Source of the DNA: Escherichia coli 042
Lineage (GTDB): Bacteria; Pseudomonadota; Gammaproteobacteria; Enterobacterales; Enterobacteriaceae
DNA length: 64,000 bases
Assembly (NCBI RefSeq): GCF_000027125.1
Contig: NC_017626.1
Reading direction: 5' to 3' (one strand)
Shown here: positions 1 through 64,000 of the stretch, one piece after another
How positions within the stretch are numbered: the first letter of the stretch is position 1
How the letters are laid out: each line of letters starts with the position of its first letter
The notes under the pieces: generated by a model
Told to the model about the DNA's origin: nothing
Database searches by the model: none
The model's input: the letters and a program-made list of their open reading frames with translations, nothing else
Program-made: the position numbers and the translations under genes

Positions 1-1
1 G

Positions 2-1420
2 GAAGGAATTGAACTCAGACAGAGAGCAGATGCTTTTTCAAAACAATATCAGACCCGGGAGCAGCAGAGAGCTAGTGAACTTGCAAAACTGGAAAAGCTA
101 AAGAATCAGTATTCAAAGGAAGAATATAATAATCTTATCGCTCAAATAAATGAGCGTTATAAAGATCCAAAGCAACCAAAGGCGAAAGGTTATTCGGATG
201 ATGCTGCCCAACGAATGATTGATCATCTGAATCAACAGAATGCGTTACTAAGTTCACAAGCTGAATTGACCGTTAAATTAAGTTCCTCTGAACAGGAACT
301 GGTTAAGTGGCGTCAGCAGATTGCCGACCTGGAGTCACGACCGTCATCGAAATTAACCCAGGATCAGAAATCGCTTCTCTTACACCGGGAAGAAATAACC
401 GCGTTGATGGAGAAAAATGTTGCGATTGAAAAAAATAACAGGCTAATCAAAGAATCCGCCGAAATAGCCGCATGGCGTGATTCATTGCAGGCTTCGATTG
501 ATAATCGTCAGCAGGGGTATGATATTCAGATTGCTGGTTATGGGGTTGGCGATAAAAATCAGCAACGCCAGCAGGAATTACTGCGGATTGAACGTGAATA
601 TAACAATCAGCGTCTGCAACTTGAACGTGACTATGCAGATAAATCCCGTGGAATGTCAAATCATGTTTTTCAGGAGAAAATGCAGGCTCTGAATGATGCT
701 CTGGAGCGAGAAAAAGAAATTGTCAGCCAGAAAAACGAGCAGCTCGATATTCAGGCAGGAGACTGGATTAGTGGTGCCTCCCAGGGATTCAATAACTGGC
801 TGGATGACACTAAGGATATCGGTGCGCAAATAAAATCAACCACGACTCAGATGTTTGATGGGATGACCGATGCGCTAGGTGATTTTGTCACGACAGGCAA
901 GGCAAATTTTCGTTCTTTCGCTACTTCCGTGATTTCAGATCTTAGTCGAATTGCATTAAAGGCTTCAATTACTGGGATTTTCGACAGCATTAGTAACAGT
1001 TCTTCTGGGGGTATTTTAGGAACTATCGGGAGTGCTATTAGTAAATTTATTCCGAATGCAAAGGGCGGTGTTTATGAGTCTCCGTCATTGAGTACATATT
1101 CGAACGGTATTTATGACTCCCCGCAATTTTTTGCTTTTGCAAAAGGAGCTGGTGTTTTTGGTGAGGCTGGACCGGAAGCTATTATGCCATTAACGCGAAC
1201 TTCCGATGGTTCTCTTGGTGTCAGAGCTATTAATAGTAAAAGTGGTAATGGAGGCAGAGATATTACTTATGCCCCTGTATACCAAATCACTATTCAAAAT
1301 GACGGCCAGAATGGAGAGATTGGTCCTCAGGCAATAAAAGCACTTATGGGGATGGTTGATCAGCGGGTGCAGGGCGCTCTGTTAAATATGCGACGTGATG
1401 GAGGAATGTTAAGTGGCTAA
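2..1420 (+). CDS. phage tail tape measure protein, C-terminal portion (lambda H-like); 5' end lies upstream of the window
   Basis: Frame open from nt 2 to the stop at 1418-1420; Gly/Ser-rich C-terminal region typical of tape measure proteins; followed by M-L-K-I-J in lambda order. Confidence 0.7.
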   Translation, partial: EGIELRQRADAFSKQYQTREQQRASELAKLEKLKNQYSKEEYNNLIAQINERYKDPKQPKAKGYSDDAAQRMIDHLNQQNALLSSQAELTVKLSSSEQELVKWRQQIADLESRPSSKLTQDQKSLLLHREEITALMEKNVAIEKNNRLIKESAEIAAWRDSLQASIDNRQQGYDIQIAGYGVGDKNQQRQQELLRIEREYNNQRLQLERDYADKSRGMSNHVFQEKMQALNDALEREKEIVSQKNEQLDIQAGDWISGASQGFNNWLDDTKDIGAQIKSTTTQMFDGMTDALGDFVTTGKANFRSFATSVISDLSRIALKASITGIFDSISNSSSGGILGTIGSAISKFIPNAKGGVYESPSLSTYSNGIYDSPQFFAFAKGAGVFGEAGPEAIMPLTRTSDGSLGVRAINSKSGNGGRDITYAPVYQITIQNDGQNGEIGPQAIKALMGMVDQRVQGALLNMRRDGGMLSG

Positions 1421-1751
1421 TACGGAAGAATTTTACTGGTTACCAGAGGATGGAATGAAAACAGAAAATAAGCCATCGATAAAAACTGTAAGATTTGGCG
1501 ATGGTTATGAACAACGAAGCCCAAACGGACTTAATCATTCTCTGCGTGTTTTTACCTGTGATTTCAGGGTTGAGGCGAATGAACGTAATTCATTTGAACT
1601 GTTTCTGGCTCGGCATGGAGGCTATAAATCTTTTTTTTGGCGCCCGCCGGGTATTAACAGAAAAATCAGAGTGGTGTGTCGAACGTGGTCAGCGACAGAA
1701 CATATCACCTATACCGATTTTTCGTGTCAGTTTGACGAAGTGGTGATCTGA
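1413..1751 (+). CDS. minor tail protein M (lambda M-like)
   Basis: 112 aa; GTG start overlaps the tape measure stop; VRFGDGY-type motif and size as recalled for lambda M; position in tail module. Confidence 0.75.
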   Translation: MANTEEFYWLPEDGMKTENKPSIKTVRFGDGYEQRSPNGLNHSLRVFTCDFRVEANERNSFELFLARHGGYKSFFWRPPGINRKIRVVCRTWSATEHITYTDFSCQFDEVVI

Positions 1752-2449
1752 TGCAGGACATACGACAGGAAACACATCATGAGACGACACGCCTTACTCA
1801 GTCAGCCCAGGTGGTGCTCTGGGAAATCGATCTGACAGAGGTCGGTGGTGAACGTTATTTTTTCTGTAATGAGCAGAACGAAAAAGGTGAGCCGGTCACC
1901 TGGCAGGGGCGGCAGTATCAGGTATACCCTATTCAGGGGACGGGATTTGAACTGAACGGTAAGGGTAGTGCTACCCGTCCGACACTGACGGTCTCTAACC
2001 TGCACGGCATGGTCACCGGGATGGCGGAAGACCTGCAGAGTCTGGTCGGCGGAACGGTGGTCAGGCGTAAGGTTTACGCCCGTTTTCTGGATGCGGTGAA
2101 CTTCGTCAACGGAAACAGCGACGCCGATCCGGAGCAGGAGGTGATCAGCCGCTGGCGCATCGAGCAGTGCAGCGAACTGAGTGCGGTCAGTGCCTCCTTT
2201 GTGCTCTCCACACCGACGGAAACGGATGGTGCTGTTTTTCCGGGGCGCATCATGCTGGCCAACACCTGCACCTGGACCTATCGCGGTGATGAGTGCGGTT
2301 ATCATGGTCCGGCTGTCGCGGATGAATATGACCAGCCGACGTCCGATATCACGAAGGATAAATGCAGCAAATGCCTGAGCGGCTGTAAGTTTCGCAATAA
2401 CGTCGGCAACTTTGGCGGCTTCCTTTCCATTAACAAACTTTCGCAGTAA
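1751..2449 (+). CDS. minor tail protein L (lambda L-like)
   Basis: 232 aa, same length as lambda L; ATG overlaps the M stop (TGATG); Cys-rich C-terminus. Confidence 0.8.
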   Translation: MQDIRQETHHETTRLTQSAQVVLWEIDLTEVGGERYFFCNEQNEKGEPVTWQGRQYQVYPIQGTGFELNGKGSATRPTLTVSNLHGMVTGMAEDLQSLVGGTVVRRKVYARFLDAVNFVNGNSDADPEQEVISRWRIEQCSELSAVSASFVLSTPTETDGAVFPGRIMLANTCTWTYRGDECGYHGPAVADEYDQPTSDITKDKCSKCLSGCKFRNNVGNFGGFLSINKLSQ

Positions 2450-2453
2450 TCCC

Positions 2454-3197
2454 ATGACACAGACAGAATCAGCGATTCTGGCGCACGCCCGGCGATGTGC
2501 GCCAGCGGAGTCGTGCGGCTTCGTGGTGAGAACGCCGGAAGGGGAAAGATATTTTCCCTGCGTGAATATCTCCGGTGAGCCGGAGGCGTATTTCCGGATG
2601 TCGCCGGAGGACTGGCTGCGGGCAGAGATGCAGGGTGAGATTGTGGCGCTGGTCCACAGCCACCCCGGTGGTCTGCCCTGGCTGAGTGAGGCTGACAGGC
2701 GGCTGCAGGTGCAGAGCGATTTGCCTTGGTGGCTGGTCTGCCGGGGTGAGATTCATAAATTCCGCTGTGTGCCGCATCTTACCGGGCGGCGCTTTGAGCA
2801 CGGGGCGACGGACTGTTACACGCTGTTCCGGGATGCTTATCATCTGGCGGGGATTGAGATGCCGGACTTTCATCGTGAGGATGACTGGTGGTGTAACGGC
2901 CAGAATCTCTATCTGGATAATCTGGAGGCCACAGGGCTGTATCAGGTGCCGTTGTCAGCGGCGCAGCCGGGCGATGTGCTGCTGTGCTGTTTTGGTTCAT
3001 CGGTGCCGAATCATGCCGCCATTTACTGCGGCGACGGTGAGCTGTTGCACCATATTCCTGAACAACTGAGCAAACGAGAGAGGTATACCGACAAATGGCA
3101 GCGACGCACACACTCCCTCTGGCGTCACCGGGCATGGCACGCATCTGCCTTTACGGGGATTTACAACGATTTGGCCGCCGCATCGACCTTCGTGTAA
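2454..3197 (+). CDS. tail assembly protein K (MPN/JAB plus NlpC/P60-like)
   Basis: ATG 4 nt after the L stop; JAMM-type HSHPGG motif in the N-terminal half; lambda K family by position and motif. The longest frame begins at 2412. Confidence 0.75.
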   Translation: MTQTESAILAHARRCAPAESCGFVVRTPEGERYFPCVNISGEPEAYFRMSPEDWLRAEMQGEIVALVHSHPGGLPWLSEADRRLQVQSDLPWWLVCRGEIHKFRCVPHLTGRRFEHGATDCYTLFRDAYHLAGIEMPDFHREDDWWCNGQNLYLDNLEATGLYQVPLSAAQPGDVLLCCFGSSVPNHAAIYCGDGELLHHIPEQLSKRERYTDKWQRRTHSLWRHRAWHASAFTGIYNDLAAASTFV

Positions 3198-3742
3198 AAA
3201 CGGGGGCTGAAGCCATCCGGGCGTTGTCCACACAGCTCCCGGCGTTTCGTCAGAAACTGAATGAGGGCTGGTATCAGGTGCGCATTGCCGGGCGTGATGC
3301 AGGCGAAAATGAATTATCTGCCCGTCTTAATGAGTCGCTGGCAAATGGTGCCGTGATCCACATTGTGCCGCGTCTGGCGGGAGCTAAAAGTGGCGGTGTT
3401 TTTCAGGCAGTGCTGGGTGCGGCGCTGATTGCGGTGGCATGGTGGAACCCTGTGGGCTGGCTGGGTGCCGCGGCTGTATCGGGCATGTATGCGGCAGGGG
3501 CCAGTATGATCCTGGGTGGTGTGGCCCAGATGCTGGCACCGAAAGCCCGGACGCCCACAGCGACCAGCACGGATAACGGTAAGCAGAACACCTATTTCTC
3601 ATCACTGGATAACATGGTTGCCCAGGGCAATGTTCTGCCTGTTCTGTACGGTGAAATGCGCGTGGGGTCTCGTGTGGTTTCTCAGGAGATCAGCACGGCA
3701 GATGAAGGGGACGGTGGTCAGGTTGTGGTGATTGGCCGCTGA
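3095..3742 (+). CDS. tail assembly protein I (lambda I-like)
   Basis: 215 aa; overlaps the K 3' end; Gly/Ala-rich hydrophobic C-terminal half as in lambda I. Confidence 0.7.
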   Translation: MAATHTLPLASPGMARICLYGDLQRFGRRIDLRVKTGAEAIRALSTQLPAFRQKLNEGWYQVRIAGRDAGENELSARLNESLANGAVIHIVPRLAGAKSGGVFQAVLGAALIAVAWWNPVGWLGAAAVSGMYAAGASMILGGVAQMLAPKARTPTATSTDNGKQNTYFSSLDNMVAQGNVLPVLYGEMRVGSRVVSQEISTADEGDGGQVVVIGR

Positions 3743-3760
3743 TGCAAAATATTTCATGTG

Positions 3761-3790
3761 AAACCGCCTCCGGGCGGTTTTGTCGTTTAT
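3761..3790 (+). terminator. hairpin plus T-rich tract between I and J
   Basis: AAACCGCC / GGCGGTTT inverted repeat followed by TTTTGTCGTTTAT. Confidence 0.4.
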
Positions 3791-3802
3791 GGAGCATGAC
3801 GA

Positions 3803-6800
3803 ATGGGCAAAGGAAGCAGTAAGGGGCATATCCCGCGCGAAGCGAAGGACAACCTGAAGTCCACGCAGTTGCTGAGTGTGATCGATGCCATCAGTGAAGG
3901 GCCGGTTGAAGGTCCGGTGGATGGCTTAAAAAGCGTGCTGCTGAACAGTACGCCGGTGCTGGACAGTGAGGGGAATACCAATATCTCCGGCGTCACGGTG
4001 GTGTTCCGGGCAGGCGAGCAGGAGCAGTCACCGCCGGAGGGATTTGAATCCTCCGGTTCCGAGACGGTGCTGGGTACGGAAGTGAAATATGACACGCCGA
4101 TCACCCGCACCATTACGTCGGCAAACATCGACCGTCTGCGCTTTACCTTCGGTGTACAGGCACTGGTGGAAACCACCTCAAAGGGTGACAGGAATCCGTC
4201 GGAAGTCCGTCTGCTGGTTCAGATACAGCGTAACGGTGGCTGGGTGACGGAAAAAGACATCACCATTAAGGGCAAAACCACCTCGCAGTATCTGGCCTCG
4301 GTGGTGGTGGGTAACCTGCCGCCGCGCCCGTTTAATATCCGGATGCGCAGGATGACGCCGGACAGCACCACAGACCAGCTGCAGAACAAAACGCTCTGGT
4401 CGTCATACACCGAAATCATCGATGTGAAACAGTGCTACCCGAACACGGCACTGGTCGGCGTGCAGGTGGACTCGGAACAGTTCGGCAGCCAGCAGGTGAG
4501 CCGTAATTATCATCTTCGCGGGCGCATTCTGCAGGTGCCGTCGAACTATAACCCGCAGACGCGGCAATACAGCGGTATCTGGGACGGAACGTTTAAGCCA
4601 GCATACAGCAACAACATGGCCTGGTGTCTGTGGGATATGCTGACCCATCCGCGCTACGGCATGGGGAAGCGTCTCGGTGCGGCGGATGTGGACAAATGGG
4701 CGCTGTATGTCATCGGCCAGAATTGCGACCAGTCGGTGCCGGACGGCTTTGGCGGCACGGAGCCGCGCATCACCTGTAATGCGTACCTGACCACACAGCG
4801 CAAGGCGTGGGATGTGCTCAGTGATTTCTGCTCGGCGATGCGCTGTATGCCAGTATGGAACGGGCAGACGCTGACGTTCGTGCAGGACCGACCGTCGGAT
4901 AAGGTGTGGACCTATAACCGCAGTAATGTGGTGATGCCGGATGATGGCGCACCGTTCCGCTACAGCTTCAGCGCCCTGAAAGACCGCCATAATGCCGTTG
5001 AGGTGAACTGGATTGACCCGAACAACGGCTGGGAGACGGCGACAGAGCTTGTGGAGGATACGCAGGCCATTGCCCGTTACGGTCGTAACGTCACGAAGAT
5101 GGATGCTTTTGGCTGTACCAGCCGGGGGCAGGCGCACCGCGCCGGGCTGTGGCTGATTAAAACGGAATTGCTGGAAACGCAGACCGTGGACTTCAGCGTG
5201 GGTGCAGAAGGGCTTCGCCATGTACCGGGCGATGTCATTGAAATCTGCGATGATGACTATGCGGGTATCAGCACCGGCGGGCGCGTGCTGGCGGTGAACA
5301 GCCAGACGCGGACACTGACGCTCGACCGTGAAATCACGCTGCCATCCTCCGGCACCACGCTGATAAGCCTGGTTGACGGACAGGGGAATCCGGTCAGCGT
5401 GGAGGTCCAGTCCGTCACCGACGGCGTGAAGGTAAAAGTGAGCCGGGTTCCTGATGGCGTTGCCGAGTACAGCGTGTGGGGGCTGAAGCTGCCGACGCTG
5501 CGCCAGCGCCTGTTCCGCTGCGTGAGTATCCGTGAGAATGACGACGGCACGTATGCCATCACCGCTGTGCAGCATGTGCCGGAGAAAGAGGCCATCGTGG
5601 ATAACGGGGCGCACTTTGACGGCGACCAGAGCGGCACGGTGAATGGTGTCACGCCGCCAGCAGTGCAGCACCTGACCGCAGAAGTCACCGCAGACAGCGG
5701 GGAATACCAGGTGCTGGCGCGCTGGGATACGCCGAAGGTGGTGAAGGGTGTGAGCTTTATGCTTCGCCTGACCGTGGCAGCGGATGACGGCAGTGAGCGG
5801 CTGGTCAGCACGGCCCGGACGACGGAAACCACATACCGCTTCAGGCAGCTGGCTCTGGGAAATTACAGTCTGACAGTCCGGGCGGTAAATGCGTGGGGGC
5901 AGCAGGGCGATCCGGCGTCGGTATCGTTCCGGATTGCCGCACCGGCAGCACCATCGCGGATTGAGCTGACGCCGGGCTATTTTCAGATAACCGCCACGCC
6001 GCATCTTGCGGTTTATGATCCGACTGTACAGTTTGAGTTCTGGTTCTCGGAAAATCGGATTGCGGATATCAGGCAGGTTGAAACCAGCGCGCGTTATCTT
6101 GGCACGGCGCTGTACTGGATAGCCGCCAGTATCAATATCAAACCGGGCCATGATTATTATTTTTACGTTCGCAGTGTGAACACCGTCGGCAAATCGACAT
6201 TCGTGGAGGCTGTCGGTCGGGCGAGCGATGATGCGGAAGGTTACCTGGATTTTTTCAAAGGCCAGATAACCGAATCCCATCTCGGCAAGGAGCTGCTGGA
6301 AAAAGTCGAGCTGACGGAGGATAACGCCAGCAAACTGGAGGAGTTTTCGAAAGAGTGGAAGGACGCCAACGATAAATGGAATGCCATGTGGGGCGTCAAA
6401 ATTGAGCAGACCGAAGACGGCAGGCATTATGTCGCGGGGCTTGGCCTTAGTATGGAGGATACGGAGGAAGGCAAACTGAGCCAGTTCCTGGTTGCCGCTA
6501 ACCGTATCGCGTTTATTGACCCGGCAAACGGGAATGAAACGCCGATGTTTGTGGCGCAGGGCAACCAGATATTCATGAACGAAGTGTTCCTGAAGTATCT
6601 GACGGCTCCCACCATTACCAGTGGCGGCAATCCTCCGGTATTTTCCCTGACACCGGACGGGCGGCTGACGGCGAAAAATGCCGATATCAGCGGTAACGTG
6701 AATGCGAACTCCGGGACGCTCAATAATGTCACGATTAACGAGAACTGTCGGGTTCTGGGAAAACTGTCCGCGAACCAGATTGAAGGCGATCTCGTTAAAA

Positions 6801-7198
6801 CAGTGGGCAAAGCTTTCCCCCGTGACTCCCGTGCACCGGAACGGTGGCCATCAGGGACCATTACCGTCAGGGTTTATGACGATCAGTCGTTTGACCGGCA
6901 AATTGTTATTCCAGCGGTGGCTTTCAGCGGTGCCAGACATGAACGGGAGAATAGCGATACTTATTCGTCATGCCGCCTGATAGTGAAGAAAAACGGGGCT
7001 GAAATTTATAACCGAACGGCTCTGGATAATACTCTGATTTACACGGGTGTTATTGATATGCCTGCAGGCAGTGGCGTAATGACACTGGAGTTTTCGGTAT
7101 CAGCATGGTGGGTAAATGGCTGGTATCCCACAGCAAGTATCAGCGATTTGCTGGTTGTGGTGATGAAGAAAGCCACCGCAGGCATCAGTATCAGCTGA
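3803..7198 (+). CDS. host specificity protein J (central tail fibre), lambda J-like
   Basis: 1131 aa (lambda J is 1132 aa); C-terminal region resembles the recalled lambda J receptor-binding end ([21 protein letters not shown] motif). Confidence 0.85.
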
Positions 7199-7216
7199 AT
7201 TTTATAACCCCAATAC

Positions 7217-7241
7217 GGGCGTCAGAAATGACGCCTTTTTT
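7217..7241 (+). terminator. rho-independent terminator after J
   Basis: GGGCGTCA-GAAA-TGACGCC hairpin followed by TTTTTT. Confidence 0.5.
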
Positions 7242-7265
7242 ATTGCAGAAAAGCGAGAGGTAATT

Positions 7266-7865
7266 ATGCGTAAATTATGTGCTGTTATTCTGTCCGCAGT
7301 AGTCTGGCTGGTTGCCGCTGGTACGCCAGCGAGCGCAGCAGAGCATCAGTCCACACTAAGCGCCGGGTATCTTCAGGCCCATACTGATATGCCAGGCAGT
7401 GATGACCTGAAGGGCATTAACGTGAAATACCGTTATGAATTTACGGACACGCTGGGGCTGGTGACGTCATTCAGTTATGCCAATGCCAAAGATGAGCAAA
7501 AAACGCATTACAGCGATACCCGCTGGCATGAAGATTCAGTGCGTAACCGCTGGTTCAGCATGATGGCGGGGCCATCTGTACGCGTGAATGAATGGTTCAG
7601 TGCTTATGCGATGGCAGGTGTGGCTTACAGCCGTGTTTCGACGTTCTCCGGGGATTATCTCCGCGTAACTGACAACAAGGGGAAAACGCACGATGTGCTG
7701 ACCGGAAGTGATGACGATCGCCACAGCAACACGTCTCTGGCGTGGGGAGCTGGCGTGCAGTTTAACCCGACCGAATCCGTGGCCATTGATATTGCTTATG
7801 AAGGCTCCGGCAGTGGCGACTGGCGCACTGACGGTTTCATCGTGGGTGTCGGTTATAAGTTCTGA
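7266..7865 (+). CDS. lom: Lom/Ail/PagC-family outer membrane beta-barrel protein (lambda lom-like moron)
   Basis: 199 aa; signal peptide ending ASA; C-terminal ...GVGYKF aromatic terminus typical of OMPs; position between J and stf as in lambda. Confidence 0.8.
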   Translation: MRKLCAVILSAVVWLVAAGTPASAAEHQSTLSAGYLQAHTDMPGSDDLKGINVKYRYEFTDTLGLVTSFSYANAKDEQKTHYSDTRWHEDSVRNRWFSMMAGPSVRVNEWFSAYAMAGVAYSRVSTFSGDYLRVTDNKGKTHDVLTGSDDDRHSNTSLAWGAGVQFNPTESVAIDIAYEGSGSGDWRTDGFIVGVGYKF

Positions 7866-7892
7866 TTAGCCAGGTAACACAGTGTTATGACA

Positions 7893-7918
7893 GCCCGCCG
7901 GTTCAGGCGGGCTTTTTT
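7893..7918 (+). terminator. rho-independent terminator after lom
   Basis: GCCCGCCG-GTTCA-GGCGGGC hairpin followed by TTTTTT. Confidence 0.5.
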
Positions 7919-7923
7919 GTGGA

Positions 7924-10305
7924 GTGGATATGGCAGCAGTAAAAATCTCAGGTGTGCTGAAAGATGGTGCGGGAAAACCAATACAGAACTGCACTATTCA
8001 ACTGAAGGCAAAGCGTAACAGCACCACGGTACTGGTGAACACGGTGGCCTCTGAAAATCCGGATGAAGCCGGGCGTTACAGCATGGATGTTGAGTATGGT
8101 CAGTACAGCGTCACCCTGCTGGTTGAAGGTTTTCCGCCTTCACATGCCGGGACCATTACCGTCTATGAAGGTTCCAGACCAGGTACGCTGAATGATTTTC
8201 TCGGTGCCATGACGGAAGATGATGTCATGCCGGAGGCATTGCGTCGTTTTGAGGAAATGGTGGAAGAAGCGGCACGCAACGCTGAAGCCGCCTCTCAGAG
8301 CGCAGCGGCGGCAAAGAAATCCGAAACTGCAGCGGCATCATCGAAGAACGCGGCGAAAACCTCAGAAACGAATGCAGCTAACAGCGCACAGGCGGCAGCG
8401 GCCTCGCAGACTGCATCGGCAAACTCCGCAACAGCAGCTAAAAAATCAGAAACCAACGCGAAAAATAGCGAGACAGCCGCAAAGACGAGCGAAACCAACG
8501 CAAAGTCCAGCCAGACGGCAGCGAAGACCAGCGAAACGAATGCCAAAGCCAGTGAAACTGCGGCAAAAAACAGCCAGGTTGCAGCAGCCCAAAGCGAGAG
8601 CGCGGCAGCCGGTTCTGCGACTTCAGCAGCTGGATCAGCAACTGCTACGGCTAACAGCCAGAAAGCTGCGAAGACGAGTGAAACTAACGCAAAGTCCAGC
8701 CAGACGGCAGCGAAGACCAGCGAAACGAATGCCAAAGCCAGTGAAACTGCGGCGAAAAGCAGTCAGGATGCAGCGGCTCAAAGCGAGAGTGCCGCAGCCA
8801 GTTCTGCAAGCGCGGCGGCTGCTTCTGCCACTGCATCAGCTAACAGTCAAAAAGCAGCAAAAACCAGTGAAACCAACGCAAAGGTGAGCGAAACAGCGGC
8901 AGCGAACTCAGCGAAAGCATCGGCAGCAAGCCAGACGGCAGCTAAAGCAAGCGAAGATGCAGCCAGAGAGTACGCAAGCCAGGCTGCGGAGCCGTATAAA
9001 TATGTCTTACAGCCGCTGCCTGATGTGTGGATACCATTTAACGATTCGCTGGATATGATTACGGGCTTTTCGCCGTCATATAAAAAAATTGTTATTGGTG
9101 ACGATGAAATAACGATGCCTGGCGACAAGATTGTTAAGTTTAAACGTGCATCGAAAGCAACCTATATTAACAAATCTGGTGTGCTGACAGAGGCTGCCAT
9201 TGACGAGCCACGATTTGAACGTGATGGCCTGCTTATTGAGGGGCAAAGAACAAACTACATGCTCAATTCGGAAAGCCCTGCCAGTTGGGGGCGATCTTCA
9301 AATATGGATGTGCCCGAAACAGGGACGGATAATTTTGGTTTTACCTATGGAAAGTTTGTCTGCAACGATTCTCTGATTGGGCAAACCTCAGCCATTAATA
9401 TGGCATCAATTGCTGCAACAAAGTCAGTTGATGTCTCAGGCGATAATAAACACGTGACAACCTCATGTCGTTTTAAAACAGAACTGCAGGTAAGGTTGCG
9501 TATCCGGTTTGATAAATATGACGGTAGCGCAACAACTTTTCTTGGTGATGCGTATATTGATACACAAACGCTTGAAATTAATATGACAGGCGGTGCTGCC
9601 TCAAGGATTACAGCGAGAGTCAGAAAGGACGAAGCTACCGGATGGATTTTTGCAGAGGCAACAATTCAGGCAATTGATGGGGAGCTAAAAATAGGCTCTC
9701 AGATACAGTATTCTCCTAAGCAGAGCGGGGCAACCGTATCTGGTGACTATATTTATCTGGCCACCCCACAAGTAGAAGATGGGCCTTGTGTATCATCTTT
9801 TATTATATCAGGAGCGACGGCGGCGACCCGCGCAAGCGATATAGTTACAGTTCCAATTAAGAATAATCTTTATAATCTTCCTTTTACGGTTCTTTGTGAG
9901 GTACATAAGAACTGGTATAAAACGCCAAATGCAGCGCCACGTGTTTTTGATACCGGCGGTCATCAAACCGGAGCGGCTATTATTCTTGGCTTCGGTCGTT
10001 CAACAGATTACGACGGATTTCCTTATTGCGATATTGGAGGAGCTAACAGACGGGTAAACGAAAACGCATCGCTTGAAAAAATGGTTATGGGGATGCGTGT
10101 AAAGTCAGAGCAGTCTACGTGCTCAGTAAGTAACGGGCATATATCCAGCGAAACAAAAACCACATGGTCCTGTATTCAGAACACCGCAATTATCCGTATT
10201 GGAGGCCAGACTACAGCCGGGTTACGTCATTTATTTGGTCATGTCAGGAATTTCAGAATATGGCACAAGGCATTGACTGATGCTCAGGTGGGGGAGTCAA
10301 TCTAA
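7924..10305 (+). CDS. side tail fibre protein (Stf-like) with collagen-like Ala/Ser/Thr repeat shaft and divergent C-terminal domain
   Basis: N-terminal ~100 aa match the recalled lambda Stf N-terminus (MA.VKISGVLKDG.GKP.QNCTIQLKA...); KTSETNAK repeat shaft; C-terminal half (from ~nt 9000) visibly lower GC. Confidence 0.75.
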   Translation: MDMAAVKISGVLKDGAGKPIQNCTIQLKAKRNSTTVLVNTVASENPDEAGRYSMDVEYGQYSVTLLVEGFPPSHAGTITVYEGSRPGTLNDFLGAMTEDDVMPEALRRFEEMVEEAARNAEAASQSAAAAKKSETAAASSKNAAKTSETNAANSAQAAAASQTASANSATAAKKSETNAKNSETAAKTSETNAKSSQTAAKTSETNAKASETAAKNSQVAAAQSESAAAGSATSAAGSATATANSQKAAKTSETNAKSSQTAAKTSETNAKASETAAKSSQDAAAQSESAAASSASAAAASATASANSQKAAKTSETNAKVSETAAANSAKASAASQTAAKASEDAAREYASQAAEPYKYVLQPLPDVWIPFNDSLDMITGFSPSYKKIVIGDDEITMPGDKIVKFKRASKATYINKSGVLTEAAIDEPRFERDGLLIEGQRTNYMLNSESPASWGRSSNMDVPETGTDNFGFTYGKFVCNDSLIGQTSAINMASIAATKSVDVSGDNKHVTTSCRFKTELQVRLRIRFDKYDGSATTFLGDAYIDTQTLEINMTGGAASRITARVRKDEATGWIFAEATIQAIDGELKIGSQIQYSPKQSGATVSGDYIYLATPQVEDGPCVSSFIISGATAATRASDIVTVPIKNNLYNLPFTVLCEVHKNWYKTPNAAPRVFDTGGHQTGAAIILGFGRSTDYDGFPYCDIGGANRRVNENASLEKMVMGMRVKSEQSTCSVSNGHISSETKTTWSCIQNTAIIRIGGQTTAGLRHLFGHVRNFRIWHKALTDAQVGESI
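8461..8900 (+). repeat. in-frame 189-bp tandem direct repeat (~2.3 copies) inside the side tail fibre gene
   Basis: CAAAGTCCAGCCAGACGGCAGCGAAGACCAGCGAAACGAATGCCAAAGCCAGTGAAACTGCGGC occurs at 8501 and 8690; unit starts near 8461, 8650, 8839. Confidence 0.75.
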
Positions 10306-10586
10306 TGAAAGATTTAACACTCAAATTTGCCGACAGGGCCGACTTTTCGGCCTTTATGGATAGCACTGGCTATTATGATGACGAGTCGATGCAGGATGAT
10401 ATTCTTATTGACGTGATAGGTAACGTGTACAAAGAAACCGGAGAACTGACTGAAGATGGCGAACCGGTATGTGTTAAGGAAGACGGATATTTTGTAAACG
10501 TGCGCATCATTAATGATTCGCAAATATCGTCATTATTCGATGAATACGTGGTTGCTGTTGAGCATCAACTTCGTGGCTGGATGTGA
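10305..10586 (+). CDS. hypothetical protein, translationally coupled to the tail fibre gene (possible fibre assembly/chaperone factor)
   Basis: 93 aa acidic protein; ATG overlaps the stf stop (TAATG); no recognised motif. Confidence 0.4.
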   Translation: MKDLTLKFADRADFSAFMDSTGYYDDESMQDDILIDVIGNVYKETGELTEDGEPVCVKEDGYFVNVRIINDSQISSLFDEYVVAVEHQLRGWM

Positions 10587-10595
10587 GGAAGAAAA

Positions 10596-11636
10596 ATGGC
10601 TACATCGACAGTAATTCCTGATGACATCAAAACGCTAAAATCCGACGTTAGCAAATTAAAAAACGATCAAGGAAGCTACGCAACAAAATTATATGTAGAC
10701 AGCAAAGATGAAATCGTTGGTGACTGGTCTGCTTCATGGTATCAGCAGGTATTGCCAACTAGCGGAGCTATATTTGGGAGAAAACTCCGCTCAACTCACA
10801 GGACGGCAGGTGTTGAGGATGCGTATTGCGAACTATACCTCAAAAAATGGATAGACAGTCCAGGTAACGCAATGGCGCGCCTTAACCTGAACGATAACGG
10901 GACAAACATTTGCTGGGACTTTACCAACCTTTATGGCGGTACGATGATTTTTCCCGGTGACAGCGGATACCTCAAAATGGGTAACTGCCTTATGTCATAC
11001 AGCAAGCGTGGAAGTAACGCGCTTATTAAATTTGATTACACCGACACATTACAGATCAAATATGCCAATCATGGGTCAACCATGACATTAAACACACAGG
11101 GAACCGCTTATGCTGGTGTTACTGCTCAATTGTGGGGCAACACCAGCCGTCCTGTTGTTTATGAAGTCGGTGTTGATGGTGGCGCTTATATGTTCTATGC
11201 GCAGAAAAATACCGATAACACCTATATGTTAAGCGTTAATGGTGCATGTCATGCCACCGCATTTAACCAGCATTCCGACCGGGATCTGAAAGACAACATT
11301 CAGGTGATCGATAATGCAACCGACCGCATCCGTAAAATGAACGGCTATACATACACGCTTAAAGAAAACGGTATGCCCTATGCTGGTGTCATTGCACAGG
11401 AAGCTCTGGAAGCAATCCCAGAAGTTGTAGGTTCCGCAATGAAATATCAGGACGGTGCGAGCGGATCGGAAGGTGAAGAAGGTGAACGTTATTACACAGT
11501 AGATTATTCTGGTGTTACTGGCTTGCTTGTTCAGGTAGCCAGAGAGTCAGACGACAGAATAACAGCACTGGAAGAAGAAAACGCAGAATTAAGACAAAGA
11601 TTATCTGCAATTGAGGCGGCGCTTGCGTCTAAATAA
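10596..11636 (+). CDS. tail fibre/spike protein with C-terminal intramolecular chaperone (peptidase S74-like) domain
   Basis: 346 aa; GAGGAAG SD upstream; C-terminal HSDRDLKDNI motif matching the S-D-x-R-x-K-x-N-I autocleavage signature, followed by a coiled-coil tail. Confidence 0.6.
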   Translation: MATSTVIPDDIKTLKSDVSKLKNDQGSYATKLYVDSKDEIVGDWSASWYQQVLPTSGAIFGRKLRSTHRTAGVEDAYCELYLKKWIDSPGNAMARLNLNDNGTNICWDFTNLYGGTMIFPGDSGYLKMGNCLMSYSKRGSNALIKFDYTDTLQIKYANHGSTMTLNTQGTAYAGVTAQLWGNTSRPVVYEVGVDGGAYMFYAQKNTDNTYMLSVNGACHATAFNQHSDRDLKDNIQVIDNATDRIRKMNGYTYTLKENGMPYAGVIAQEALEAIPEVVGSAMKYQDGASGSEGEEGERYYTVDYSGVTGLLVQVARESDDRITALEEENAELRQRLSAIEAALASK

Positions 11637-11642
11637 TATTAA

Positions 11643-11665
11643 GGGGCCGAGCGCCCCGTTTTATT
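11643..11665 (+). terminator. hairpin plus T tract after the fibre gene
   Basis: GGGGCCGAGCGCCCCG followed by TTTTATT. Confidence 0.4.
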
Positions 11666-11678
11666 GGGTAGGATGAAA

Positions 11679-11972
11679 ATGGATATAACACCTTTCCTTC
11701 ATGCGCTTTGTGCTGTGGCTGCGCAGCTACTGATTGGTCTTTTTACCGGGAACTGGGCTTACGGGGCGATAGCCGGTTGTACGTTCTTCATTGCGCGTGA
11801 ACACACCCAGGCAGAATATCGCTGGATCGAAATGTTCGGGCATGGCAAGCGAATGAATATGCCGTGGTGGGGCGGTTTTGATCCGCGTGCATGGGATGTG
11901 GCAAGCCTGATGGATTTTGCTGTGCCGGTGGTGGCGTGTCTGCTGGTCTGGCTGTTGGTTAATCGTGGGTGA
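11679..11972 (+). CDS. small hydrophobic (probably membrane) protein, unknown function; prophage moron position
   Basis: 97 aa from the ATG with AGGA 6 nt upstream (longest frame from 11664); two to three hydrophobic segments; no known motif. Confidence 0.4.
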   Translation: MDITPFLHALCAVAAQLLIGLFTGNWAYGAIAGCTFFIAREHTQAEYRWIEMFGHGKRMNMPWWGGFDPRAWDVASLMDFAVPVVACLLVWLLVNRG

Positions 11973-12323
11973 AAAAAGGTGAGCTGTATATGCAACGGAG
12001 GAAGAAACCCCGTTGCTGGAAGCCTGGAAAAAGTATCGGATGCTGCTGAACCGTGTTGATACATCAACTGCACCTGATATTGAGTGGCCTACGAACCCTG
12101 TCAGGGAGTAATCATTGGGATTATGCCGCAGAAACGTTGTATGCAATAACGTTCTGCGGTTGGCTGATGCACTTTCGAGAGTGCATGTATTGAATTATTT
12201 CCAGCTATTATCGATTTTACGTATTTTTTGCATGAGAGAATTTGTACCTCCTCCCAACAACGACCTTCCATGACTTTCCGGACTTCTGTGGGCCAGCGGA
12301 CGATGCTGCCCTCGGATGTTGTG

Positions 12324-13181
12324 CTAATTGGGTGATGACAAATCCTGTGTATGGGTGTTTCCCTTTGTGCGTGCGTTGATGCTGGTAACGGTGAACGTCA
12401 TGATGAACACAACCGCGAATAAGACGACAATCGTCGGAGCTGGTGCACTGTCGATAAAAAAGGACAACCAGACACCAGTCATTGACACTATTACCGATAT
12501 GCCAATCGCCAGTAGGAGCGCAATATGAAAGCGTTGTGTCAGGAGTACCGCAATGGCGCCAGGCGCAATGAGCAGAGAAATGGAGAGAATGATACCTACC
12601 GCTTTCAGCGTCGCCACAATGGTCAGAGAGACCATGCACAGCAGCCCATAATGCAGACATCTCGTATGCAAACCGCTTACCTGCGCCTGTTGATAATCAA
12701 AGCTGAACAGCAAAAAATCCCGCCATTTTACGCTAATAACAAGTGTAACCAACCCGGCAATAATCACCGTCTGGATTATATCGCCGATGGTTACCCCGAG
12801 CATGTCGCCGAAAAGAATATGGTCAAGATGTACGTCTGGTTTGACTGCAATATACAAGATCAGACCTGCGGCAAACATGCCAGAAAAAACAATCCCCATC
12901 ACTGTATCTTGCTTGATTCGGCTGTTGTCTTTCAGGTATCCCGTCGCCACCGCGCAGAATACTCCGGCGACGAATGCCCCTGTAGCCAGAGGTAACCCCA
13001 GAATCCAGGCAAGCACGATGCCAGGAAAAACCGCATGACTCATCGCGTCACCCATCAGTGCCCAACCTTTCAGGACCAGAAAGACCGACAGCAGCGCACA
13101 GGGTATGGAAACTACCAGTGAAATCAGCAGTGCGTGACTCATAAAGGTGAACTGCAGTGGCTCCAGTAATAATGCCATCAT
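12324..13181 (-). CDS. sitD: Mn/Fe ABC transporter permease SitD
   Basis: 285 aa polytopic membrane protein; second of two paralogous permeases; 4-nt overlap with sitC. Confidence 0.85.
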   Translation of the reverse strand: MMALLLEPLQFTFMSHALLISLVVSIPCALLSVFLVLKGWALMGDAMSHAVFPGIVLAWILGLPLATGAFVAGVFCAVATGYLKDNSRIKQDTVMGIVFSGMFAAGLILYIAVKPDVHLDHILFGDMLGVTIGDIIQTVIIAGLVTLVISVKWRDFLLFSFDYQQAQVSGLHTRCLHYGLLCMVSLTIVATLKAVGIILSISLLIAPGAIAVLLTQRFHIALLLAIGISVIVSMTGVWLSFFIDSAPAPTIVVLFAVVFIMTFTVTSINARTKGNTHTQDLSSPN

Positions 13182-14035
13182 GAGCGATCCTCCAGCGCTT
13201 TATGCGCACGCCGACGATTTGCCAAAAGCCCATGGGTGGGCGCAAATACAAATGCTAAAAGAAACAGCAGTGTCTGCGCCACCACGATGATTCCACCTGT
13301 CGCGCCGTCCAGAAAGTAACTGACCCACGCGCCGAGGAAACTGGTTACACTGCCAATAGTTACAGCAATTATGAGCAGGCGGGGAAAATGATCGGTTAAC
13401 AACCATGCTGTTGCACCGGGAGTCACCACCAGACAGATCACCAGAAAGGCACCAACCGTTTGCAGCGCCGCAACGGTCGAAACCGACAGCAGGGTGAAGA
13501 AGAGGATTTTTAATCTGCCCGGATGCAATCCAATAGCACGAGCGTGATTCTCGTCGAAAAAGGTCACCATAAGATCTTTCCATTTGAAAAAAAGCACGAT
13601 GATCGAGAGAATGCCAATGATAGTGAGTTGCAGGATATCCGCCGGATCGATTGCCAGAATATTGCCCAGGACGATGGTCTGAATGTTCACGGATGTCGGG
13701 TTCAATGACACCATAAACAGCCCCAGGCCAAAAAAGGAGGAGAAGATCAGGCCGATGATGGCATCTTCTTTTAAGCGAGTGCGTTGGTTAAGAAACAGCA
13801 TGCTGCCCGCTGCCAGTCCGCCGGAAAAGAAGGCTCCCAGAGAAAACGGAAGCCCCAGCATATATGCCCCCGCAACACCCGGGACAATAGAGTGCGACAG
13901 CGCATCGCCAATCAGCGACCAGCCTTTTAGCATCAGATAGCATGACAGGAAAGCGCAGAGACCGCCGACCATCGCCGAGACCCACATCGCATTGAGCATA
14001 TATTCATAGCTGAAGGGTTCCAGTAGCACGTTCAT
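13178..14035 (-). CDS. sitC: Mn/Fe ABC transporter permease SitC
   Basis: 285 aa, ABC-3 type permease; overlaps sitB and sitD ends. Confidence 0.85.
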
Positions 14036-14859
14036 CTTGCTTCCCCCTGCACCGCTGACGGTCGATGTGCCACAAAAGGGTGTTCATCGTCAGTAATAAT
14101 GCTTTCTTCCGAGCCGTTAAGTGTGACATGGCGCAGTACGCCGCTAAAAGCCAGCTCCAGGTTCTCGGCTGTAAAAGTGGTGTCTGTCGGCCCGCTTGCC
14201 AGGACGGTGCCTTTGACCATGACCGTATAATCGCAAAATGTCGTGACTGAGCCGAGATTGTGCGTTGAGACAAGCATCGTCTTGCCTTCCGCGCGTAACT
14301 CCCTCAACAGGCTGATGATTTTCGCTTCGGTTTTCACATCAACGCCGGTAAAAGGTTCATCCAGCAGGATCACATCACCCTGCTGTGCAATCGCTCTCGC
14401 CAGAAAGACGCGTTTCTTTTGTCCACCGGAAAGCTCGCCGATTTGTCGATGGCGAAAATCCACCATATCGACACGTTCCAGCGCATCGGTGACAATCTGA
14501 CGATCCCTCTTTTTGGCTATACGCAACATACCCATGTGCCCATAGCGGCCCATCATCACCACATCTTCCACTAGTACAGGAAATGACCAGTCAACCTCTT
14601 CTGACTGAGGGACGTAGGCAACCAGGTTTTTCTGTAGCGCCTGTCGCGTGGGAATACCCAGAACAGATATCTTTCCGCTGGTCAGACGGACAAATCCCAT
14701 AATCGCTTTAAACAACGTCGATTTTCCGGAACCGTTTACCCCAACCAGAGCGGCAATAGATCCACTTGGTACTGTGAAGGATGCATCGCGCAGTGCTGTG
14801 TGCCCGTTACGCCAGGTGACAGTAACATCATTAACGACAATGCCCGCAGATTGCATCAT
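14032..14859 (-). CDS. sitB: Mn/Fe ABC transporter ATP-binding protein SitB
   Basis: 275 aa; Walker [13 protein letters not shown] signature LSGGQKKR, Walker B ILLDEP. Confidence 0.9.
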
Positions 14860-15773
14860 TATTTCTCCCTTTTCCCGGCTTTAATTCCCTGTACCAGCGT
14901 ACTGGTAGTAACCTTCAGAAGGTCGATATACGTAGGTACCGGGCCGTTTTCTGTGCTCAGGGAATCGACATAGAGTACACCGCCGTAGTGCGCGCCGGTT
15001 TCACGCGCAACCTGACGCGCTGGTTTATCGGAAATCGTACTCTCGCTAAAGACTGCCGGGATATGATTTTTCTTCACCATATCAACAACCTTACGTACCT
15101 GCTGCGGCGTGCCTTGTTGATCGGCATTAATCGGCCACAGATAAAGCTCTTTTAGCCCCAAATCGCGTGCGAGATAAGAAAAAGCCCCTTCACTGGTGAC
15201 CATCCATCGCTGATTCTCAGGGAGTTCAGCAATCTGCTTACGCAGGGGGGCAAGGGTTTGGGTAATCTTGGCTTTATAAGTATCGGCATTACGTTGGTAG
15301 GTTTGTGCATTTGCCGGATCGTATTTTATCAACGCATCACGAATATTATCGACATAAATCAGAGCATTATCTGGCGACATCCAGGCATGGGGGTTAGGTT
15401 TGCCCTCATAGGGTCCTTCGGTGATCCCTACTGGCGTCACACCCGAAGAGACAATTACTTCTGGAACCCCATTGAGATGTTGGTAAAAGCGTTGGAACCA
15501 CAATTCCAGATTCATACCATTGGCGAGAATCAGTTGTGCCCCCTGCGCACGTTTAATATCTCCAGGGGTAGGCTGATACTCATGAATTTCTGCACCAGGC
15601 TTGGTTATGGATGAGACTTCTGCAGCATCTCCAGCCACGTTTTTGGCCATATCCGCGATGATGGTAAATGTTGTAATGACCTTGAATTTTTCAGTTGCAC
15701 TTGCCTGAAATGCGATCGAGCAGGTGAGGGCGAGGCACCCCAAGAGCATGGTTACTTTTTTTATTGAGTGCAT
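14859..15773 (-). CDS. sitA: periplasmic Mn/Fe-binding protein SitA (cluster 9 / TroA-like)
   Basis: 304 aa with signal peptide; first gene of a four-gene co-directional operon. Confidence 0.85.
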
Positions 15774-15804
15774 AATTTAGTACCTATAGTGAGCAAAATT
15801 AGAA

Positions 15805-15828
15805 AAAACATAGCAACAGCTATGTTTT
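15805..15828 (-). promoter_or_regulatory. MntR-type operator upstream of sitA
   Basis: Palindrome AAAACATAGC-AACA-GCTATGTTTT, 32-55 bp upstream of the sitA start; matches the recalled E. coli MntR box (AAACATAGC...GCTATGTTT). Confidence 0.6.
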
Positions 15829-15849
15829 ATAGCATAAGCCATGCAAAAT

Positions 15850-15868
15850 GAAAATGATTATCATTAGC
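15850..15868 (-). promoter_or_regulatory. Fur box-like site upstream of sitA
   Basis: GAAAATGATTATCATTAGC resembles the Fur consensus GATAATGATAATCATTATC, ~80-95 bp upstream of sitA. Confidence 0.5.
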
Positions 15869-15981
15869 GGTTGTGGGCCCAACACAGGGATTAGGTTGTT
15901 TCCTGCTGGCGATGTGGTATTGAGGAAAAAATTAGGGCAGCTATTAGGCTTTGAAATGACTTTATGAGGAGAATTGTTGAT

Positions 15982-16032
15982 GGCAAAAATGGGGCAAAGC
16001 GCTGCAAAAGGGGCAAAAAAGGGGCAAAAAAA
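15982..16032 (+). repeat. short tandem GGGGCAAA(A) repeats (4-5 copies)
   Basis: GGCAAAAA, GGGGCAAAG, GGGGCAAAAAA, GGGGCAAAAAAA in tandem; overlap a 22-codon Lys-rich mini-ORF (15980-16048) with a GAGGA SD 9 nt upstream. Confidence 0.4.
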
Positions 16033-16331
16033 GAGTGGGTTATCGTAGCTTATTGTTGTCGCTGATGATGTTTAACACATTGAAAAATAAGTAAAATACT
16101 TATGAGTCAGAGAGTTGTGATTTTTGCCCTTACTTGTTCAGATTGTATTGTTCTTTCTTACTAATTTCTTGATTTTGCGACATTTAAAAGCGACTCAATT
16201 CGTTATATGGCATCAGAAGAGTATGCGTCATGCCGGAAAGCCCAGCATAAGAAATCTGATATAAAAACTGTGGCGTGTATGGTACGGATTAGAGGGGAAA
16301 ATGTCAGCACATTTGCGAAATGAATCAAAAA

Positions 16332-16351
16332 GCCCGCAGCAATGTGCGGGC
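16332..16351 (-). terminator. hairpin immediately downstream of uspF
   Basis: GCCCGCA-CATTGC-TGCGGGC on the minus strand followed by TTTTTGATT. Confidence 0.5.
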
Positions 16352-16358
16352 GTTAGTG

Positions 16359-16874
<516 letters not shown>

Positions 16875-16933
16875 TTAGATCAAAGGAGGAAGAATAAGCA
16901 GAAAAAGCCCGCCATAACAGCGGGCAGGAGGAT

Positions 16934-18067
16934 TTAGAACTGATAAACCAGACCTAAAGCGACAATATCATCGGTAGAGATGCCGTTGGCAGCGTAGAAG
17001 CTGTCATCTTCATCCAACAGGTTGATTTTATAGTCAACATAGGTGGACATGTTTTTATTGAAATAGTAAGTCGCGCCAACATCGGCGTATTTAACCAGAT
17101 CTTTATCATCAACACCTGCCGGGTTGTCTGCACCACCGGCAGCGTGCAGGTCACGGCCTTTAGACATCAGGAAAGAGACTGCCGGACGCAGACCAAAATC
17201 AAACTGGTACTGTGCAGTAACTTCAAAGTTCTGGGTTTTGTTTGCAACAGCATAATCGCTGTCGCCAAACGGGGTCATATTACGCGTTTCTGAATACATG
17301 GTTGCCAGGTAAATATTGTTAGCATCGTATTTTAGCCCAGCAGTCCACGCGTCTGCTTTATCACCACCCGCCGCAGTATGGTTAACCTGGTCATTGGTGC
17401 GGTCAGAAGAGGTGTATGCCGCACCAGCGCTAAAGCCCATGCCTAAATCATATGTTGTGGAAAGACCCCAGCCGTCACCGTTTTCATGGCGAACATCACG
17501 TCCGTTGTTGGTGCCTTCCTGACCATTACTGGCACCTTCGTTGTTACCTTGATACTGCACCGCGAAGTTCAGACCATTTACCAGACCGAAGAAATCAGTA
17601 TTACGATAAGTCGCGACGCCATTGGCACGACCAGTCATAAAGTTGTCTGCATTGGTATAAGAGTCACCGCCAAATTCAGGCAGCATATCGGTCCAGCCTT
17701 CGATGTCGTACATTACGCCATAATTACGTCCGTAATCGAAAGAACCGTAATCTGCAAATTTCAATCCGGCAAATGCCAGACGGGTCCATGACTGGTTTTT
17801 TGAGGATTCAGTGTTGTTTGCCTGAATATTGTATTCCCATTGACCGTAGCCAGTGAGTTGATCGTTAATTTGCGTTTCGCCTTTAAAACCCAGACGCGCA
17901 TAGCTCTGGTCGCCATCTTTCGCTGAATTATCAGAAAAATAATGCAGGCCATCAACTTTGCCATACAGATCTAATTTGTTGCCGTCTTTATTATAAACTT
18001 CGGCTGCATGTGCAGCACCTGCGGCGAGCAGGGCAGGAATTAAAAGTGCCAGTACTTTGCTTTTCAT
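16934..18067 (-). CDS. ompN: outer membrane porin OmpN
   Basis: 377 aa general porin (OmpC/F family); signal peptide; C-terminal ...LVYQF. Confidence 0.85.
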
Positions 18068-18294
18068 TGAATAAATCCTTTAGTTATTTTATTTGCCTTT
18101 TATCCCCATTTCGGGGAGTGAAAACATCCTAAAGGAGATGTTCAGTTAGCCGATAAATATCATTTGTTACGCCTTAAGTAAAACCTTAATCAAATAATTC
18201 TTCTGAAATGATAATAAGTCTGGTGAATGTATTGGAGATAATACATACAAAATAAAAATTATACTTTTAATTTGCTATACGTTATTCTGCGCGG

Positions 18295-18404
18295 GTTATA
18301 TGCCTTTATTGTCACAGATTTTATTTTCTGTTGGGCCATTGCATTGCCACTGATTTTCCAACATATAAAAAGACAAGCCCGAACAGTCGTTCGGGCTTTT
18401 TTTT
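18295..18404 (+). ncRNA. micC: MicC small regulatory RNA
   Basis: Sequence GTTATATGCCTTTATTGTCACAG...GCCCGAACAGTCGTTCGGGCTTTTTTTT matches the recalled MicC; terminator hairpin plus T-run; located between ompN and ydbK as in K-12. Confidence 0.8.
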
Positions 18405-18432
18405 AGAATTGGATAATTCTTATCCAGAGCAT

Positions 18433-21400
18433 TTAATCGGTGTTGCTTTTTTCCGCTTTTCCGGCCATTTGTGCCAGGAAGTCATAGCGTTTTTGCAAAT
18501 CAGCTGCAGCATCTTTCCATAACTGTTCTGCCACTTCTGGCTGCTGCGAATTCAGACGACGGAAACGTTGCTCATGCAGTAACGTTTCTTCCAGTGCTTC
18601 TGACGGCGGGCGTGAATCCAGTGCCAGCGGCAGTTTGCCTTCATCGGCTCGACGTGGATCGAAGCGATATAGCGGCCAGAAGCCGGTGGCAGTGAGTTGG
18701 CGCATCTGGTCGTGACTGAGTGCCAGATCGTAACCATGCTCTTCACACGGGCTATAAGCGATGATCAGCGATGGTCCCGGATACGCTTCTGCTTCCTGAA
18801 TCGCTTTCACTGTCTGGTTCAGCTGTGCACCAAGAGAAATTTGCGCCACATAAACATGACCGTACATCATCATACTGACGCCAAGATCTTTACGCGCTTT
18901 ACGTTTGCCATGCTCGCCAAACTTAGTTACTGCACCCAGCGGTGTCGCTTTCGACGCCTGACCACCGGTGTTGGAATAGCATTGCGTATCCAGCACCAGA
19001 ATGTTGACGTTTTCCGTCAAACTCAATACATGATCCAGACCGCCAAAGCCGATATCGTAAGCCCAGCCGTCGCCACCAATCAGCCAGATTGATTTTTCCA
19101 CCAGTGCATCTGCGTCACGTAGCAGTTCATGTGCTTCGGCAACATCTTTGAGTTGCTGGCGTAAAGCTGCAACCTGTTCACGACGAACCTCTGGCGTGGC
19201 GTCTGATTTCAACGCAGTCAGTAATTCCGCCGGGATTTTATCGGCAAATTGATCCAGCAGACGCAGCACGCGGACACGGTGTTGATCGACCGTCAGGCGG
19301 AAACCAAGGCCAAATTCGGCGTTATCTTCAAACAGCGAGTTCGCCCATGCCGGTCCACGACCGTTGGCATCGGTAGTATACGGTGTAGAGGGCAGGTTAC
19401 CGCCATAAATTGAAGAACATCCGGTGGCGTTAGCGATCAACATTCGGTCGCCATAGAGCTGAGTCAGCAATTTAATATACGGCGTCTCGCCACAACCGGA
19501 GCAAGCACCTGAATATTCAAACAGCGGTGTAATCAGCTGCGATGTACGAATATCAATACGTTCCAGTTTGCTACGGTCGATTTCTGGGAGGTTGAGGAAG
19601 AAATCGTAATTGATTTTCTCTTCTTCGACATGTTCCAGGCGCGACATCATATTGATGGCTTTGATCTCTGGATTCTGACGGTCTTTCGCCGGGCAAACTT
19701 CGACGCACAGGTTACAGCCGGTGCAATCTTCCGGTGCCACCTGCAAGACATATTTCTGCCCGCGCATATCACGCGATTTCACATCCAGCGAATGCAGGCT
19801 GGCAGGGGCGTTTTCCATCGCTTCAGGCGGTACCACTTTTGCGCGAATAGCGGAGTGTGGGCAAGCAGCGACGCAGTGGTTACATTGGGTACAGAGTTCC
19901 TCTTTCCAGATGGGGATCTCTTCGGCGATATTGCGTTTTTCCCAGCGCGTAGTGCCCATCGGCCAGGTGCCGTCTGGCGGCAGCGCCGAAACGGGGAGGG
20001 CATCACCAAGCCCGGCGAGCATCGCCGCGGTTACGGTTTTCACGAAATCAGGGGCGGCATCGGAAACCACTGGCGGTCGATTGGCGCTGTGCGGATTTAC
20101 TGGTTGCAGCGGAACTTCTTCTACGGATTCACGTGCCAGCGCCAGAGCCTGCCAGTTGCGTTCCACCAGATCCTGACCTTTGCTACTGTAACTTTTGGCA
20201 ATCGCACCCTGCAATTCTGCGAGGGCGCTATCGCCAGGCAGAATTTGCGTAAGATGGAAAAAAGCCATCTGCATGACGGTATTAATACGGGCTGCCAGGC
20301 CACATTCGCGGGCGATTTTCGCCGCGTTAATCACATAGAAGCGCGCTTTTTTCTGGTTTAACACGGCCTGAACTTCCTGCGGCAAGCGCGACCATACTTC
20401 ATCTGCGCTGTACGGCGTGTTGAGCAGGAAAATGCCGCCAGGTTTTAAACGTTCAGCCATCTGATATTTATCGATAAACTGCAACTGGTGGCAGCCAACA
20501 AAATCAGCCTGGGAAATGAGATAAGCGGAACGAATCGGCTGCTCACTCACGCGAAGGTGAGAAACCGTCAGGCCGCCCGCCTTTTTGGAGTCGTAAACAA
20601 AATAGCCCTGTGCGTACCACGGCGTGGAATTACCGATAATCTTGATATTGTTTTTGGTCGCGGAAACGCTGCCATCACTACCAAGGCCATAAAACAAGGC
20701 TTCAAGTTTCGCCGAGTTTGGCAGGGTGTTTTCCGGCAACGGTAGTGACAGATTGGTCACATCATCATAAATACCAACCGTAAAGCGCGCTTTCGGTTTA
20801 GCCGCGTTGAGCTCGGCAAATACCGCCAGTACACAGTCCGGGCCAAATTCTTTGGATGAAAGACCATAGCGCCCACCAATGACACGGGGCAGGGTTTCGC
20901 GCTCGCCATTATTAAAGGCTTCTGCCAGTGCAGTCATCACATCCAGATAGAGCGGTTCTGCCTGGGCACCGGGTTCTTTGGTTCTGTCCAGTACCGCCAC
21001 GCTGCGTACGGATCCCGGTAGAGCTTGTAGCAAGTGTTTGGCGGAGAAGGGACGGTACAGGCGAACTTTCAGCACGCCGACTTTTTCGCCACGGGTTAGC
21101 AATTCATCAACCACTTCTTCACAGGTGCCAATGGCAGAGCCCATCAGGATAATCACCCGTTCCGCTTGCGGATGCCCGTAATACTCAAACGGCTGATACT
21201 GACGACCTGTCGCGGCAGCGAAATCATTCATCGCCTGTTCAACATGGTCGTAAACTGCGTTGTACCACGGGTTGGTGGCTTCACGTGACTGGAAGTAGGT
21301 GTCCGGGTTAGCCGAGGTACCGCGAATCACCGGATGCTCCGGATTCAGCGCGCGGGCGCGATGAGCATCAATTTCGGCCTGCGGCATCAGTTCCAGAATC

Positions 21401-21957
21401 GTGTCATCGGCCAGCGGGACAATTTTATTGATTTCGTGGGACGTGCGGAAACCATCAAAGAAATGAATAAATGGAACGCGGCTTTTCAGCGTCGCGATGT
21501 GCGAAATGAGAGCAAAGTCTTGCGCTTCCTGGACGTTAGCCGCACACAACATCGCGCAACCCGTCTGGCGCACCGCCATAACGTCGGAATGATCGCCAAA
21601 AATAGAGAGTGCATGTGTGGCAACGGTACGTGCCGCTACATGCAGGACAAATGGCGTCAGTTCGCCTGCCAGTTTGTACAGCGTCGGGATCATCAGCAAC
21701 AAACCCTGCGATGACGTAAACGATGTTGAAAGGGCACCCGTCTGCAAAGCGCCATGCACGGTAGCGATAGCCCCCGCTTCCGACTGCATTTCAACCACGC
21801 GTGGTGTGTCTCCCCAAACGTTCTTCAAGCCGTTTCCGGCCCATGCATCAGCCTGTTCTGCCATCGTGGAACTGGGGGTAATAGGGTAGATGGCGATAAC
21901 TTCACTGGTGCGAAACGCCACCGAAGCAACCGCGCCATTACCGTCAATAGTAATCAT
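18433..21957 (-). CDS. ydbK: pyruvate:flavodoxin/ferredoxin oxidoreductase (PFOR, NifJ-like)
   Basis: 1174 aa; two 4Fe-4S Cys clusters (CTQCNHCVAACP, CTGCNLCVEVCP); TPP-binding region. Confidence 0.9.
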   Translation of the reverse strand: MITIDGNGAVASVAFRTSEVIAIYPITPSSTMAEQADAWAGNGLKNVWGDTPRVVEMQSEAGAIATVHGALQTGALSTSFTSSQGLLLMIPTLYKLAGELTPFVLHVAARTVATHALSIFGDHSDVMAVRQTGCAMLCAANVQEAQDFALISHIATLKSRVPFIHFFDGFRTSHEINKIVPLADDTILELMPQAEIDAHRARALNPEHPVIRGTSANPDTYFQSREATNPWYNAVYDHVEQAMNDFAAATGRQYQPFEYYGHPQAERVIILMGSAIGTCEEVVDELLTRGEKVGVLKVRLYRPFSAKHLLQALPGSVRSVAVLDRTKEPGAQAEPLYLDVMTALAEAFNNGERETLPRVIGGRYGLSSKEFGPDCVLAVFAELNAAKPKARFTVGIYDDVTNLSLPLPENTLPNSAKLEALFYGLGSDGSVSATKNNIKIIGNSTPWYAQGYFVYDSKKAGGLTVSHLRVSEQPIRSAYLISQADFVGCHQLQFIDKYQMAERLKPGGIFLLNTPYSADEVWSRLPQEVQAVLNQKKARFYVINAAKIARECGLAARINTVMQMAFFHLTQILPGDSALAELQGAIAKSYSSKGQDLVERNWQALALARESVEEVPLQPVNPHSANRPPVVSDAAPDFVKTVTAAMLAGLGDALPVSALPPDGTWPMGTTRWEKRNIAEEIPIWKEELCTQCNHCVAACPHSAIRAKVVPPEAMENAPASLHSLDVKSRDMRGQKYVLQVAPEDCTGCNLCVEVCPAKDRQNPEIKAINMMSRLEHVEEEKINYDFFLNLPEIDRSKLERIDIRTSQLITPLFEYSGACSGCGETPYIKLLTQLYGDRMLIANATGCSSIYGGNLPSTPYTTDANGRGPAWANSLFEDNAEFGLGFRLTVDQHRVRVLRLLDQFADKIPAELLTALKSDATPEVRREQVAALRQQLKDVAEAHELLRDADALVEKSIWLIGGDGWAYDIGFGGLDHVLSLTENVNILVLDTQCYSNTGGQASKATPLGAVTKFGEHGKRKARKDLGVSMMMYGHVYVAQISLGAQLNQTVKAIQEAEAYPGPSLIIAYSPCEEHGYDLALSHDQMRQLTATGFWPLYRFDPRRADEGKLPLALDSRPPSEALEETLLHEQRFRRLNSQQPEVAEQLWKDAAADLQKRYDFLAQMAGKAEKSNTD

Positions 21958-22230
21958 ATGACACCCTTACATTGCGCAAATGAGGGGCGCACGAAATTGC
22001 TGCGCGCCCAGTAGTTATCTTTCAATTTTAGCAAATGGCTTTCTTCTGCATTTTCGCTTTTGTGTCCCCCACATCAGCGTAATGAATGTTTTGATCAAAC
22101 AGAGGGCAAAAAAATAGCCATAAAAAAGTAAAAATGCGGGGCAACGCGCAGGACAGCTCTCGACGTCGCCCTCTGTGCTGCCTATTATTTATGGCGGTGT
22201 CGTTTGGCTTGAAGATCAGAGGAAGAAAAG

Positions 22231-22497
22231 ATGCGAGCAGCGTTTTGGGTAGGGTGTGCCGCTTTATTGTTGTCGGCGTGTAGTAGTGAACCTGTTCAGC
22301 AGGCGACTGCGGCGCACGTAGCGCCAGGTTTAAAAGCGTCGATGTCCAGTAGTGGAGAAGCAAATTGTGCAATGATCGGCGGTTCGCTTTCTGTTGCCCG
22401 TCAACTGGATGGTACGGCGATTGGGATGTGTGCATTACCCAACGGCAAACGCTGTAGTGAACAGTCACTTGCCGCCGGGAGCTGTGGCAGCTATTAA
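22231..22497 (+). CDS. ydbJ: small lipoprotein (DUF333 family)
   Basis: 88 aa, lipobox LLSAC; K-12 synteny. Confidence 0.65.
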   Translation: MRAAFWVGCAALLLSACSSEPVQQATAAHVAPGLKASMSSSGEANCAMIGGSLSVARQLDGTAIGMCALPNGKRCSEQSLAAGSCGSY

Positions 22498-22916
22498 TTC
22501 ATTAAATCCGCCAGCTTATAAGTTAATGTCTGTTTCGCGGTCGCCAGCGTTAACTGGTTCGCGGTCAGATCCACTTGTGCACCTTCTTTCAGCATTTCGC
22601 TAATGGTGTTATCGAGTTCATTAAGCTGCGGGTTAGCGCACATCATACGGGTCATTGCCAGCCCTTTGGCTGTTAGTTCACCATTAGACAGTTTGCCTTC
22701 ACCGCTAAAGCGGTTACACATGCTGCCGGAAATCATCATCTTTTCACCAAAGCTGATTTCTGGCGGATTTTTATCGCTGGTCACGGGCTTACCGTTTACG
22801 CTTTCCAGCACAAAGCGATGACGCTGTAGCTGTTCTGGGGTTACAGCAATTTTGTCATTACTTACACATCCCGCCATCAGCAGGCTTAGCGCAACAAACG
22901 CGGCTACTTTCTTCAT
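22494..22916 (-). CDS. hslJ: heat-shock lipoprotein HslJ (META domain)
   Basis: 140 aa from MKKVAAFVALSLLMAGC (lipobox); synteny next to ldhA. Confidence 0.75.
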   Translation of the reverse strand: MKKVAAFVALSLLMAGCVSNDKIAVTPEQLQRHRFVLESVNGKPVTSDKNPPEISFGEKMMISGSMCNRFSGEGKLSNGELTAKGLAMTRMMCANPQLNELDNTISEMLKEGAQVDLTANQLTLATAKQTLTYKLADLMN

Positions 22917-23026
22917 TGTGGTTCTCAATTACAGTTTCTGACTCAGGACTATTTTAAGAATAGAGGATGAAAGGTCATTGGGGATTATCTGAATCAGCTC
23001 CCCTGGAATGCAGGGGAGCGGCAAGA

Positions 23027-24016
23027 TTAAACCAGTTCGTTCGGGCAGGTTTCGCCTTTTTCCAGATTGCTTAAGTTTTGCAGCGTAGTCTGAGAAATAC
23101 TGGTCAGTGCTTCTGCTGTCAGGAATGCCTGGTGCCCGGTAAACAGCACGTTGTGGCAGGCAGACAGACGACGGAATACGTCATCCTGGATCACGTCGTT
23201 GGATTTGTCTTCAAAGAACAGATCGCGTTCGTTCTCATACACGTCCATACCCAACGAACCAATTTTCTGATTTTTCAGCGCTTCAATTGCCGCCTGAGAA
23301 TCAATCAATGCACCGCGACTGGTATTGACGATCATCACGCCATTTTTCATCTGATCGAAGGCGGCTTCGTTCAACAGATGGTAGTTTTCCGGTGTCAGCG
23401 GGCAGTGCAGAGAGATAACGTCTGATTCAGAGAACAGGGTTGGCAGATCGACATACTCCACACCGAGTTCCAGTGCCGCCGCACTTGGATACGGATCGAA
23501 CGCCAGCAGACGCATACCAAAACCTTTCAGAATGCGCAGCATCGCCACACCGATTTTACCGGTACCGATAACGCCTGCCGTTTTGCCATACATAGTAAAG
23601 CCGGTCAGACCTTCCAGAGAGAAGTTGGCGTCACGAGTACGCTGATACGCGCGATGAATACGGCGGTTCAGCGTCATCATCATACCGATGGCGTGTTCAG
23701 CAACGGCTTCTGGATCATAGGCTGGAACACGGACTACTTTCAGCCCCAGTTCTTTTGCCGCGTCAAGGTCGACGTTATTAAAACCGGCACAGCGCAGGGC
23801 GATATATTTAACGCCGTGCTTTTTCAGCTCTTCCAGCACCGGGCGGCTGCCGTCATCGTTTACGAAAATACATACCGCTTCGCAGCCATTGGCGGTTTTA
23901 GCGGTTTTTTCCGTCAGCAGAAAGTCAAAAAATTCCAGCTCAAAGCCAAAGGACTCGTTCACCTGTTGCAGGTACTTCTTGTCGTACTGTTTTGTGCTAT
24001 AAACGGCGAGTTTCAT
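23027..24016 (-). CDS. ldhA: fermentative D-lactate dehydrogenase (NAD-dependent 2-hydroxyacid dehydrogenase)
   Basis: 329 aa; NAD-binding GxGxxG (GVIGTGKIG); matches recalled LdhA. Confidence 0.9.
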   Translation of the reverse strand: MKLAVYSTKQYDKKYLQQVNESFGFELEFFDFLLTEKTAKTANGCEAVCIFVNDDGSRPVLEELKKHGVKYIALRCAGFNNVDLDAAKELGLKVVRVPAYDPEAVAEHAIGMMMTLNRRIHRAYQRTRDANFSLEGLTGFTMYGKTAGVIGTGKIGVAMLRILKGFGMRLLAFDPYPSAAALELGVEYVDLPTLFSESDVISLHCPLTPENYHLLNEAAFDQMKNGVMIVNTSRGALIDSQAAIEALKNQKIGSLGMDVYENERDLFFEDKSNDVIQDDVFRRLSACHNVLFTGHQAFLTAEALTSISQTTLQNLSNLEKGETCPNELV

Positions 24017-24223
24017 AAGACTTTCTCCAGTGATGTTGAATCACATTTAAGCTACTAAAAATATTTTACAAAATTTCAAATATAATTGAAAGCTATGGCG
24101 ATATTGAAAAATTCATCAACAACTATGCTTAGTGTAGGCGCAACCTTCAACTGAACGGTTAAACATGCCACAATACCCGTATTGAATGCTTAATTTTTCG
24201 CTAAATCAGGATATTAACTACCC

Positions 24224-26863
24224 ATGCTGGGTAAATATAAAGCCGTTCTCGCGCTGTTATTACTGATTATTCTTGTGCCGTTGACGCTGCTGATGACGCT
24301 CGGCTTGTGGGTTCCCACGCTGGCGGGCATCTGGCTACCGCTCGGGACACGTATTGCATTAGATGAAAGCCCACGCATTACGCGTAAAGGTTTAATCATT
24401 CCCGATCTCCGTTATCTGGTGGGAGATTGTCAGCTTGCGCATATCACCAACGCCAGCCTTTCACATCCCAGCCGCTGGTTATTGAACGTCGGCACGGTAG
24501 AATTTGATTCTGCTTGTCTGGCGAAATTGCCGCAGACGGAGCAATCGCCAGCTGCTCCAAAAACCCTCGCGCAGTGGCAGTCCATGCTGCCTAACACCTG
24601 GATCAATATCGATAAACTGATTTTTTCTCCCTGGCAGGAATGGCAGGGAAAACTCTCTCTCGCATTAACCTCTGATATTCAGCAACTGCGTTATCAGGGC
24701 GAAAAAGTTAAATTTCAAGGCCAGCTGAAAGGGCAACAACTTACAGTCAGCGAACTGGATGTCGTCGCGTTTGAAAATCAGCCGCCGGTTAAACTGGTGG
24801 GGGAATTTACTATGCCGCTCGTGCCGGATGGACTTCCTGTAAGTGGGCATGCTACTGCGACGTTAAACTTGCCGCAGGAACCGTCACTGGTGGATGCAGA
24901 GCTGGACTGGCAGGAAAATAGCGGGCAATTGATTGTGCTGGCACGGGATAACGGCGATCCGTTGCTCGATTTGCCGTGGCAAATTACTCGTCAACAATTG
25001 ACCCTAAGCGATGGTCGCTGGAGCTGGCCGTATGCAGGTTTTCCTTTGAGTGGCCGACTGGGTGTCAAAGTCGACAACTGGCAGGCAGGGCTCGAGAACG
25101 CTCTGGTCAGCGGACGACTTAGTGTGCTGACCCAGGGGCAAGCGGGTAAAGGCAACGCGGTGCTAAATTTTGGCCCAGGAAAATTAAGCATGGATAACAG
25201 CCAGCTGCCTATGCAACTGACCGGTGAAGCGAAACAGGCGGACCTCATTTTATATGCCCGTTTACCTGCGCAGCTAAGTGGAAGTCTGACTGACCCAACG
25301 CTGGCCTTTGAGCCAGGCGCGTTATTACGTTCGAAGGGAAGAGTCATCGATTCGCTGGACATCGATGAAATCCGCTGGCCTTTAGCGGGTGTAAAAGTCA
25401 CCCAACGTGGTGTTGACGGACGTTTGCAGGCCATTTTGCAGGCGCATGAAAATGAACTGGGCGATTTCGTGCTGCATATGGATGGGCTGGCGAATGATTT
25501 TCTCCCTGACGCTGGCCGCTGGCAGTGGCGCTACTGGGGAAAAGGCAGTTTTACACCGATGAATGCCACCTGGGATGTTGCAGGAAAAGGTGAGTGGCAT
25601 GACAGCACGATTACGCTGACCGATCTCTCCACCGGTTTCGACCAGTTACAATACGGTACGATGACGGTAGAAAAGCCGCGATTAATTCTCGACAAGCCCG
25701 TCGTCTGGGTACGTGACGCACAGCATCCCTCCTTTAGCGGCGCGCTGTCACTGGACGCCGGGCAAACGCTGTTCACTGGCGGCAGTGTGTTACCGCCATC
25801 AACCTTAAAATTTAGCGTCGATGGACGCGATCCGACGTATTTCCTATATAAAGGCGATTTACATGCTGGTGAGATTGGCCCGGTTCGGGTAAATGGTCGC
25901 TGGGACGGTATTCGTCTGCGCGGTAACGCCTGGTGGCCTAAACAATCACTGACCGTATTCCAGCCGCTGGTGCCACCCGACTGGAAGATGAACTTACGCG
26001 ATGGCGAACTGTATGCTCAGGTCGCATTTTCTGCTGCGCCTGAACAAGGATTCCGCGCGGGAGGGCACGGTGTGTTGAAAGGCGGTAGTGCCTGGATGCC
26101 AGATAATCAGGTTAACGGTGTCGATTTTGTCCTGCCTTTCCGTTTTGCCGATGGAGCCTGGCATCTGGGGACTCGCGGCCCCGTTACGTTGCGAATTGCC
26201 GAAGTGATTAATCTGGTGACAGCGAAAAATATTACGGCTGATTTGCAAGGGCGCTATCCGTGGACAGAAGAAGAACCATTGTTGTTGACTGATGTTAGCG
26301 TCGATGTGTTAGGCGGTAACGTGCTGATGAAACAATTACGTATGCCGCAACATGACCCGGCGCTGTTGCGGCTGAATAATCTCTCATCCAGCGAACTGGT
26401 TAGCGCCGTCAATCCGAAACAATTCGCCATGTCCGGGGCATTTAGTGGTGCATTGCCGTTATGGCTAAACAACGAAAAATGGATAGTGAAAGATGGTTGG
26501 CTGGCAAATAGCGGGCCAATGACCTTGCGGCTGGATAAAGACACCGCAGATGCGGTGGTAAAAGACAATATGACTGCGGGTTCAGCAATTAACTGGTTGC
26601 GCTATATGGAAATTAGCCGTTCATCGACAAAAATTAATTTAGATAATCTCGGTTTATTAACCATGCAGGCCAACATTACAGGTACCAGTCGCGTTGATGG
26701 TAAAAGCGGTACGGTAAACCTTAATTACCATCACGAAGAGAATATTTTTACGCTGTGGCGCAGTTTACGCTTTGGCGATAATCTCCAGGCATGGTTGGAG
26801 CAGAACGCGCGTCTGCCGGGAAATGACTGTCCGCAAGGAAAAGAGTGTGAGGAAAAACAATGA
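24224..26863 (+). CDS. ydbH: large envelope protein YdbH (AsmA-like/DUF748 family)
   Basis: 879 aa with N-terminal TM anchor; followed by ynbE-ydbL as in K-12. Confidence 0.75.
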   Translation: MLGKYKAVLALLLLIILVPLTLLMTLGLWVPTLAGIWLPLGTRIALDESPRITRKGLIIPDLRYLVGDCQLAHITNASLSHPSRWLLNVGTVEFDSACLAKLPQTEQSPAAPKTLAQWQSMLPNTWINIDKLIFSPWQEWQGKLSLALTSDIQQLRYQGEKVKFQGQLKGQQLTVSELDVVAFENQPPVKLVGEFTMPLVPDGLPVSGHATATLNLPQEPSLVDAELDWQENSGQLIVLARDNGDPLLDLPWQITRQQLTLSDGRWSWPYAGFPLSGRLGVKVDNWQAGLENALVSGRLSVLTQGQAGKGNAVLNFGPGKLSMDNSQLPMQLTGEAKQADLILYARLPAQLSGSLTDPTLAFEPGALLRSKGRVIDSLDIDEIRWPLAGVKVTQRGVDGRLQAILQAHENELGDFVLHMDGLANDFLPDAGRWQWRYWGKGSFTPMNATWDVAGKGEWHDSTITLTDLSTGFDQLQYGTMTVEKPRLILDKPVVWVRDAQHPSFSGALSLDAGQTLFTGGSVLPPSTLKFSVDGRDPTYFLYKGDLHAGEIGPVRVNGRWDGIRLRGNAWWPKQSLTVFQPLVPPDWKMNLRDGELYAQVAFSAAPEQGFRAGGHGVLKGGSAWMPDNQVNGVDFVLPFRFADGAWHLGTRGPVTLRIAEVINLVTAKNITADLQGRYPWTEEEPLLLTDVSVDVLGGNVLMKQLRMPQHDPALLRLNNLSSSELVSAVNPKQFAMSGAFSGALPLWLNNEKWIVKDGWLANSGPMTLRLDKDTADAVVKDNMTAGSAINWLRYMEISRSSTKINLDNLGLLTMQANITGTSRVDGKSGTVNLNYHHEENIFTLWRSLRFGDNLQAWLEQNARLPGNDCPQGKECEEKQ

Positions 26864-27045
26864 AAATTTTACTGGCTGCGTTGACGTCATCTTTTATGCT
26901 GGTTGGCTGTACGCCTCGCATTGAAGTCGCTGCACCTAAGGAACCGATCACTATCAATATGAACGTTAAAATTGAGCATGAGATCATCATCAAGGCAGAC
27001 AAAGATGTCGAAGAGCTGCTTGAGACTCGTAGCGATCTTTTCTGA
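26860..27045 (+). CDS. ynbE: small lipoprotein YnbE
   Basis: 61 aa, lipobox LVGC; overlaps the ydbH stop. Confidence 0.65.
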   Translation: MKILLAALTSSFMLVGCTPRIEVAAPKEPITINMNVKIEHEIIIKADKDVEELLETRSDLF

Positions 27046-27049
27046 GGCG

Positions 27050-27379
27050 ATGATGAAGAAAACATTACTTCTTTGTGCGTTTCTTGTTGGGCTGGTAAGC
27101 AGCAATGTAATGGCATTGACTCTGGATGAAGCCAGAACTCAGGGGCGGGTAGGGGAAACATTTTATGGTTATCTGGTTGCGCTGAAAACAGATGCTGAAA
27201 CAGAGAAATTAGTAAACGACATTAATGCCGAACGTAAAGCGAGTTACCAACAACTGGCAAAGCAAAATAATGTCTCGGTAGATGATATCGCGAAACTCGC
27301 CGGGCAAAAGCTCGTAGCTCGGGCTAAACCGGGGGAATATGTACAAGGGATAAACGGTAAATGGGTGCGAAAATTTTAA
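27050..27379 (+). CDS. ydbL: periplasmic protein YdbL (DUF1318)
   Basis: 109 aa from MMKKTLLLCAF signal peptide; longest frame from 26972. Confidence 0.65.
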   Translation: MMKKTLLLCAFLVGLVSSNVMALTLDEARTQGRVGETFYGYLVALKTDAETEKLVNDINAERKASYQQLAKQNNVSVDDIAKLAGQKLVARAKPGEYVQGINGKWVRKF

Positions 27380-27550
27380 TAGCAAAACCGCAATATCGGG
27401 ATAACGCTACAGGAGAAGGCGATTATTCTATTTTCCGGAAACAAGGTGAATATTCAAAAATTCCTGTCAAATTGCCTTTCGCCCTGAAAAATGCATAGTC
27501 AAATATCTGTTTTAACTAATTCGCGTTGCTGTACATGCAACGCGAATTAG

Positions 27551-27784
27551 TTAGCGGAATTTACGTCGATACTCGCCTGGCGTCATCCCAAAGCGTTGAT
27601 TAAATACCGTTGAAAAATGACTCTGGTCGGAAAATCCCCAATGAAAGCCAATGCCTGCCAGTTTTTCATCATCTGCGGCATGGCGAATCGCATCTGCACA
27701 AAAATCGAGACGACGGTTACGGATATATTGCGCGACTACCAAACCTTTATCGGCAAACTTTATCAGCGCGTAGCGCCTGCTGCT
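27551..27784 (-). pseudogene. feaR: 3' remnant of an AraC-family regulator gene (feaR-like): only the C-terminal HTH region (~78 codons) remains
   Basis: Frame encodes ...IGFHWGFSDQSHFSTVFNQRFGMTPGEYRRKFR (AraC-type HTH) but is closed by a stop at 27785-27787 with no N-terminal domain; convergent with ydbL as feaR is in K-12. Confidence 0.55.
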
Positions 27785-27787
27785 TTA

Positions 27788-27910
27788 GCGTTCGTTAGTG
27801 AAAAAGGTGAAACCTCGGTCGGTGAACTGCCTGCGCCGGGAAGCCTGTATTTTCAACGTTTTGGCGGCTTGAATATTGAACAGGACGCGTTATGCCAATT
27901 TATCAGATAG
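27788..27910 (+). pseudogene. possible 3' remnant of paaX, overlapping the paaY start
   Basis: Open frame ending 27910 with no plausible start or N-terminal portion; position upstream of paaY matches K-12 paaX-paaY. I do not recall the PaaX C-terminus, so assignment is by position only. Confidence 0.3.
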
Positions 27911-28482
27911 ACGGTCTGACTCCGGTTGTGCCAGAAGAGAGTTTTGTTCATCCGACAGCGGTATTGATCGGCGATGTTATTCTCGGCAAGGGTGTTTACG
28001 TTGGGCCAAATGCCAGCCTGCGTGGCGATTTTGGTCGTATCGTGGTGAAAGATGGCGCGAACATTCAGGATAATTGCGTTATGCACGGTTTTCCCGAGCA
28101 GGATACTGTCGTGGAAGAAGATGGACATATTGGTCATAGCGCTATCCTTCACGGCTGCATTATCCGCCGCAATGCATTAGTGGGAATGAACGCGGTAGTG
28201 ATAGACGGTGCGGTGATTGGCGAGAACAGCATTGTTGGCGCATCCGCATTTGTGAAAGCCAAAGCAGAAATGCCAGCTAATTACCTGATTGTCGGCAGCC
28301 CGGCGAAAGCGATTCGTGAACTCAGTGAGCAGGAGTTGGCATGGAAAAAGCAGGGTGCGCATGAGTACCAGGTGCTGGTGACACGCTGTAAGCAGACGTT
28401 ACATCAAGTCGAGCCATTGCGGGAAGTTGAACCTGGCAGGCAGCGCCTGGTATTTGATGAGAATCTGCGACCGAAACAGTAA
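27892..28482 (+). CDS. paaY: hexapeptide-repeat protein PaaY
   Basis: 196 aa; left-handed beta-helix hexapeptide repeats; matches recalled PaaY N-terminus [11 protein letters not shown]. Confidence 0.8.
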
Positions 28483-28525
28483 CGTCCTGATGCTGGACGT
28501 TCTAATTTTTAGCATGTGATACACA

Positions 28526-28558
28526 AACCGCAACGCTGATACAGGTTGCGGTTTTTTA
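28526..28558 (+). terminator. rho-independent terminator after paaY
   Basis: ACCGCAAC...GTTGCGGT hairpin followed by TTTTTT. Confidence 0.5.
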
Positions 28559-28712
28559 TTGCCGGATGCGGTACTTGACGCGTTTTGTTTTGGTGTCTTT
28601 CAGGGCAATAGAGCAACTCATCCAGTAATCTTGTTTACGCCTTCGCATTATTTATCTCTTTTCGTTTCTATACTGATTTTTCTTAATCCGTTTTATTACA
28701 GGGCAGGGTGCG

Positions 28713-29573
28713 ATGAGCAACAACACATTTACTCTCGGTACAAAATCCGTTAACCGTCTTGGTTATGGCGCGATGCAACTGGCAGGCCCTGGGGTTTTTG
28801 GCCCCCCAAGAGATCGCCACGTTGCTATAACCGTGCTGCGTGAGGCGCTGGCATTGGGTGTCAATCACATTGATACCAGCGACTTTTATGGTCCGCACGT
28901 CACCAATCAGATTATCCGCGAAGCGCTTTATCCTTACTCTGACGATCTGACAATTGTCACTAAAATTGGTGCGCGGCGTGGAGAGGACGCATCCTGGTTG
29001 CCCGCATTTTCTCCGGCAGAGCTGCAAAAAGCGGTACACGATAATCTACGTAATCTCGGCCTGGACGTACTGGATGTGGTTAACCTGCGCGTCATGATGG
29101 GGGATGGTCATGGCCCGGCGGAAGGATCGATTGAAGCCAGCCTGACCGTGCTGGCAGAGATGCAACAACAAGGCCTGGTAAAACATATTGGCCTGAGCAA
29201 CGTCACACCGACGCAGGTCGCAGAGGCGCGTAAGATTACCGAAATCGTCTGTGTGCAGAACGAATACAACATTGCTCATCGTGCTGATGACGCAATGATT
29301 GATGATTTGGCCCGCGATGGCATTGCTTACGTGCCGTTCTTCCCGCTTGGGGGCTTTACGCCGCTGCAATCCTCCACACTTTCGGATGTAGCAGCGAGCC
29401 TGGGCGCAACACCAATGCAGGTGGCGCTGGCGTGGCTGTTACAGCGTTCACCGAATATTTTGCTGATCCCAGGGACGTCTTCTGTTGCGCATTTACGGGA
29501 GAATATGGCTGCTGAAAAATTGCATCTTTCTGAGGAAGTGTTGTCTACGTTGGATGGTATTTCGCGAGAATAA
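28713..29573 (+). CDS. ydbC: aldo-keto reductase
   Basis: 286 aa AKR family; K-12 synteny. Confidence 0.8.
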   Translation: MSNNTFTLGTKSVNRLGYGAMQLAGPGVFGPPRDRHVAITVLREALALGVNHIDTSDFYGPHVTNQIIREALYPYSDDLTIVTKIGARRGEDASWLPAFSPAELQKAVHDNLRNLGLDVLDVVNLRVMMGDGHGPAEGSIEASLTVLAEMQQQGLVKHIGLSNVTPTQVAEARKITEIVCVQNEYNIAHRADDAMIDDLARDGIAYVPFFPLGGFTPLQSSTLSDVAASLGATPMQVALAWLLQRSPNILLIPGTSSVAHLRENMAAEKLHLSEEVLSTLDGISRE

Positions 29574-29630
29574 CGAATATACAAAAGGGAAAGATGCATT
29601 TCCCTTTTGTTTCTTTTTTAATGGCATGGA

Positions 29631-31937
29631 GTGCATATGTTTAAGCCCAGGATTTGCAGCTGGATAGGTTTACTTCCCCTGTTTATGCTGAGTCTTCCAG
29701 TACAGGCGGAACTTCGATGTGTTGCAAATGCAGTTGATATTGAACCATTTTTTTCTGCGGCTACCGCTGAAGATAAACAACAAGTTGAACAAGCTATCAA
29801 CAGTAGCGTGAATCTTGTCCCCTTCGGTTTATCTGCATCGGACTGGAAAGTGCATCGTGGCGATTTAGTGGTTGACGGTAATATAGAGAGTAATCAAAAA
29901 TTGATTGTTCTTGGCAATTTGACAGTCAAAGGTAATATTTCCACTTTCTCTCTTTCTAATCCATGGATTATTCTCGGTAACGTGACGGCAACGAATATAG
30001 TTACGGATTCACCACTGTTAATTACCGGTTCGATAAATGCAAGTGGACTGGTATTTATCGACTCATATTACGATAATCCGTCTACGATTAAGGGGAGTAT
30101 TAATGCGCGTGGGATATTTATCAATGACATAATTGCACCTGTTGTTGTGTCTTCGACAAATAGTGAATTCATGGTCCGTGCGGGAGACAAAAATGACACT
30201 GAAAATGTCAAAAAAGCGCTGACGATAATAAATCCTGATGCATATTATTGGGGCCTAATAAATGATGAAGATGCTCTGAAAGAAATTTTTAAGCGAAGCA
30301 ATATTCGCATAGCAGGGAATGTCTGTAATCAGATGAAAAAAGAAGCGCTGTTTCGCCCTAAGCCTTCACCTGAATTAGTGCAGGAATTGCAAATGCTGGA
30401 TGAAGGCAAAGTTGCTGCATTTGAAGGGCGAGACATTGCGACATTTGATCTTGCCATAATGCGAACTCTCCCAAGGCTTAAAGGAATTTCAGCTAACCTA
30501 CGCAAACAACTTATTAATAGCAATGATGAACAAACGATTGAAAGTATGGCGAGATATATGCCTGACAATGAGATTCTGGAGTTGACCGATCAGCAATTGG
30601 GTTACCAGCCTGTGGTTCTGGGGTTGCTCAACCGTGAACCGCTCTCTGTCGAAATAATGACGCGAATTAGCCATCTACCTGATGGTGCCGGTCCGTTGAA
30701 TCTTGCGCTACGTGAAAATCTCCCTCTGGATATCGTCATGACTCTGGCGAAAAGAGATTGGGTCATTGAGGGGCTTTATAAAGATGCATGGTTATTGCCC
30801 GAATCCATTATAGATGGCTATATCCGCAGTGATGATCCCACAATTCGTCAGGTCGGTGCTGGAGGACAACTCACCTACAATCAGGCAATGCAGTTGGCGA
30901 AAGATTCATCAAAAAATGTTGTCACAAACTTAGCGTTCAAGCTGGCAGAGATGAAACACCATGGTCAATTGTTGCGGATGACACCACAAGAGAGTGACAA
31001 AATAGCAGTATATTTATACCAAAAATTCGAGAATGACGATGATCTAATAGGTACGTTATTTTTAGCGTTGCCAGATAACTTACAGTTTAATTTTGTTAAA
31101 AGGATGGAGAAAAAATCCCCTGCCTACTTTTGCTGTCGGGATATGCAGATAATTCACTCTGACGCTGCTTTACAACGGTTATTGACACGTTTCAACGATC
31201 CTGAGGGGTGGAGTAATTTGGCGAAAAATCAGTATCTGAGCACGTCGATGAAACAAAAAATTTGGCAACGTGCTTTATCGCATCGGAAAAATAATCCGAA
31301 AGCAGATTCTGCAGCATATGAAACCAGCGCTGATATGATTTTGTCTGAGCTGATTAGCCACGGTGAAGTTGATGACCAGATGCTATTAAATGCCACCTCT
31401 CTGATACGTTCGGAAGGCTGGGACTTTTTAGAGAGTGCATTAGTTAGTTGGGATAATTTACCCGCTGTTGTCCTCAAGGAATTACAGCAAAATATGCCAC
31501 GCAATGATATTTGGGCGAAGTTTTTTCTGAGGCAGGAAAACAGCTCTCGTGCGCAGGTTAACGAAGCGTTACGTGTTTATTATGCACTTGACCCCGATGC
31601 ATTAGCACAACTGGATAAACTGGCAAAACAACCGGATCGTATATGGTGGAGTACACTGGCGAAAAGCAATCTCACATTTTTCAAGTTCGGCGCACTTAAC
31701 AACCACCACACACCGCCTGCAGTACTGGCGGCAGAAATTGATCCCGAGTGGTGGATTGTGGCGATGAATAATCCCCGTTTTCCAGTTGATATATTAAAGG
31801 CGAGGCTGAAACGTGATCCTTTGCTGGCGTTAGAGCTTGTTAACCCTGAACTGGATTTAGTTCGGCAGCTGGCGCTTAACGGTAAGACGCGCGCAATACG
31901 GGAACAAGCGATGAGAAAACTTGATGAGTTGTATTGA
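29631..31937 (+). CDS. ydbD: uncharacterised protein YdbD
   Basis: 768 aa with signal peptide; K-12 synteny. Confidence 0.7.
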   Translation: MHMFKPRICSWIGLLPLFMLSLPVQAELRCVANAVDIEPFFSAATAEDKQQVEQAINSSVNLVPFGLSASDWKVHRGDLVVDGNIESNQKLIVLGNLTVKGNISTFSLSNPWIILGNVTATNIVTDSPLLITGSINASGLVFIDSYYDNPSTIKGSINARGIFINDIIAPVVVSSTNSEFMVRAGDKNDTENVKKALTIINPDAYYWGLINDEDALKEIFKRSNIRIAGNVCNQMKKEALFRPKPSPELVQELQMLDEGKVAAFEGRDIATFDLAIMRTLPRLKGISANLRKQLINSNDEQTIESMARYMPDNEILELTDQQLGYQPVVLGLLNREPLSVEIMTRISHLPDGAGPLNLALRENLPLDIVMTLAKRDWVIEGLYKDAWLLPESIIDGYIRSDDPTIRQVGAGGQLTYNQAMQLAKDSSKNVVTNLAFKLAEMKHHGQLLRMTPQESDKIAVYLYQKFENDDDLIGTLFLALPDNLQFNFVKRMEKKSPAYFCCRDMQIIHSDAALQRLLTRFNDPEGWSNLAKNQYLSTSMKQKIWQRALSHRKNNPKADSAAYETSADMILSELISHGEVDDQMLLNATSLIRSEGWDFLESALVSWDNLPAVVLKELQQNMPRNDIWAKFFLRQENSSRAQVNEALRVYYALDPDALAQLDKLAKQPDRIWWSTLAKSNLTFFKFGALNNHHTPPAVLAAEIDPEWWIVAMNNPRFPVDILKARLKRDPLLALELVNPELDLVRQLALNGKTRAIREQAMRKLDELY

Positions 31938-32107
31938 ATAACAGCGTAATAATTTTTAACCACTTGATTTATTGGGGATAATCATTCCTGACGGTGAGTC
32001 CCCAATACCTTGATATATTCTGAATTTTTAATGAAGCGGCGTGTTACGATATCTCCGTCAGGGGAATTGATGCACCATAGCGCAAACCGAATTATCAAGG
32101 ATTGATA

Positions 32108-32713
32108 ATGACGCTCTACCAGATAAAACCGCTCTTTCAGTCGCTGTTAAGGCCGACGATGTTTTGGCTTAATAAGCACCATGTTACAGCGAATCACATC
32201 ACTCTTGCTGCACTGGCACTTTCTCTTCTTAGCGGATTGCTGTTGATGTTGGTGGCACAACCCATCCTCTTTTTGCTATTGCCTATCGTGCTTTTTATCC
32301 GTATGGCGCTCAATGCGCTGGATGGCATGATGGCGCGTGAGTGCAATCAGCAAACACATCTTGGGGCGATTTTGAATGAAACAGGCGATGTTATTTCCGA
32401 TATTGCGCTTTATTTACCGTTTTTATTTTTACCGGAAAGTAACGCATCACTCGTAATACTCATGTTATTTTGCACCATATTGACTGAGTTTTGCGGTTTA
32501 CTCGCGCAGACGATTAACGGTATTCGCAGTTATGCCGGTCCATTTGGCAAAAGCGATCGCGCGTTAATATTTGGTCTGTGGGGTCTGGCCATTGCCATTT
32601 ATCCACAGTGGATGCAATGGAATAATCTTTTATGGGGCATTGCTTCAATTCTGCTTCTCTGGACTGCGATTAATCGTTGTCGGAGTGTGCTTTTTATGAG
32701 TGCAGAAAGATAA
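32108..32713 (+). CDS. ynbA: CDP-alcohol phosphatidyltransferase family protein
   Basis: 201 aa; motif DG..AR...G...D...D; membrane protein; first gene of ynbABCD. Confidence 0.8.
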   Translation: MTLYQIKPLFQSLLRPTMFWLNKHHVTANHITLAALALSLLSGLLLMLVAQPILFLLLPIVLFIRMALNALDGMMARECNQQTHLGAILNETGDVISDIALYLPFLFLPESNASLVILMLFCTILTEFCGLLAQTINGIRSYAGPFGKSDRALIFGLWGLAIAIYPQWMQWNNLLWGIASILLLWTAINRCRSVLFMSAER

Positions 32714-32853
32714 TGCTGGAAAAATCTCTGGCAACACTTTTCGCGTTGTTAATTTTAGCAACGCTGATAAACCGTTTTCTGATATGGCGGTTACCGGAGA
32801 GAAAAGGGGGTGAGGTTACATTACGTATTCGTACCTGGTGGGGCATCGTCATT

Positions 32854-32862
32854 TGTTTTTCA
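32854..32862. repeat. IS1 target-site duplication, left copy (TGTTTTTCA)
   Basis: Identical 9-mer directly flanks both IS1 ends. Confidence 0.9.
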
Positions 32863-32877
32863 GGTAATGACTCCAAC

Positions 32878-33255
32878 TTATTGATAGTGTTTTATGTTCA
32901 GATAATGCCCGATGACTTTGTCATGCAGCTCCACCGATTTTGAGAACGACAGCGACTTCCGTCCCAGCCGTGCCAGGTGCTGCCTCAGATTCAGGTTATG
33001 CCGCTCAATTCGCTGCGTATATCGCTTGCTGATTACGTGCAGCTTTCCCTTCAGGCGGGATTCATACAGCGGCCAGCCATCCGTCATCCATATCACCACG
33101 TCAAAGGGTGACAGCAGGCTCATAAGACGCCCCAGCGTCGCCATCGTGCGTTCACCGAATACGTGCGCAACAACCGTCTTCCGGAGACTGTCATACGCGT
33201 AAAACAGCCAGCGCTGGCGCGATTTAGCCCCGACATAGCCCCACTGTTCGTCCAT
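32878..33255 (-). CDS. insB: IS1 InsB (made as the InsAB' transposase by -1 frameshift)
   Basis: 125 aa from first Met; matches recalled IS1 InsB (...[18 protein letters not shown]). Confidence 0.85.
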
Positions 33256-33299
33256 TTCCGCGCAGACGATGACGTCACTGCCCGGCTGTATGCGCGAGG

Positions 33300-33575
33300 T
33301 TACCGACTGCGGCCTGAGTTTTTTAAGTGACGTAAAATCGTGTTGAGGCCAACGCCCATAATGCGGGCAGTTGCCCGGCAGCCAACGCCATTCATGGCCA
33401 TATCAATGATTTTCTGGTGCGTACCGGGTTGAGAAGCGGTGTAAGTGAACTGCAGTTGCCATGTTTTACGGCAGTGAGAGCAGAGATAGCGCTGATGTCC
33501 GGCGGTGCTTTTGCCGTTACGCACCACTCCGTCAGTAGCTGAACAGGAGGGACAGCTGATAGAAACAGAAGCCAC
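33300..33575 (-). CDS. insA: IS1 InsA (transposition inhibitor / N-terminal part of transposase)
   Basis: 91 aa [23 protein letters not shown]... zinc-finger/HTH protein typical of IS1. Confidence 0.9.
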
Positions 33576-33630
33576 TGGAGCACCTCAAAAACACCATCAT
33601 ACACTAAATCAGTAAGTTGGCAGCATCACC

Positions 33631-33639
33631 TGTTTTTCA
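33631..33639. repeat. IS1 target-site duplication, right copy (TGTTTTTCA)
   Basis: Identical to 32854-32862. Confidence 0.9.
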
Positions 33640-34401
33640 ATGGTGATTTCAGGTCCACGCTGGATGACGTTGACGTTTTTTGCGCTGATAAGTTTTCTGG
33701 CATTGAAAGAATATTGTACGCTTATATCTGTACATTTTCCGCGTTGGTTATATTGGGGTATTCCTCTTAACTATTTGCTTATCGGTTTTAATTGCTTTGA
33801 GCTGTTTCTGTTATTTATACCTTTGGCTGGGTTTCTGATATTAGCCACTTGGCGAGTTTTTGTGGGTGACCCCTCCGGTTTTCTGCATACCGTGAGCGCC
33901 ATTTTTTGGGGCTGGATAATGACCGTTTTCGCCTTGAGTCATGCCGCCTGGTTGTTAATGTTGCCAACCATAAATATCCAGGGCGAGGCGTTACTGGTGT
34001 TATTTCTTTTGGCATTAACCGAGTCAAACGATATTGCACAGTATTTATGGGGAAAATCCTGCGGCAGAAGAAAAGTGGTCCCTAAAGTCAGCCCGGGAAA
34101 AACATTGGAAGGTCTGATGGGCGGCGTAATCACCACCATTATTGCGTCACTGATTATTGGACCGTTGCTGACACCGCTAGATACATTACAGGCATTATTA
34201 GCGGGTTTGTTAATTGGTATTAGTGGTTTTTGCGGCGATGTAGTGATGTCAGCCATCAAACGAAATATTGGTGTTAAAGATAGTGGAAAACTATTACCAG
34301 GACATGGCGGACTCCTTGACAGGATTGACTCATTAATTTTCACCGCTCCGGTATTTTTTTATTTTATTCGCTACTGCTGTTACTGAAGGAAAACAGAGAA
34401 A

Positions 34402-37465
<3,064 letters not shown>

Positions 37466-37518
37466 GCGGATTGAGATGTGGACTGAATATCTACAGTCCA
37501 CATCAAGATCGTGTCCGC

Positions 37519-38133
<615 letters not shown>

Positions 38134-38324
38134 TTATAGATGTTTGAATGGGCGATGCCCCGTTGCTTGTTGACACTTTATTCACAATCCTGCCACAGAG
38201 ATAGCGCAATAAATCGAAGCCTATGTTCGAATTTATTGAACAACGCATAGAAAGCCGCGATGTGGTACTCTATATCTATCATTTAAAAGAAAATTAATCA
38301 GGCAGCCTACTGCCCACTAACGTT

Positions 38325-41300
38325 ATGACAGAACAACAAAAATTGACCTTTACGGCCTTGCAGCAGCGGCTGGATTCGCTGATGCTGCGCGACAGACAGC
38401 GTTTTTCTCGCCGTCTGCACGGCGTGAAGAAGGTTAAAAATCCTGATGCACAACAGGCCATTTTCCAGGAGATGGCGAAAGAGATTGACCATGCGGCAGG
38501 GAAAGTCCTGCTGCGTGAAGCGGCACGACCGGAAATCACTTATCCGGACAATTTGCCGGTTAGTCAGAAAAAGCAGGACATTCTCGAAGCAATTCGTGAT
38601 CACCAGGTAGTGATCGTCGCCGGGGAAACGGGTTCCGGTAAAACGACTCAGCTACCGAAAATCTGTATGGAGCTGGGCCGCGGGATTAAAGGGCTGATCG
38701 GCCATACCCAGCCGCGTCGTCTGGCGGCGCGAACGGTGGCGAACCGTATTGCGGAAGAGCTGAAAACGGAGCCGGGCGGTTGCATCGGTTACAAAGTGCG
38801 TTTCAGCGATCACGTAAGTGATAACACGATGGTCAAGCTGATGACCGACGGTATCCTGCTGGCGGAGATCCAGCAAGACCGCCTGCTGATGCAGTACGAC
38901 ACCATCATTATTGACGAAGCGCACGAACGCAGCCTGAATATCGATTTTCTGCTCGGCTATTTGAAAGAGTTGCTGCCGCGGCGTCCTGACCTAAAAATCA
39001 TTATCACTTCCGCGACTATCGACCCGGAACGCTTTTCGCGCCACTTTAATAATGCGCCGATTATCGAAGTCTCCGGTCGGACCTATCCGGTGGAAGTGCG
39101 CTATCGCCCGATTGTTGAAGAAGCCGATGATACCGAGCGCGATCAGTTGCAGGCGATTTTTGACGCTGTAGACGAACTGAGCCAGGAAAGCCCTGGCGAC
39201 ATTCTGATCTTTATGAGTGGTGAGCGGGAAATTCGCGATACCGCCGATGCGCTGAACAAGCTGAACTTACGCCATACCGAAATCTTGCCGCTTTATGCGC
39301 GGCTTTCGAACAGCGAACAGAACCGCGTGTTCCAGTCGCACAGTGGACGGCGCATTGTGCTGGCGACCAACGTCGCGGAAACCTCGCTGACCGTACCGGG
39401 GATTAAATACGTTATCGACCCAGGTACGGCGCGTATCAGCCGCTACAGCTATCGCACTAAAGTGCAGCGTTTGCCGATTGAGCCGATTTCTCAGGCGTCT
39501 GCCAACCAGCGTAAAGGCCGCTGTGGTCGTGTGTCAGAAGGGATCTGTATTCGTCTCTATTCGGAAGATGATTTCCTGTCGCGCCCGGAGTTTACCGATC
39601 CGGAGATTCTGCGTACCAACCTGGCCTCGGTTATTTTACAGATGACCGCGTTGGGGCTGGGTGATATCGCCGCGTTCCCATTTGTCGAAGCGCCGGATAA
39701 ACGTAATATCCAGGATGGCGTGCGTCTGCTCGAAGAGCTGGGCGCGATCACCACTGATGAACAGGCCAGCGCCTATAAACTGACGCCGCTCGGTCGCCAG
39801 CTTTCGCAATTGCCTGTCGATCCTCGTCTGGCGCGTATGGTGCTGGAAGCGCAAAAACATGGCTGCGTGCGTGAGGCGATGATTATCACGTCCGCGCTCT
39901 CCATCCAGGATCCGCGCGAACGACCGATGGACAAACAGCAGGCATCGGACGAAAAACATCGTCGCTTCCACGACAAAGAATCCGACTTCCTCGCGTTTGT
40001 AAATCTGTGGAATTATCTTGGCGAGCAGCAAAAGGCGCTTTCTTCCAACGCCTTCCGTCGCCTGTGTCGTACCGATTATCTCAACTATCTGCGCGTGCGC
40101 GAATGGCAGGATATCTACACCCAGTTGCGCCAGGTAGTAAAAGAACTTGGCATTCCAGTTAACAGCGAACCGGCGGAGTATCGCGAAATTCACATCGCCT
40201 TACTGACCGGTTTGCTTTCCCATATCGGCATGAAAGATGCCGATAAACAAGAATATACCGGCGCACGTAACGCGCGTTTTTCCATCTTTCCCGGTTCTGG
40301 TTTATTCAAAAAGCCGCCGAAATGGGTAATGGTGGCGGAACTGGTAGAAACCAGCCGCCTGTGGGGGCGCATTGCGGCACGCATCGATCCAGAATGGGTG
40401 GAGCCAGTTGCTCAGCATTTAATTAAACGCACCTACAGCGAACCACACTGGGAACGGGCGCAGGGCGCGGTGATGGCAACGGAAAAAGTCACCGTTTACG
40501 GGTTGCCGATTGTTGCCGCGCGTAAGGTCAACTACAGCCAGATCGATCCGGCGTTATGTCGTGAACTCTTTATTCGCCACGCGCTGGTGGAAGGTGACTG
40601 GCAGACACGTCATGCATTCTTCCGTGAAAACCTGAAACTGCGGGCTGAAGTGGAAGAACTGGAACACAAAACACGTCGCCGCGATATTCTGGTGGATGAC
40701 GAAACGCTGTTTGAGTTTTATGACCAGCGCATCAGCCACGATGTGATCTCTGCACGTCACTTCGACAGCTGGTGGAAAAAAGTCAGCCGCGAAACGCCTG
40801 ATTTGCTCAACTTTGAAAAGAGCATGTTGATCAAAGAAGGGGCGGAAAAGATCAGCAAGCTGGATTACCCGAACTTCTGGCATCAGGGCAATCTCAAACT
40901 GCGTTTGAGCTATCAGTTTGAGCCGGGGGCAGATGCTGACGGTGTGACTGTGCATATCCCGCTGCCGTTACTTAACCAGGTTGAGGAGAGCGGGTTTGAG
41001 TGGCAGATCCCCGGTCTGCGCCGCGAACTGGTGATTGCTCTGATTAAATCGTTGCCGAAACCAGTACGCCGTAATTTTGTGCCCGCGCCAAACTACGCCG
41101 AAGCTTTTTTAGGCCGCGTCACACCGCTGGAATTGCCGTTGCTCGACAGCCTTGAACGAGAGCTGCGGCGGATGACTGGCGTCACCGTTGACCGCGAAGA
41201 CTGGCACTGGGATCAGGTGCCCGATCACCTGAAAATCACCTTCCGCGTGGTGGATGACAAAAACAAGAAGCTAAAAGAAGGGCGCTCATTACAGGATCTG

Positions 41301-42227
41301 AAAGATGCTCTGAAAGGCAAAGTGCAGGAAACGCTGTCTGCGGTGGCGGATGACGGTATCGAGCAGAGCGGCTTACATATCTGGAGTTTTGGGCAACTGC
41401 CGGAAAGCTACGAACAGAAGCGTGGCAACTACAAAGTGAAGGCGTGGCCAGCGTTGGTGGATGAGCGCGACAGCGTGGCGATCAAACTGTTTGATAACCC
41501 GCTGGAACAAAAGCAGGCAATGTGGAACGGTCTTCGCCGTTTACTGCTGCTGAATATTCCGTCGCCAATCAAATATTTGCATGAGAAGTTGCCAAACAAA
41601 GCCAAACTTGGGCTGTACTTTAACCCGTATGGCAAAGTGCTGGAGCTGATAGACGACTGTATCTCCTGCGGTGTGGATCAACTGATCGACGCCAATGGTG
41701 GCCCGGTCTGGACGGAAGAAGGCTTTGCTGCGCTGCATGAAAAAGTCCGCGCTGAACTGAACGACACGGTGGTGGATATTGCGAAGCAGGTCGAGCAAAT
41801 CCTTACGGCAGTGTTCAATATCAACAAACGCCTGAAAGGGCGGGTGGATATGACCATGGCGCTGGGGCTTTCTGACATTAAAGCGCAGATGGGCGGGCTG
41901 GTGTATCGCGGTTTTGTCACTGGCAACGGTTTTAAACGGCTGGGCGACACGCTGCGTTATTTGCAGGCGATTGAAAAACGACTGGAAAAACTGGCGGTTG
42001 ATCCGCATCGCGACCGTGCTCAGATGCTGAAAGTCGAAAATGTCCAGCAGGCGTGGCAGCAGTGGATCAACAAACTGCCGCCTGCACGTCGTGAGGATGA
42101 AGACGTGAAAGAGATCCGTTGGATGATAGAAGAGTTGCGCGTCAGCTACTTCGCTCAACAACTTGGTACGCCTTATCCGATTTCGGATAAGCGTATTTTG
42201 CAGGCGATGGAGCAGATTAGCGGTTAA
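38325..42227 (+). CDS. hrpA: ATP-dependent RNA helicase HrpA (DEAH-box)
   Basis: 1300 aa; Walker A GETGSGKTTQ, DEAH box IIIDEAHERS. Confidence 0.9.
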   Translation: MTEQQKLTFTALQQRLDSLMLRDRQRFSRRLHGVKKVKNPDAQQAIFQEMAKEIDHAAGKVLLREAARPEITYPDNLPVSQKKQDILEAIRDHQVVIVAGETGSGKTTQLPKICMELGRGIKGLIGHTQPRRLAARTVANRIAEELKTEPGGCIGYKVRFSDHVSDNTMVKLMTDGILLAEIQQDRLLMQYDTIIIDEAHERSLNIDFLLGYLKELLPRRPDLKIIITSATIDPERFSRHFNNAPIIEVSGRTYPVEVRYRPIVEEADDTERDQLQAIFDAVDELSQESPGDILIFMSGEREIRDTADALNKLNLRHTEILPLYARLSNSEQNRVFQSHSGRRIVLATNVAETSLTVPGIKYVIDPGTARISRYSYRTKVQRLPIEPISQASANQRKGRCGRVSEGICIRLYSEDDFLSRPEFTDPEILRTNLASVILQMTALGLGDIAAFPFVEAPDKRNIQDGVRLLEELGAITTDEQASAYKLTPLGRQLSQLPVDPRLARMVLEAQKHGCVREAMIITSALSIQDPRERPMDKQQASDEKHRRFHDKESDFLAFVNLWNYLGEQQKALSSNAFRRLCRTDYLNYLRVREWQDIYTQLRQVVKELGIPVNSEPAEYREIHIALLTGLLSHIGMKDADKQEYTGARNARFSIFPGSGLFKKPPKWVMVAELVETSRLWGRIAARIDPEWVEPVAQHLIKRTYSEPHWERAQGAVMATEKVTVYGLPIVAARKVNYSQIDPALCRELFIRHALVEGDWQTRHAFFRENLKLRAEVEELEHKTRRRDILVDDETLFEFYDQRISHDVISARHFDSWWKKVSRETPDLLNFEKSMLIKEGAEKISKLDYPNFWHQGNLKLRLSYQFEPGADADGVTVHIPLPLLNQVEESGFEWQIPGLRRELVIALIKSLPKPVRRNFVPAPNYAEAFLGRVTPLELPLLDSLERELRRMTGVTVDREDWHWDQVPDHLKITFRVVDDKNKKLKEGRSLQDLKDALKGKVQETLSAVADDGIEQSGLHIWSFGQLPESYEQKRGNYKVKAWPALVDERDSVAIKLFDNPLEQKQAMWNGLRRLLLLNIPSPIKYLHEKLPNKAKLGLYFNPYGKVLELIDDCISCGVDQLIDANGGPVWTEEGFAALHEKVRAELNDTVVDIAKQVEQILTAVFNINKRLKGRVDMTMALGLSDIKAQMGGLVYRGFVTGNGFKRLGDTLRYLQAIEKRLEKLAVDPHRDRAQMLKVENVQQAWQQWINKLPPARREDEDVKEIRWMIEELRVSYFAQQLGTPYPISDKRILQAMEQISG

Positions 42228-42253
42228 CCCTGCTATTTGCCTGATAAATCTCA

Positions 42254-42286
42254 AACCCGGTAAGCATTTAGCGCCGGGTTTTTTCT
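42254..42286 (+). terminator. rho-independent terminator after hrpA
   Basis: AACCCGG...CCGGGTT hairpin followed by TTTTTTCTTT. Confidence 0.5.
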
Positions 42287-42372
42287 TTATGAATTCTGAA
42301 AAATAGCAAGGGCGGTACTATTTTACATAAGTTACATTCATACTCTGCCCATGGTAAACAGGACGTATTGCA

Positions 42373-42507
42373 ATGAGTAGGCATGATATTTTAATGAGAT
42401 CGTATTATGAGCGAATAATAGAGCTTGATTGCGTCGGTCAGGCTTTAATCTCTTTCTATGAAAAACTTCCAGAGGAAATTTTATCAGAAAATAATGGATT
42501 GGATTAA
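42373..42507 (+). CDS. possible small ORF (44 aa) at the start of the AT-rich insertion
   Basis: ATG-initiated frame MSRHDILMRSYYERIIELD...; weak SD; overlaps the longest reading of the next ORF in another frame, so at most one reading is real. Confidence 0.2.
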   Translation: MSRHDILMRSYYERIIELDCVGQALISFYEKLPEEILSENNGLD

Positions 42508-42511
42508 TAGT

Positions 42512-42850
42512 ATGAAAAATGTAGACAATATTATCTGGCATGATGGTGTTTTAGTTGAAACAAGAATGGAATGTCACCACGCCGGGTATAATTTTATATT
42601 GACGACAGAACTTTATGTTGATGAATTTACAGCCGGAAGGGAACGAAAAAGATTCGAGTTTACAGGAGTGGAACATTTATCGCAGGTTATGGATATTGCT
42701 GAGCTTATAGATAACCAAAACGCAGGTAATATTAAAGATGCGACAATTGTTTATAAGGCAAAGAAGTATGAAATTTCACTTCATTTGTTTGGCGGTTTTT
42801 TAAGTTTTACATTTAAAACCATGCGAGTTGTTGACAATGAATTTGAGTAA
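42512..42850 (+). CDS. hypothetical protein (112 aa; 130 aa if started at 42458), AT-rich insertion ORF 1
   Basis: Same-strand ORF in visibly AT-rich DNA; no recognisable motif; contains ECHHAGY. Confidence 0.4.
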   Translation: MKNVDNIIWHDGVLVETRMECHHAGYNFILTTELYVDEFTAGRERKRFEFTGVEHLSQVMDIAELIDNQNAGNIKDATIVYKAKKYEISLHLFGGFLSFTFKTMRVVDNEFE

Positions 42851-43286
42851 TGCCAAATGCGACAAATTGTCTTTTTATGAAGAAAAAATCCGCTGGCGAA
42901 TGCGTCGGCAAATCTCGAATGCAGAGGCAATATTTTACGAGAATCAGGAAGAACACATTCAGCGCTTTTTAGGCAGATATACCTGTCGCAAACCGGTTCT
43001 TGTTTATTGGGAAAGTGAACAAAGATGGACATCTGTAAACGGTCTGGAAGTGATGAGTATGTTTGATGGGCATTGTCATCACATCTACCTTGATGATATC
43101 AATAAAAAAATACAAGCTGAATTACCTGAAGATAAAACATTAGGTTTCAAACGTCAATTGCAATTTTTCAGTTTAGGGGATGAGAAGATTAGAATATGGG
43201 TGCCACAGGGGGAATTATATTTCGCATTAATGAATGTATTGCAGATGTTCCCCCTGAAGAAAATGGTTAATGACTGGACAAGGTAA
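42837..43286 (+). CDS. hypothetical protein (149 aa), AT-rich insertion ORF 2
   Basis: ATG overlaps the 3' end of the previous ORF by 14 nt; contains HCHHIYL; no recognisable domain. Confidence 0.4.
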   Translation: MNLSNAKCDKLSFYEEKIRWRMRRQISNAEAIFYENQEEHIQRFLGRYTCRKPVLVYWESEQRWTSVNGLEVMSMFDGHCHHIYLDDINKKIQAELPEDKTLGFKRQLQFFSLGDEKIRIWVPQGELYFALMNVLQMFPLKKMVNDWTR

Positions 43287-43404
43287 TTTCAAATCACAGT
43301 AATGTCCATCGATTATACATGGTACGTAAACAGACTCGCACCGTTTTTGCAGAAGGTTAATGTGTGTCTATTGAGTGCAGTCTCATATATGAAGGGGTAT
43401 TGAC

Positions 43405-43782
43405 ATGGATGAATGTTTTATAAATATCACTCCGACTTCATTGTCTTTTAAAAACGCCGATCTGTCAGATTTAAGCTATAAAAATGCCAGGCTTGAACTT
43501 ACCCTGATATGCCCGGCGATCAAGTCAGAAGTTAAGTTATCATTTGACTGGATACATTCATTTCGTGTTACTGACGAAGGTGATTTGTTAGGAATGTCAG
43601 GAATGCACGGTATTAACCAAACAGGTATCTATAGAGTAGTGAATTCCGCCTATTTTTCATGGTTTACTATGCAAAGTTGTGAAATTTATAAAAATAATGT
43701 GATCGAGCATTATGTCATTGCCACGTCAAATGATGTTATTGATGTTTTATCAACAGTTTCTCCGCAAATACAGTATGACTAA
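43405..43782 (+). CDS. hypothetical protein (125 aa), AT-rich insertion ORF 3
   Basis: SD-like AAGGGG 8 nt upstream of ATG; no recognisable domain. Confidence 0.45.
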   Translation: MDECFINITPTSLSFKNADLSDLSYKNARLELTLICPAIKSEVKLSFDWIHSFRVTDEGDLLGMSGMHGINQTGIYRVVNSAYFSWFTMQSCEIYKNNVIEHYVIATSNDVIDVLSTVSPQIQYD

Positions 43783-43897
43783 AACCAGTGTCTGGTTCGC
43801 GATGGCGAGGTAGAAAAAGCATCATCTTCCTTTCAGAGTGCTCCGCTTCTCATTATTATCTCACGCAGTATTCTTAAGGAAACGATAAGGAGGAACC

Positions 43898-44698
43898 ATG
43901 AACATTACCCCGTTTCCGACGCTTTCGCCGGCAACCATAGATGCCATAAATGTTATCGGTCAGTGGCTGGCGTAGGATGATTTCTCCGGTGAGATGCCGT
44001 ATCAGGCCGATTGCGTGATCCTTGCAGGCAATGCGGTTATGCCAACTATCGATGCGGCATGCAAGATTGCCCGCGATCAGCAAATTCCTCTACTGATTAG
44101 TGGTGGTATCGGTCACTCGACAACTTTTTTGTATAGTGCCATCGCACAGCATCCGCACTACAACACTATCCGCACCACTGGCAGAGCAGAAGCTACCATC
44201 CTGGCGGATATCGCTCATCAGTACTGGCACATTCCGCATGAAAAAATCTGGATTGAAGACCAGTCAACAAACTGCGGTGAAAACGCACGCTTTAGCATCT
44301 CGCTATTGAATCAGGCCGTAGAACGAGTTCATACGGCTATCGTTGTTCAGGACCCCACAATGCAGCGGCGCACGATGGCGACGTTCCGCCGTATGACTGG
44401 GGACAATCCCGATGCACCACGCTGGTTAAGTTATCCCGGATTCGTTCCTCAGCTAGGAAACAACGCAGACAGTGTAATCTTTGTTAATCCGTTGCAAGGA
44501 TTATGGCCGGTTGAGCGTTATCTCTCACTACTCACTGGCGAGCTGCCACGTTTACGCGATGATAGCGATGGCTACGGTCCACGCGGGCGAGATTTTATCG
44601 TTCACGTTGATTTTCCGGCAGAAGTCATCCAGGCATGGCAAACGCTGAAACACGATGCGGTGCTCATCGAGGCGATGGAAAGTCGCTCGTTACGTTAA
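43898..44698 (+). pseudogene. ydcF: ydcF (DUF218 family) carrying an in-frame amber stop at codon 26
   Basis: ATG with AAGGAGG SD at 43898; TAG at 43973-43975 after ...GQWLA; frame continues ...[18 protein letters not shown]... to 44698 (266 codons total). The track ORF restarts at 43994. Confidence 0.7.
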
Positions 44699-44894
44699 AA
44701 ATTGCCCGTTTGTTAACCATTTGTTTGCAAACGGGCATGACTCCTGACGTTTATTTCTGCCTTTTATTCCTTTTACACTTGTTTTTATGAAGCCCTTCAC
44801 AGAATTGTCCTTTCACGATGCCGTCTCTATGATGATTGATGTTAATTAACAATGCATTTACCAATAACAAACATATAAATCACAGGAGTCGCCC

Positions 44895-46334
44895 ATGTCA
44901 GTACCCGTTCAACATCCTATGTATATCGATGGACAGTTTGTTACCTGGCGTGGAGACGCATGGATTGATGTGGTAAACCCTGCTACAGAGGCGGTCATTT
45001 CCCGCATTCCCGATGGTCAGGCCGAGGATGCCCGTAAGGCAATCGATGCAGCAGAACGTGCACAACCAGAATGGGAAGCGTTGCCTGCCATTGAACGCGC
45101 CAGTTGGTTGCGCAAAATCTCCGCCGGGATCCGAGAACGCGCCAGTGAAATCAGTGCGCTGATTGTTGAAGAAGGGGGCAAGATCCAGCAGCTGGCTGAA
45201 GTCGAAGTGGCTTTTACTGCGGACTATATCGATTACATGGCGGAGTGGGCACGGCGTTATGAAGGCGAGATTATTCAAAGCGATCGTCCAGGAGAAAATA
45301 TTCTTCTGTTTAAACGTGCGCTTGGCGTGACTACCGGCATTCTGCCGTGGAACTTCCCGTTCTTCCTCATTGCCCGCAAAATGGCTCCCGCTCTTTTGAC
45401 CGGTAATACCATCGTCATTAAACCCAGTGAATTTACGCCAAACAATGCGATTGCTTTTGCCAAAATTGTCGATGAAATAGGCCTTCCACGCGGTGTGTTT
45501 AACCTTGTGCTAGGGCGTGGTGAAACCGTTGGGCAAGAACTGGCGGGTAACCCAAAGGTCGCAATGGTCAGTATGACAGGCAGCGTCTCTGCAGGTGAAA
45601 AGATCATGGCGACTGCAGCAAAAAATATCACAAAAGTGTGTCTGGAATTGGGTGGTAAAGCACCAGCTATCGTAATGGACGATGCCGATCTTGAACTGGC
45701 AGTCAAAGCCATCGTTGATTCACGCGTCATTAATAGTGGGCAAGTGTGTAACTGTGCAGAACGTGTTTATGTACAGAAAGGCATTTATGATCAGTTCGTC
45801 AATCGGCTGGGTGAAGCGATGCAGGCGGTGCAATTTGGTAACCCCGCTGAACGCAACGACATTGCGATGGGGCCGTTGATTAACGCCTCGGCGCTGGAAA
45901 GGGTCGAGCAAAAAGTGGCGCGCGCAGTAGAAGAGGGGGCGAGAGTGGCGTTGGGGGGCAAGGCAGTAGAGGGGAAAGGATATTATTATCCGCCGACATT
46001 GCTGCTGGATGTTCGCCAGGAAATGTCGATTATGCACGAGGAAACCTTTGGCCCGGTGCTGCCAGTGGTCGCATTTGACACGCTGGAAGAGGCTATCGCA
46101 ATGGCTAATGACAGTGATTACGGCCTGACCTCATCAATCTATACCCAAAATTTGAACGTCGCGATGAAAGCCATTAAAGGGCTGAAGTTTGGTGAAACTT
46201 ACATTAACCGTGAAAACTTCGAAGCTATGCAAGGCTTCCACGCCGGATGGCGTAAATCCGGTATTGGCGGCGCAGATGGTAAACATGGCTTGCATGAATA
46301 CCTGCAGACCCAGGTGGTTTATTTACAGTCGTAA
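44895..46334 (+). CDS. aldA: lactaldehyde dehydrogenase (NAD-dependent aldehyde dehydrogenase)
   Basis: 479 aa ALDH family; catalytic Cys region; K-12 synteny. Confidence 0.9.
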   Translation: MSVPVQHPMYIDGQFVTWRGDAWIDVVNPATEAVISRIPDGQAEDARKAIDAAERAQPEWEALPAIERASWLRKISAGIRERASEISALIVEEGGKIQQLAEVEVAFTADYIDYMAEWARRYEGEIIQSDRPGENILLFKRALGVTTGILPWNFPFFLIARKMAPALLTGNTIVIKPSEFTPNNAIAFAKIVDEIGLPRGVFNLVLGRGETVGQELAGNPKVAMVSMTGSVSAGEKIMATAAKNITKVCLELGGKAPAIVMDDADLELAVKAIVDSRVINSGQVCNCAERVYVQKGIYDQFVNRLGEAMQAVQFGNPAERNDIAMGPLINASALERVEQKVARAVEEGARVALGGKAVEGKGYYYPPTLLLDVRQEMSIMHEETFGPVLPVVAFDTLEEAIAMANDSDYGLTSSIYTQNLNVAMKAIKGLKFGETYINRENFEAMQGFHAGWRKSGIGGADGKHGLHEYLQTQVVYLQS

Positions 46335-46375
46335 TGAGTGAAAGAGGCGGAGGTTTTTCCCTCCGCCTTTGCGCG

Positions 46376-47377
46376 TCAGAGTTTAGCGAATTTTTCGAGG
46401 GTGCGAATAAGCTGCGTGACGAAGCCATATTCGTTATCGTACCAGGCGACCGTTTTCACCAGTTGTAAATCGCCCACGGCGGTAATTTCCGTTTGCGTGG
46501 CATCAAACACCGACCCGAAATGGCTGCCAATGATATCAGAAGAGACTATTTCTTCATCGGTATAACCAAATGACTCGTTATTGTTTGTCGCCTTTTTAAG
46601 CGCGTTGTTCACCTCTTCGGCAGTCACTTTTTTTCCAAGAATAGACACCAGTTCAGTCACCGAACCTGTTTTCACGGGTACGCGTTGCGCATGACCTTTC
46701 AGTTTGCCGCTCAGTTCCGGGATCACCAGACCAATGGCTTTTGCCGCACCTGTAGTGTGGGGAATGATATTTTCTGCCGCTGCACGTGAAGCGCGTAGAT
46801 CTTTACCTCGCGGACCATCCACCAGTGACTGAGTGCCGGTATAGGCATGAATGGTCGTCATCGTGCCGACTTCTATTCCGAAACTGTCGTGCAAGGCTTT
46901 GGCCATCGGTGCAAGACAGTTAGTGGTGCATGACGCCACGGAAACAATGGTGTCGTTGCCATCCAGTGTGTCGTCATTGACGTTATAAACGATGGTTTTC
47001 ATTTCACCGGCAGGGGCGGAAATCAACACTTTCTTCGCACCAGCATCAAGATGCGCCTGCGATTTCTCGGCGGAGGTATAAAAGCCAGTACATTCGACAA
47101 TGATTTCTGCGCCTTTCGCTTTCCATGGAATATTTTTAGCCTCTTTTTCGGCGTAAACCGCGATACTTTTTCCATCAACGATAAGTGAATCTTCCGTAAA
47201 ATCAACGCGCCAGGGGAACGGACCATAGTTTGAATCATGTTTCAGCAGATAGGCGAGAATTTTTGGGGAAGTGAGATCATTAATAGCAACAATGTCTATG
47301 TTGCTTTTGACTTCAAGTAATCGACGCAACACCAGTCGACCGATACGACCAAAACCGTTAATACCAACTTTACTCAT
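46376..47377 (-). CDS. gapC: glyceraldehyde-3-phosphate dehydrogenase C, intact
   Basis: 333 aa uninterrupted ORF; N-terminal [13 protein letters not shown]-binding motif; catalytic SCTTNC. Confidence 0.85.
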
Positions 47378-47565
47378 GGTCTTCTCCTGTCAGGAACGTT
47401 CGGATGAAAATTGATCCTTTCCAGGCTTAGACCAGGATGGCGGGATGGGCAATCTACATTCTTGCCGTGAAACGTAACGTACTGAAAACGGGTGAACAAT
47501 ATTTAATGAAATTTTAAGAAAAGCTCGTTATGTTAACGGAAAATTGTTTTAAAGCAGGAAATGTT

Positions 47566-48096
47566 ATGGAAAATAAATACTCAAGGTTACAAATCAGCAT
47601 TCACTGGCTGGTCTTTTTGCTGGTTATCGCAGCGTATTGCGCAATGGAGTTTCGTGGTTTCTTCCCACGTAGCGATCGGCCGCTCATCAACATGATTCAT
47701 GTTTCCTGTGGCATCACAATTCTCGTGCTGATGGTGATTCGTCTTTTGTTAAGGCTGAAATACCCAACCCCGCCGATTATACCTAAGCCAAAACCGATGA
47801 TGACGGGACTGGCGCATTTGGGACATTTGGTGATCTATCTCCTGTTTATTGCGCTGCCAGTGATTGGTTTGGTGATGATGTATAACCGGGGCAACCCGTG
47901 GTTTGCGTTTGGTATGACGATGCCTTATGCATCAGAGGCCAATTTCGAACGGGTTGATAGCTTAAAGTCGTGGCATGAAACGCTGGCAAATCTGGGATAC
48001 TTTGTCATCGGGTTGCACGCTGCGGCTGCACTGGCACACCACTATTTCTGGAAGGACAACACACTTCTACGCATGATGCCGCGTAAACGTTCCTGA
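47566..48096 (+). CDS. cybB: cytochrome b561
   Basis: 176 aa from MENKYSRLQISIHW; four TM helices with conserved His; AGGAA SD. Confidence 0.85.
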   Translation: MENKYSRLQISIHWLVFLLVIAAYCAMEFRGFFPRSDRPLINMIHVSCGITILVLMVIRLLLRLKYPTPPIIPKPKPMMTGLAHLGHLVIYLLFIALPVIGLVMMYNRGNPWFAFGMTMPYASEANFERVDSLKSWHETLANLGYFVIGLHAAAALAHHYFWKDNTLLRMMPRKRS

Positions 48097-48106
48097 AGGA
48101 TATTTA

Positions 48107-48170
48107 AAGAAAACGCCTGTACTAAAACCGACCCGTGGTACAGGCGAAGAATACGGGTCTACATCGGAAG
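48107..48170 (-). ncRNA. rydC: RydC small RNA
   Basis: Minus-strand sequence CTTCCGATGTAGACCCGTATTCTTCGCCTGTACCACGGGTCGGTTTTAGTACAGGCGTTTTCTT matches the recalled RydC; immediately downstream of cybB. Confidence 0.7.
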
Positions 48171-48340
48171 CGCCTATTATATTTATTTGTGTGACAAATA
48201 AAACCATAATCCTGGTCCATACGTCCATCTGGCTTATCTTTAATCAATTCACCCGATCTTTGATCTCATCAACGGTATCAAAATAAACCAGCGTATAACG
48301 TTCAAATCGAACATAAGATTCGATAAACCATGGAGGTTAT

Positions 48341-48514
48341 ATGAAAAAACTGGCACTCATCTTTGTTATAGGAGCGCTTGTTTCCTTTTATGCCGATGCC
48401 GGGCGCAAACCCTGTTCTGGTTCGAAAGGGGGGATCTCACACTGTACGGCAGGCGGCAAATTTGTCTGTAATGATGGTTCTATTAGTGCATCGAAAAAAA
48501 CATGCACTAACTGA
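48341..48514 (+). CDS. ydcA: small secreted Cys-rich protein YdcA
   Basis: 57 aa with signal peptide; GGAGG SD 4 nt upstream; below the ORF-track size cut-off, found by hand. Confidence 0.7.
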   Translation: MKKLALIFVIGALVSFYADAGRKPCSGSKGGISHCTAGGKFVCNDGSISASKKTCTN

Positions 48515-48586
48515 AGCGTAAAAAGGGGTGCCATGAGAAAATGAATCTGCTAGTCAGATGCGCGGGGAAAATCCCCGCGCTTGCCC

Positions 48587-48736
<150 letters not shown>

Positions 48737-49134
48737 AGCCTTTCTCCTTGCCGGATGGCGGGTAAGAGGCTAAGATCTGAATTGCTAGGTTCATTCGTTG
48801 GCCTCGGTTGATAGAAATATCGGTCGGGGCCTTCGTCTTTCTGATTCCCGGTTAGCCTGAAAACAGAAAGTCTCAGGCACCCGTGAGCATCCTATGTGGT
48901 TTCCTTAGGGACGAAAATAATCACCTGACGAAATTGCGTGCTGTTTTCCAGAATTTTTCGTCATTCGGTTTAGCCAGTTTAATCATTCGTTACTCTCTTC
49001 ATTCCAATGGCATTATTCTTCTCTGCCATAATTGTTGTAAAAATGTGACGCAAAGAGGTTTTTGGTCGTAAGAAATTACCGTCAAGTGCCGATGACTTTC
49101 TATCAGGAGTAAACCTGGAAGAGAGTCAACGGTA

Positions 49135-50775
49135 ATGAATACAACTCCCTCACAGCGATTAGGTTTTTTGCATCACATCAGGCTGGTTCCGTTATTTGCC
49201 TGCATTCTTGGCGGTATCTTAGTTCTATTCGCATTAAGTTCAGCTCTGGCTGGCTATTTCCTCTGGCAGGCCGATCGCGATCAGCGTGATGTTACTGCGG
49301 AGATTGAGATTCGGACCGGGTTAGCGAACAGTTCAGATTTTTTGCGTTCAGCCCGGATCAATATGATTCAGGCCGGTGCTGCGAGTCGTATTGCGGAAAT
49401 GGAAGCAATGAAGCGAAATATTGCGCAAGCCGAATCGGAGATTAAACAGTCGCAGCAAGGTTATCGTGCTTATCAGAATCGGTCGGTGAAAACACCTGCT
49501 GATGAAGCCCTCGACACTGAATTAAATCAACGCTTCCAGGCTTATATCACGGGTATGCAACCGATGTTGAAATATGCCAAAAATGGCATGTTTGAAGCGA
49601 TTATCAATCATGAAAGTGAGCAGATCCGACCGCTGGATAATGCTTATACCGATATTTTGAGCAAAGCCGTTAAGATACGTAGCACCAGAGCCAACCAACT
49701 GGCGGAACTGGCCCATCAGCGCACCCGCCTGGGTGGGATGTTCATGATTGGCGCGTTTGTGCTTGCCCTGGTCATGACGCTGATAACATTTATGGTGCTA
49801 CGTCGGATCGTCATTCGTCCATTGCAACATGCCGCACAACGGATTGAAAAAATCGCCAGTGGCGATCTGACGATGAATGATGATCCGGCAGGTCGTAATG
49901 AAATCGGTCGCTTAAGTCGTCATTTACAGCAAATGCAGCATTCACTGGGGATGACAGTAGGGACCGTTCGACAGGGCGCGGAAGAGATTTATCGTGGCAC
50001 CAGCGAAATTTCCGCTGGCAATGCGGACCTTTCATCTCGCACCGAAGAACAAGCGGCGGCAATTGAACAAACTGCCGCCAGCATGGAGCAACTCACTGCG
50101 ACGGTGAAACAGAATACAGATAACGCGCATCATGCCAGCAAACTGGCGCAGGAGGCTTCTATTAAAGCCAGCGATGGCGGGCAGACGGTTTCCGGTGTAG
50201 TAAAAACGATGGGCGCTATCTCCACGAGTTCGAAGAAAATTTCCGAGATCACCGCCGTCATCAACAGTATTGCTTTCCAGACGAATATTCTGGCACTGAA
50301 TGCTGCCGTTGAAGCCGCGCGAGCGGGTGAGCAAGGGCGTGGATTTGCCGTTGTCGCCAGCGAAGTACGGACACTCGCAAGCCGCAGCGCCCAGGCGGCG
50401 AAAGAGATTGAAGGCTTGATCAGTGAATCAGTCAGGTTAATTGACCTGGGGTCGGATGAGGTAGCAACGGCAGGGAAAACCATGAGCACTATTGTTGATG
50501 CCGTCGCGAGTGTCACACATATCATGCAGGAAATCGCCGCCGCCTCGGATGAACAAAGCAGAGGCATAACACAGGTTAGCCAGGCGATTTCTGAAATGGA
50601 TAAGGTGACGCAACAGAATGCTTCTCTGGTAGAAGAGGCCTCAGCGGCGGCGGTGTCCCTTGAAGAACAGGCGGCACGATTAACTGAGGCGGTGGACGTA
50701 TTCCGTCTGAACAAACATTCTGTGTCGGCCGAACCTCGCGGAGCGGGTGAACCAGTTAGATTCGCTACGGTGTGA
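49135..50775 (+). CDS. trg: methyl-accepting chemotaxis protein III (ribose/galactose sensor)
   Basis: 546 aa; two TMs, HAMP, conserved MCP signalling domain. Confidence 0.9.
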
Positions 50776-50812
50776 AAATGTTAAAGGAGGGATCGACAGA
50801 TCCCTTCACCTT

Positions 50813-51736
50813 TCAGAACGGCATTGATTTTCGAATAGCGTTAATCATCAACTGGCAACCAGAAGAGAACGTCGCATCTACGCGGGTCAGTATTCCAATC
50901 GGTTCGCCTGCACCATGACCCGGAACAGGCAGGGCCACCAGCGTGGCATGACGCAGGTCGTCTTTTACAGCGCCAGAAGGGACAAACCACACGTAGTCGT
51001 ATTCAACCGTAAGTTGACGAGATAGCGAAGCAGACAGTGTTTCGATACAGCCCGAAGGAATTTTACAGCCCTGGCTCTGCACTAATGCATCTGAATGCTG
51101 GCGTGGCGCAGTGCCTTCTGGTGATACAACAACCGGCCATTCCAGCACCCGGCTTAGCGTTACGTTCTCCTGAAGTAGCGGGTGATTAGGGCGGACAACC
51201 AGCTTCAGCGATTCAAGAAACAGCAGTTCGTAATTAAGCCCGGTCATCAGTTCAGGATCTGACATCCGACCAATGCCGATATCGATTTCCCCGGTTTTTA
51301 AACCTGCCAGAATCATAGGGTTACTCATTGTCGCAACTTGCAAGGTCGTCTCTTTTTGTTGCTGATGAAACTGACCTATAACCGAAGGTAATATCCCCAG
51401 TGCCGCAGTAGGTAGTGCACCAACCCTGACGACATCATTATTAAGACCTTCTTTACGATGAAGCGACTGTCCGGCAGTGTTGATGGCGTCAAGAACTCTG
51501 ACTGCATGCGTTAAAAATTGTTCGCCGGGTAAGGTAAGTTGCGCCCCCTGACGACCACGCTCAAACAAGCGAGCGCCCGTCAGTTGCTCCAGTTCATTCA
51601 ATGTCTTAGAGAGCGCAGGTTGACTCAAATTAAGGGTTTCAGCCGCGCGCCCCAAAGTTCCTTGTTGTGCGACAGCTACGAATGTATGAAGGTGGCGCAA
51701 ACGGATGCGCTGACTAAACAGACTATTTTTTTCCAT
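50813..51736 (-). CDS. ydcI: LysR-family transcriptional regulator
   Basis: 307 aa from MEKNSLFSQRIRLRHLHTF; N-terminal HTH; longest frame extends to 51805. Confidence 0.8.
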   Translation of the reverse strand: MEKNSLFSQRIRLRHLHTFVAVAQQGTLGRAAETLNLSQPALSKTLNELEQLTGARLFERGRQGAQLTLPGEQFLTHAVRVLDAINTAGQSLHRKEGLNNDVVRVGALPTAALGILPSVIGQFHQQQKETTLQVATMSNPMILAGLKTGEIDIGIGRMSDPELMTGLNYELLFLESLKLVVRPNHPLLQENVTLSRVLEWPVVVSPEGTAPRQHSDALVQSQGCKIPSGCIETLSASLSRQLTVEYDYVWFVPSGAVKDDLRHATLVALPVPGHGAGEPIGILTRVDATFSSGCQLMINAIRKSMPF

Positions 51737-51952
51737 AAGCGATGTTAAAAACGAAGCGGTGTCGCTGACAAGTGAAGTTGTTTGATTATGATAACTTGAT
51801 TGCAAAATATTATTAACAATTAAAGCAATTGTATTACATCAAAATGGGTAATATTAATGTTTTCGCGGCGAGATCACAGTTTGCAAATTCTTCCCGCCAG
51901 AGTGAATGCGGTTACCTACACTCCAGATTACTGACCACTGGAGGCAGACATT

Positions 51953-53296
51953 ATGGCGAACAGCATCACGGCGGATGAGATTCGGGAACAGTTTTCGCAG
52001 GCAATGTCAGCCATGTACCAGCAAGAAGTTCCGCAGTACGGCACGCTGCTGGAACTGGTAGCTGATGTGAATCTGGCTGTGCTGGAAAACAATCCTCAAC
52101 TGCACGAAAAAATGGTAAATGCAGACGAGCTGGCGCGACTGAATGTTGAACGTCATGGGGCGATTCGCGTTGGGACTGCACAAGAGCTTGCTACTCTTCG
52201 GCGGATGTTTGCCATTATGGGGATGTACCCGGTGAGCTATTACGATCTCTCGCAGGCGGGCGTGCCGGTACATTCCACAGCATTTCGGCCCATTGATGAT
52301 GCTTCTCTGGCGCGTAATCCCTTCCGCGTTTTTACCTCCTTACTCCGCCTTGAGCTTATCGAGAACGAAATTTTGCGCCAGAAAGCGGCGGAGATTCTGC
52401 GTCAGCGCGATATCTTCACCCCACGTTGTCGACAACTGTTAGAGGAATATGAGCAGCAGGGCGGTTTTAACGAAACACAGGCACAGGAGTTTGTGCAGGA
52501 AGCCCTGGAAACGTTTCGCTGGCACCAGTCAGCGACGGTGGATGAAGTAACCTATTGCGCCTTGCATAACGAACATCGGCTGATTGCTGATGTGGTCTGT
52601 TTTCCTGGATGCCATATCAACCACCTGACGCCACGCACGCTGGATATTGACCGGGTGCAGTCGATGATGCCTGAATGCGGAATTGAACCCAAAATTCTGA
52701 TCGAAGGGCCGCCGCGCCGCGAGGTACCGATTTTACTACGCCAGACCAGTTTTAAAGCACTGGAAGAGACGGTGTTGTTTGCAGGGCAGAAACAGGGCAC
52801 GCATACCGCGCGCTTTGGTGAAATAGAGCAGCGTGGCGTGGCATTAACGCCGAAAGGACGACAACTGTATGATGATCTACTGCGGAACGCTGGAACCGGG
52901 CAGGATAATCTCACTCACCAAATGCATTTACAGGAAACCTTCCGCACTTTTCCTGACAGTGAGTTTTTAATGCGTCAGCAAGGGTTGGCATGGTTCCGGT
53001 ACCGTCTGACGCCTTCAGGTGAGGCGCATCGTCAGGCGATTCATTCCGGAGACGATCCACAGCCCTTAATTGAACGTGGTTGGGTAGTGGCGCAACCCAT
53101 TACCTATGAAGATTTCTTGCCCGTTAGCGCGGCGGGGATCTTCCAGTCAAATCTGGGTAATGAAACGCAGGCACGCAGTCACGGTAATGCCAGTCGCGAA
53201 ACATTTGAGCAGGCGTTGGGCTGCCCGGTTTTGGATGAGTTCCAGCTTTATCAGGAAGCGGAAGAACGCAGTAAACGTCGCTGTGGTTTGCTTTAA
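51953..53296 (+). CDS. ydcJ: DUF1338-family protein YdcJ
   Basis: 447 aa; K-12 synteny between ydcI and opgD. Confidence 0.75.
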   Translation: MANSITADEIREQFSQAMSAMYQQEVPQYGTLLELVADVNLAVLENNPQLHEKMVNADELARLNVERHGAIRVGTAQELATLRRMFAIMGMYPVSYYDLSQAGVPVHSTAFRPIDDASLARNPFRVFTSLLRLELIENEILRQKAAEILRQRDIFTPRCRQLLEEYEQQGGFNETQAQEFVQEALETFRWHQSATVDEVTYCALHNEHRLIADVVCFPGCHINHLTPRTLDIDRVQSMMPECGIEPKILIEGPPRREVPILLRQTSFKALEETVLFAGQKQGTHTARFGEIEQRGVALTPKGRQLYDDLLRNAGTGQDNLTHQMHLQETFRTFPDSEFLMRQQGLAWFRYRLTPSGEAHRQAIHSGDDPQPLIERGWVVAQPITYEDFLPVSAAGIFQSNLGNETQARSHGNASRETFEQALGCPVLDEFQLYQEAEERSKRRCGLL

Positions 53297-53520
53297 ATTC
53301 TGACCATCCGCCTTTGCAAAAATTTGCCTGATTTTACAAACGAATCAGGCTCATCCCATCGACATAAAAAAATTGCCGATTAATGCATATTCTCTCAGTT
53401 CAACAATTGGATTATTAATAAATATTGTCTAGAGTGAGCGGTCATAAATAAGCACTTTCTTGCCGCTGAAAACGACCAGCGCGGGACCATTCACAACACC
53501 AGAAGGACTCACTTTCAGGT

Positions 53521-55176
53521 ATGGATCGTAGACGATTTATTAAAGGTTCAATGGCTATGGCCGCCGTGTGCGGTACCAGCGGCATTGCTTCTCTTTTTTC
53601 TCAGGCGGCATTCGCGGCAGATTCTGATATTGCCGACGGGCAAACCCAGCGTTTTGACTTCTCCATTCTACAGTCAATGGCGCACGACCTAGCGCAAACA
53701 GCGTGGCGTGGTGCGCCGCGTCCGTTACCTGACACTCTGGCGACAATGACGCCGCAGGCTTATAACAGTATTCAATACGACGCCGAAAAATCGCTCTGGC
53801 ATAACGTTGAGAACCGTCAACTGGACGCTCAGTTCTTCCATATGGGAATGGGTTTCCGTCGCCGCGTTCGTATGTTTTCTGTTGATCCCGCAACACATCT
53901 GGCGCGTGAAATTCACTTTCGCCCGGAGTTGTTCAAATACAACGATGCGGGTGTTGATACCAAACAATTAGAAGGGCAAAGCGATCTCGGCTTTGCCGGT
54001 TTTCGCGTGTTTAAAGCCCCCGAACTGGCGCGTCGTGATGTAGTATCATTCCTCGGTGCGAGTTATTTCCGCGCCGTTGATGACACATATCAATATGGTT
54101 TGTCGGCTCGCGGCCTGGCGATCGACACTTACACCGACAGTAAAGAAGAGTTCCCCGACTTTACCGCCTTCTGGTTTGATACGGTAAAACCGGGGGCAAC
54201 TACCTTTACCGTTTATGCGTTGCTCGATAGCGCCAGTATTACTGGTGCCTATAAGTTCACTATCCATTGTGAGAAAAGTCAGGTGATTATGGATGTGGAA
54301 AATCACCTGTATGCGCGCAAAGACATTAAACAGCTGGGCATTGCGCCGATGACCAGCATGTTCAGCTGCGGCACTAATGAACGTCGGATGTGCGACACCA
54401 TTCATCCGCAAATCCATGACTCTGATCGTCTGTCCATGTGGCGGGGCAACGGCGAGTGGATTTGCCGTCCGCTGAATAATCCGCAAAAATTGCAGTTCAA
54501 TGCTTACACCGACAACAACCCGAAAGGGTTTGGTTTATTGCAACTGGATCGTGATTTCTCCCATTATCAGGACATTATGGGCTGGTATAACAAACGCCCA
54601 AGTCTGTGGGTGGAACCGCGTAACAAGTGGGGTAAGGGCACCATCGGCCTGATGGAAATCCCAACAACGGGCGAAACGCTGGATAACATTGTCTGCTTCT
54701 GGCAGCCAGAAAAAGCTGTAAAAGCGGGTGATGAGTTTGCATTCCAGTATCGTCTGTACTGGAGTGCGCAACCGCCTGTTCATTGCCCATTAGCGCGCGT
54801 TATGGCGACGCGTACCGGCATGGGCGGTTTCCCGGAAGGTTGGGCGCCAGGTGAACACTATCCCGAAAAGTGGGCGCGTCGTTTTGCCGTCGATTTCGTT
54901 GGTGGTGATCTGAAAGCTGCCGCACCAAAAGGCATTGAGCCGGTGATTACGCTTTCCAGTGGGGAAGCGAAGCAAATCGAAATTCTCTATATTGAACCCA
55001 TTGAAGGTTATCGTATTCAGTTTGACTGGTATCCGACTTCGGACTCCACTGATCCGGTCGATATGCGGATGTATCTGCGTTGTCAGGGCGACGCTATCAG
55101 TGAAACATGGCTGTATCAGTATTTCCCACCAGCGCCGGATAAACGTCAGTATGTTGACGACCGCGTGATGAGTTAG
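53521..55176 (+). CDS. opgD: glucans biosynthesis protein D (periplasmic, Tat-exported)
   Basis: 551 aa; twin-arginine signal [10 protein letters not shown]...AFA. Confidence 0.85.
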
Positions 55177-55315
55177 TCGTTTTTTCTTCGGCACCTTCTT
55201 CGGGAGGTGCCGTCTGGTTAAACACGATCCCGCTCGCATTTTTCCCTAAGTTAAATGAGTAATCTGATGGTGTGTATTTCAGATACACCTTGTCAGCCAC
55301 TAACAGGGAGTGCGT

Positions 55316-55540
55316 ATGTTTCCAGAATACCGAGATTTAATATCCCGTCTGAAAAACGAAAATCCTCGCTTTATGTCCTTGTTCGATAAACACAATAAAC
55401 TTGATCATGAAATTGCCAGAAAGGAAGGTTCCGACGGTCGAGGGTACAATGCGGAAGTGGTCCGCATGAAAAAACAAAAGCTACAGTTAAAAGATGAGAT
55501 GCTCAAAATCCTGCAGCAGGAGAGCGTCAAAGAGGTGTAA
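55316..55540 (+). CDS. ydcH: DUF465-family small protein YdcH
   Basis: 74 aa from MFPEYRDLISRLK with GGGAG SD. Confidence 0.65.
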   Translation: MFPEYRDLISRLKNENPRFMSLFDKHNKLDHEIARKEGSDGRGYNAEVVRMKKQKLQLKDEMLKILQQESVKEV

Positions 55541-55602
55541 ACTTTCCTAAGCCGCCAGCCAGGCGGCTTTTTTAACAACTGCATGGAGTGACTGGAGATA
55601 AG

Positions 55603-56142
55603 ATGACTGAAACGATAAAAGTAAGCGAATCACTTGAATTACATGCTGTTGCAGAAAATCACGTCACACCTCTTTATCAGTTAATCTGTAAAAATAAAAC
55701 CTGGTTACAGCAGTCGCTAAACTGGCCGCAGTTTGTTCAAATTGAAGAGGACACACGAAAAACGGTGCAGGGCAATGTAATGTTGCATCAACGCGGCTAT
55801 GCCAAAATGTTCATGATTTTCAAAGAAGATGAACTTATCGGCGTTATCTCGTTTAATCGTATTGAACCACTGAATAAAACCGCTGAAATCGGCTACTGGC
55901 TGGACGAATCTCATCAGGGGCAGGGGATCATTTCTCAGGCGCTGCAGGCATTGATTCATCATTATGCTCAGTCTGGTGAACTTAGACGCTTCGTGATCAA
56001 ATGTCGGGTGGACAATGCGCAAAGCAACCAGGTCGCTTTGCGCAATGGTTTTATCCTTGAAGGTTGCCTGAAACAGGCTGAGTTTCTGAATGATGCCTAT
56101 GATGATGTGAACTTATACGCGCGTATTATCGATTCACAATAA
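55603..56142 (+). CDS. rimL: ribosomal-protein-L7/L12 serine N-acetyltransferase (GNAT)
   Basis: 179 aa from [13 protein letters not shown]; GNAT fold motifs. Confidence 0.8.
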
Positions 56143-57114
56143 CCCTGCCAGCGGCGTTCGCGTAATGCGCTCTTCGCCGTTAATGACTTTTGGACCACGG
56201 ACATGAACCGTGTCGCCATCAAAGGCTTCAACGACGGCGTGGTCGGTTAACTCCACATGGTTTTCAATTATCACCGCACCTGTAATACGGCTCTCACCTT
56301 GTATTACAACGTGCTCGTCGAGCAGAATCGGTCCGCCACGTACCACGGCATTTCCGCCAATCAAGACATGATGTTTTAACACACAATTACCTTCCACAAT
56401 GGCATATTCCGCTACCTGCGAACTGTAATGAATTGTCGGAATGGCATCTTCTTCTATGCCAGCTTTCACCTGCGCGTGACCGTAGACTTTAGCACAATCG
56501 CATAGCCAGACGTTGTTCTCTTCATTACCTTCAACGCTGGCAAAATCAAAAACTTCGGCGCGATGTTCAATAAAAGCATACCGGACGACGGCATCGCCAT
56601 AAATTTGTGCCTGGTGAACAATACGCGAGGCGCTAACCCTTGCGCGATCATAAATTTGTAGCAGGAGTTGATGGTCGGAGGTTAAGCCTTGCGCGGCGAC
56701 GATCATAGAATGTTGATCAATTAAGGCGTGACCAAATATTCTACATTGACCGCAAACTAATGCGTCACGAATGGTGACGCTGTCACTTATATGTGCACCC
56801 TGACTGATTTCACTATTATCGATCCAGACGTTATCCGTTGCGTAAACCTCTCCCCAAAGGACGCTGGTGCCGGTGATACGCGTATTACCGGAAATCACCG
56901 TTCCGCCGAACGCAATAGCATTCTGATCGTAAATCCAGCAATTTCCTTCCTGCGCTAACACCGTTTCGCGATCGATCCAGCCGCCAGCGGTTCCTGCTAT
57001 CACATCGTTAAAATCGCTCATGGCGATAATTTGCCGTAATAACACACTTTTTTTAGTGCCATCATCCTGATAACTAAAGGCTCGCTGTTCTTCACTTAGA
57101 CGATATTTGCGCAT
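56134..57114 (-). CDS. ydcK: hexapeptide-repeat (left-handed beta-helix) protein YdcK
   Basis: 326 aa with many hexapeptide repeats. Confidence 0.75.
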
Positions 57115-57237
57115 AGCGTTTTCCCACAGGTGACTTACTATAACCGTAGCAAATTCTGCGGCTCTGGCTATGCTCGAGAAAATTCCATAAAATGCATTTC
57201 AAATATACTTTATAAATTAAACAAAATGAGTAAGAAG

Positions 57238-58230
57238 ATGCAGAGCGATAAAGTGCTCAATTTGCCGGCAGGCTACTTTGGTATTGTGTTGGGGACGATA
57301 GGGATGGGATTTGCCTGGCGCTATGCCAGCCAGGTTTGGCAGGTCAGCCACTGGTTAGGGGATGGGCTAGTGATTCTGGCGATGATCATCTGGGGATTAT
57401 TGACTAGCGCATTTATTACCCGACTCATACGCTTTCCGCATAGCGTGCTGGCGGAAGTGCGTCATCCAGTGATGAGCAGTTTTGTGAGTTTGTTTCCGGC
57501 AACGACGATGCTGGTGGCGATTGGTTTTGTTCCGTGGTTTCGCCCACTGGCGGTGTGCCTGTTCAGTTTTGGCGTCGTGGTGCAACTGGCTTATGCCGCC
57601 TGGCAAACTGCGGGATTATGGCGCGGATCTCATCCTGAAGAAGCTACCACGCCTGGACTGTATCTGCCGACAGTTGCCAACAACTTTATCAGCGCAATGG
57701 CCTGTGGTGCATTGGGCTACACCGACGCTGGTCTGGTGTTTTTAGGCGCAGGCGTTTTCTCATGGTTAAGCCTGGAACCGGTGATCTTGCAGCGTCTGCG
57801 CAGTTCGGGAGAATTACCCACGGCGCTGCGGACATCACTCGGCATTCAGCTCGCTCCTGCGCTGGTGGCCTGTAGTGCCTGGCTGAGCGTCAACGGCGGC
57901 GAGGGTGACACGCTGGCGAAAATGCTTTTCGGTTATGGGCTGCTGCAACTGCTGTTTATGCTACGTCTGATGCCATGGTATCTCTCCCAGCCATTTAATG
58001 CTTCATTCTGGAGTTTCTCGTTCGGCGTATCTGCACTGGCAACCACCGGTTTGCATCTGGGGAGTGGCAGCGATAATGGATTTTTCCATACGCTGGCGGT
58101 GCCGCTGTTTATCTTTACCAATTTTATAATTGCAATACTGCTCATCCGTACTTTCGCGCTTCTGATGCAGGGGAAATTGTTAATCAGAACCGAGCGCGCC
58201 GTTTTAATGAAAGCTGAGGACAAAGAATGA
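57238..58230 (+). CDS. tehA: tellurite resistance protein TehA (TDT family transporter)
   Basis: 330 aa from [15 protein letters not shown]; ten TMs; overlaps tehB start. Confidence 0.85.
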
Positions 58231-58820
58231 TCATTCGTGACGAAAACTATTTTACTGATAAGTATGAATTAACCCGCACACACTCTGAAGTACTGGAAGC
58301 GGTGAAAGTGGTTAAACCCGGTAAAACGCTGGATCTGGGCTGTGGCAATGGTCGTAATAGTCTTTACCTGGCAGCCAATGGTTATGAAGTTGACGCATGG
58401 GATAAAAATGCCATGAGTATCGCCAACGTCGAGCGTATTAAATCCATTGAAAATCTGGATAATTTACACACCCGGGTCGTTGATCTGAATAACCTTACGT
58501 TTGATGGGCAATACGATTTTATTCTTTCGACTGTGGTGCTGATGTTCCTTGAGGCTAAAACCATCCCAGGGCTGATTGCCAATATGCAACGTTGCACTAA
58601 ACCTGGCGGTTACAACCTGATTGTGGCGGCGATGGATACCGCTGATTATCCATGTACCGTCGGCTTCCCGTTTGCCTTCAAAGAGGGAGAATTACGTCGA
58701 TATTACGAAGGCTGGGAGATGGTGAAATACAATGAAGACGTCGGCGAGCTGCACCGCACCGACGCCAACGGTAATCGTATTAAACTGCGTTTCGCCACGA
58801 TGCTGGCACGTAAAAAATAA
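58227..58820 (+). CDS. tehB: tellurite methyltransferase TehB (SAM-dependent)
   Basis: 197 aa; SAM-binding [11 protein letters not shown]. Confidence 0.85.
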
Positions 58821-59122
58821 CCTGGTAAGAACAAGGCGCGTGAAAATTCCCCACGCTGAGATGGTCTACTGTTCTTCTTTTCGGTAAGCATAATTTTTAT
58901 CGAATGGATGTGAAATTAATCACAGTAGTCGAAGTTTTTTAGCAGCTTAACTTACTGAAATTTAACTACTGATGATTGACTTAGCCCCTTTTTCGGCATT
59001 GACTATGTCGTCTGAAAAGGGGCTGAAAAATTTATTTTCACCAACACTTTTTTTGCCACAACACGAAGCGGCGCTTTTTGCTATAACTTAGAAAGTAATA
59101 TAATCATCTCAGGAAACTATTC

Positions 59123-59791
59123 ATGCGTACCACATCAATTGCGAAAGTTGCAGCTTTATGCGGCTTGTTGGCTCTGTCTGGTTGTGCCTCTAAAATCACC
59201 CAGCCAGATAAATATTCTGGTTTTTTAAACAATTACTCTGATTTAAAAGAAACAACCTCAGCAACAGGTAAACCTGTTTTACGTTGGGTAGACCCGAGTT
59301 TTGATCAAAGCAAATATGACAGCATCGTCTGGAACCCAGTCACTTATTATCCGGTACCGAAACCATCTACCCAGGTAGGGCAGAAAGTTCTGGATAAAAT
59401 TTTGAGTTATACCAACACCGAAATGAAAGAAGCGATTGCGCAGCGTAAACCACTGGTTACCACCGCTGGGCCGCGTAGTCTGATTTTCCGTGGGGCCATT
59501 ACCGGTGTTGATACCAGCAAAGAAGGGCTGCAATTCTATGAAGTGGTTCCTGTCGCATTAGTGGTCGCGGGGACGCAAATGGCGACGGGCCACCGTACCA
59601 TGGATACTCGCCTGTATTTTGAAGGTGAGCTGATTGATGCAGCTACTAATAAACCGGTTATCAAAGTCGTTCGTCAGGGCGAAGGTAAAGACCTGAATAA
59701 CGAAAGTACGCCAATGGCTTTCGAAAATATTAAACAAGTTATTGATGACATGGCGACCGATGCCACCATGTTTGACGTTAACAAAAAGTAA
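59123..59791 (+). CDS. ydcL: lipoprotein YdcL
   Basis: 222 aa; lipobox LALSGC. Confidence 0.7.
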   Translation: MRTTSIAKVAALCGLLALSGCASKITQPDKYSGFLNNYSDLKETTSATGKPVLRWVDPSFDQSKYDSIVWNPVTYYPVPKPSTQVGQKVLDKILSYTNTEMKEAIAQRKPLVTTAGPRSLIFRGAITGVDTSKEGLQFYEVVPVALVVAGTQMATGHRTMDTRLYFEGELIDAATNKPVIKVVRQGEGKDLNNESTPMAFENIKQVIDDMATDATMFDVNKK

Positions 59792-59825
59792 TTCCAGCCG
59801 CGCCATCGTAAGATGGCGCTTTTTA

Positions 59826-60998
59826 TTATCGGTTTCTGTGAGCGATTAAATTCAACACCACGTAACAAACGCCTCCGGCAATTAATCCCCAGAACGCAGA
59901 ACCAATCCCGACCAGCGTCAATCCACTTGCCGTTACCAGAAATGCCACCACCGCCGCGTCGCGCTCACGCTCATTATGCAGCGCCTGATACAAACTGCCG
60001 CCAATGGTACTCAACAGCGCCAGACCTGCCAGCATCTGGATCCAACTTACGGGCAGGGCAGCCATCATCCCGGTAATGGCACTACCAAAAAGACCTGCGA
60101 GCAAATAAAAAATGCCTGCAACGGCAGCTGCCAGCCAACGTTGATCTTTATCCGGATGCGCTTCCGGGCTTTGACAAATAGCCGCGGTGATTGCCGCAAT
60201 ACCGACGGAATAAACGCCGAAAGGGGAAAAAACAAGCGCCAGCAATCCAGTAAACACAATCAACGGCGAAACAGGAGCCGAATACCCGGCTGCTTTCATT
60301 GCTGCGATACCTGGAGCGTTTTGCGATGCCATCGTCACCAGAAAAAGGGGGAGTGCAACGCTCAGACTGTGAGCAAACGAAAAATCAGGGGTAATATAAG
60401 TGGGGAGAACGGGTTTAAAGACAACATCATTTGTGACAACGTCACCTTGCGCCATAACGATCACGATCCCAATAATCATCGCGGCAATTACCGCATAGCG
60501 CGGCGCAACGGCCCTGGTTGCCAGCCATACCAGCAACATACTGCCACACAACGTAAATTGACCATCCAGACTGGCAAACGCCTGTAAACCAAAGCGTAAT
60601 AAAATCCCGGCAAGCATTGCTGCCGCAAGCGAGTGCGGAATAATGCGCATCAGACGAGCAAAGAGTCCCGTTATGCCGCAGAGGACTATTAACGCGTTGG
60701 TGACAATAAAAACGCCGATGGCTTCGTTAAGTGTTAGTCCCTGTAATCCGGTGACCAACAAAGCCGCGCCAGGCGTTGACCATGCGGTGAGAACAGGTAC
60801 GCGATACCATAATGTCAGAGTCAGCGTACTGACGCCCATTGCCAGCCCCAGCGCCGTCATCCAGCCAGAGATTTGTGCAGTGGTGGCTCCGGCGACAATC
60901 GCTGCTTGCCAGATTATTGCCGCTGAACTGGCGTAGCCAATTAATACCGCCAGAAACCCCGCCAGTAGCGTGGGTGGAGGAATAGAAAACAGACGCAT
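59826..60998 (-). CDS. ydcO: BenE-family transporter
   Basis: 390 aa from MRLFSIPPPTLLAGF; polytopic membrane protein; longest frame extends to 61259. Confidence 0.75.
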   Translation of the reverse strand: MRLFSIPPPTLLAGFLAVLIGYASSAAIIWQAAIVAGATTAQISGWMTALGLAMGVSTLTLTLWYRVPVLTAWSTPGAALLVTGLQGLTLNEAIGVFIVTNALIVLCGITGLFARLMRIIPHSLAAAMLAGILLRFGLQAFASLDGQFTLCGSMLLVWLATRAVAPRYAVIAAMIIGIVIVMAQGDVVTNDVVFKPVLPTYITPDFSFAHSLSVALPLFLVTMASQNAPGIAAMKAAGYSAPVSPLIVFTGLLALVFSPFGVYSVGIAAITAAICQSPEAHPDKDQRWLAAAVAGIFYLLAGLFGSAITGMMAALPVSWIQMLAGLALLSTIGGSLYQALHNERERDAAVVAFLVTASGLTLVGIGSAFWGLIAGGVCYVVLNLIAHRNR

Positions 60999-61089
60999 AG
61001 TCACCTCGTGCGTTATAGCGTACAGGTACCGTAGCATTTGTCCGTTATAACGCACAAGTGATAAACTTCCGTTTTGCCGGAGGAGTCGC

Positions 61090-61626
61090 ATGGAAAATCT
61101 CGCTCGCTTTTTATCCACCACACTTAAACAACTACGCCAGCAGCGCGGCTGGAGTCTTTCGCGACTGGCCGAAGCGACAGGCGTTTCTAAAGCGATGTTA
61201 GGGCAGATTGAGCGTAATGAGTCCAGCCCGACGGTCGCGACATTATGGAAAATTGCCACCGGGTTGAATGTGCCATTTTCGACATTTATTTCTCCGCCGC
61301 AGTCCGCTACGCCTTCAGTTTATGATCCGCAACAGCAGGCGATGGTGATCACTTCGCTGTTTCCTTATGATCCACAACTCTGCTTTGAACACTTCTCGAT
61401 TCAGATGGCACCTGGTGCAATAAGTGAATCGACGCCCCATGAGAAGGGAGTAATCGAACATGTTGTCGTCATTGATGGGCAACTTGATCTGTGCGTTGAT
61501 GGTGAATGGCAGAGCCTTAATTGTGGAGAAGGCGCTCGATTTGCTGCAGACGTTACGCATGTCTATCGTAATGGTGGGGAGCAAATCGTACATTTTCATT
61601 CCCTCATCCATTACCCACGCAGTTAA
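61090..61626 (+). CDS. ydcN: XRE-family HTH plus cupin transcriptional regulator
   Basis: 178 aa; N-terminal HTH (SLSRLAEATGVSKAMLGQIERNESSP); C-terminal cupin. Confidence 0.75.
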   Translation: MENLARFLSTTLKQLRQQRGWSLSRLAEATGVSKAMLGQIERNESSPTVATLWKIATGLNVPFSTFISPPQSATPSVYDPQQQAMVITSLFPYDPQLCFEHFSIQMAPGAISESTPHEKGVIEHVVVIDGQLDLCVDGEWQSLNCGEGARFAADVTHVYRNGGEQIVHFHSLIHYPRS

Positions 61627-61698
61627 GCGGGAAAACTATTTCGCAACGTCGCGCTTGTGGCTAAAATAGCCGCCATTTTTCAGCTACTGGATAAGAAT

Positions 61699-63660
61699 GT
61701 GACCGTATCTTCTCATCGACTTGAACTGTTAAGCCCGGCACGCGATGCCGCCATTGCCCGCGAAGCTATTTTGCACGGTGCCGATGCTGTTTATATCGGC
61801 GGCCCTGGTTTTGGTGCCCGTCATAATGCCAGTAATAGCCTGAAAGATATTGCCGAACTGGTGCCGTTTGCCCATCGTTATGGTGCAAAAATTTTCGTCA
61901 CGCTTAACACCATTTTGCATGATGATGAGCTGGAACCTGCGCAACGGCTGATTACCGACCTCTACCAGACCGGCGTCGATGCGCTGATTGTTCAGGATAT
62001 GGGGATTCTGGAACTTGATATTCCGCCGATTGAACTGCACGCCAGTACGCAGTGCGATATTCGCACAGTAGAAAAAGCGAAGTTCCTCTCTGATGTTGGC
62101 TTTACGCAGATTGTGCTGGCGCGAGAGCTGAATCTTGAGCAGATCCGCGCGATTCACCAGGCCACGGACGCGACCATTGAATTCTTTATTCATGGTGCAT
62201 TGTGCGTGGCCTATTCTGGTCAGTGCTACATTTCTCATGCGCAAACAGGGCGTAGCGCCAACCGTGGCGATTGCTCGCAGGCATGCCGTTTGCCATACAC
62301 ATTGAAAGACGATCAGGGGCGGGTGGTTTCTTATGAAAAACATCTGCTGTCGATGAAAGATAACGATCAGACTGCCAACCTTGGCGCGCTGATTGATGCT
62401 GGCGTGCGCTCCTTCAAGATTGAAGGGCGTTACAAAGATATGAGCTACGTGAAGAATATCACCGCGCATTATCGCCAAATGCTGGATGCCATTATTGAAG
62501 AACGTGGCGATCTGGCGCGTGCTTCATCAGGTCGTACTGAACATTTCTTTGTTCCATCGACGGAAAAGACTTTCCACCGTGGTAGCACAGATTATTTTGT
62601 GAATGCCCGTAAAGGGGATATCGGCGCGTTCGATTCGCCGAAATTTATCGGCCTGCCGGTGGGTGAAGTATTGAAAGTGGCGAAAGATCATCTTGATGTT
62701 GCCGTCACCGAGCCACTGGCAAATGGCGATGGCCTGAACGTGATGATTAAACGTGAAGTAGTCGGTTTTCGTGCCAATACGGTAGAAAAAACCGGAGAAA
62801 ATCAGTACCGCGTCTGGCCAAATGAGATGCCTGCGGATTTGCATAAAATTCGTCCGCATCATCCGCTTAATCGTAATCTGGACCATAACTGGCAGCAGGC
62901 GTTGACCAAAACATCCAGCGAACGTCGCGTAGCGGTAGACATTGAACTGGGCGGATGGCAGGAACAACTGATTCTGACCCTGACCAGTGAAGAGGGCGTC
63001 AGCGTCACGCATACGCTGGATGGACAATTCGACGAAGCTAATAACGCCGAAAAAGCGCTTAATAACCTGAAAGATGGTCTGGCTAAGCTGGGGCAAACCA
63101 TCTATTACGCCCGCGATGTGCAAATTAACCTGCCTGGTGCGCTGTTTGTACCGAACAGTCTGTTAAATCAGTTCCGCCGTGAGGCCGCCGAAATGCTGGA
63201 TGCTGCGCGTCTTGCCAGTTATCAGCGCGGCAGTCGTAAACCGGTTGCTGATCCTGCGCCGGTTTATCCGCAAACGCATCTGAGTTTCCTCGCGAACGTT
63301 TACAACCAGAAAGCGCGTGAATTTTATCATCGCTATGGTGTGCAGCTGATTGACGCGGCGTATGAGGCACATGAAGAGAAGGGCGAAGTCCCGGTGATGA
63401 TCACCAAGCATTGTCTGCGCTTTGCCTTTAATCTGTGCCCGAAACAGGCGAAAGGCAATATCAAAAGCTGGAAGGCGACGCCAATGCAACTGGTTAATGG
63501 CGATGAAGTGTTAACGCTGAAATTTGATTGCCGTCCGTGTGAGATGCACGTCATCGGCAAAATTAAAAATCACATTCTGAAAATGCCGTTACCGGGAAGC
63601 GTAGTGGCATTCGTAAGTCCGGATGATCTGCTGAAAACATTGCCGAAGCGAAAAGGGTAA
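61699..63660 (+). CDS. ydcP: peptidase U32-family protein (YdcP/RlhA)
   Basis: 653 aa from the GTG at 61699 (longest frame from 61657); U32 family motifs. Confidence 0.8.
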   Translation: MTVSSHRLELLSPARDAAIAREAILHGADAVYIGGPGFGARHNASNSLKDIAELVPFAHRYGAKIFVTLNTILHDDELEPAQRLITDLYQTGVDALIVQDMGILELDIPPIELHASTQCDIRTVEKAKFLSDVGFTQIVLARELNLEQIRAIHQATDATIEFFIHGALCVAYSGQCYISHAQTGRSANRGDCSQACRLPYTLKDDQGRVVSYEKHLLSMKDNDQTANLGALIDAGVRSFKIEGRYKDMSYVKNITAHYRQMLDAIIEERGDLARASSGRTEHFFVPSTEKTFHRGSTDYFVNARKGDIGAFDSPKFIGLPVGEVLKVAKDHLDVAVTEPLANGDGLNVMIKREVVGFRANTVEKTGENQYRVWPNEMPADLHKIRPHHPLNRNLDHNWQQALTKTSSERRVAVDIELGGWQEQLILTLTSEEGVSVTHTLDGQFDEANNAEKALNNLKDGLAKLGQTIYYARDVQINLPGALFVPNSLLNQFRREAAEMLDAARLASYQRGSRKPVADPAPVYPQTHLSFLANVYNQKAREFYHRYGVQLIDAAYEAHEEKGEVPVMITKHCLRFAFNLCPKQAKGNIKSWKATPMQLVNGDEVLTLKFDCRPCEMHVIGKIKNHILKMPLPGSVVAFVSPDDLLKTLPKRKG

Positions 63661-63729
63661 AACGCCAGTTTTCTGGTTACTCACAACTTATCAAATCTGC
63701 ATGATATTGTTGGCCGGGTAAGGCGTTAC

Positions 63730-64000
<271 letters not shown>

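Follow-up and report, generated by a model that had tools for sequence, protein, structure and literature searches.

We found that positions 1-16159 of the window (the whole 64,000-nucleotide stretch that was analyzed) almost certainly form the right arm, with the late genes, of a lambdoid prophage of the Rac family that interrupts the 5′ end of ttcA and carries the sitABCD operon as cargo. The preliminary description had seen a tail block in lambda order (H′ to lom, stf), followed by cargo and then by uspF and ompN, a gene order borne out by Pfam; the right boundary, which it had left open, can now be placed at an attR core at 16134-16159. According to the model that we favor, integrase recombination at a 26-bp core common to the phage attP and to ttcA would have left a hybrid attR, consisting of the phage arm (15981-16133), the core and the displaced start of ttcA (16133-16183), with uspF next to it.

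Alignment to K-12 Rac and to the ttcA region identified each of these parts: a P arm with 98% identity, a core with 25 of 26 positions conserved, and a displaced 5′ end of ttcA. The P arm (15981-16133, plus strand) is the counterpart of the last 152 bp of annotated K-12 Rac, and the sequence from 15981 to 16500, which includes this arm, aligns with K-12 from position 1434806 onward at 98.3% identity. The core, or crossover region (TTGTTCAGATTGTATTGTTCTTTCTT; plus strand), differs from the sequence common to K-12 attL and attR by one base (G to A at position 9), the A being the allele found in empty attB sites, and it has a single match in the whole window. Overlapping the core on the minus strand is ttcC′ (16133-16183; 17 codons, MSQNQEISKKEQYNLNK), the equivalent of the K-12 pseudogene ttcC (b4638), at which the core chromosome starts; its translation is the ancestral TtcA N-terminus, in agreement with Liu et al. 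2015 (PMC4632033), and it is continuous with intact ttcA in UCPROB-001. In that strain, which has an empty site with ttcA beside uspF, the match to the window has 99.2% identity and begins at exactly 16134, as it does in Rac-free genomes generally, in which ttcA directly adjoins uspF. Thus, a hybrid site within the 5′ end of ttcA, whose phage-side arm has its homolog in K-12 Rac, separates the phage from the first core gene to its right, uspF (16359-16793, minus strand; Pfam Usp 4e-31; annotated as uspF in K-12 and KK19-02), which is followed by ompN (16934-18067, minus strand).

Three copies of GGGGCAAA are clustered within 38 bp of the P arm (15991-16028), and two further copies are present in the K-12 P′ arm. 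The count over the whole window is not significant (5 found versus 3.3 expected), but the clustering and the P′ copies suggest that these repeats are candidate arm-type sites for the integrase. The preliminary description could identify no tRNA at the boundary, and ARAGORN detected no tRNA or tmRNA gene anywhere in the window; nor is there, at a boundary, a tRNA gene with the 3′-end direct repeat that marks a tRNA-targeted island or prophage. The lack of a tRNA is explained by the integration of Rac into a protein-coding gene. Rfam matches in the window were confined to MicC, RydC and sok.

Two intervals had been proposed to contain attR, 11973-12323 and 15774-16358; the second does, whereas the first holds a tfaR remnant and no core. 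We considered that the prophage might nevertheless end at 11973-12323, such that sitABCD would be a separate island (“PAI sit”) between the prophage attR and uspF. This idea draws on a switch of both composition and strand at about 12100, on the truncated tfa gene at the same place, and on a review (PMC7545054, citing Fisher et al. 2009) in which the sit locus is described as an unstable island that occupies several sites in the chromosome. In contrast, a search of 11973-12323 that tolerated 3 mismatches found no att core, sit has the Rac phage-side arm and the core on its right, the junction in Rac-free genomes is at 16134 rather than at about 12000, and cultivated phages have sit at the same position after the tail fibers. 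Moreover, a free-standing island would have sit beyond the phage att sites, flanked by chromosome or IS elements, which is not the arrangement here. No IS elements or flanking repeats were found around sit, and searches for transposon-like or att-like direct or inverted repeats around the cassette returned only short, chance-level matches. The position of attR refutes a prophage end in this interval with a free-standing sit island, a reading to which we give next to no credence. Since attR is distal to sit, sitABCD is cargo within the prophage, located between the tail-fiber genes and attR.

What the interval 11973-12323 does contain is a 40-codon 3′ remnant of tfaR (11992-12111, plus strand), which is 90% identical to the 3′ end of K-12 tfaR and whose translation agrees with the TfaR C-terminus. 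It is the sole occupant, and no core gene separates the tail block from sit; the preliminary description had named such genes as evidence that would have told against it. An adjacent stretch of about 135 bp (12142-12277) is 85% similar to a sequence in phage ev207 that is on the opposite side of sit. We conclude that this interval is an internal phage junction, a recombination scar, and not an att site.

The operon itself, sitDCBA (12324-15773, minus strand), encodes an Mn2+/Fe2+ ABC importer and is annotated as sitABCD in relatives. All four genes, sitD (12324-13181), sitC (13178-14035), sitB (14032-14859) and sitA (14859-15773), are on the minus strand, and the Pfam matches make up a four-gene SitABCD system with a ZnuA-type binding protein (ZnuA 2e-86), an ATPase (ABC_tran 9e-31) and two permeases (ABC-3 8e-83 and 2e-76). 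Upstream of sitA are an MntR-box palindrome (AACATAGCAACAGCTATGTT; 15807-15826) and a predicted Fur box (15850-15868; 17 of 19 positions matching GATAATGATAATCATTATC), each the sole such site in the window, with 0 expected; phage-borne sit has been reported to have a Fur box in its upstream region (PMC6969025). The sitABCD genes would be transcribed from a promoter of their own, in the direction opposite to the late operon, and this promoter, with its predicted MntR and Fur boxes, would put sit under the control of host metal status, independently of phage induction. By its location within the att sites, its opposite strand, its own predicted regulatory boxes and the different cargo that K-12 has in the same slot, sit fits the description of a classic moron, a phage-borne fitness gene. 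Expression of sit in a lysogen has been reported for phage Perceval, and sit is probably expressed from this lysogen as well.

Upstream of the scar, positions 1-11972 hold an intact tail block on the plus strand in lambda order (H C-terminus, M, L, K, I, J, lom and side tail fibers). From H to stf, each gene of this lambda-type module has a diagnostic Pfam domain in the proper order, with tfa reduced to the 40-codon remnant. The block begins with the C-terminal 472 codons of a gpH-like tape measure protein (1-1420; Pfam Tape_meas_lam_C 5e-26, TMP_4 6e-25; annotated as tape measure in KK19-02); this gene is cut by the window edge and its N-terminal part lies beyond it. Next are minor tail proteins M (1413-1751; Phage_min_tail 1e-30) and L (1751-2449; Phage_tail_L 5e-99), the tail tip protein K with JAB and NlpC/P60 domains (2454-3197; Prok-JAB 3e-14, NLPC_P60 7e-13) and the tail assembly protein I (3194-3742; Lambda_tail_I 2e-15). 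The tip attachment or host specificity protein J (3803-7198; 1131 aa) has six GpJ-related Pfam domains (E-values of 1e-35 to 1e-43), among them a receptor-binding domain at the C-terminus. It is followed by lom, encoding an Ail/Lom outer-membrane protein (7266-7865; Ail_Lom 2e-127; 94% identity to the K-12 lomR fragments), and by the side tail fiber gene stf (7924-10305; phage_tail_N 7e-67; phrog_1419), the 5′ end of which is 91% identical to K-12 stfR and which contains internal tandem 189-bp repeats at 8467-8883. The last three genes encode a small phage protein (10305-10586; phrog_1361, PHROGs 7e-46), a distal tail-fiber protein with a C-terminal intramolecular chaperone domain (10596-11636; Peptidase_S74 5e-14; phrog_4563 3e-220) and a second small phage protein (11664-11972; phrog_1443, PHROGs 7e-59). 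The phrog_1443 gene is a conserved left neighbor of sit in lambdoid phages and is co-linear with sit in ev207.

For K-12, the preliminary description placed the right end of the defective Rac prophage next to uspF, and the RefSeq annotation agrees with that placement (Rac 1411899..1434958, ttcC′ 1434958..1435008, uspF 1435185..). K-12 Rac (b1345-b1375) and the window share the integration site, the core, the attR arm, ttcC′ and the right neighbor uspF, as well as homologous lomR, the 5′ end of stfR and the 3′ end of tfaR (90-94%). In contrast, the head genes and the whole stretch from the middle of the tape measure gene to lom have been deleted from K-12 Rac, which also has an IS5 in lomR, whereas the window has H-M-L-K-I-J-lom intact; the H-J part has no K-12 counterpart because it was deleted there. 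The distal fiber module also differs, as does the cargo slot, which holds sitABCD here and pinR-ynaE-ynaM in K-12. In terms of the model, K-12 Rac would have lost its head and most of its tail genes while this copy kept the uninterrupted block through stf, and the region between the tail-fiber genes and attR would be a variable slot for alternative genes. Of the two possibilities raised earlier for the K-12 Rac site, a lambdoid prophage that is different or one that is less decayed, the anatomy of attR and the left arm of the relative KK19-02 support the second. The window also illustrates K-12 Rac before decay. The same att logic applies to Sp10 and CP-933R of E. coli O157:H7, which are integrated in ttcA (PMC4632033); in O157 genomes the match to the window starts at 15981, with an identity of about 91%, but those sampled (rows H50 and H104 of the comparison) have no sit at this junction.

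We also considered that an unrelated lambdoid phage shares the K-12 Rac neighborhood, for instance in tandem with or replacing a Rac remnant, so that the attR arm would be the sole survivor of Rac. Indeed, matches to K-12 Rac in the window are limited to lom and the 5′ part of stf (7508-8282), the tfaR remnant and the attR arm; from L to stf (1740-11700), identity to the cultivated non-Rac lambdoid phages 2G7b and Tritos reaches 96-98%; and the sit module is common to lambda-type phages with other integrases. The closest complete genome, KK19-02, argues against this explanation. Over window 1-32862 it is co-linear, with 98.2% identity, and in it a single whole prophage spans the distance from ttcA to this attR and uspF, with intR and xisR beside ttcA, in the order ttcA-intR-xisR-rcbA-ralR-recT-recE-...-trkG-terminase-capsid-tail-sitABCD-uspF. 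The left arm of this prophage is 99.1% identical to K-12 Rac, and its Rac-specific trkG, ynaK-like, ydaY and ynaA sequences have 98-99.9% identity to K-12. Moreover, lambdoid mosaicism accounts for the shared tail-tip block without a second element, and an unrelated phage therefore seems to us very improbable. In parts of M-L-K-I-J the window has mosaic-divergent patches, only 86-96% identical to KK19-02; judged by sequence comparison, the tail block of the Rac-family prophage is a mosaic, not simply an undeleted K-12 Rac.

The sit module is also found in cultivated phages, namely Jouyvirus ev207, 1H12, the Lambda_ev series, PhiR63_2 and Perceval of LF82, and in published work sitABCD was present on 70% of the lambda-type phages of E. 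coli strains from the infant gut. Over window 11670-15969 the module of these phages is about 97.5% identical, with the phrog_1443 gene and the predicted Fur and MntR boxes, and it has the same position, after the tail fibers and before att/int. In contrast to the window, these phages use another integrase and att site, their head genes are of the lambda type, and they do not have window 12049-12303. Their homology stops at 15969, about 12 bp short of the Rac arm.

Of 5,426 complete E. coli genomes, 494 (about 9%) have an uninterrupted junction of sitA, attR and uspF. Rac::sit prophages occur in strains such as KK19-02 and ST38 isolates, and a published description of EAEC 042 includes 042p3 (ROD21), a lambdoid prophage, about 50 kb long, that occupies the Sp10/Rac position and has sitABCD “at the tail end.” The arrangement has thus already been described and the finding is an ordinary one, although a combined-term search found no literature on sitABCD together with the Rac prophage. 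Its significance beyond a tidy annotation is slight, phage transfer of sit having been published. It does show that virulence-associated sitABCD at this locus is phage cargo and not a separate island.

Finally, we asked how far this element may still be mobile. The left end (attL, intR, xisR and early genes, which in Rac include recET, kilR, sieB and racR) lies beyond the window, and relatives are the basis for judging whether this copy is complete and able to excise. A grounded Rac derivative with a deleted or inactivated left arm, in which sit would be fixed in the chromosome as cargo that the phage does not move, is possible but doubtful. This reading fits with the location of the left arm outside the window, with the defectiveness of K-12 Rac and many relatives, and with the phage-collection genomes, among which we found none with the Rac attP beside sit; the sole “phage” record with the Rac attR-sit arrangement is a mis-delimited prophage. 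Against it, the tail ORFs in the window are all full length, with lengths that agree with the KK19-02 annotation, KK19-02 has the full gene set, and 042p3 was judged to possess all genes for a functional phage. Furthermore, in the pAPEC-O2-ColV record, sitDCBA runs without a break into a complete Rac attP, made up of P arm, core and P′ arm, and the last 43 bp of intR, a junction that can arise only by prior excision or circularization. This is a single old record, with a 100-N gap and vector-like sequence immediately past the junction, and no sit-attP was found on plasmids other than pAPEC-O2-ColV. Capture by the plasmid and mis-assembly of a co-purified excised phage circle explain the record equally well, and under either one an excised Rac::sit circle existed at some time. 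We suggest, only tentatively, that Rac::sit is still mobile and excision-competent and is spreading sitABCD, and that at least one ColV-plasmid copy of sit was captured from its circle; the copy in the window may likewise be able to excise.

With attR fixed to the base, this locus should be useful for delimiting prophages. At least one public “phage genome,” ON032529.1, overshoots the boundary into uspF-ompN-nifJ.

Gene calls from an ORF map of the window and from Pfam and PHROGs scans bore out the order given in the preliminary description, in which a lambda-like tail block is followed by cargo and then by uspF and ompN. The start of the window cuts into a tape measure gene, leaving its last 472 codons (to 1420, +), and the same strand continues with M (1413-1751), L (1751-2449), K (2454-3197), I (3194-3742), J (3803-7198), lom (7266-7865), a side tail fibre gene (7924-10305), a small phage ORF (10305-10586), a second fibre gene encoding an S74 chaperone domain (10596-11636) and another small phage ORF (11664-11972). 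These are followed by a 40-codon 3' remnant of tfaR (11992-12111), sitDCBA (12324-15773, -), uspF (16359-16793), ompN (16934-18067), MicC (18292-18412) and then nifJ/ydbK; there are no core genes between the tail module and sit, and no tRNA was found in the window. All ORFs of the tail block are open, with lengths from M onward equal to those annotated in KK19-02, the closest complete genome.

Within the tail genes, a strong A-over-T skew (AT skew 0.56 at 8501-9000) arises because the side tail fibre gene holds 2.2 copies of a 189-bp repeat, made of 42-bp (14-codon) subrepeats, at 8467-8883. Long antisense ORFs also lie inside J (4403-6427, -, 674 aa) and L (1802-2455, -, 217 aa), in tail genes of 57-63% G+C; these are most likely stop-poor antisense frames rather than genes.

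We located the right boundary of the prophage by aligning the window with K-12 attR and attL and both KK19-02 att sites. In BLAST comparisons, K-12 homology restarts at 15981, corresponding to K-12 1434806, and thereby takes in the final 152 bp of Rac as annotated (right end 1434958). The alignment yielded a 26-bp sequence common to attL and attR, TTGTTCAGGTTGTATTGTTCTTTCTT, whose window copy, with one substitution, occupies 16134-16159; it was the sole match in the 64 kb with up to three mismatches tolerated. The core overlaps the 3' part of ttcC' (16133-16183, -), the displaced original ttcA start (translation MSQNQEISKKEQYNLNK), with the remaining ttcC' to its right. Moreover, in Rac-free genomes such as UCPROB-001, where ttcA abuts uspF, similarity to the window starts exactly at 16134, which independently confirms the boundary. 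These att features agree with published work on Rac excision, in which attL and attR match imperfectly and four N-terminal TtcA residues are altered upon excision (PMC4632033); XisR binding to an attR fragment was also reported (PMC4632033). Thus, of the two intervals initially proposed for attR, 15774-16358 contains the site, while 11973-12323 is an internal recombination scar. The hybrid attR itself records integration in ttcA, with attL outside the window.

The phage arm (15981-16133) carries three GGGGCAAA repeats inside 38 bp, and the K-12 int-proximal arm carries two more; we infer that these are candidate integrase arm-type sites. We also noted that 16142, core position 9, is A in the window and in the empty attB sites (UCPROB-001), and G in K-12 and KK19-02 attL and attR and in a plasmid attP. 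The A is consistent with either strand exchange to the left of position 9 or a simple polymorphism.

The best complete-genome match, KK19-02 (97.5% over the first 20 kb), is co-linear with window 1-32862 at 98.2%. Its element spans ttcA to uspF, running through intR, xisR, rcbA, ralR, recT, recE, racC, kilR and sieB to an immunity and replication region, lysis cassette, trkG, terminase, portal and capsid, and then the tail block, sitABCD and attR. K-12 matches its left 13.6 kb at 99.1% identity, and trkG, ynaK, ydaY and ynaA at 98-99.9%; K-12 Rac is therefore a deletion derivative of a KK19-02-type phage. The suggestion of a different or less-decayed lambdoid prophage in this region therefore holds in its second form: by these comparisons the window prophage is a much less decayed Rac member. 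It is also mosaic: the cultivated lambdoid phages 2G7b and Tritos share the L-to-fibre block (1740-11700) at 96-98% identity, and M-L-K-I-J includes patches at just 86-96% identity to KK19-02.

Since sit lies left of attR, sitABCD is inside the prophage, in the slot that pinR-ynaE-ynaM takes in K-12 Rac, and its transcription runs opposite to that of the late genes. The region before sitA has a perfect MntR-type palindrome (15807-15826) as well as a Fur box (15850-15868, 17/19); neither motif occurs elsewhere in the window, and chance alone would give 0 of each. Cultivated lambdoid phages with other integrases (such as ev207, 1H12, the Lambda_ev series, PhiR63_2 and Perceval) carry a sit module 97.5% identical to that of the window (~11670-15969), likewise placed after the fibre genes and before att. 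Its homology stops at 15969, and Rac-arm homology begins at ~15981; no repeats were found flanking the cassette. Its spread would be explained most simply by exchange among lambdoid phages, with recombination occurring in the fibre genes alongside. About 135 bp left of sitD (12142-12277) are 85% similar to ev207 sequence right of the sit promoter (24026-24157 of that record, L006), and thus the two phage types have this sequence on opposite sides of sit.

Of 5,426 complete E. coli genomes, 494 have an unbroken sitA-Rac arm-attR-uspF junction (15650-16400); the whole 20-kb arrangement is covered to at least 80% in 137 genomes. In infant-gut E. coli strains, 70% of lambda-type temperate phages carried sitABCD, always with a Fur box (Mathieu et al., PMC6969025), and the LF82 prophage Perceval carries sit, which is listed among the prophage morons detected in LF82 transcriptomes (PMC9928086). 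Given these reports and this prevalence, the preliminary description correctly recognised an arrangement that is both known and common.

We found one plasmid with a related junction. pAPEC-O2-ColV (NC_007675.1; L005 4001-7932) matches window 12317-16176 continuously, and continues not into ttcC' but into 144 bp (100% identical to K-12) made up of the int-proximal Rac arm and the final 43 bp of intR. Here sit adjoins a complete Rac attP (P arm with a 31-bp deletion, core, P' arm), an excision product, implying that this copy came from an excised circular Rac::sit. However, attP is directly followed by a run of 100 Ns and a polylinker string resembling pGEM (GAATTCACTAGTGATT), and pAPEC-O2-ColV is the sole carrier of the sit-attP junction in PLSDB. 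There are two readings: the plasmid took up sit from a circular Rac::sit genome, or a co-purified circle of excised phage DNA was mis-assembled. In typical ColV plasmids, sit homology extends only a few bases past the beginning of the Rac arm and is followed by a diverged arm-like stretch and then IS1, which weakly suggests the same origin. That Rac::sit is still mobile and seeded a plasmid copy seems to us less likely than not.

ON032529.1 ("Salmonella phage SPF_0923"), deposited as a complete phage genome, is a Rac::sit prophage fragment with misplaced limits: it opens near trkG and, beyond attR, takes in chromosomal uspF, ompN and part of nifJ. A full stfR-tfaR precedes sit in this record, probably the arrangement before the fibre-module swap seen in the window.

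In the downstream core region, an IS1 copy absent from KK19-02 (32863-33630, with InsA/InsB ORFs and terminal inverted repeats) lies inside ynbB, flanked by a 9-bp target duplication, TGTTTTTCA (32854-32862 and 33631-33639). Divergence from the otherwise near-identical KK19-02 peaks locally at 18001-19500, across the ompN-micC-nifJ intergenic region (92% identity in 18001-18500; 96-97% in the nifJ 3' part), which resembles a patch of recombination within core sequence. At ~27550-27900, judging by co-linearity with KK19-02 (L001 42548-42907), only the fragments of paaX and of an HTH gene present in that genome would remain between ydbL and paaY, where K-12 has a feaR-tynA-paaZ-paaK block; from the continuous alignment, this block appears to have been deleted in this lineage. 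Rfam matches to RydC (48107-48170) and the sok antitoxin RNA of a hok/sok-type locus (48731-48882, -) are apparently normal parts of the E. coli core genome.

Follow-up and report, generated by a model that had tools for sequence, protein, structure and literature searches.

The side tail fibre gene and its heptad tract

The window, a stretch of 64,000 nucleotides of Escherichia coli 042 (contig NC_017626.1), carries an stf-like gene downstream of J-type tip attachment protein domains (3803-7198) and an Ail_Lom (lom) match (7266-7865), so that the gene order is J-lom-stf, as in lambda. The gene, its parts and the module that follows it are:

7930..10305, + strand: side tail fibre gene (stf-like), 791 aa from the ATG at 7930 (ORF, PF08400, phrog_1419)
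7936..8214, + strand: N-terminal collar domain (residues 3-95), which docks the fibre on the tail (9e7m_Ta match; role according to PMC12617516)
8278..8991, + strand: Ala/Ser-rich tract of 34 heptads with a 21-bp sub-period, the predicted coiled-coil shaft or PCoil (composition; AF2)
8992..10305, + strand: distal non-repetitive part of the fibre with a GTA_spike_fiber domain (NF048003, residues 435-635; phrog_5939, residues 370-791)
10305..11636, + strand: downstream fibre module, comprising an ORF of 93 aa and a fibre protein of 346 aa that carries a Peptidase_S74 chaperone domain

The ORF listing begins the gene at GTG 7924, giving 793 aa; annotated relatives start at ATG. The PF08400 N-terminal domain was recognized in the fibre protein with an E value of 7.3e-67 and 223.9 bits (cut-off 26.6), phrog_1419 spans the full length of the protein, and residues 3-95 match the PDB chain 9e7m_Ta, "Tail fiber protein" (E 7.5e-49). 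Judged by name and sequence, 9e7m_Ta is the collar domain at the N terminus of Ur-lambda Stf, as described in PMC12617516. A side tail fibre is also what had been proposed from the sequence alone, and the PF08400 domain, the collar match and the position after J and lom all agree with it. The fibre resembles Ur-lambda Stf (PDB 9e7m/9mgh; PMC12617516) in its collar domain, in the J-lom-stf order and in the succession of collar, linker and proximal coiled coil, but differs from it in having neither a gp37-like tip nor a downstream Tfa chaperone gene and in carrying the GTA_spike_fiber domain, the 93-aa ORF and the S74-chaperone fibre gene. A gp37-like tip with Tfa defines lambda Stf proper rather than the wider PF08400 family, and the gene is a PF08400-family side tail fibre of lambda type. 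The 791-aa protein, read from the ATG, shares 100% identity with cluster P0004, a group of 4,554 member sequences. Of 5,426 complete E. coli genomes, about 960 contain the region at a coverage of at least 80%; it also occurs in isolated phages, among them HannyBb, Tritos and 2G7b.

Residues 117-354 form an unbroken run of 34 heptads (consensus S-[EAQ]-T-[AN]-A-[KA]-x), in which position 1 is Ser in 32 heptads, position 5 is Ala in 30 and position 4 is Ala or Asn in 32. The 238-residue tract consists of 37% Ala, 19% Ser and 11% Thr, contains the KTSETNAK motifs that had led it to be described as an Ala/Ser/Thr-rich repeat peptide, and shows periods of 21 and 42 bp in its DNA (Tandem Repeats Finder, TRF, and a second repeat finder). 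The core of a coiled coil requires small residues with 3-4 spacing, a requirement that the spacing of Ser-1 and Ala-5 fits. A single-chain, single-sequence AF2 model placed helices over residues 99-228 and 237-352 (pLDDT mostly 80-92), broke the helix at the Gly-containing heptads between them (residues 229-236) and folded the chain back into a helical hairpin. We consider this fold-back probably an artefact of the single chain rather than a hinge, because the authors of the Ur-lambda study report the same kind of misfolding, full-length Ur-lambda Stf being similarly misfolded by AlphaFold3 (PMC12617516).

Two described proteins help to place the tract. In Ur-lambda Stf, a collar (residues 1-91) and a linker (92-101) precede a proximal coiled coil at residues 102-393 (PMC12617516). 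Ghosh et al. 2012 gave the name PCoil to the Ala/Ser-rich tract that follows PfN; the PCoil of EPclA is alpha-helical by CD, the PfN-PCoil fragment is mainly trimeric by SEC-MALLS, and PCoil lengths vary among homologues by multiples of seven residues (PMC3368898). Like the PCoil of EPclA and EPclB, the present tract lies directly after PF08400 (PfN), is rich in Ala and Ser, consists of small-core heptads and varies in length by multiples of seven, in steps of 63 residues (proteins of 728, 791 and 854 aa) or 14 residues (777 aa); its helicity is an AF2 prediction. Unlike in EPclA/EPclB, what comes after the coiled coil is a globular distal domain and not a collagen triple helix. The repeat had been placed in the "shaft" of the fibre, and this location holds up, the heptad tract matching the proximal coiled coil of Stf (PMC12617516, PMC3368898); the shaft would be this PCoil. 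From the SEC-MALLS data on EPclA and the Ur-lambda structure we infer that the fibre is a trimer. Searches of Pfam, NCBIfam and PHROGs gave no family specific to the repeat tract, only whole-protein tail-fibre PHROGs. Low-complexity matches of the tract to DnaX, SMC and similar models were weak, as were PDB matches to the N-terminal regions of three "Depolymerase" chains (E about 0.002), which carry no weight as structural evidence.

The 189-bp repeat

Within the heptad tract lies a longer repeat, whose elements are:

8467..8655, + strand: repeat unit 1, 63 codons or 9 heptads (TRF, repeat finder, unit alignment)
8656..8844, + strand: repeat unit 2, identical to unit 1 at 161/189 bases
8845..8886, + strand: stub of a third unit, ~2 heptads, followed by divergence (TRF, unit alignment)
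8497..8564, + strand: 68-bp exact core, copy 1, the putative site of unequal exchange (junctions of the one- and three-unit alleles fall here)
8686..8753, + strand: 68-bp exact core, copy 2 (offset comparison)

TRF reports a period of 189 bp over 8467-8883 (2.2 copies, 84% matches, 0% indels, score 603), and the second repeat finder pairs 8445-8633 with 8634-8822 at 83%. Both agree with the period given by the sequence-only reading, which had also noticed a 64-mer recurring exactly at 8501 and 8690; the identity in fact extends to 68 bp (8497-8564 and 8686-8753). When aligned in codon and heptad register, the two units differ by 15 synonymous and 9 non-synonymous codon changes. The unit starts first suggested, 8461, 8650 and 8839, describe the same repeat with its phase shifted by 6 bp, but the third of these units is merely a stub: about 42 bp resemble the start of a unit and are followed by generic heptads.

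Since the whole region has a 21-bp sub-period, offset 189 was compared with other multiples of 21. Identity over 8280-8990 was 64% at offset 189 against 46-53% at the control offsets (47-53% at 21, 42, 210 and 378). In 300 shuffles that preserved the codon composition at each heptad position, 189-nt matches reached at most 124 (mean 113), compared with 161 observed, and exact runs at most 23 (mean 13.8), compared with 68 observed. The 189-bp tandem repeat exceeds chance.

The period is a multiple of 21 and not just of 3, so gain or loss of a unit, which consists of whole heptads, would preserve the register of the coiled coil as well as the reading frame. In the arrangement that we propose, the fibre trimer would be anchored on the tail by its collar domain, while the rod formed by the heptad tract would keep the distal receptor-binding part away from the tail. 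Coiled coils rise by about 0.15 nm per residue, and each unit (63 residues x about 0.15 nm) would change the length of the shaft by about 9 nm.

Copy-number alleles among relatives

In-frame change of copy number, by slippage or recombination, had been predicted from the period, and relatives do carry one, two or three units, in natural alleles of 728, 791 and 854 aa separated by exact steps of 63 residues:

854 aa (791+63): 3 units; three proteins, draft assemblies only (for example GCA_016595135.1)
791/790 aa: 2 units; dominant, about 960 complete genomes
777 aa: 2 units minus 2 heptads; one protein, P0121
728 aa (791-63): 1 unit; complete genome CB209 and the 219-member cluster P0123

In a second protein search, longer alleles outranked the class of the 728-aa query itself, so that its member counts are cluster sizes and no clean census. 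The 777-aa allele lacks 14 residues (two heptads), lost between the 42-bp sub-repeats of unit 2. The TEDD and EPYK motifs lie 196, 259 or 322 residues apart, each distance being divisible by 7, and wherever shared flanking motifs allowed a length difference to be measured, it was a multiple of 7 residues. The 93-aa ORF and the S74 fibre gene also lie downstream of the 728-aa and 854-aa alleles. The complete genome MSB1_4I (protein of 738 aa) and phage IdasGreatGrand (731 aa) also have a single unit, joined to other distal domains. Among more distant Stf proteins, those of PhiR49_2 and Lambda_2E9 are shorter by 15 heptads, and that of PhiR70_1 has a differently composed tract of comparable length and a different distal end.

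The junctions of the variant alleles point to where the units were exchanged. In the DNA of L005, which carries an 854-aa allele, the extra unit has the structure A2+core+B1, that is, the 5' variants of unit 2, the core and the 3' variants of unit 1. A synthetic one-unit query recovered the 728-aa allele in the complete genome CB209 (deposited twice), where it agrees at 2176 of 2187 positions with the gene of the window, once a unit is taken out of the latter. The single unit of CB209, like that of MSB1_4I, is A1+core+B2 with one switch point, inside the core. The one- and three-unit structures are the two reciprocal products of exchange within the 68-bp core, which supports the recombination or slippage first suggested. 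One-unit alleles could in principle be ancestral, but the clean switch from A1 to B2 makes this unlikely.

A different account holds that the length variants are assembly errors or products of exchange between prophages, and that the repeat is a static relic of a duplication with no ongoing dynamics. The three-unit alleles give it some purchase: they are confined to draft assemblies, a synthetic three-unit query found none in the 5,426 complete genomes, and, because of this confinement to drafts, they could have been produced by a loop in the de Bruijn graph that passes through the 68-bp core. Each of the three 854-aa proteins carries a private, allele-specific substitution in both of its first two units, which suggests separate events, although a real duplication and a graph loop would fit these substitutions equally. 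Exchange between prophages is plausible in genomes where the region matches at a median of 2 and a maximum of 13 places per E. coli genome, and the unit of IdasGreatGrand is an interleaved mosaic, not a clean A1/B2 hybrid. The one-unit form, however, is present in closed genomes (2 distinct ones among the best 60 matches listed) and in an isolated phage genome, the 728-aa cluster has 219 members, and CB209 shows only 11 differences in 2187 positions besides a clean loss of one unit with its single switch in the core. We regard this account of the variants as very improbable.

Age, dynamics and standing of the duplication

Across six alleles, orthologous units are 93-99% identical and paralogous units ~84%, so the duplication predates the divergence of the alleles; concerted evolution between the units was rejected on the same comparison. 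The 68-bp exact core is limited to the allele group of the window, exact runs elsewhere being 23-30 bp, and it is from this group that the clean derivatives with one or three units come, with the exception of MSB1_4I, which shares the repeat region and differs in its distal part. Such a distribution fits homology-dependent unequal exchange or slippage, between which the data do not separate. We consider it highly probable that the repeat is an old in-frame duplication of nine heptads (63 residues) in the PCoil of Stf that occasionally yields one- or three-unit alleles. Unequal homologous exchange or replication slippage in the 68-bp core would give rise to the occasional 728-aa and 854-aa forms, by an enzymology that we infer.

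The nearest parallels among tandemly duplicated fibre genes come from two other phages and concern different parts of the fibre. An in-frame tandem duplication in T4 gene 37, reportedly described by Tetart et al. in 1996 (cited in PMC6365445), is said to have changed infectivity. In the Enterococcus phage EfV12-phi1, an in-frame tandem duplication of 1.8 kb in a fibre gene has variable copy number, and such tail-fibre duplications arose under host resistance (PMC6365445). Like both of these, the present repeat is an in-frame tandem duplication of part of a fibre gene and varies in copy number. Those duplications, however, arose under selection, altered infectivity and lie close to the adhesin, whereas here the unit is an ancient 189-bp piece of coiled-coil shaft.

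The precedent of EfV12-phi1 speaks for treating the repeat as a contingency locus, in which frequent copy switching in phage or lysogen populations would tune the reach of the fibre to O-antigen or capsule and would be selected for switchability. So do the in-frame, register-preserving units with their 68-bp exact core and the existence of one-, two- and three-unit alleles, the three 854-aa proteins appearing independent. Contingency loci, though, have units of 1-9 bp that shift the frame or promoter spacing, and their length varies frequently within and between strains. Here the unit has 189 bp and stays in frame, its copies are just 85% identical with conserved orthologues and no concerted evolution, and the exact runs of most alleles are merely 23-30 bp. 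The two-unit form dominates, in about 960 complete genomes, against 2 complete genomes with one unit among the best 60 matches and none with three. Copy-number change is rare rather than frequent, and variants this rare give no evidence of adaptive use of length change. We find frequent, selected switching very improbable. A related proposal, equally doubtful in our view, would make the nine-heptad block a modular spacer whose copy number (1-3, with fine steps of two heptads through the 42-bp sub-repeats) is selected for reach against O-antigen or capsule thickness, the homogenized 68-bp core being kept for evolvability.

As an old duplication with occasional derivatives, the repeat is an ordinary member of a described class, the Stf PCoil whose length varies by multiples of a heptad. 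It departs from EPclA/EPclB in its discrete higher-order repeat of nine heptads with one-, two- and three-unit alleles. Lambda orf-401 shares KTSETNA-type heptads with this fibre, and on inspection of its heptads we noticed no block duplication of this kind. Full-text literature searches, none aimed specifically at the repeat, gave no description of this 63-residue repeat. Our addition is limited to the documented one-, two- and three-unit series and its junctions, and its significance beyond annotation is small. The 728/791/854-aa series is a natural set for relating shaft length to adsorption by the side tail fibre, and engineered Stf fibres could use the unit as a spacer that preserves the register. 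For annotation, the number of units in this gene can be miscounted in short-read assemblies, and the repeat tract accounts for two long spurious ORFs:

8219..8887, + strand: spurious 222-aa Arg/Gln/Pro-rich ORF in an alternative frame (ORF listing)
8295..8735, - strand: spurious 146-aa Ala/Phe/Val-rich antisense ORF (ORF listing; like orf206b)

Spurious ORFs of this kind had been ascribed to the 189-bp duplication. They exist, but their cause is the T-poor tract and not the duplication as such: T makes up 8.8% of the tract against 25% of the whole window, the codon usage is of low complexity, and the +1 frame has 1 stop in 257 codons. We rejected both as genes, as they lie wholly within a well-supported gene whose units differ in the Stf frame mostly at synonymous sites (15 against 9). 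Gene callers may nevertheless report them; the lambda reference record annotates the analogous orf206b antisense to orf-401.

Indels in the heptad tract

The 777-aa Stf allele P0121 lacks 14 residues (two heptads), deleted between 42-bp sub-repeats of unit 2 of the 189-bp repeat, at a site equivalent to approximately 8690-8731 of the window. We conclude that, besides changes of whole units, the nested repeats also produce indels that preserve the heptad register.

Distal fibre region and its matches in other records

Compared with the Stf of lambda, that of the window has neither a gp37-like tip nor Tfa, and its distal 435 aa include a GTA_spike_fiber domain. Two further ORFs follow it, in this order, within the region 8992-11636:

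Window 8992-11636 (within), after Stf: conserved 93-aa ORF, phrog_1361
Window 8992-11636 (within), after the 93-aa ORF: 346-aa fibre protein carrying an intramolecular chaperone domain (Peptidase_S74)

Stf and the downstream module may form a two-protein or branched fibre. In a search with this region of the window as query, a 106-kb plasmid record (H44, NZ_OZ369344.1) and the 108-kb PhiR41_1 (H110) each matched at ~88% from mid-tract onward (query 328-1051 and 328-988, respectively), the N-terminal part of the query being uncovered in both. The H44 product is annotated as a "phage head spike fiber domain-containing protein". The comparison suggests that the module has been exchanged among different phage types.

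Genes between the fibre module and ompN

The fibre genes are followed by a small ORF and by sit transporter genes:

Window 11664-11972: 102-aa ORF, flanked by the fibre genes and by sitD
Window 12324-15773, - strand: four ORFs, sitD and sitC by match, and presumably sitB and sitA

The 102-aa ORF looks hydrophobic by eye and had no match in an NCBIfam search; a 97-aa hypothetical protein occupies the same position in related loci. The sit ORFs come directly after the tail-fibre module and precede homologues of ompN, nifJ and ldhA. Because they follow the fibre module, and because SitD and SitC are likewise positioned past the fibre genes in the isolated phage record LR595860, this iron/manganese transporter looks like prophage cargo.

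Antisense ORFs

Long ORFs run antisense to J and to the heptad tract:

Window 4403-6427, - strand: 674-aa ORF, antisense through the J gene
Lambda locus L009 (from NC_001416) 1248-1868, - strand: orf206b, annotated in the lambda reference genome on the strand opposite the orf-401 heptad tract

The ORF opposite J, although strikingly long, is almost certainly spurious. Lambda orf206b and the window ORF at 8295-8735 (- strand) are of one kind, driven by composition.

Follow-up and report, generated by a model that had tools for sequence, protein, structure and literature searches.

Side fibres built from two proteins have been described in other phages. In DT57C and DT571/2, LtfA and LtfB form a branched lateral fibre (PMC4728585, PMC10713586), and LtfA is docked by short strands at its N-terminus, ahead of a coiled coil, which extend the beta-sheets of LtfC, a small protein, by augmentation (PMC10713586). 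For the T5-like phage IrisVonRoten (Bas32), the AlphaFold-Multimer model of the BASEL-2 authors presents gp22 as a proximal fibre carrying gp24, with a protruding galectin-like domain (10.1101/2024.09.12.612763). Many non-enzymatic fibres, e.g., T5 Ltf and DT57C LtfA and LtfB, carry an S74 domain, which serves in folding and self-cleavage (PMC4728585).

Here, we analyzed a stretch of 64,000 nucleotides from Escherichia coli 042 (contig NC_017626.1; hereafter, the window), which is a phage-21-like lambdoid prophage. We consider that the region studied probably specifies the outer half of a side tail fibre made of two parts, including a 93-aa helper protein and an S74 distal fibre predicted to cleave itself.

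Mosaic Structure of the Side-Fibre Locus

As judged from its sequence, the side fibre has a lambda-type N-terminus and carries a low-GC cassette in place of the distal part (Table 1). Lambda orf-401, the N-terminal part of Stf, was aligned with window positions 7936–8763 (58.6% identity over 304 aa), a tblastn search of the window with orf-314, the C-terminal part of lambda Stf, gave no match, and tfa was cut down to its last 39 codons (the lambda Tfa alignment covers positions 11992–12108). The fibre is therefore a mosaic, as the preliminary description had stated, and because orf-314 is absent and only a remnant of tfa is left, it was also right that the receptor cannot be read from lambda. 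The GC content of the swapped block is below the 0.53–0.57 of the flanking J, lom and proximal stf genes, and the low-GC stretch stops at the stop codon of the 346-aa gene. The low GC reported previously is thus real, but its onset lies inside stf, at about codon 441, and not after this gene. Similarly, a receptor-binding module does replace the lambda-type pair, but the module begins within stf and is not peculiar to this prophage.

Table 1. Features of the side-fibre locus and its downstream flank, in window coordinates.
Feature	Position	Strand	Basis
Proximal side tail fibre (Stf-like), 793 aa with GTG at 7924 as start	7924..10305	+	PF08400, repeats, lectin-like domain
Low-GC swapped block, covering stf from codon ~441 on, the 93-aa gene and the 346-aa gene	9244..11636	+	GC 0.42–0.45
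TAATG stop/start overlap, translation of stf and 93-aa ORF coupled	10303..10307	+	Sequence
93-aa acidic protein (PHROG 1361), proposed assembly factor or joint protein of the lectin-like tip	10305..10586	+	PHROG, AF2, dN/dS
346-aa distal/branch fibre protein with C-terminal S74 intramolecular chaperone domain	10596..11636	+	Pfam, profiles, Tritos gp21
N-terminal anchor motif MATSTVIPDDIKTLK and short coiled coil, aa 1–34	10596..10697	+	Conserved across phage families
Variable patch 1, aa 35–130, candidate receptor-binding surface	10698..10985	+	Alleles down to 42% identity
Knob like T4 gp34 and pyocins (variable patch 2), aa 166–226	11091..11273	+	gp34 profile; alleles 64–100%
S74 intramolecular chaperone domain, aa 227–346; helical tail, aa 304–345	11274..11633	+	Pfam, PDB profiles, AF2
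GC-rich hairpin and T-run, terminator-like, end of fibre operon	11643..11657	+	Sequence
Conserved 97-aa membrane protein with two TM segments, PHROG 1443	11679..11972	+	Downstream flank of variable third gene
3' remnant (39 codons) of lambda-type tfa	11992..12111	+	84.6% identity to lambda Tfa aa 156–194; PGAP pseudogene

Stf-Like Proximal Fibre and the Overlapping 93-aa ORF

The start of the Stf-like gene annotated by PGAP is two codons downstream of the GTG given in Table 1. The N-terminal tail-attachment domain was identified as Pfam PF08400 (E = 7e-67), and the N-terminus matched the Ur-lambda Stf chain 9e7m (E = 7.5e-49). The protein also contains SETNAK-type repeats, a conserved segment (aa 341–440), a variable lectin-like domain (aa 441–760 in the conservation profile of 65 alleles), and a conserved C-terminal tail (aa 761–793) that includes GGQTTAGLRHLFGHVRNFRIWHKALTDAQ. 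The NCBIfam model NF048003 (head-spike-fibre domain) matched aa 437–637 (E = 3.3e-13), and the C-terminal 424 aa were 63% identical to IrisVonRoten gp22. The C-terminal motif ...RHLFGH.RNFRIWH..LTD was found in 14 of the 14 loci compared. These features suggest a proximal fibre that would be anchored to the tail via the lambda-type domain and would display a variable lectin-like end. Stf lacks an intramolecular chaperone domain, and its Tfa is not intact; the chaperone role must therefore fall to another factor.

The stop codon of stf (TAA, 10303–10305) shares one base with the start codon of the next ORF (ATG, 10305–10307), whose product has a pI of 4.05; an acidic 93-aa ORF beginning within the stf stop is thus present where it had been reported. 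An overlap of 1 or 4 nt between the fibre gene and the small ORF occurred in all 14 diverse loci examined, and all IMG/VR loci listing both ORFs intact showed the overlap, an arrangement by which the small protein would be made in step with Stf. The 93-aa protein matched PHROG 1361 (E = 7e-46), and its profile retrieved 95 cluster representatives (E ≤ 1e-3) among 1.8 billion proteins. The median dN/dS of the gene was 0.27 (831 pairs), i.e., it is under purifying selection, and the ORF, whose conservation the preliminary description had made a condition of its reading, is conserved. Three long matches to the profile, P0287, P0309 and P0318 (PKD-repeat, C-type-lectin-repeat and Mtd_N-bearing proteins), were all treated as spurious because P0287 and P0309 are repeat proteins.

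The AF2 model of the 93-aa protein was confident (pLDDT 92.4), and a structure search with this fold gave no significant match. No Pfam or NCBIfam match was obtained, and neither sequence nor profile comparison linked the protein to lambda Tfa or to a Pfam chaperone family. The gene is kept, still overlapping the fibre gene, in phage 21, ev017, ev207, Perceval, PhiR57_1 and the metagenomic locus L090, all of which are without the third gene. Because phage 21 and its relatives retain the ORF in this way, it belongs to the proximal-fibre module and accompanies that fibre rather than the S74 gene.

346-aa S74 Protein

The third gene is preceded by GAGGAAG and, as previously noted, encodes a 346-aa protein with HSDRDLKDNI at residues 226–235. 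Pfam Peptidase_S74 (PF13884) was assigned to residues 227–278 with E = 4.8e-14 and a score of 52.8 bits (cut-off, 22). The profile search proposed earlier thus detected the domain, and the match is not due to chance; it was the only Pfam match above the cut-off, and no glycosidase or depolymerase domain was found in the protein. Within the motif, Ser227 (codon 11274–11276) and Lys232 (codon 11289–11291) form the Ser...Lys +5 dyad, and S227, D228, R229 and K232 are conserved in at least 90% of 26 relatives. When the profile of the relatives was compared with the PDB, it matched the chaperone domain of S16 gp37 (6f45; E = 5.3e-10), the autoprocessing (ICA) domain of MYRF (7dc3; E = 1.5e-4) and the structures of T4 gp34 (E = 3.5e-7), the last of these marking a knob directly upstream of the S74 domain. 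The AF2 monomer model was of low confidence (pLDDT 60.6), and a fold search with it gave no meaningful result; it contains a helix at residues 304–345, where a coiled-coil tail had been described earlier.

Based on these similarities, the 346-aa protein is predicted to be a short trimeric fibre. The S74 domain would drive folding of the trimer and would then cleave itself at Ser227 by means of the Ser227/Lys232 dyad, leaving a mature subunit of about 25 kDa. This predicted mature part, 226 aa in length, consists of a coiled coil, a beta-rich region and the gp34-like knob, and its two variable patches probably bind a surface glycan, e.g., O-antigen or LPS.

Distribution of the Cassette and Exchange of Alleles

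Of 5,426 complete E. coli genomes, 392 contain at least 80% of the 3.15-kb block. Phage Tritos encodes proteins with 100% identity to the 93-aa and 346-aa proteins (its gp21 corresponding to the latter), and the DNA of the cassette block is 98.9–99.5% identical in phages 2G7b, HannyBb and PhiR63_1; both results rule out a decayed remnant in a defective prophage. The cassette DNA of the virulent Nonagvirus ESCO3 is 94% identical to that of the window. In IMG/VR, a third ORF is present at 69 loci, in 46 distinct sequences; all of these third genes begin with MA[TI]STVIP.DI..LK, and all complete third genes have a C-terminal S74-type Ser...Lys motif. The anchor motif also occurs on the distal fibres of IrisVonRoten (gp24), an uncultured T5-like phage, Drexlerviridae, ESCO3 and the Dhillonvirus KarlBarth, and each of these genes follows a fibre gene ending in ...RHLFGH.RNFRIWH..L.D and then an ORF of ~90 aa. 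The three-gene module is therefore widespread, being common to lambdoid, T5-like, Drexlerviridae, Nonagvirus and Dhillonvirus phages, and since the cassette is common in phages of E. coli, it is largely ordinary. A tblastn search with 51 N-terminal residues only was too insensitive to reach the T5-like phages.

The alleles of the variable Stf domain (40–100% identity) assort independently of those of the third gene (75–100% identity, or a 234-aa type), and the 93-aa gene between them is nearly invariant. When the junctions of phage 21 and the window were aligned, neither a remnant nor a direct repeat was seen, which fits either insertion of the third gene here or its loss in phage 21. The papers on Gifsy-1 Stf and on a lambda-Stf chimera contain nothing about the cassette.

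Proposed Organization of the Fibre and Alternative Explanations

In the organization that we favor, the conserved N-terminal motif and coiled coil would dock the 346-aa protein onto the proximal fibre, possibly via the 93-aa protein. The latter is most likely an assembly chaperone or joint protein, i.e., a dedicated chaperone or a small structural partner of the lectin-like tip, although its lack of co-variation with the variable Stf domain counts against a tip-specific chaperone. The S74 protein of a distant prophage (locus L087), which lacks the anchor motif, and the low-confidence AF2 monomer model of the 346-aa protein also weigh against the proposed organization. It seems to us evenly balanced whether the ~90-aa PHROG 1361 family as a whole is an unrecognised fibre-assembly or joint protein that is dedicated to lectin-like RNFRIWH-ended fibres, replaces Tfa or an intramolecular chaperone, and is common to lambdoid, T5-like, Drexlerviridae, Dhillonvirus, Nonagvirus and rV5-like phages.

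The 93-aa protein might alternatively be mainly a structural adaptor of the virion, which would sit on the C-terminal tail of Stf, capture the N-terminal strand of the 346-aa protein, e.g., by beta-strand augmentation, and so form the joint of the fibre. The three most conserved elements indeed lie next to one another, namely the C-terminal 33 aa of Stf, the entire 93-aa gene and the N-terminal ~32 aa encoded by the third gene, with variable cassettes on either side; the absence of co-variation with the variable Stf domain fits the same role, and the strands of DT57C LtfA provide a precedent. However, phage 21 and the other genomes without a third gene keep the 92-aa gene intact, the anchor motif is unchanged even where identity of the small protein has dropped to 35%, and the contiguous conservation could merely reflect recombination linkers between the cassettes. 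We therefore regard a mainly structural role as possible but somewhat unlikely.

The preliminary description had presented the 346-aa gene as a second fibre-like gene. The S74 fibre protein is real, but we think it more likely that this protein forms a distal or branch subunit of the Stf side fibre than that it makes up a second fibre of its own. A separate receptor-binding organelle, i.e., an independent short fibre on the tail tip or J, would accord with its own ribosome-binding site and start codon and with the independent assortment of its alleles; however, in the loci examined, the genes with the anchor motif always lie directly after the pair of fibre gene and 90-aa gene, and the tail tips of these phages are unrelated (lambdoid J, T5 pb4/LtfC, and Drexlerviridae, in which the fibre locus is far from J). 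For a docking partner that is conserved in all of these phages, the choice narrows to the fibre, the 90-aa protein or both together, and an independent fibre appears improbable. Finally, a capsule-degrading enzyme or capsule-opening "endosialidase chaperone," a reading that draws on the Pfam family name "Chaperone of endosialidase" and was applied to the 92%-identical ESCO3 orthologue (PMC10269720), is highly implausible, given that S74 is the sole Pfam domain, that the small mature part has no enzymatic domain, and that the S74 module is common on non-enzymatic fibres such as those cited above (PMC4728585).

Implications

The adsorption specificity of the sitABCD-carrying prophage family is not inferable from lambda (OmpC), since its receptor-binding parts consist of two cassettes that can be exchanged independently and are common to virulent phages. 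The DNA identity to ESCO3 shows that fibre modules have recently moved between prophages and phages that are under consideration for therapy, and capsule degradation has already been claimed in error owing to the "endosialidase chaperone" label given to orthologues. These practical points are modest. The small overlapping protein, conserved in at least six phage groups, is an inexpensive and well-defined target for the study of how lectin-tipped fibres are assembled. Prophages of this family carry the iron/manganese transporter sitABCD and are common in extraintestinal E. coli; a literature search for phage 21 with sitABCD found no paper.

Comparison with Known Systems

The locus shares with the Stf-Tfa system of lambda (Ur-lambda) the N-terminal attachment domain, the proximal repeats and the position after J and lom, whereas the lectin-like tip, the 93-aa protein and the S74 fibre take the place of the distal Stf (orf-314) and an intact Tfa. 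The locus of phage 21 (Jouyvirus) is similar in its Stf tip (54% identity), its 92-aa overlapping ORF (54% identity), its 97-aa membrane protein (96% identity) and its downstream sitABCD cargo; in contrast, it has no third (S74) gene, and the membrane-protein gene lies directly after the 92-aa gene. The 346-aa protein resembles T5 Ltf/pb1, the K1F endosialidase and S16 gp37 in having a C-terminal S74 chaperone domain with the Ser/Lys dyad and a helical tail, but differs from them in being very short and stand-alone, without a tail-attachment domain of its own.

The lateral fibre of DT57C is like the proposed fibre in that a second protein is attached via the first, a self-cleaving pfam13884 chaperone domain is present, and specificity is modular. 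However, LtfA and LtfB both end in S74 domains, and no small intervening gene is described in that study (PMC4728585), whereas in the window the proximal fibre has a lectin-like end without S74 and is followed by the 93-aa gene.

IrisVonRoten differs from the window in its tail attachment, which uses the T5 Ltf N-terminus and LtfC rather than the lambda-type PF08400 domain, and in its distal protein: gp24 has 574 aa and T-shaped dual receptor-binding domains, whereas the protein studied here has 346 aa and a single knob-type tip. Furthermore, the host element here is a temperate lambdoid prophage and not a T5-like phage. The order of gp22-gp23-gp24 is nevertheless as in the window, and the small ORF overlaps its fibre gene in both cases; gp23 (92 aa) is 38% identical to the 93-aa protein (E = 3e-24), and gp24 and the 346-aa protein both combine a C-terminal chaperone domain with the N-terminal motif MxTxTVIPxDIxxLK (more broadly, M.T.T.IP.DI..LK), which reads MATSTVIPDDIKTLK in the window and MVTKTVIPTDITKLK in gp24.

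Layout and Provenance of the Fibre Locus

The observation made in the preliminary description is confirmed, and the evidence supports its interpretation, with some refinements. The locus is a lambdoid example of a two-part lateral fibre cassette that is known and widespread; public records of phages and E. coli already contain the sequences of this locus. As had been described, an acidic ORF of 93 aa (pI 4.05) starts in the stf stop codon and is followed by a 346-aa protein containing HSDRDLKDNI (residues 226–235). The low-GC block in which these genes had been placed also exists (GC 0.42–0.45, vs. 0.53–0.57 in J, lom, and proximal stf), but its start falls inside stf, at about codon 441, and it extends through the end of the 346-aa gene.

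Features of the fibre locus and its flanks, at the tail end of a lambdoid prophage (window positions)
Feature	Position	Strand	Remarks
J	3803–7198		
lom	7266–7865
Stf-like gene, 793 aa	7924–10305
93-aa ORF	10305–10586		ATG and stf stop share A (TAATG)
346-aa ORF	10596–11636		GAGGAAG just upstream
Hairpin and T-run	11643–11657		terminator-like
97-aa two-TM membrane-protein gene	11679–11972	+	PHROG 1443, function unknown
lambda-type tfa 3' remnant, 39 codons	11992–12111	+	lambda Tfa similarity
sitDCBA, iron/manganese ABC transporter	12324–15773	−	phage cargo directly downstream of fibre genes

Tandem repeats of the SETNAK/KTSETNAK type, which belong to the fibre shaft, lie within stf (8200–8900, + strand). 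They cause an extreme AT skew of up to 0.61, and long spurious ORFs arise from them in the other frames as well as on the complementary strand. The 97-aa membrane protein, which may be a moron or exclusion factor, was 91–100% identical whichever fibre alleles preceded it, and is also found in phage 21; the membrane-protein gene serves as a conserved flank when the third gene is exchanged.

Many E. coli chromosomes carry a 3.15-kb block of the locus at 99.7% identity, and 392 of 5,426 complete E. coli genomes contain 80% or more of it. The block was also 98.9–99.5% identical in the phages 2G7b, Tritos, HannyBb, and PhiR63_1. A decayed remnant was excluded because Tritos encodes both the 93-aa and the 346-aa protein with 100% identity, and the block recurs in the other sequenced phages. 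Phage 21 shares this backbone, with the sitABCD cargo at the corresponding position, and in strain 28Eco12, sitA is followed by chromosomal uspF, ompN, and nifJ.

The N-terminus of Stf matched the Ur-lambda Stf chain in structure 9e7m (E = 7.5e-49; PMC12617516), and lambda orf-401 aligned to positions 7936–8763 with 58.6% identity. Nothing in the window matched lambda orf-314, and only residues 156–194 of Tfa survive (11992–12108, 84.6% identical to lambda), annotated as a pseudogene by PGAP. Therefore, the earlier proposal that a swapped distal module stands in place of the lambda stf–tfa pair is correct, and the tfa remnant marks the site at which the original distal part was replaced.

Allele Assortment Within the Cassette

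We collected 80 IMG/VR loci by searching with the 93-aa protein. Over these loci, the 93-aa gene was 90–100% identical and the C-terminal domain of Stf 40–100% identical. The third gene, located between the 93-aa and membrane-protein genes, was either of the 346-aa type (75–100% identity) or of a ∼234-aa type. A third ORF was present in 69 loci, with the N-terminus MA[TI]STVIP.DI..LK; in every complete copy, a Ser...Lys motif of the S74 type lay close to the C-terminus. The alleles of Stf and the third gene assort independently: one locus (L033) had a Stf tip that was 40% identical and a third gene that was 100% identical, and another (L042) had values of 100% and 75%, respectively. In Stf, residues 1–440 and 761–793 were conserved and residues 441–760 were variable. 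Among the 346-aa alleles, residues 35–130 (down to 42% identity) and 166–226 (down to 64%) varied and shuffled independently, with the N-terminus, residues 131–165, and the chaperone domain conserved. Variable segments set between conserved linkers in this way are the usual signature of receptor-binding cassettes.

The ∼234-aa type (in loci L016, L029, L046, and others, at about 5292–5996) has the same N-terminal motif as the 346-aa type; predicted cleavage at Ser116 would leave a mature part of just ∼115 aa, which consists largely of coiled coil plus a very small tip. A similar version of 245 aa was found in phage tunus.

The 346-aa Protein and Its S74 Domain

The intramolecular chaperone domain that had been read from the short motif was recovered by profile search, in which Pfam Peptidase_S74 matched residues 227–278 (E = 4.8e-14, well over the curated cut-off). 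In an alignment of 26 relatives, S227, D228, R229, and K232 were at least 90% conserved. The profile of this alignment matched the S16 gp37 chaperone domain (6f45, E = 5.3e-10), the eukaryotic MYRF autoprocessing domain (7dc3, E = 1.5e-4), and, just before the S74 domain at residues 166–221, the T4 gp34 knob modules (E = 3.5e-7). PGAP names the relatives “tail fiber domain-containing protein” or “pyocin knob domain-containing S74 family peptidase.” We infer that cleavage at Ser227 would give a mature chain of 226 residues (24.9 kDa) and a released domain of 120 residues. The 346-aa protein is best read as a subunit of the side fibre, in a distal or branch position, rather than as a second fibre that stands alone.

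A published study (PMC10269720) took the ESCO3 orthologue (ESCO3_00080, L003 5587–6642; 92% identical) to be an “endosialidase chaperone” with which the phage could break down capsule. Such a role for the 346-aa protein was ruled out: the Pfam search found no glycosidase domain in it, and S74 is a folding and self-cleavage module only. The ESCO3 orthologue also lacks a glycosidase domain, so the capsule claim derives solely from the Pfam family name.

In phage PhiR47_1 (L005 4020–5060), the third gene is split within the chaperone domain into ORFs of 294 and 37 aa, apparently by a frameshift or nonsense mutation. Even so, this phage was obtained on ECOR13, suggesting that some hosts can be infected without the distal protein.

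The Small Overlapping Gene

The 93-aa ORF, previously noted as coupled to stf, is a real gene: it matched PHROG 1361 (function unknown; E = 7e-46), had 95 cluster representatives among 1.8 billion proteins, and showed a median dN/dS of 0.27. Its family shares motifs such as M.D..LKF, D.IG, GYHVN.R, and RVWA, and AF2 confidently modeled a small alpha/beta protein (pLDDT 92.4, pTM 0.79). No Pfam or NCBIfam family was found for it, and no relation to lambda Tfa was detectable.

In every locus with both genes intact, the start of the 93-aa-type gene overlapped the upstream fibre stop by 1 or 4 nt, and this fibre always ended in a ...RHLFGH.RNFRIWH..L.D domain. The gene was kept without the third gene in phage 21, ev017, ev207, Perceval, the metagenomic phage locus L090, and rV5-like JeffSchatz. 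Because the overlap is constant and the gene is kept where the third gene is absent, it is part of the proximal-fibre module. Stf has neither an S74 domain nor an intact Tfa, and a dedicated assembly role is therefore the most economical explanation of the 93-aa protein. A role as structural adaptor is less probable; it is suggested by an unbroken stretch of conservation that runs from the tail of Stf through the 93-aa gene to the N-terminus of the third gene. None of the papers that we found addresses the role of this protein.

Comparison With Other Phage Groups

The trio was present in the virulent Nonagvirus ESCO3 (94% DNA identity), in Drexlerviridae (tunus and loci L093 and L095), in T5-like phages (locus L096, with LtfC just upstream, and IrisVonRoten gp22–gp23–gp24), in Dhillonvirus KarlBarth, whose distal protein carries the motif without the S74 domain, and in L087, a distant enterobacterial prophage with an S74 protein that does not carry the motif.

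In some metagenomic phages (L091 95–1197 and L090 3163–5303), the lectin-like domain does not end a long fibre but forms a separate protein of ∼610 aa. The ∼100-aa gene of L091 is followed by another protein of this kind, a hint that modules of a tip and a small protein may be arrayed in tandem.

IrisVonRoten gp22 was 63% identical to the C-terminal 424 residues of the window Stf, gp23 was 38% identical to the 93-aa protein, and the N-terminus of gp24 reads MVTKTVIPTDITKLK. In the model of the BASEL-2 authors, gp24 is a distal fibre that carries a chaperone domain and is attached to the proximal gp22, at whose C-terminus a galectin-like domain protrudes (10.1101/2024.09.12.612763). For phage DT57C, genetic and structural data support lateral fibres made of two proteins, one of which is attached by way of the other (PMC4728585, PMC10713586).

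Follow-up and report, generated by a model that had tools for sequence, protein, structure and literature searches.

Between the tail-fibre genes of a prophage and a set of chromosomal genes, the 64,000-nucleotide stretch of Escherichia coli 042 DNA analysed here (the window) carries four co-oriented genes, sitD, sitC, sitB and sitA, on the minus strand (Table 1). The ORF list places them exactly where the initial annotation had put four overlapping minus-strand genes; successive overlaps are 1, 4 and 4 bp, the four genes are translationally coupled, and the predicted SitA, SitB, SitC and SitD proteins are 304, 275, 285 and 285 amino acids long, respectively.

Table 1. Features at the sit locus and at the right end of the prophage that carries it (positions in the window; strand left empty for unoriented features)
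Feature	Position	Strand	Basis or remark
Right arm of Rac-family lambdoid prophage	1-16159	+	Collinear with KK19-02 prophage
Side tail-fibre genes (793, 93 and 346 aa)	7924-11636	+	ORFs; NCBIfam phage spike-fibre domain
Small membrane-protein gene	11679-11972	+	97 aa from ATG, 102 aa from upstream TTG
tfa (tail-fibre-assembly) 3' remnant, pseudogene	11992-12111	+	RefSeq: incomplete, N-terminus missing
Lambdoid b-region backbone spacer with stem-loop at ~12125-12160	12125-12277		Phage similarity
sitD, permease	12324-13181	-	ORF list, profile search, RefSeq naming in relative
sitC, permease	13178-14035	-	ORF list, profile search, RefSeq naming in relative
sitB, ABC ATPase	14032-14859	-	NF011630 equivalog and ATPase motifs
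sitA, periplasmic metal-binding protein, cluster A-I	14859-15773	-	YfeA match and ligand set
MntR-type operator palindrome, AAACATAGC-N4-GCTATGTTT (putative)	15806-15827		Half-sites as K-12 mntH
Fur box, GCTAATGATAATCATTTTC (putative)	15850-15868	-	17/19 matches to consensus GATAATGATAATCATTATC
Rac-type attP arm (P arm) with three GGGGCAAA repeats at 15991, 16010 and 16021	15981-16142		K-12 Rac similarity
attR core, TTGTATTGTTCTTTCTT, 17 bp	16143-16159		Common to attB, attL and attR
Displaced native ttcA 5' end	16142-16195	-	Translation; 17 codons MSQNQEISKKEQYNLNK, then stop in phage DNA
uspF, first chromosomal gene beyond prophage	16359-16793	-	NF011581 302.6 bits vs cutoff 166; annotation

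The identity of the operon is shown by several matches. SitB scores 589.6 bits against the equivalog model for Mn/Fe ABC ATP-binding proteins (NF011630, cutoff 393), spanning 1-273/274, and it contains the ATPase motifs that had been noticed earlier (Walker A GVNGSGKS at residue 40, LSGGQ at 143 and Walker B VILLDE at 163). SitC and SitD are 35.5% identical and so are paralogues, as had been proposed. SitA aligns with the YfeA structure 5uxs at E = 1e-124, gapless across residues 24-297, and also matches MntC (2e-104) and a Salmonella SitA fragment (3e-86); YfeA and MntC are its closest solved structures. The YfeA alignment places the SitA ligand positions at H64, H129, E195 and D270, the YfeA ligands being H76, H141, E207 and D282. 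A genome 99.8% identical to the window has the four genes named sitA, sitB, sitC and sitD in RefSeq.

Could the operon be a zinc importer of the Znu/Adc type instead? The sit proteins do match the AztC, AztB, ZnuA and ZnuB models weakly, but all of these matches fall under the curated cutoffs (68.3 bits vs 268 for the ZnuA model and 73-78 bits vs 284 for the ZnuB model), whereas SitB clears the Mn/Fe equivalog. SitA is far closer to YfeA than to ZnuA (E ~1e-13), its third ligand position is Glu rather than a third His, and a search of SitA for a His-rich loop found none (at most one His in any 20 amino acid window). Its nearest solved structures are YfeA and MntC, as stated above, and the operator motifs upstream of sitA (below) are of the MntR and Fur types, not Zur. 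From the below-cutoff Znu scores, the SitA ligand set and the similarity to YfeA we reject the znu-type identity, which is extremely improbable; homology to znu-type systems had been named as the finding that would overturn the Mn/Fe assignment, and it came out negative (NF011630, ligand set). By homology, positions 12324-15773 are thus an intact sitABCD operon, predicted to encode an ABC importer for Mn2+ and Fe2+ that depends on a periplasmic binding protein. Its binding-protein fold family, ligand set and four-gene organisation are common to Yersinia pestis YfeABCD, Salmonella SPI-1 SitABCD and cyanobacterial MntABC, but those are chromosomal or pathogenicity-island loci, whereas the sit operon in the window is phage cargo (below).

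Upstream of sitA there are predicted operators for both MntR and Fur, recognised at the level of motifs. The half-sites of the putative MntR palindrome are identical to those of the palindrome that lies 13-34 bp upstream of K-12 mntH, and phage 21 retains the palindrome, from which the plasmid copy of the operon (below) departs at one position. The putative Fur box is the sole site with three or fewer mismatches in the 64-kb window, and phage 21 has the identical box; in infant-gut lambda phages a Fur box has been reported ahead of the sit genes that they carry (PMC6969025). Although these host-type operators are present, a simple scan called no sigma-70 promoter of consensus quality upstream of sitA, and on the minus strand it found no canonical intrinsic terminator within 200 bp past sitD. 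Because neither signal was called, the idea that the operon has its own promoter and terminator rests on the operator motifs and on published expression from another prophage: in the LF82 Perceval lysogen sitABCD, there termed a moron, is transcribed above the prophage background (PMC9928086).

The last intact phage ORF ahead of sit encodes the small membrane protein. It is a hypothetical protein in the annotation of the relative described below, and its product is 95% identical to the phage 21 "putative membrane protein" CPT_21_24, which likewise lies directly ahead of sitD; the tail-fibre genes before it are named "prophage tail fiber N-terminal domain" and "tail fiber domain-containing protein" in that relative. 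The initial annotation had described a gap of about 350 bp between this last called ORF and sitD; the size is right (351-352 bp), but the interval is not empty, since it contains the tfa remnant and the b-region spacer. The tfa remnant matches the 3' end of K-12 tfaR at 90% identity, and an intact tfa that ends at the same point is present in the record SPF_0923. The spacer has counterparts in lambda (24161-24308), HK97 and Stx phages at 83-85% identity, and its hairpin (-23.7 kcal/mol, z = -3.3, plus strand) lacks a U tract. Between 11972 and 12324, where an att site or core chromosomal gene would have placed sit outside the prophage, we found neither; the interval is phage DNA, made up of the tfa remnant and lambdoid backbone.

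The right end of the prophage was located by a three-way alignment of the empty ttcA-uspF site (attB), the attL of a near-identical lysogen and the window (attR), the alignment to an uninterrupted chromosome having been proposed earlier as a check. The sequence to the left of the 17 bp core differs from attB and that to its right is identical to attB, which puts attR on the far side of sit, 370 bp beyond sitA. Empty-site genomes align to the window only from 16134 onward, and in them ttcA is joined straight to uspF with no sit between. The displaced ttcA fragment is identical to the ttcA N-terminus of one such genome, GF3-3, and is the equivalent of K-12 ttcC. A search of the window for a tRNA integration target found none; the target is ttcA. 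To the left of the core the P arm matches the right end of K-12 Rac at 98% identity from 15981 onward, and its GGGGCAAA motif also occurs twice on the int side of attL in the KK19-02 prophage. Since the attR core lies beyond sitA, sit is, as judged from this alignment, inside the att-bounded prophage.

The nature of that prophage follows from its relatives. Window positions 1-18375 are collinear at 97.5% identity with an annotated prophage of E. coli KK19-02, in which intR and xisR lie beside ttcA and are followed by recET, racC, kilR, sieB, the lysis genes, trkG and the terminase, capsid and tail genes. The window holds the right arm (the tape-measure end, tail tip, J, Lom, tail fibres, cargo slot and attR) and the left part lies outside it, so that attL, int and xis are described here from this collinear relative, which is 97.5% identical over 18.4 kb and is not the same genome. 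By this comparison the carrier is a full-length prophage related to K-12 Rac and inserted into the 5' end of ttcA; the lambdoid prophage assignment of the initial annotation is borne out and can be refined to a Rac-family element at that site. K-12 Rac has in common with it the ttcA 5' site beside uspF-ompN-micC-ydbK and the P arm, and K-12 Rac genes intR, xisR, recET, racC, kilR, sieB and trkG are also present in KK19-02, but K-12 Rac is without most structural genes, unlike this element. The two also differ in the slot between tfaR and the P arm, which holds pinR, ydfK and ynaM in K-12 Rac and sitABCD in the window. Lambda and HK97 have the flanking spacer and no sit. From these sequence comparisons sit is a dispensable insert, replaced or absent at the same position in related phages.

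The same cassette occurs in many other phages. At least 27 phage records contain it, covering at least 80% of the query at 97.6-98.8% identity, among them phage 21, Perceval, Lambda_ev phages and ECOR-induced PhiR phages. The closest known systems are phage 21 (OL657228), Perceval (OV696612), the infant-gut Lambda_ev phages and EAEC 042 prophage 042p3; the lambdoid sit phages share with the window the same 3.65-kb cassette (97.6%), its slot, its orientation converging on the tail fibres, and the Fur and MntR boxes. In phage 21, for example, the side tail fibre/membrane-protein genes are on one side of sit and attP/int on the other. That phage integrates at icd, however, whereas the carrier in the window has a ttcA-specific P arm and a predicted ttcA-specific integrase, and the phage 21 spacer homologous to 12142-12277 is upstream of sitA while that of the window is downstream of sitD. 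The best phage match, SPF_0923, was rejected as virion evidence: it is the only phage-collection record that joins a Rac-type P arm to sit, but it also holds uspF, ompN and part of ydbK and is a mis-bounded prophage prediction. On ColV/ColBM-type plasmids the operon and its upstream operator region are 96.7% identical over window 12295-15987; this slightly more divergent allele, whose MntR box carries the single mismatch mentioned above, is flanked by IS1 and a Tn3-family remnant, lies beside aerobactin genes and is without phage flanks. Among 5426 complete E. coli genomes, 2383 (~44%) contain sit and 501 (~9%) have the exact sit-attR junction of the window.

We conclude, with a probability of about 0.93, that a Rac-family lambdoid prophage, inserted into the 5' end of ttcA, carries the intact sitABCD operon in its b-region slot as an accessory (moron) cargo; free lambdoid phages with other integrases have the cassette in this position too, which fits this reading. 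Three other arrangements were weighed against it. That sit is a chromosomal island abutting the prophage, outside attR, might be suggested by its strand, opposite to that of the tail genes, and by its distance of ~350 bp from the last called ORF, but the attR core lies past sit, the empty-site genomes join ttcA to uspF directly, and there is phage DNA on both flanks of sit; the att alignment and the empty-site genomes refute it, and we consider it highly improbable. A secondary insertion from a ColV-type plasmid by an IS or transposon, in place of long-standing carriage by phages, is quite improbable. There are 1060 plasmid copies of sit, the copy on plasmid A of strain D10 has a Tn3-family fragment and IS1 at its flanks, and the segment shared with plasmids ends sharply at window 12295 and 15987. 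However, a search of the cassette ends in the window for transposon signatures (terminal inverted repeats, flanking direct repeats or IS) gave only short chance-level matches, with no IS, terminal inverted repeat or target duplication there; the window copy is nearer to phage copies (97.6-98.8%) than to plasmid copies (96.7%), and the cassette is present in phage 21, isolated in the late 1950s, as well as in many lambdoid phages with other integrases.

The alternative that deserves most weight, although we think it unlikely, accepts that sit is inside the bounds of an old prophage and holds that this element is a decayed, non-excising remnant, so that sit is in effect a fixed chromosomal island. 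The tfa pseudogene directly adjoins sit, K-12 Rac, with the same site and P arm, is a known defective prophage, the exact junction is common to 501 genomes, which fits vertical inheritance, and among the phage matches listed there is no virion-derived record with both a Rac-type arm and sit. On the other hand, the gene set of the KK19-02 prophage is complete (int, xis, recET, repressor region, replication, lysis, terminase, portal/capsid, tail and tail fibres), the att core and arm repeats are intact, and close sit-bearing lambdoid phages have been recovered as plaque-forming or induced virions.

If sit is moron cargo of this Rac-family prophage, how would it act? By analogy with related systems, SitA would bind Mn2+ or Fe2+ through His64, His129, Glu195 and Asp270 and hand the metal to a channel formed by a SitC/SitD heterodimer, with a SitB dimer supplying the power. 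In the lysogen the operon would probably be transcribed from its own promoter and be repressed by MntR-Mn and Fur-Fe, so that metal scarcity would switch it on whatever the state of the phage repressor; other sit systems suggest that the lysogen may thereby gain metal uptake and peroxide resistance, which would favour retention of the prophage. Recombination of the att cores by Int/Xis would excise sit and allow it to be packaged with the phage. During lytic growth late read-through from the tail operon would be antisense to sit, because sit converges on that operon. Since the tfa gene beside sit is a remnant, the tail-fibre module of the prophage may be impaired.

The suggestion first made from the sequence of the window, that of a sit moron at the tail-distal end of a lambdoid prophage, agrees with deposited phage genomes and published descriptions. 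Carriage of sit by lambdoid phages is in fact a common and already published arrangement, not a new inference: it was described as phage cargo in EAEC 042 in a publication of 2010, 70% of the infant-gut lambda phages that were sequenced carried sitABCD (PMC6969025, 2020), and it is cargo of the LF82 prophage Perceval (PMC9928086, 2023). A literature search found no papers naming both sitABCD and "Rac prophage". As a discovery the cargo role therefore matters little, being published and annotated in deposited phage genomes including that of phage 21; what the analysis usefully provides is a clean annotation of the locus, with the exact right end of the prophage, a gap that is phage DNA and a carrier that is a full-length Rac relative, together with the scale given by the shares of E. 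coli genomes that have sit and that have the exact Rac-site junction.

The ends of the cassette are sharp, lying ~20-30 bp past the sitD stop and ~185-215 bp upstream of sitA, and the same backbone spacer is found on opposite sides of the cassette in the window and in phage 21. The sit cassette might be a discrete module that lambdoid b-regions have acquired on more than one occasion, which we regard as improbable. The opposite-side spacer resembles a circular permutation; it might reflect an intermediate that was circular or tandem, or illegitimate recombination that took place repeatedly at the conserved b-region hairpin. Repeated entry, if true, would mean that sit spreads by a specific route, as yet undescribed, between phages whose integrases differ and also onto plasmids.

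The initial annotation took four minus-strand genes beyond the prophage tail fibres to be sitABCD, an Mn/Fe ABC importer, and this was borne out as follows: The ORF listing gives the four genes at the positions proposed, with overlaps of 1, 4 and 4 bp, so the genes are translationally coupled; SitB carries Walker A (GVNGSGKS, residue 40), signature (LSGGQ, 143) and Walker B (VILLDE, 163) motifs, and SitC and SitD are paralogues (35.5% identity). Along its whole length SitB fits NCBIfam equivalog NF011630 ("manganese/iron ABC transporter ATP-binding protein"), scoring 589.6 bits (curated cutoff 393 bits). A Megablast search of 5,426 complete E. coli genomes showed 99.8% identity of the region to strain KK19-02, whose RefSeq gene names here are sitA, sitB, sitC and sitD. 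But could this be a zinc (znu-type) importer? In the NCBIfam search the sit proteins scored well under the curated cutoffs of the zinc models ZnuA, ZnuB and AztA/B/C. The solved structure nearest SitA is Yersinia YfeA (E = 1e-124, gapless across residues 24-297); others are cyanobacterial MntC (2e-104) and a Salmonella "Fur regulated Salmonella iron transporter" fragment (3e-86), and ZnuA proteins reach only about 1e-12 to 1e-19. Alignment to YfeA, by its ligand numbering, places the SitA ligands at His64, His129, Glu195 and Asp270, and no His-rich loop was found in the SitA sequence. The equivalog score, the sub-cutoff zinc models, the YfeA-like ligands and the RefSeq names thus rule out the zinc alternative and, as judged by homology, the operon is sitABCD of the Mn/Fe type.

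Coordinates of features in the window and, where L001 is given, in that segment of the KK19-02 prophage
Feature	Position	Strand	Remark
sitA	15773..14859	-	304 aa, ORF listing
sitB	14859..14032	-	275 aa, ORF listing
sitC	14035..13178	-	285 aa, ORF listing
sitD	13181..12324	-	285 aa, ORF listing
MntR-type palindrome	15806-15827		AAACATAGC-N4-GCTATGTTT, perfect; upstream of sitA
Fur box	15850-15868		GCTAATGATAATCATTTTC, 17/19 consensus matches; upstream of sitA
Tail-fibre-assembly gene without N-terminus	11992-12111		RefSeq annotation
attR core	16143-16159	.	17-mer; attB/attL/window alignment
Displaced native ttcA 5' end	16195..16142	-	MSQNQEISKKEQYNLNK then stop; 17-codon stub at attR, translation
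MicC	18292-18412	+	Rfam gathering-score hit
RydC	48107-48170	-	Rfam gathering-score hit
sok (hok/sok-type antitoxin RNA)	48731-48882	-	Rfam gathering-score hit
trkG	L001 32966-34423		KK19-02 prophage, outside window
816-aa P-loop NTPase-fold gene	L001 40804-43254		KK19-02 prophage, outside window

Is the operon inside the prophage? An att site or core chromosomal gene between 11972, where the last called phage ORF ends, and 12324 would place it outside, and annotation and sequence comparison of that interval found neither. The spacing of about 350 bp first described was right (351 bp), but the interval is not empty: it holds a tail-fibre-assembly (tfa) remnant that shares 90% identity with the terminal part of K-12 tfaR and stops where the intact tfa of a related prophage stops, followed at 12125-12277 by DNA 83-85% identical to intergenic b-region sequence from lambda (24161-24308), from HK97 and from many Stx phages. 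A stem-loop in this DNA is stable (-23.7 kcal/mol, z = -3.3). Since phage DNA fills the interval, the reading of sit as a moron stands on this side.

On the other side lie uspF (NF011581), ompN, MicC and ydbK, which border Rac on its right in K-12. The Megablast breakpoints are decisive for the prophage end: alignment of the window begins only at 16134 in empty-site genomes (ttcA directly adjoining uspF) and at 15981 in K-12 with Rac, and plasmid sit copies span 12295-15987. In a three-way alignment with the empty site of strain GF3-3 (attB) and the KK19-02 prophage junction on the integrase side (attL), attL equals attB through TTGTATTGTTCTTTCTT and then diverges, whereas the window differs from attB until this 17-mer and is identical past it; this opposite divergence defines the attR core. 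With its start codon at 15773, sitA begins 370 bp inside this boundary, so the entire operon is within the prophage, and a location outside is refuted. The native ttcA start (MSQNQEISKK...) is stranded at attR as a counterpart of K-12 ttcC, and at attL (KK19-02, L002 6145-6234) the phage supplies a surrogate 5' end (MKENQQITKK...), so a lysogen keeps an intact ttcA, preceded by upstream DNA that comes from the phage. Three of only five window copies of GGGGCAAA are in the Rac-type P arm (15991, 16010 and 16021, within 15982-16029), and two copies occur on the integrase side of attL, ~25-45 bp into the phage from the ttcA start (KK19-02, L002); these repeats are candidate arm-type Int binding sites.

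The window is collinear over 1-18375 (97.5% identity) with the KK19-02 prophage, which is ~53 kb as estimated from coordinates, appears complete, and has intR, xisR, ralR, recT, recE, racC, kilR, sieB, a repressor region, ydaV-type replication genes, genes for holin, lysozyme and spanin, trkG, and genes for terminase, portal, P22-type capsid, lambda-type tail, J, Lom and side tail fibres. This element is thus related to K-12 Rac, which is defective, but is full-length. Between tfaR and the P arm that both share, Rac has pinR, ydfK and ynaM, and the window has sitABCD in that slot, as would be expected of an exchangeable cargo position. The potassium transporter gene trkG is present in K-12 Rac as well, and the 816-aa gene, which separates the replication region from the late region and is on the opposite strand, may have a defence role or be additional cargo.

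A search of 50,697 phage records gave 27 in which at least 80% of window 12100-16140 is covered, with identities of 97.6-98.8%, including the classical lambdoid phage 21 (OL657228), LF82 phage Perceval, the infant-gut Lambda_ev series and the PhiR phages (recorded hosts ECOR13 or E. coli C). Phage 21 matches the lambdoid moron reading, with the same cassette beside its tail-fibre module: its side tail-fibre gene is followed by a small hypothetical gene, by the gene for a membrane protein of 97 aa (95% identity to the 11679-11972 product) and by opposite-strand sitD-C-B-A, and after these come a few small ORFs, attP (at icd) and int. The best-scoring record, "Salmonella phage SPF_0923" (ON032529.1), was rejected as virion evidence because it contains chromosomal uspF, ompN and part of ydbK (the pyruvate-flavodoxin oxidoreductase gene) and is thus a mis-bounded prophage prediction; it was deposited as a "complete phage genome", but with ~98.8% identity to the E. 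coli window it is doubtfully labelled as Salmonella.

The shared sit segment has sharp ends (window 12304-15957 for phage 21, 12295-15987 for plasmids), and its neighbours on D10 plasmid A are a Tn3-family fragment on one flank and IS1 on the other, beside aerobactin genes. No terminal inverted repeats, target duplication or IS were found at the cassette ends in the window. A spacer homologous to 12142-12277 is upstream of sitA in phage 21 (11650-11781) and downstream of sitD in the window, which implies at least two different junction histories; such differing junctions fit ordinary lambdoid mosaic recombination, and a dedicated mobilisation mechanism is quite unlikely. The phage 21 spacer junction is within the conserved hairpin, in its loop, and this b-region hairpin may be a module-exchange hotspot. 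A comparable hairpin immediately precedes the P arm of K-12 Rac on the left.

The MntR half-sites AAACATAGC and GCTATGTTT are identical to those of a palindrome 13-34 bp upstream of K-12 mntH, which is the validated MntR operator, and no other Fur-box match in the 64-kb window is as good as GCTAATGATAATCATTTTC. Both sites are conserved in phage 21; in the plasmid copy the MntR box carries a single mismatch. By analogy with the Sit/Yfe/MntC family, SitA would take up periplasmic Mn2+ or Fe2+ and dock on a SitC/SitD heterodimer, with ATP hydrolysis by a SitB dimer powering import. MntR-Mn and Fur-Fe would repress the operon, and metal limitation or oxidative stress would de-repress it independently of the phage repressor; the lysogen would gain and the prophage would thereby be favoured. 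Int/Xis recombination of the cores would remove the operon with the phage, and late read-through antisense to sit is predicted because sit converges on the late operon. Simple scans called no consensus sigma-70 promoter upstream of sitA and no intrinsic terminator after sitD, so expression of the operon from its own promoter is inferred, with experimental support from other prophages only. Sit transcription was 4-5-fold over prophage background in an LF82 lysogen of Perceval, whose sit operon was termed a moron (Misson et al. 2023, PMC9928086).

The sit-in-lambdoid-prophage arrangement is already known and widespread. Chaudhuri et al. (2010) described sitABCD as prophage cargo in EAEC 042. Of the infant-gut lambda phages that Mathieu et al. 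(2020, PMC6969025) sequenced, 70% had it, in every case with an upstream Fur box, and they counted it as a moron. Of the 5426 complete E. coli genomes, 2383 have the operon, at 1682 places on chromosomes and 1060 on plasmids; an exact-junction probe (sitA 5' end, P arm, core and ttcA remnant) is covered at least 80% in 501 genomes, and the tail-fibre type is shared too in 262. A literature search for papers naming sitABCD together with "Rac prophage" found none, and the pairing of sit with a Rac-type integration module is all that this locus adds.

The same prophage arm has a second moron of a classical lambdoid kind, a Lom/Ail/OmpX-family outer-membrane protein gene (7266-7865, +) located after J and before the side tail fibre. 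The 793-aa side tail-fibre protein (7924-10305, +) has a long low-complexity stretch rich in Ala/Ser/Thr/Glu/Asn/Lys, with repeated SETNAK/SQTAAK units; at the DNA level the repeat offset is ~189 bp, with an AT skew of up to 0.43 across 8001-9000. A 768-aa ORF (29631-31937, +) had no NCBIfam match at E <= 0.001. MicC, RydC and sok are expected chromosomal small RNAs of the region. Window 42001-44700 (low GC, 0.39-0.40) has four plus-strand ORFs (130, 152, 125 and 234 aa) with no NCBIfam family match, and may be a small horizontally acquired islet.

Follow-up and report, generated by a model that had tools for sequence, protein, structure and literature searches.

A predicted dual Fur/MntR operator-promoter in front of sitABCD in Escherichia coli 042, with a putative second MntR-type box

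In this study, we analysed a stretch of 64,000 nucleotides from Escherichia coli 042 (contig NC_017626.1; hereafter the window, 64 kb). We found that the 63-bp block at 15806-15868, upstream of the minus-strand gene sitA, is with a probability of about 90% the dual Fur/MntR operator-promoter of the sitABCD operon, judging from its sequence and conservation. A sequence-only reading of the same DNA had described a near-perfect MntR-type palindrome at 15805-15828 and a Fur-box-like site at 15850-15868, both within about 100 bp of the sitA start, and had proposed that dual metal regulation is intact in this copy. Both motifs lie where it had placed them, at 32-55 nt (palindrome) and 77-95 nt (Fur-box-like site) before the sitA ATG, and the palindrome is in fact perfect. 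In addition, we found two elements that it had missed: a degenerate MntR-type box at 15825-15846 (core 15829-15842) and a second Fur site at 15844-15862, shifted by 6 bp from the first. Its description was incomplete in that there are two MntR-type boxes and a two-site Fur cluster, and its proposal of intact dual regulation is supported by the motifs, the intact operon and the conserved layout. Intact dual metal regulation of the 042 copy would thus be the expected reading. The arrangement is already known, and the locus reads as an unexceptional instance of it, with the control region intact. The features are listed in Table 1.

Table 1. Coordinates of the sitABCD operon and of the predicted control elements in the window
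Feature	Position	Strand	Details
sitD	12324-13181	-	285 aa, full length
sitC	13178-14035	-	285 aa, full length
sitB	14032-14859	-	275 aa, full length; NCBIfam manganese/iron ABC ATPase equivalog, 589.6 bits vs cut-off 393
sitA, periplasmic Mn/Fe-binding protein	14859..15773	-	304 aa, full length, ATG 15773; Pfam ZnuA match
Proximal MntR operator (predicted)	15806..15827	.	22-mer AAACATAGCAACAGCTATGTTT; 18-bp site 15808-15825
Distal degenerate MntR-type box (putative)	15825..15846	.	core ATGGCTTATGCTAT on sitA strand, + strand 15829-15842; 18-bp site 15827-15844
Putative extended -10, TGcTATAAA	15826..15834	-	hexamer 15831-15826; formed by right half of distal MntR core
Fur box cluster (predicted)	15844..15868	-	two overlapping 19-mers, 6-bp phase: 15850-15868 (GCTAATGATAATCATTTTC, sitA strand) and 15844-15862
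Putative -35, TTTTCA	15849..15854	-	within Fur cluster, 17 nt from -10; TTttCA conserved
Terminator-like hairpin and T-run after uspF	16332..16351	-	upstream limit of sitA transcription unit

The operon behind this block codes for a complete importer, that is, a cluster A-I binding protein, an ATPase and two permeases, all of them intact. The stop and start codons of sitB, sitC and sitD overlap (12324..14859), and RefSeq gives sitABCD the same extents in near-identical E. coli chromosomes. SitA, SitC and SitD match related Mn/Zn uptake families with scores below the cut-offs of those families. The exact SitA protein is widespread. The sit locus lies at the edge of a prophage beside uspF-ompN-nifJ, and the operon (12324-15773) abuts prophage tail-fibre and tail-fibre-assembly genes (10305-12270); the tail-fibre-assembly gene is annotated as a truncated remnant in a near-identical genome. 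Genes for Fur and MntR themselves were not found within the 64-kb window. The claim of the sequence-only reading that sit operons are repressed by Mn-MntR and Fe-Fur agrees with reviews on sitABCD. In these reviews, the role of MntR is credited to Ikeda 2005 (S. Typhimurium) and Runyen-Janecky 2006 (S. flexneri), among others. In Salmonella, sitA was 53.8-fold up in a fur mutant, and a published alignment of MntR sites uses the mntH, mntR and sitA promoters of E. coli, S. Typhimurium and S. flexneri.

The palindrome at 15805-15828 consists of two 10-nt arms, 100% complementary to each other, around a 4-nt spacer (AAAACATAGC / aaca / GCTATGTTTT). It agrees with the pattern AAACATAGCN4GCTATGTTT at every position and is the sole match in the window even when three mismatches are allowed, while shuffled sequences give an expectation of 0.01 per 64 kb. 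The same pattern recovers boxes upstream of K-12 mntH, dps, mntS and mntP (two boxes), all of which were taken as MntR targets. These five K-12 sites were used to build an MntR matrix, from which sitA was left out. On this matrix, the proximal box reached 28.0 bits and ranked first in the window, whose next best site had 10.45 bits; the training sites score 23.9-31.3 bits. The box has the form of an ATAGC-N4-GCTAT inverted repeat of about 18-22 bp with A/T-rich flanks. Furthermore, it stands in front of a manganese-homeostasis gene, where it would overlap the promoter, and it is conserved in orthologues. By its sequence, the palindrome scores as bona fide E. coli MntR operators do.

Position 15805 is a T on the sitA strand, and most close relatives have a G there, so that the arms are 10 bp long here and 9 bp long in those relatives. 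Among the loci compared, only LR134238.1 had a 260-nt upstream region identical to that of the window. An identical 80-mer was absent from the RefSeq complete E. coli genomes searched by megablast, where the best match had one mismatch; the 238 records matched are not a population survey, since a short-query megablast needs a 28-nt word. Elsewhere in the window, a perfect MntR core (ATAGCACTGGCTAT) occurs at 10360-10373 within a prophage hypothetical ORF (10305-10586). We regard this core as probably due to chance, as it lies within phage coding sequence and its flanks depart from the consensus; our own estimate for such cores is about 0.06 per 64 kb.

The palindrome could also act in the RNA, as an attenuator or terminator hairpin in a long sitA leader that starts from a promoter-like site at 15986-15959. 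The consensus scan indeed calls it terminator-like on the sitA strand (10-bp stem, 4-nt loop, T-rich tail), with a fold energy of -11.4 kcal/mol, and the upstream promoter-like site does exist. However, such a fold is nothing unusual (z = -1.68; equalled by 11 of 200 shuffles), the stem has no more than 3 G-C pairs out of 10, and no Rfam family matches. Moreover, conservation between genera does not extend 5′ of the Fur box. The arms are fixed as ATAGC/GCTAT across genera, and their changes are one-sided and uncompensated, as is typical of half-sites for a protein; MntR targets of K-12 that are unrelated to sitA carry this sequence as well. For these two reasons, uncompensated arm changes and recurrence at other MntR targets, we rejected the hairpin reading, which we consider very unlikely.

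The second motif, GAAAATGATTATCATTAGC at 15850-15868, agrees with the Fur consensus GATAATGATAATCATTATC at 16 of 19 positions on the plus strand and at 17 of 19 on the sitA strand. None of 100 shuffles matched the consensus as well. Known K-12 Fur sites have 2-6 mismatches to this consensus, and the site has 2. In addition, we scored the window with a Fur matrix of 10 sites from nine K-12 Fur-regulated promoters, from which sitA was again left out. The site at 15850-15868 ranked first with 25.1 bits, higher than all training sites (11.2-23.8 bits), and thus scores, as a sequence, like the best E. coli Fur boxes. The second rank in the window went to the overlapping site at 15844-15862 (18.5 bits). 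Overlapping sites in 6-bp phase are the known form of Fur clusters (PMC2189734). The Fur box also covers the best -35 candidate of a start site that is itself a prediction.

In AT-rich DNA such as this intergenic region, short palindromes are frequent, so both motifs might be chance palindromes with no regulatory role. We consider this reading practically negligible. It is refuted by the shuffle statistics (expectations of 0.01 for the palindrome and 0 for the Fur 19-mer) and by the conservation of both positions across about 20 genera. Furthermore, two independent matrices put these sites in first place, far ahead of the rest of the window.

The degenerate box lies directly upstream of the palindrome. 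Its core, ATGGC-TTAT-GCTAT, has one mismatch to ATAGC-N4-GCTAT, and it was also recovered by a direct-repeat search, in which ATAGCAACAGCTATG (15810-15824) repeats 19 bp off as ATAGCATAAGCCATG. On the five-site MntR matrix, the distal box has 4.9 bits and taken alone falls outside the accepted E. coli range. This matrix underrates boxes with TTTT/AAAA flanks, so core mismatches were counted as well. In the whole window, we found five MntR cores with at most one mismatch, against 1.75 expected. Such cores are rare and this one lies exactly 19 bp from the main site; thus its presence by chance is not plausible. The two 18-bp sites, 15808-15825 and 15827-15844, are separated by 1 bp and stand in a 19-bp register, which is the geometry of a paired array. 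At B. subtilis mneP, MntR dimers form cooperative arrays on 18-bp sites with 1 bp between them, and the pair of sites at E. coli mntS has this geometry too; in B. subtilis, the 19-bp register allows weak sites to be bound cooperatively (PMC11275975). From this geometry, MntR probably occupies the weaker distal box too, in a cooperative manner. Nevertheless, at 4.9 bits on a small matrix, the distal box may not be a MntR binder here.

For comparison, we took sitA upstream regions from a genome scan (80 loci, outside E. coli, Shigella and Salmonella) and from sit copies on E. coli chromosomes and plasmids. Those of S. bongori, C. koseri, a Raoultella-like contig and Salmonella were added later; the Salmonella SitA was found with a Citrobacter SitA search. 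The 24 enterobacterial sitA promoters could be aligned without gaps over the Fur block, the two cores in 19-bp register and the ATG, while the flanks diverge. A second core stood at exactly the 19-bp register in all 24, right after the conserved block AAATGATAATTATTTTCATTT. Both cores are perfect in Shimwellia, Pluralibacter, Cedecea, a Klebsiella sp. locus, two of the four Erwinia loci and several Enterobacter loci. The Fur-then-MntR layout is common to the Salmonella, S. bongori, C. koseri and Raoultella-like promoters.

Within E. coli, the divergence hotspot of the sit promoter is the distal left half and the spacer (window 15829-15846), with ATGGC, ATAGG and ATAGC as the left half among the window and the five loci compared with it. 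For instance, the distal core is ATAGG-TTGT-GCTAT in CFT073 and ATCC 25922. Meanwhile, the allele of an IncF plasmid has a perfect distal core and ATAGT in the proximal one. In CFT073 (NC_004431.1), RefSeq annotates sitA as a frameshifted pseudogene, and the promoter is intact and like the other chromosomal alleles.

We tentatively propose, at slightly under even odds, that the MntR operator of enterobacterial sitA promoters is a conserved pair of boxes instead of the usual single one. It would consist of two 18-bp sites 1 bp apart, in the cooperative geometry of B. subtilis mneP and E. coli mntS, with the right half of the distal site serving as an extended -10. The alignment suggests that the damage to the distal left half differs between E. 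coli, Salmonella and Citrobacter, and that in one IncF plasmid allele the proximal box was damaged instead. This allelic variation at the distal or proximal box could be a tuning of manganese repression.

The main rival of this proposal is a single-site model, in which MntR binds the perfect palindrome only, manganese repression works through one dimer, and the distal box has decayed to a remnant that persists for its -10 element alone. The distal box has the core mismatch ATGGC and poor flanks in addition to its low score, and its left half is degraded in Salmonella and Citrobacter as well. Moreover, every E. coli allele examined has one core mismatch in one of its two boxes, and four of the six differences from CFT073 in the 95 nt upstream of sitA fall into the distal left half and the spacer, as relaxed constraint predicts. 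However, the rarity of cores with at most one mismatch, the exact 19-bp register known for cooperative binding in B. subtilis, and the perfection of both cores in most genera all speak against a mere remnant. We consider the single-site model somewhat doubtful. The paired-box refinement of the dual operator-promoter is a modest addition that agrees with known MntR behaviour.

The closest known system is the sitA promoter of Salmonella enterica Typhimurium in SPI-1, which resembles the window in its Fur box with a 6-bp-shifted partner, its degraded distal core (ATACC-TTGT-GCTAT) and its strong proximal box (27.2 bits). The Salmonella sites are at -99 (Fur) and -57 (MntR), compared with -95 and -54 in the window, and the gap between the Fur block and the distal core is 1 nt shorter in the window. 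The two promoters differ in sequence, and the Fur box of the window (25.1 bits) is much nearer to the consensus than that of Salmonella sitA (15.9 bits). The genomic context also differs, since the window holds a prophage-adjacent island by uspF-ompN-nifJ, whereas the Salmonella operon lies at fhlA-ygbA in SPI-1. The sit loci of Shigella flexneri and pathogenic E. coli are essentially of the same type as the window, with CFT073 and ATCC 25922 as the sequences compared. In these two, the Fur box is identical to that of the window, the proximal box differs in the spacer only, and the distal mismatch is ATAGG instead of ATGGC.

K-12 mntH has the same order of elements, with a Fur box, a perfect MntR box (AAACATAGC-N4-GCTATGTTT) and the ATG, and follows the same two-repressor logic. 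Its dual repression by Fe-Fur and Mn-MntR goes back to Patzer and Hantke 2001, as cited by later papers. In contrast to the window, the MntR box of mntH stands alone, since a partner at +/-19 bp is missing, and the gene codes for an NRAMP transporter and not for an ABC system. An extra CATAGC half-site is present 11 nt upstream of the left arm of this MntR box, in the stretch between that arm and the Fur box and outside the 19-bp register (3742-3756 of the mntH locus, L085). The promoter of K-12 mntS/rybA (6555-6595 of its locus, L086) is like the window, with a strong proximal box and a one-mismatch distal box at +19. In mntS, TATAAT spans the junction of the two boxes and the RybA 5′ end is at 6565. 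It has been proposed that mntS was derived from the signal-peptide region of sitA (bioRxiv 10.1101/2023.06.02.543501), and the architecture that the mntS and sitA promoters have in common fits this idea.

The paired arrays of E. coli mntS and B. subtilis mneP/mneS overlap the promoter in 19-bp register, as the predicted pair of the window would. However, the mneP array activates transcription, while the array of the window would repress it, and cooperativity of E. coli MntR at sitA is assumed by analogy. Yersinia yfeABCD and rhizobial sitABCD (Fur-only/Mur) code for homologous transporters with a Fur-family box upstream. The MntR box was absent at the alpha-proteobacterial loci and at most Pseudomonas and other non-enterobacterial loci scanned, where the best sites had at most about 7 bits. 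P. oryzihabitans was the sole exception among the non-enterobacterial loci scanned, with a moderately MntR-like box of 18.1 bits. The rhizobial, Ensifer and Alcanivorax sitA promoters carry no MntR box, and palindromes of the GCAAATG...CATTTGC type occur about 85 nt upstream. From these sequences, the picture is consistent with a replacement of MntR by Fur/Mur-type control outside Enterobacterales.

For the promoter itself, TTTTCA-17-TGcTATAAA ranked highest among the sigma-70-like candidates within 227 bp of the sitA start. GCTATA hardly varies in the alignment across genera, also where the distal left half has decayed. This would be explained by the putative extended -10, which coincides with the right half of the distal core. 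Transcription is predicted to start at about 15819, in the middle of the proximal box. Likewise, RybA/mntS of K-12 has its annotated 5′ end at the centre of its proximal MntR box, which supports the analogy on which this start site is based. From this layout, we infer the promoter elements, the start site, the binding of MntR to the distal box and how the 042 copy behaves.

According to the mechanism that we propose, the block would be the target of two metal-sensing repressors. Iron-loaded Fur would sit on its two overlapping sites and cover the likely -35. Manganese-loaded MntR would sit on the palindrome and cover the likely transcription start; it would probably also bind the distal box, more weakly and cooperatively, and thus lie over the extended -10. 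Either repressor would exclude RNA polymerase, so that sitABCD would be switched on only if iron and manganese are both scarce.

A second sigma-70-like candidate, TTGCCA-16-TAAAGT, is found at 15986-15959, about 190 nt upstream of sitA. We do not favour it as the main promoter, as the conservation between genera ends just upstream of the Fur block. It belongs to a block of roughly 120 bp 5′ of the Fur box (15870-15987) that is common to the E. coli chromosomal and ColV-plasmid sit copies and is not shared between genera. This block could hold a second promoter or another regulatory input. Next to it, at 15982-16031 (210-260 nt upstream of sitA), there is an A/G-rich 11-nt tandem repeat, AAAAGGGGCAA, of about 2.4-4.8 copies. 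Its copy number differs among sit loci; for example, pAPEC-O2-ColV lacks 31 nt and the IncF copy lacks more. For most plasmid and chromosomal sit copies, the homology ends near this repeat.

Beyond annotation, the importance of these results is small. They indicate that this E. coli sit locus, which codes for a virulence-associated Mn/Fe importer and lies next to a prophage, retains a canonical Fur and MntR control region, and its expression should therefore track the published pattern of iron and manganese starvation. If the paired operator is true, the lineage-specific damage of single boxes may tune the sharpness of the sit response to manganese, and the architecture common to sitA and mntS would agree with the proposed descent of mntS from a sitA gene. 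A pair of boxes in 19-bp register, kept across genera with lineage-specific weakening of half-sites, would then be a natural allelic series for cooperative MntR repression.

Follow-up and report, generated by a model that had tools for sequence, protein, structure and literature searches.

Phased direct repeats in the right attachment site of a Rac-like prophage of Escherichia coli 042 as candidate arm-type sites for an IntR-family integrase

The DNA analysed here, referred to as the window, is a stretch of 64,000 nucleotides of Escherichia coli 042 (NC_017626.1), and its bases 1-16159 belong to a Rac-like prophage, integrated in ttcA, of which they make up the right part. The genes sitA (14859-15773) and uspF (16359-16793), both on the minus strand and placed according to the annotation of a 99.5%-identical genome, are separated by a 585-bp spacer that was compared with 5,426 complete E. 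coli genomes using megablast. The comparison split the spacer into three segments. The DNA upstream of sitA (15774-15987) travels with sitABCD and ends inside the first unit of a short repeat array; plasmids carry this segment at 85% identity (matches to positions 2-214 of the spacer query), where it adjoins IS1. The central segment (15981-16133, plus strand) is phage-derived, is common to the right end of the K-12 Rac prophage and constitutes the P arm of attR, with the first repeat unit as the left limit of its homology. The third segment (16134-16358) corresponds in prophage-free strains to the first 50 nt of ttcA and its upstream region, and the native ttcA promoter region extends to 16358. 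Homology of the K-12 type, representing the Rac right end, begins at 15977-15981 and runs to 16358. Upstream of sitA lie a perfect palindrome, AAAACATAGCAACAGCTATGTTTT (15805-15828), and a AAAATGATTATCATTAGC element (15852-15869), which resemble the MntR and Fur operators that would presumably be expected at the promoter of a manganese and iron transporter. A promoter and terminator scan flagged the palindrome, in the sitA promoter, as terminator-like, together with the terminator hairpin of uspF, and nothing else.

The right boundary of this sitABCD-carrying, Rac-like prophage is fixed to the base by the 26-bp att core (crossover region) TTGTTCAGATTGTATTGTTCTTTCTT at 16134-16159, which is unique in the window and at which native ttcA DNA starts. 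The preliminary description of this DNA, made from the letters alone, had suspected the right prophage boundary in the sitA-uspF region, and this suspicion was correct. A search of the window for a second core found none, attL lying outside the window. At the other prophage end, attL carries the same 26 bp with one G/A difference at position 9: the core in the window has A at this position (16142), as does the otherwise identical core of the native attB, and attL, attP and the attR of K-12 have G. The presence of A at 16142 implies that strand exchange was resolved to the left of position 9, or that the site was converted later. The sequences of Rac attL and attR have been published (PMC4632033). 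Overlapping the core is the ttcC remnant (16130-16183, minus strand), which is the displaced original 5′ end of ttcA, reads MSQNQEISKKEQYNLNK followed by a stop codon, and matches the 5′ end of ttcA in prophage-free strains.

Positions 15960-16060 of the window read gaggagaattgttgATGGCAAAAATGGGGCAAAGCGCTGCAAAAGGGGCAAAAAAGGGGCAAAAAAAgagtgggttatcgTAG and contain an array of five phased direct repeats on the plus strand (15980-16028), which we propose as arm-type sites for integrase binding within the attR P arm. Three units are exact copies of GGGGCAAA (unit 2, 15991-15998; unit 4, 16010-16017; unit 5, 16021-16028) and two are degenerate (unit 1, ATGGCAAA, 15980-15987; unit 3, GCTGCAAA, 16001-16008). 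The C residues of successive units are 11, 10, 9 and 11 bp apart, a period of about 10-11 bp that is close to one helical turn, and A3-A7 tracts recur every 9-11 bp (mean approximately 10.25 bp). Tandem Repeats Finder reported a period of 11, with 4.8 copies at 15982-16030 and 2.4 copies with 100% match at 16006-16031. The four to five tandem units placed at 15982-16032 in the preliminary description are therefore real, as five units at 15980-16028, and their period is 10-11 bp, not 8-9 bp. The exact sequence GGGGCAAAA occurs twice in the 64 kb, both times within the array, and no further copies were found across the window. In 200 first-order Markov simulations of the window the longest phased chain of GGCAAA-like units was three, compared with the five observed, so the chain exceeds chance expectation, and the GGGGCAAA micro-repeat is real and non-random.

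The array lies 106-154 bp to the left of the core, on the phage side, and since the prophage ends at the core, with the array approximately 100 bp further left, it makes up the outer portion of the attR P arm. In K-12 Rac, attR contains this array too, equally far from the core, and the P arm of the window is 98% identical to that of K-12 Rac over 153 bp. The array is likewise conserved in Rac-SA53. At the other end of the K-12 prophage, attL carries two units (GGGGCAAAttgGGGGCAAA) that have the orientation of the array, are spaced 11 bp apart and stand 49 bp from the core; they immediately precede the intR stop codon and so lie between that codon and the ttcA start codon. Relative to the core, the units of the P′ arm span +49 to +68 bp and those of the P arm -106 to -154. 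The nearest sequenced relative of the window, KK19-02, which is 99.5% identical over the sitA-uspF spacer, contains an entire Rac-like prophage, about 53 kb long, in which sitABCD adjoins attR; at its other end xisR, intR and attL are intact, with the same pair of units in attL as in K-12 (GGGGCAAAttgGGGGCAAA). With all repeats left in place and these three elements intact in the nearest relative, the element looks excision-competent.

The two arms were found joined in one contig of the IMG/VR collection (L039, IMGVR_UViG_2529293146_000014, 4373 bp), which has the structure of attP and reads, in order, the five-unit array, 101 bp, the core, 49 bp, two units and intR. This contig, recorded as viral, comes from an isolate genome and looks like an assembled, excised Rac circle, in which case it would give direct sequence evidence of spontaneous Rac excision. 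The attP sequence was obtained from this contig only, as 70 of 80 IntR loci in IMG/VR end 3 bp after int and were uninformative about attL.

The P arm was present in 1,533 of the 5,426 E. coli genomes. In its most divergent E. coli variant (77% identity) the units are kept and the flanks have diverged. At least five unrelated left flanks, among them the sit-side, ynaM-side and tail-fibre-side flanks, converge at unit 1, a pattern that would follow if the functional attP extended outwards no further than unit 1. The virulence-associated sit cassette is spliced in exactly at this outer edge of the attachment site and leaves all repeats in place. Its joint with the P arm lies in a short shared stretch, ATGGCAAA/GCAAAAAT (window 15966-15990 compared with positions 1400-1440 of locus L224), past which the sit upstream DNA of plasmids continues differently and abuts IS1 approximately 140 bp further on; the short shared stretch and the different continuation in plasmids together suggest that recombination at short homologies carried sitABCD between plasmid and prophage contexts.

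Between the array and the core, a candidate IHF bend site, TAACACATTGAAA (16073-16085, plus strand), is predicted from a 12/13 match to the consensus TAAnnnnTTGATW, taken as in PMC8407004, and the surrounding block ttaac..ttgaaaaata is kept across P-arm variants. In attL, IHF footprinting by Kasho et al. found a peak at TAATTTGTTGATT (PMC8407004), flanked by the core on one side and the two P′ units on the other, a position like that of H′ in lambda. For the consensus close to the start codon of ttcC at attR, which is a different site from 16073-16085, the same study reported no IHF peak in vivo. An inverted copy of GGGCAAAAA (16123-16131, minus strand), 2 bp to the left of the core on the phage side, is conserved and could be a core-proximal Int site or an accessory site; it is missing on the corresponding bacterial side of attL.

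The integrase encoded at the far end of the element carries an N-terminal arm-DNA-binding domain (IntR residues 5-69, Arm-DNA-bind_2, PF12167, E=3.9e-26) ahead of the tyrosine-recombinase catalytic domain, and XisR is a putative excisionase of the DUF1233 type. In a sequence search of the PDB the only matches were to catalytic and core-binding domains, those of Tn1549 Int and of Xer-type recombinases, and no solved relative of the N-terminal domain appeared. The decisive comparison was with phages that encode homologues of IntR. In the complete genomes of PHB10 (Int 69% identical to IntR), the Stx1 phage NC_004913 (43%), Aeromonas phage AsXd-1 (43%) and Klebsiella phage RothD (42%), GGGGCA(A/T) direct repeats in one orientation occupy the positions of both the P and the P′ arm and are rare elsewhere in the four loci. 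In PHB10, the P arm holds three copies of tagGGGCAAA, the core is Rac-like and GGGCATAatagGGGCAAA immediately precedes the int stop codon; the Stx1 phage has a layout of the PHB10 type around an annotated attachment site that differs from that of Rac; and AsXd-1 and RothD each have one GGGGCA(A/T) pair beside the int stop codon and a second pair approximately 200 bp further out, no core having been located in these two phages. Neighbouring units in the four phages are mostly 11 bp apart, with gaps of 12-20 bp in PHB10 and the Stx1 phage. The arm motif is thus kept with the IntR family, at 42-69% integrase identity, while the attachment site varies, as in the Stx1 phage record.

The array lies in an att arm outside the crossover core, and the excised-type contig shows it joined to core and P′ arm; copies of its consensus stand in both arms, five units in P and two in P′, in the same orientation; they are conserved; IntR has an N-terminal domain of the arm-binding kind; and the motif recurs in both arm positions of phages with IntR homologues. 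On these observations, the units are most likely arm-type binding sites for the IntR-family integrase of this Rac-like lambdoid prophage, situated in the P arm of attR, and we infer that IntR binds the repeats and requires them for recombination. Counting against this assignment are the degeneracy of two of the five units, the lack of a reported in vivo IHF peak at attR, and the possibility that phased A-tracts alone could bend the DNA without sequence-specific binding of Int.

In the attP of phage lambda, the arm-type Int sites P1 and P2 lie in the P arm and P′1-P′3 in the P′ arm. The Rac site resembles that of lambda in having multiple direct copies of a short, non-core consensus in both arms at comparable distances, IHF consensus sites between the arm sites and the core, an integrase with a separate N-terminal arm-binding domain, and a small excisionase gene adjoining int. 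It differs from lambda in its arm consensus, GGGGCAAA, known here from sequence alone, in the arm domain itself (Arm-DNA-bind_2 in IntR, Arm-DNA-bind_1 in lambda), in the tight packing of five P-arm units, and in the location of its core, within the 5′ end of the protein gene ttcA. Judged by this layout, the Rac attP appears to follow the lambda-type heterobivalent design, from which it departs in its arm consensus and in the family of its arm domain. The prophage of the window shares with K-12 Rac the 26-bp core, the ttcA site and the P arm, as well as the xisR/intR module as seen in the nearest relative, and differs from it in its full length of about 53 kb and in the sitABCD genes beside attR, both as seen in KK19-02. 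A further parallel is the attP of the Enterococcus phage phiEf11, whose P arm contains an 11-nt direct repeat, AAAGGGGCAAA, and whose P′ arm contains AAAGGGGCA, both described as putative integrase-binding sites (PMC12540744); as in Rac, these arm repeats in both arms are predicted only, whereas the host is a Firmicute and the core lies in ffs. The same motif as GGGGCAAA also stands at the att site in the phiKW2 paper (PMC3757294). Liu et al. 2015 (PMC4632033) defined the Rac core and the binding of XisR to an attR fragment and did not describe the repeats, and a literature search with GGGGCAAA, TTTGCCCC and the term arm-type returned no mapping of IntR arm sites, its one Bifidobacterium match being irrelevant.

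The attP of the free phage consists of five GGGGCAAA-like units, approximately 100 bp containing the candidate IHF site, the 26-bp core, an IHF site, two GGGGCAAA units and the intR stop codon, and integration leaves the five-unit arm at the right end, in the window, and the two-unit arm beside intR at the left end. During excision, by analogy with lambda, the N-terminal domains of IntR would hold the GGGGCAAA units of attR and the pair in attL, and the catalytic domains would occupy the core; bends introduced by IHF and XisR in the intervening DNA would allow arm-bound protomers to reach it. The near-helical spacing and the phased A-tracts would set all units on the same side of the helix and probably pre-bend the DNA.

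The preliminary description had also drawn attention to an ATG-initiated ORF of 22 codons over the array, preceded by GAGGA, and had offered a small peptide or leader, a slippage-prone tract or prophage-junction debris as explanations. The ORF is present as it was described: it runs from ATG at 15980 to TAG at 16048 (plus strand; peptide MAKMGQSAAKGAKKGQKKSGLS; listed as a 24-aa, TTG-start ORF at 15974-16048), with GAGGA at 15966-15970 leaving 9 nt to the ATG, and in strains with one additional unit the annotation pipeline PGAP calls a 41-aa 'hypothetical protein' from the same ATG. A genuine Lys-rich small protein or leader peptide translated from the GAGGA and ATG of 15966-15982 is nevertheless extremely improbable. 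An ORF is to be expected over a repeat of this composition, as all three plus-strand frames are open across the array, and GAGGA and ATG are part of the sit-side flank and occur in sit-flanked copies only; K-12 Rac reads tttcgGTGGCAAAAA (tttcgGTG) and Rac-SA53 reads cgGTAGCAAAAA, with GTA, neither having a Shine-Dalgarno sequence, and in the plasmid sit copy, which reads ATGGCAAAGCAAAAATAA, the ORF ends after 5 codons. Start codon and ribosome-binding site are thus not conserved across homologous loci, and neither frame nor length is preserved, since indels of 11 bp or 22 bp alter the frame and the C-terminus. What PGAP calls over the array also changes in both frame and length from strain to strain: the 'hypothetical protein' has 57 aa in J53, 41 aa in AJ1, 49 aa in ET896 and 58 aa in Z1324, and KK19-02 has no call. 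The promoter scan found no plus-strand promoter-like site upstream of the ORF, an Rfam scan of 15000-17200 (E<=1) gave no relevant match, only one snoRNA model (E=0.48, 17066-17119) far below its threshold, and the DNA motif is conserved in non-coding contexts of other phages. As the sit cassette joins the P arm within ATGGCAAA/GCAAAAAT, the ribosome-binding sequence and ORF (15966-16048) are chimeric, a by-product of the junction that would have arisen when the cassette brought GAGGA and ATG to the left edge of a stop-free repeat. The slippage proposal is weakly borne out, in that comparison among strains did find length variants in 11-bp steps (one unit more in AJ1 and 23CRST010, two more in ET896, one fewer in L210) and, in Z1324 (Z1324SEC0014; locus L220, 300-500), a duplicated 33-bp block, GGGGCAAAAATGGGGCAAAACGTTGCAAAA, giving about 8 units and the 58-aa PGAP call. 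These variants are rare, however: a query with one additional unit matched 22 genomes at 99% or more and 17 others at 95-99%, giving about 22-39 such genomes among the 1,533, and the variants with two more units, one fewer or the 33-bp duplication were singletons in the sample, such that approximately 97% or more of the 1,533 genomes share one unit number. The array is not hypervariable, and with units that persist where the arms diverge and reappear in the P and P′ arms of related attP sites, and with no phase-switchable gene or promoter evident, it is very unlikely to be a hypermutable simple-sequence tract (a contingency locus) or meaningless slippage debris at the prophage junction. What had been taken for possible debris has instead the appearance of functional attachment-site DNA.

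A different protein might occupy the same units, and the excisionase is the obvious candidate, given that tandem direct repeats in the P arm are typical excisionase targets and that XisR shifted a 294-bp AttR probe that includes the array, but not an AttM control (electrophoretic mobility shift assay of Liu et al., PMC4632033). When the AttM primers were mapped on K-12, however, this unshifted probe proved to hold the complete array up to the edge of the core (locus L001, 2362-2653), a result that comes from a single negative-control lane (PMC4632033). Sites for an excisionase would be bound by the cognate excisionase and confined to the P arm, and on the evidence of that one control and of the P′ arm units the array departs from both expectations. 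With copies also in the P′ arm beside int, where excisionase sites are unexpected, and with a motif that tracks IntR-family integrases across genera, it is very unlikely that the units serve XisR or another architectural protein in place of the integrase; the unshifted AttM probe and the P′ units instead favour the integrase as the binder. The same primer mapping (L001 2362-2778; window approximately 15840-16257) puts the XisR-binding determinant in or to the right of the core, on the ttcC side, which is unusual for an excisionase. The A3-A7 tracts, with their mean spacing of approximately 10.25 bp, would also fit intrinsically bent DNA with a purely structural role and no sequence-specific protein contact, but the invariant element across phages is GGGGCA and not the A-tract, RothD and AsXd-1 having GGGGCATgg, and IntR has a dedicated arm-binding domain, which makes a structural role of this kind highly improbable. 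A part for the array in the regulation of sitA was considered and rejected, as plasmid sit copies are without it.

The spread of the motif beyond the close relatives of Rac was surveyed by scanning IMG/VR for GGGGCAAANNNGGGGCAAA, which gave more than 120 loci, many in low-GC phage contigs, in a sample that is biased by design, being selected on the motif, and in which many loci are related. Among the 59 loci with at least 1.5 kb of sequence to the right, 25 have a tyrosine integrase gene that ends within 400 bp on the opposite strand, in the geometry of Rac attL, and the gap from motif to integrase gene is often only 4-9 bp. Pairs of GGGGCAAA at 11-bp spacing occur in many unrelated phage contigs (loci L087-L206; for example L101 55-73, L147 343-361 and L090 11908-11926). 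A single-sequence phmmer search with IntR detected integrases at 21 of 120 motif loci, a figure that rose to 41 of 120 after HMM iteration, and the integrases of the motif loci fall into about 8-10 N-terminal sequence types; a Pfam search assigned no named arm-binding domain to the Firmicute integrases among them. It is conceivable, although we hold this only tentatively, that GGGGCA(A/T) repeats, usually 11 bp apart, are a widely shared arm-type 'address' used both by the IntR/Arm-DNA-bind_2 family of Escherichia, Klebsiella and Aeromonas and by several distantly related tyrosine integrases of low-GC Gram-positive phages.

For the E. coli locus, the analysis removes a false small-gene candidate and explains the inconsistent automatic annotation at this position in hundreds of E. 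coli genomes. For Rac it offers a testable map of attP, with predicted arm sites, IHF sites and core, of a kind not found in the literature searched. If the wider sharing of the motif is true, one arm motif could serve as a general signature for attP arms and prophage ends.
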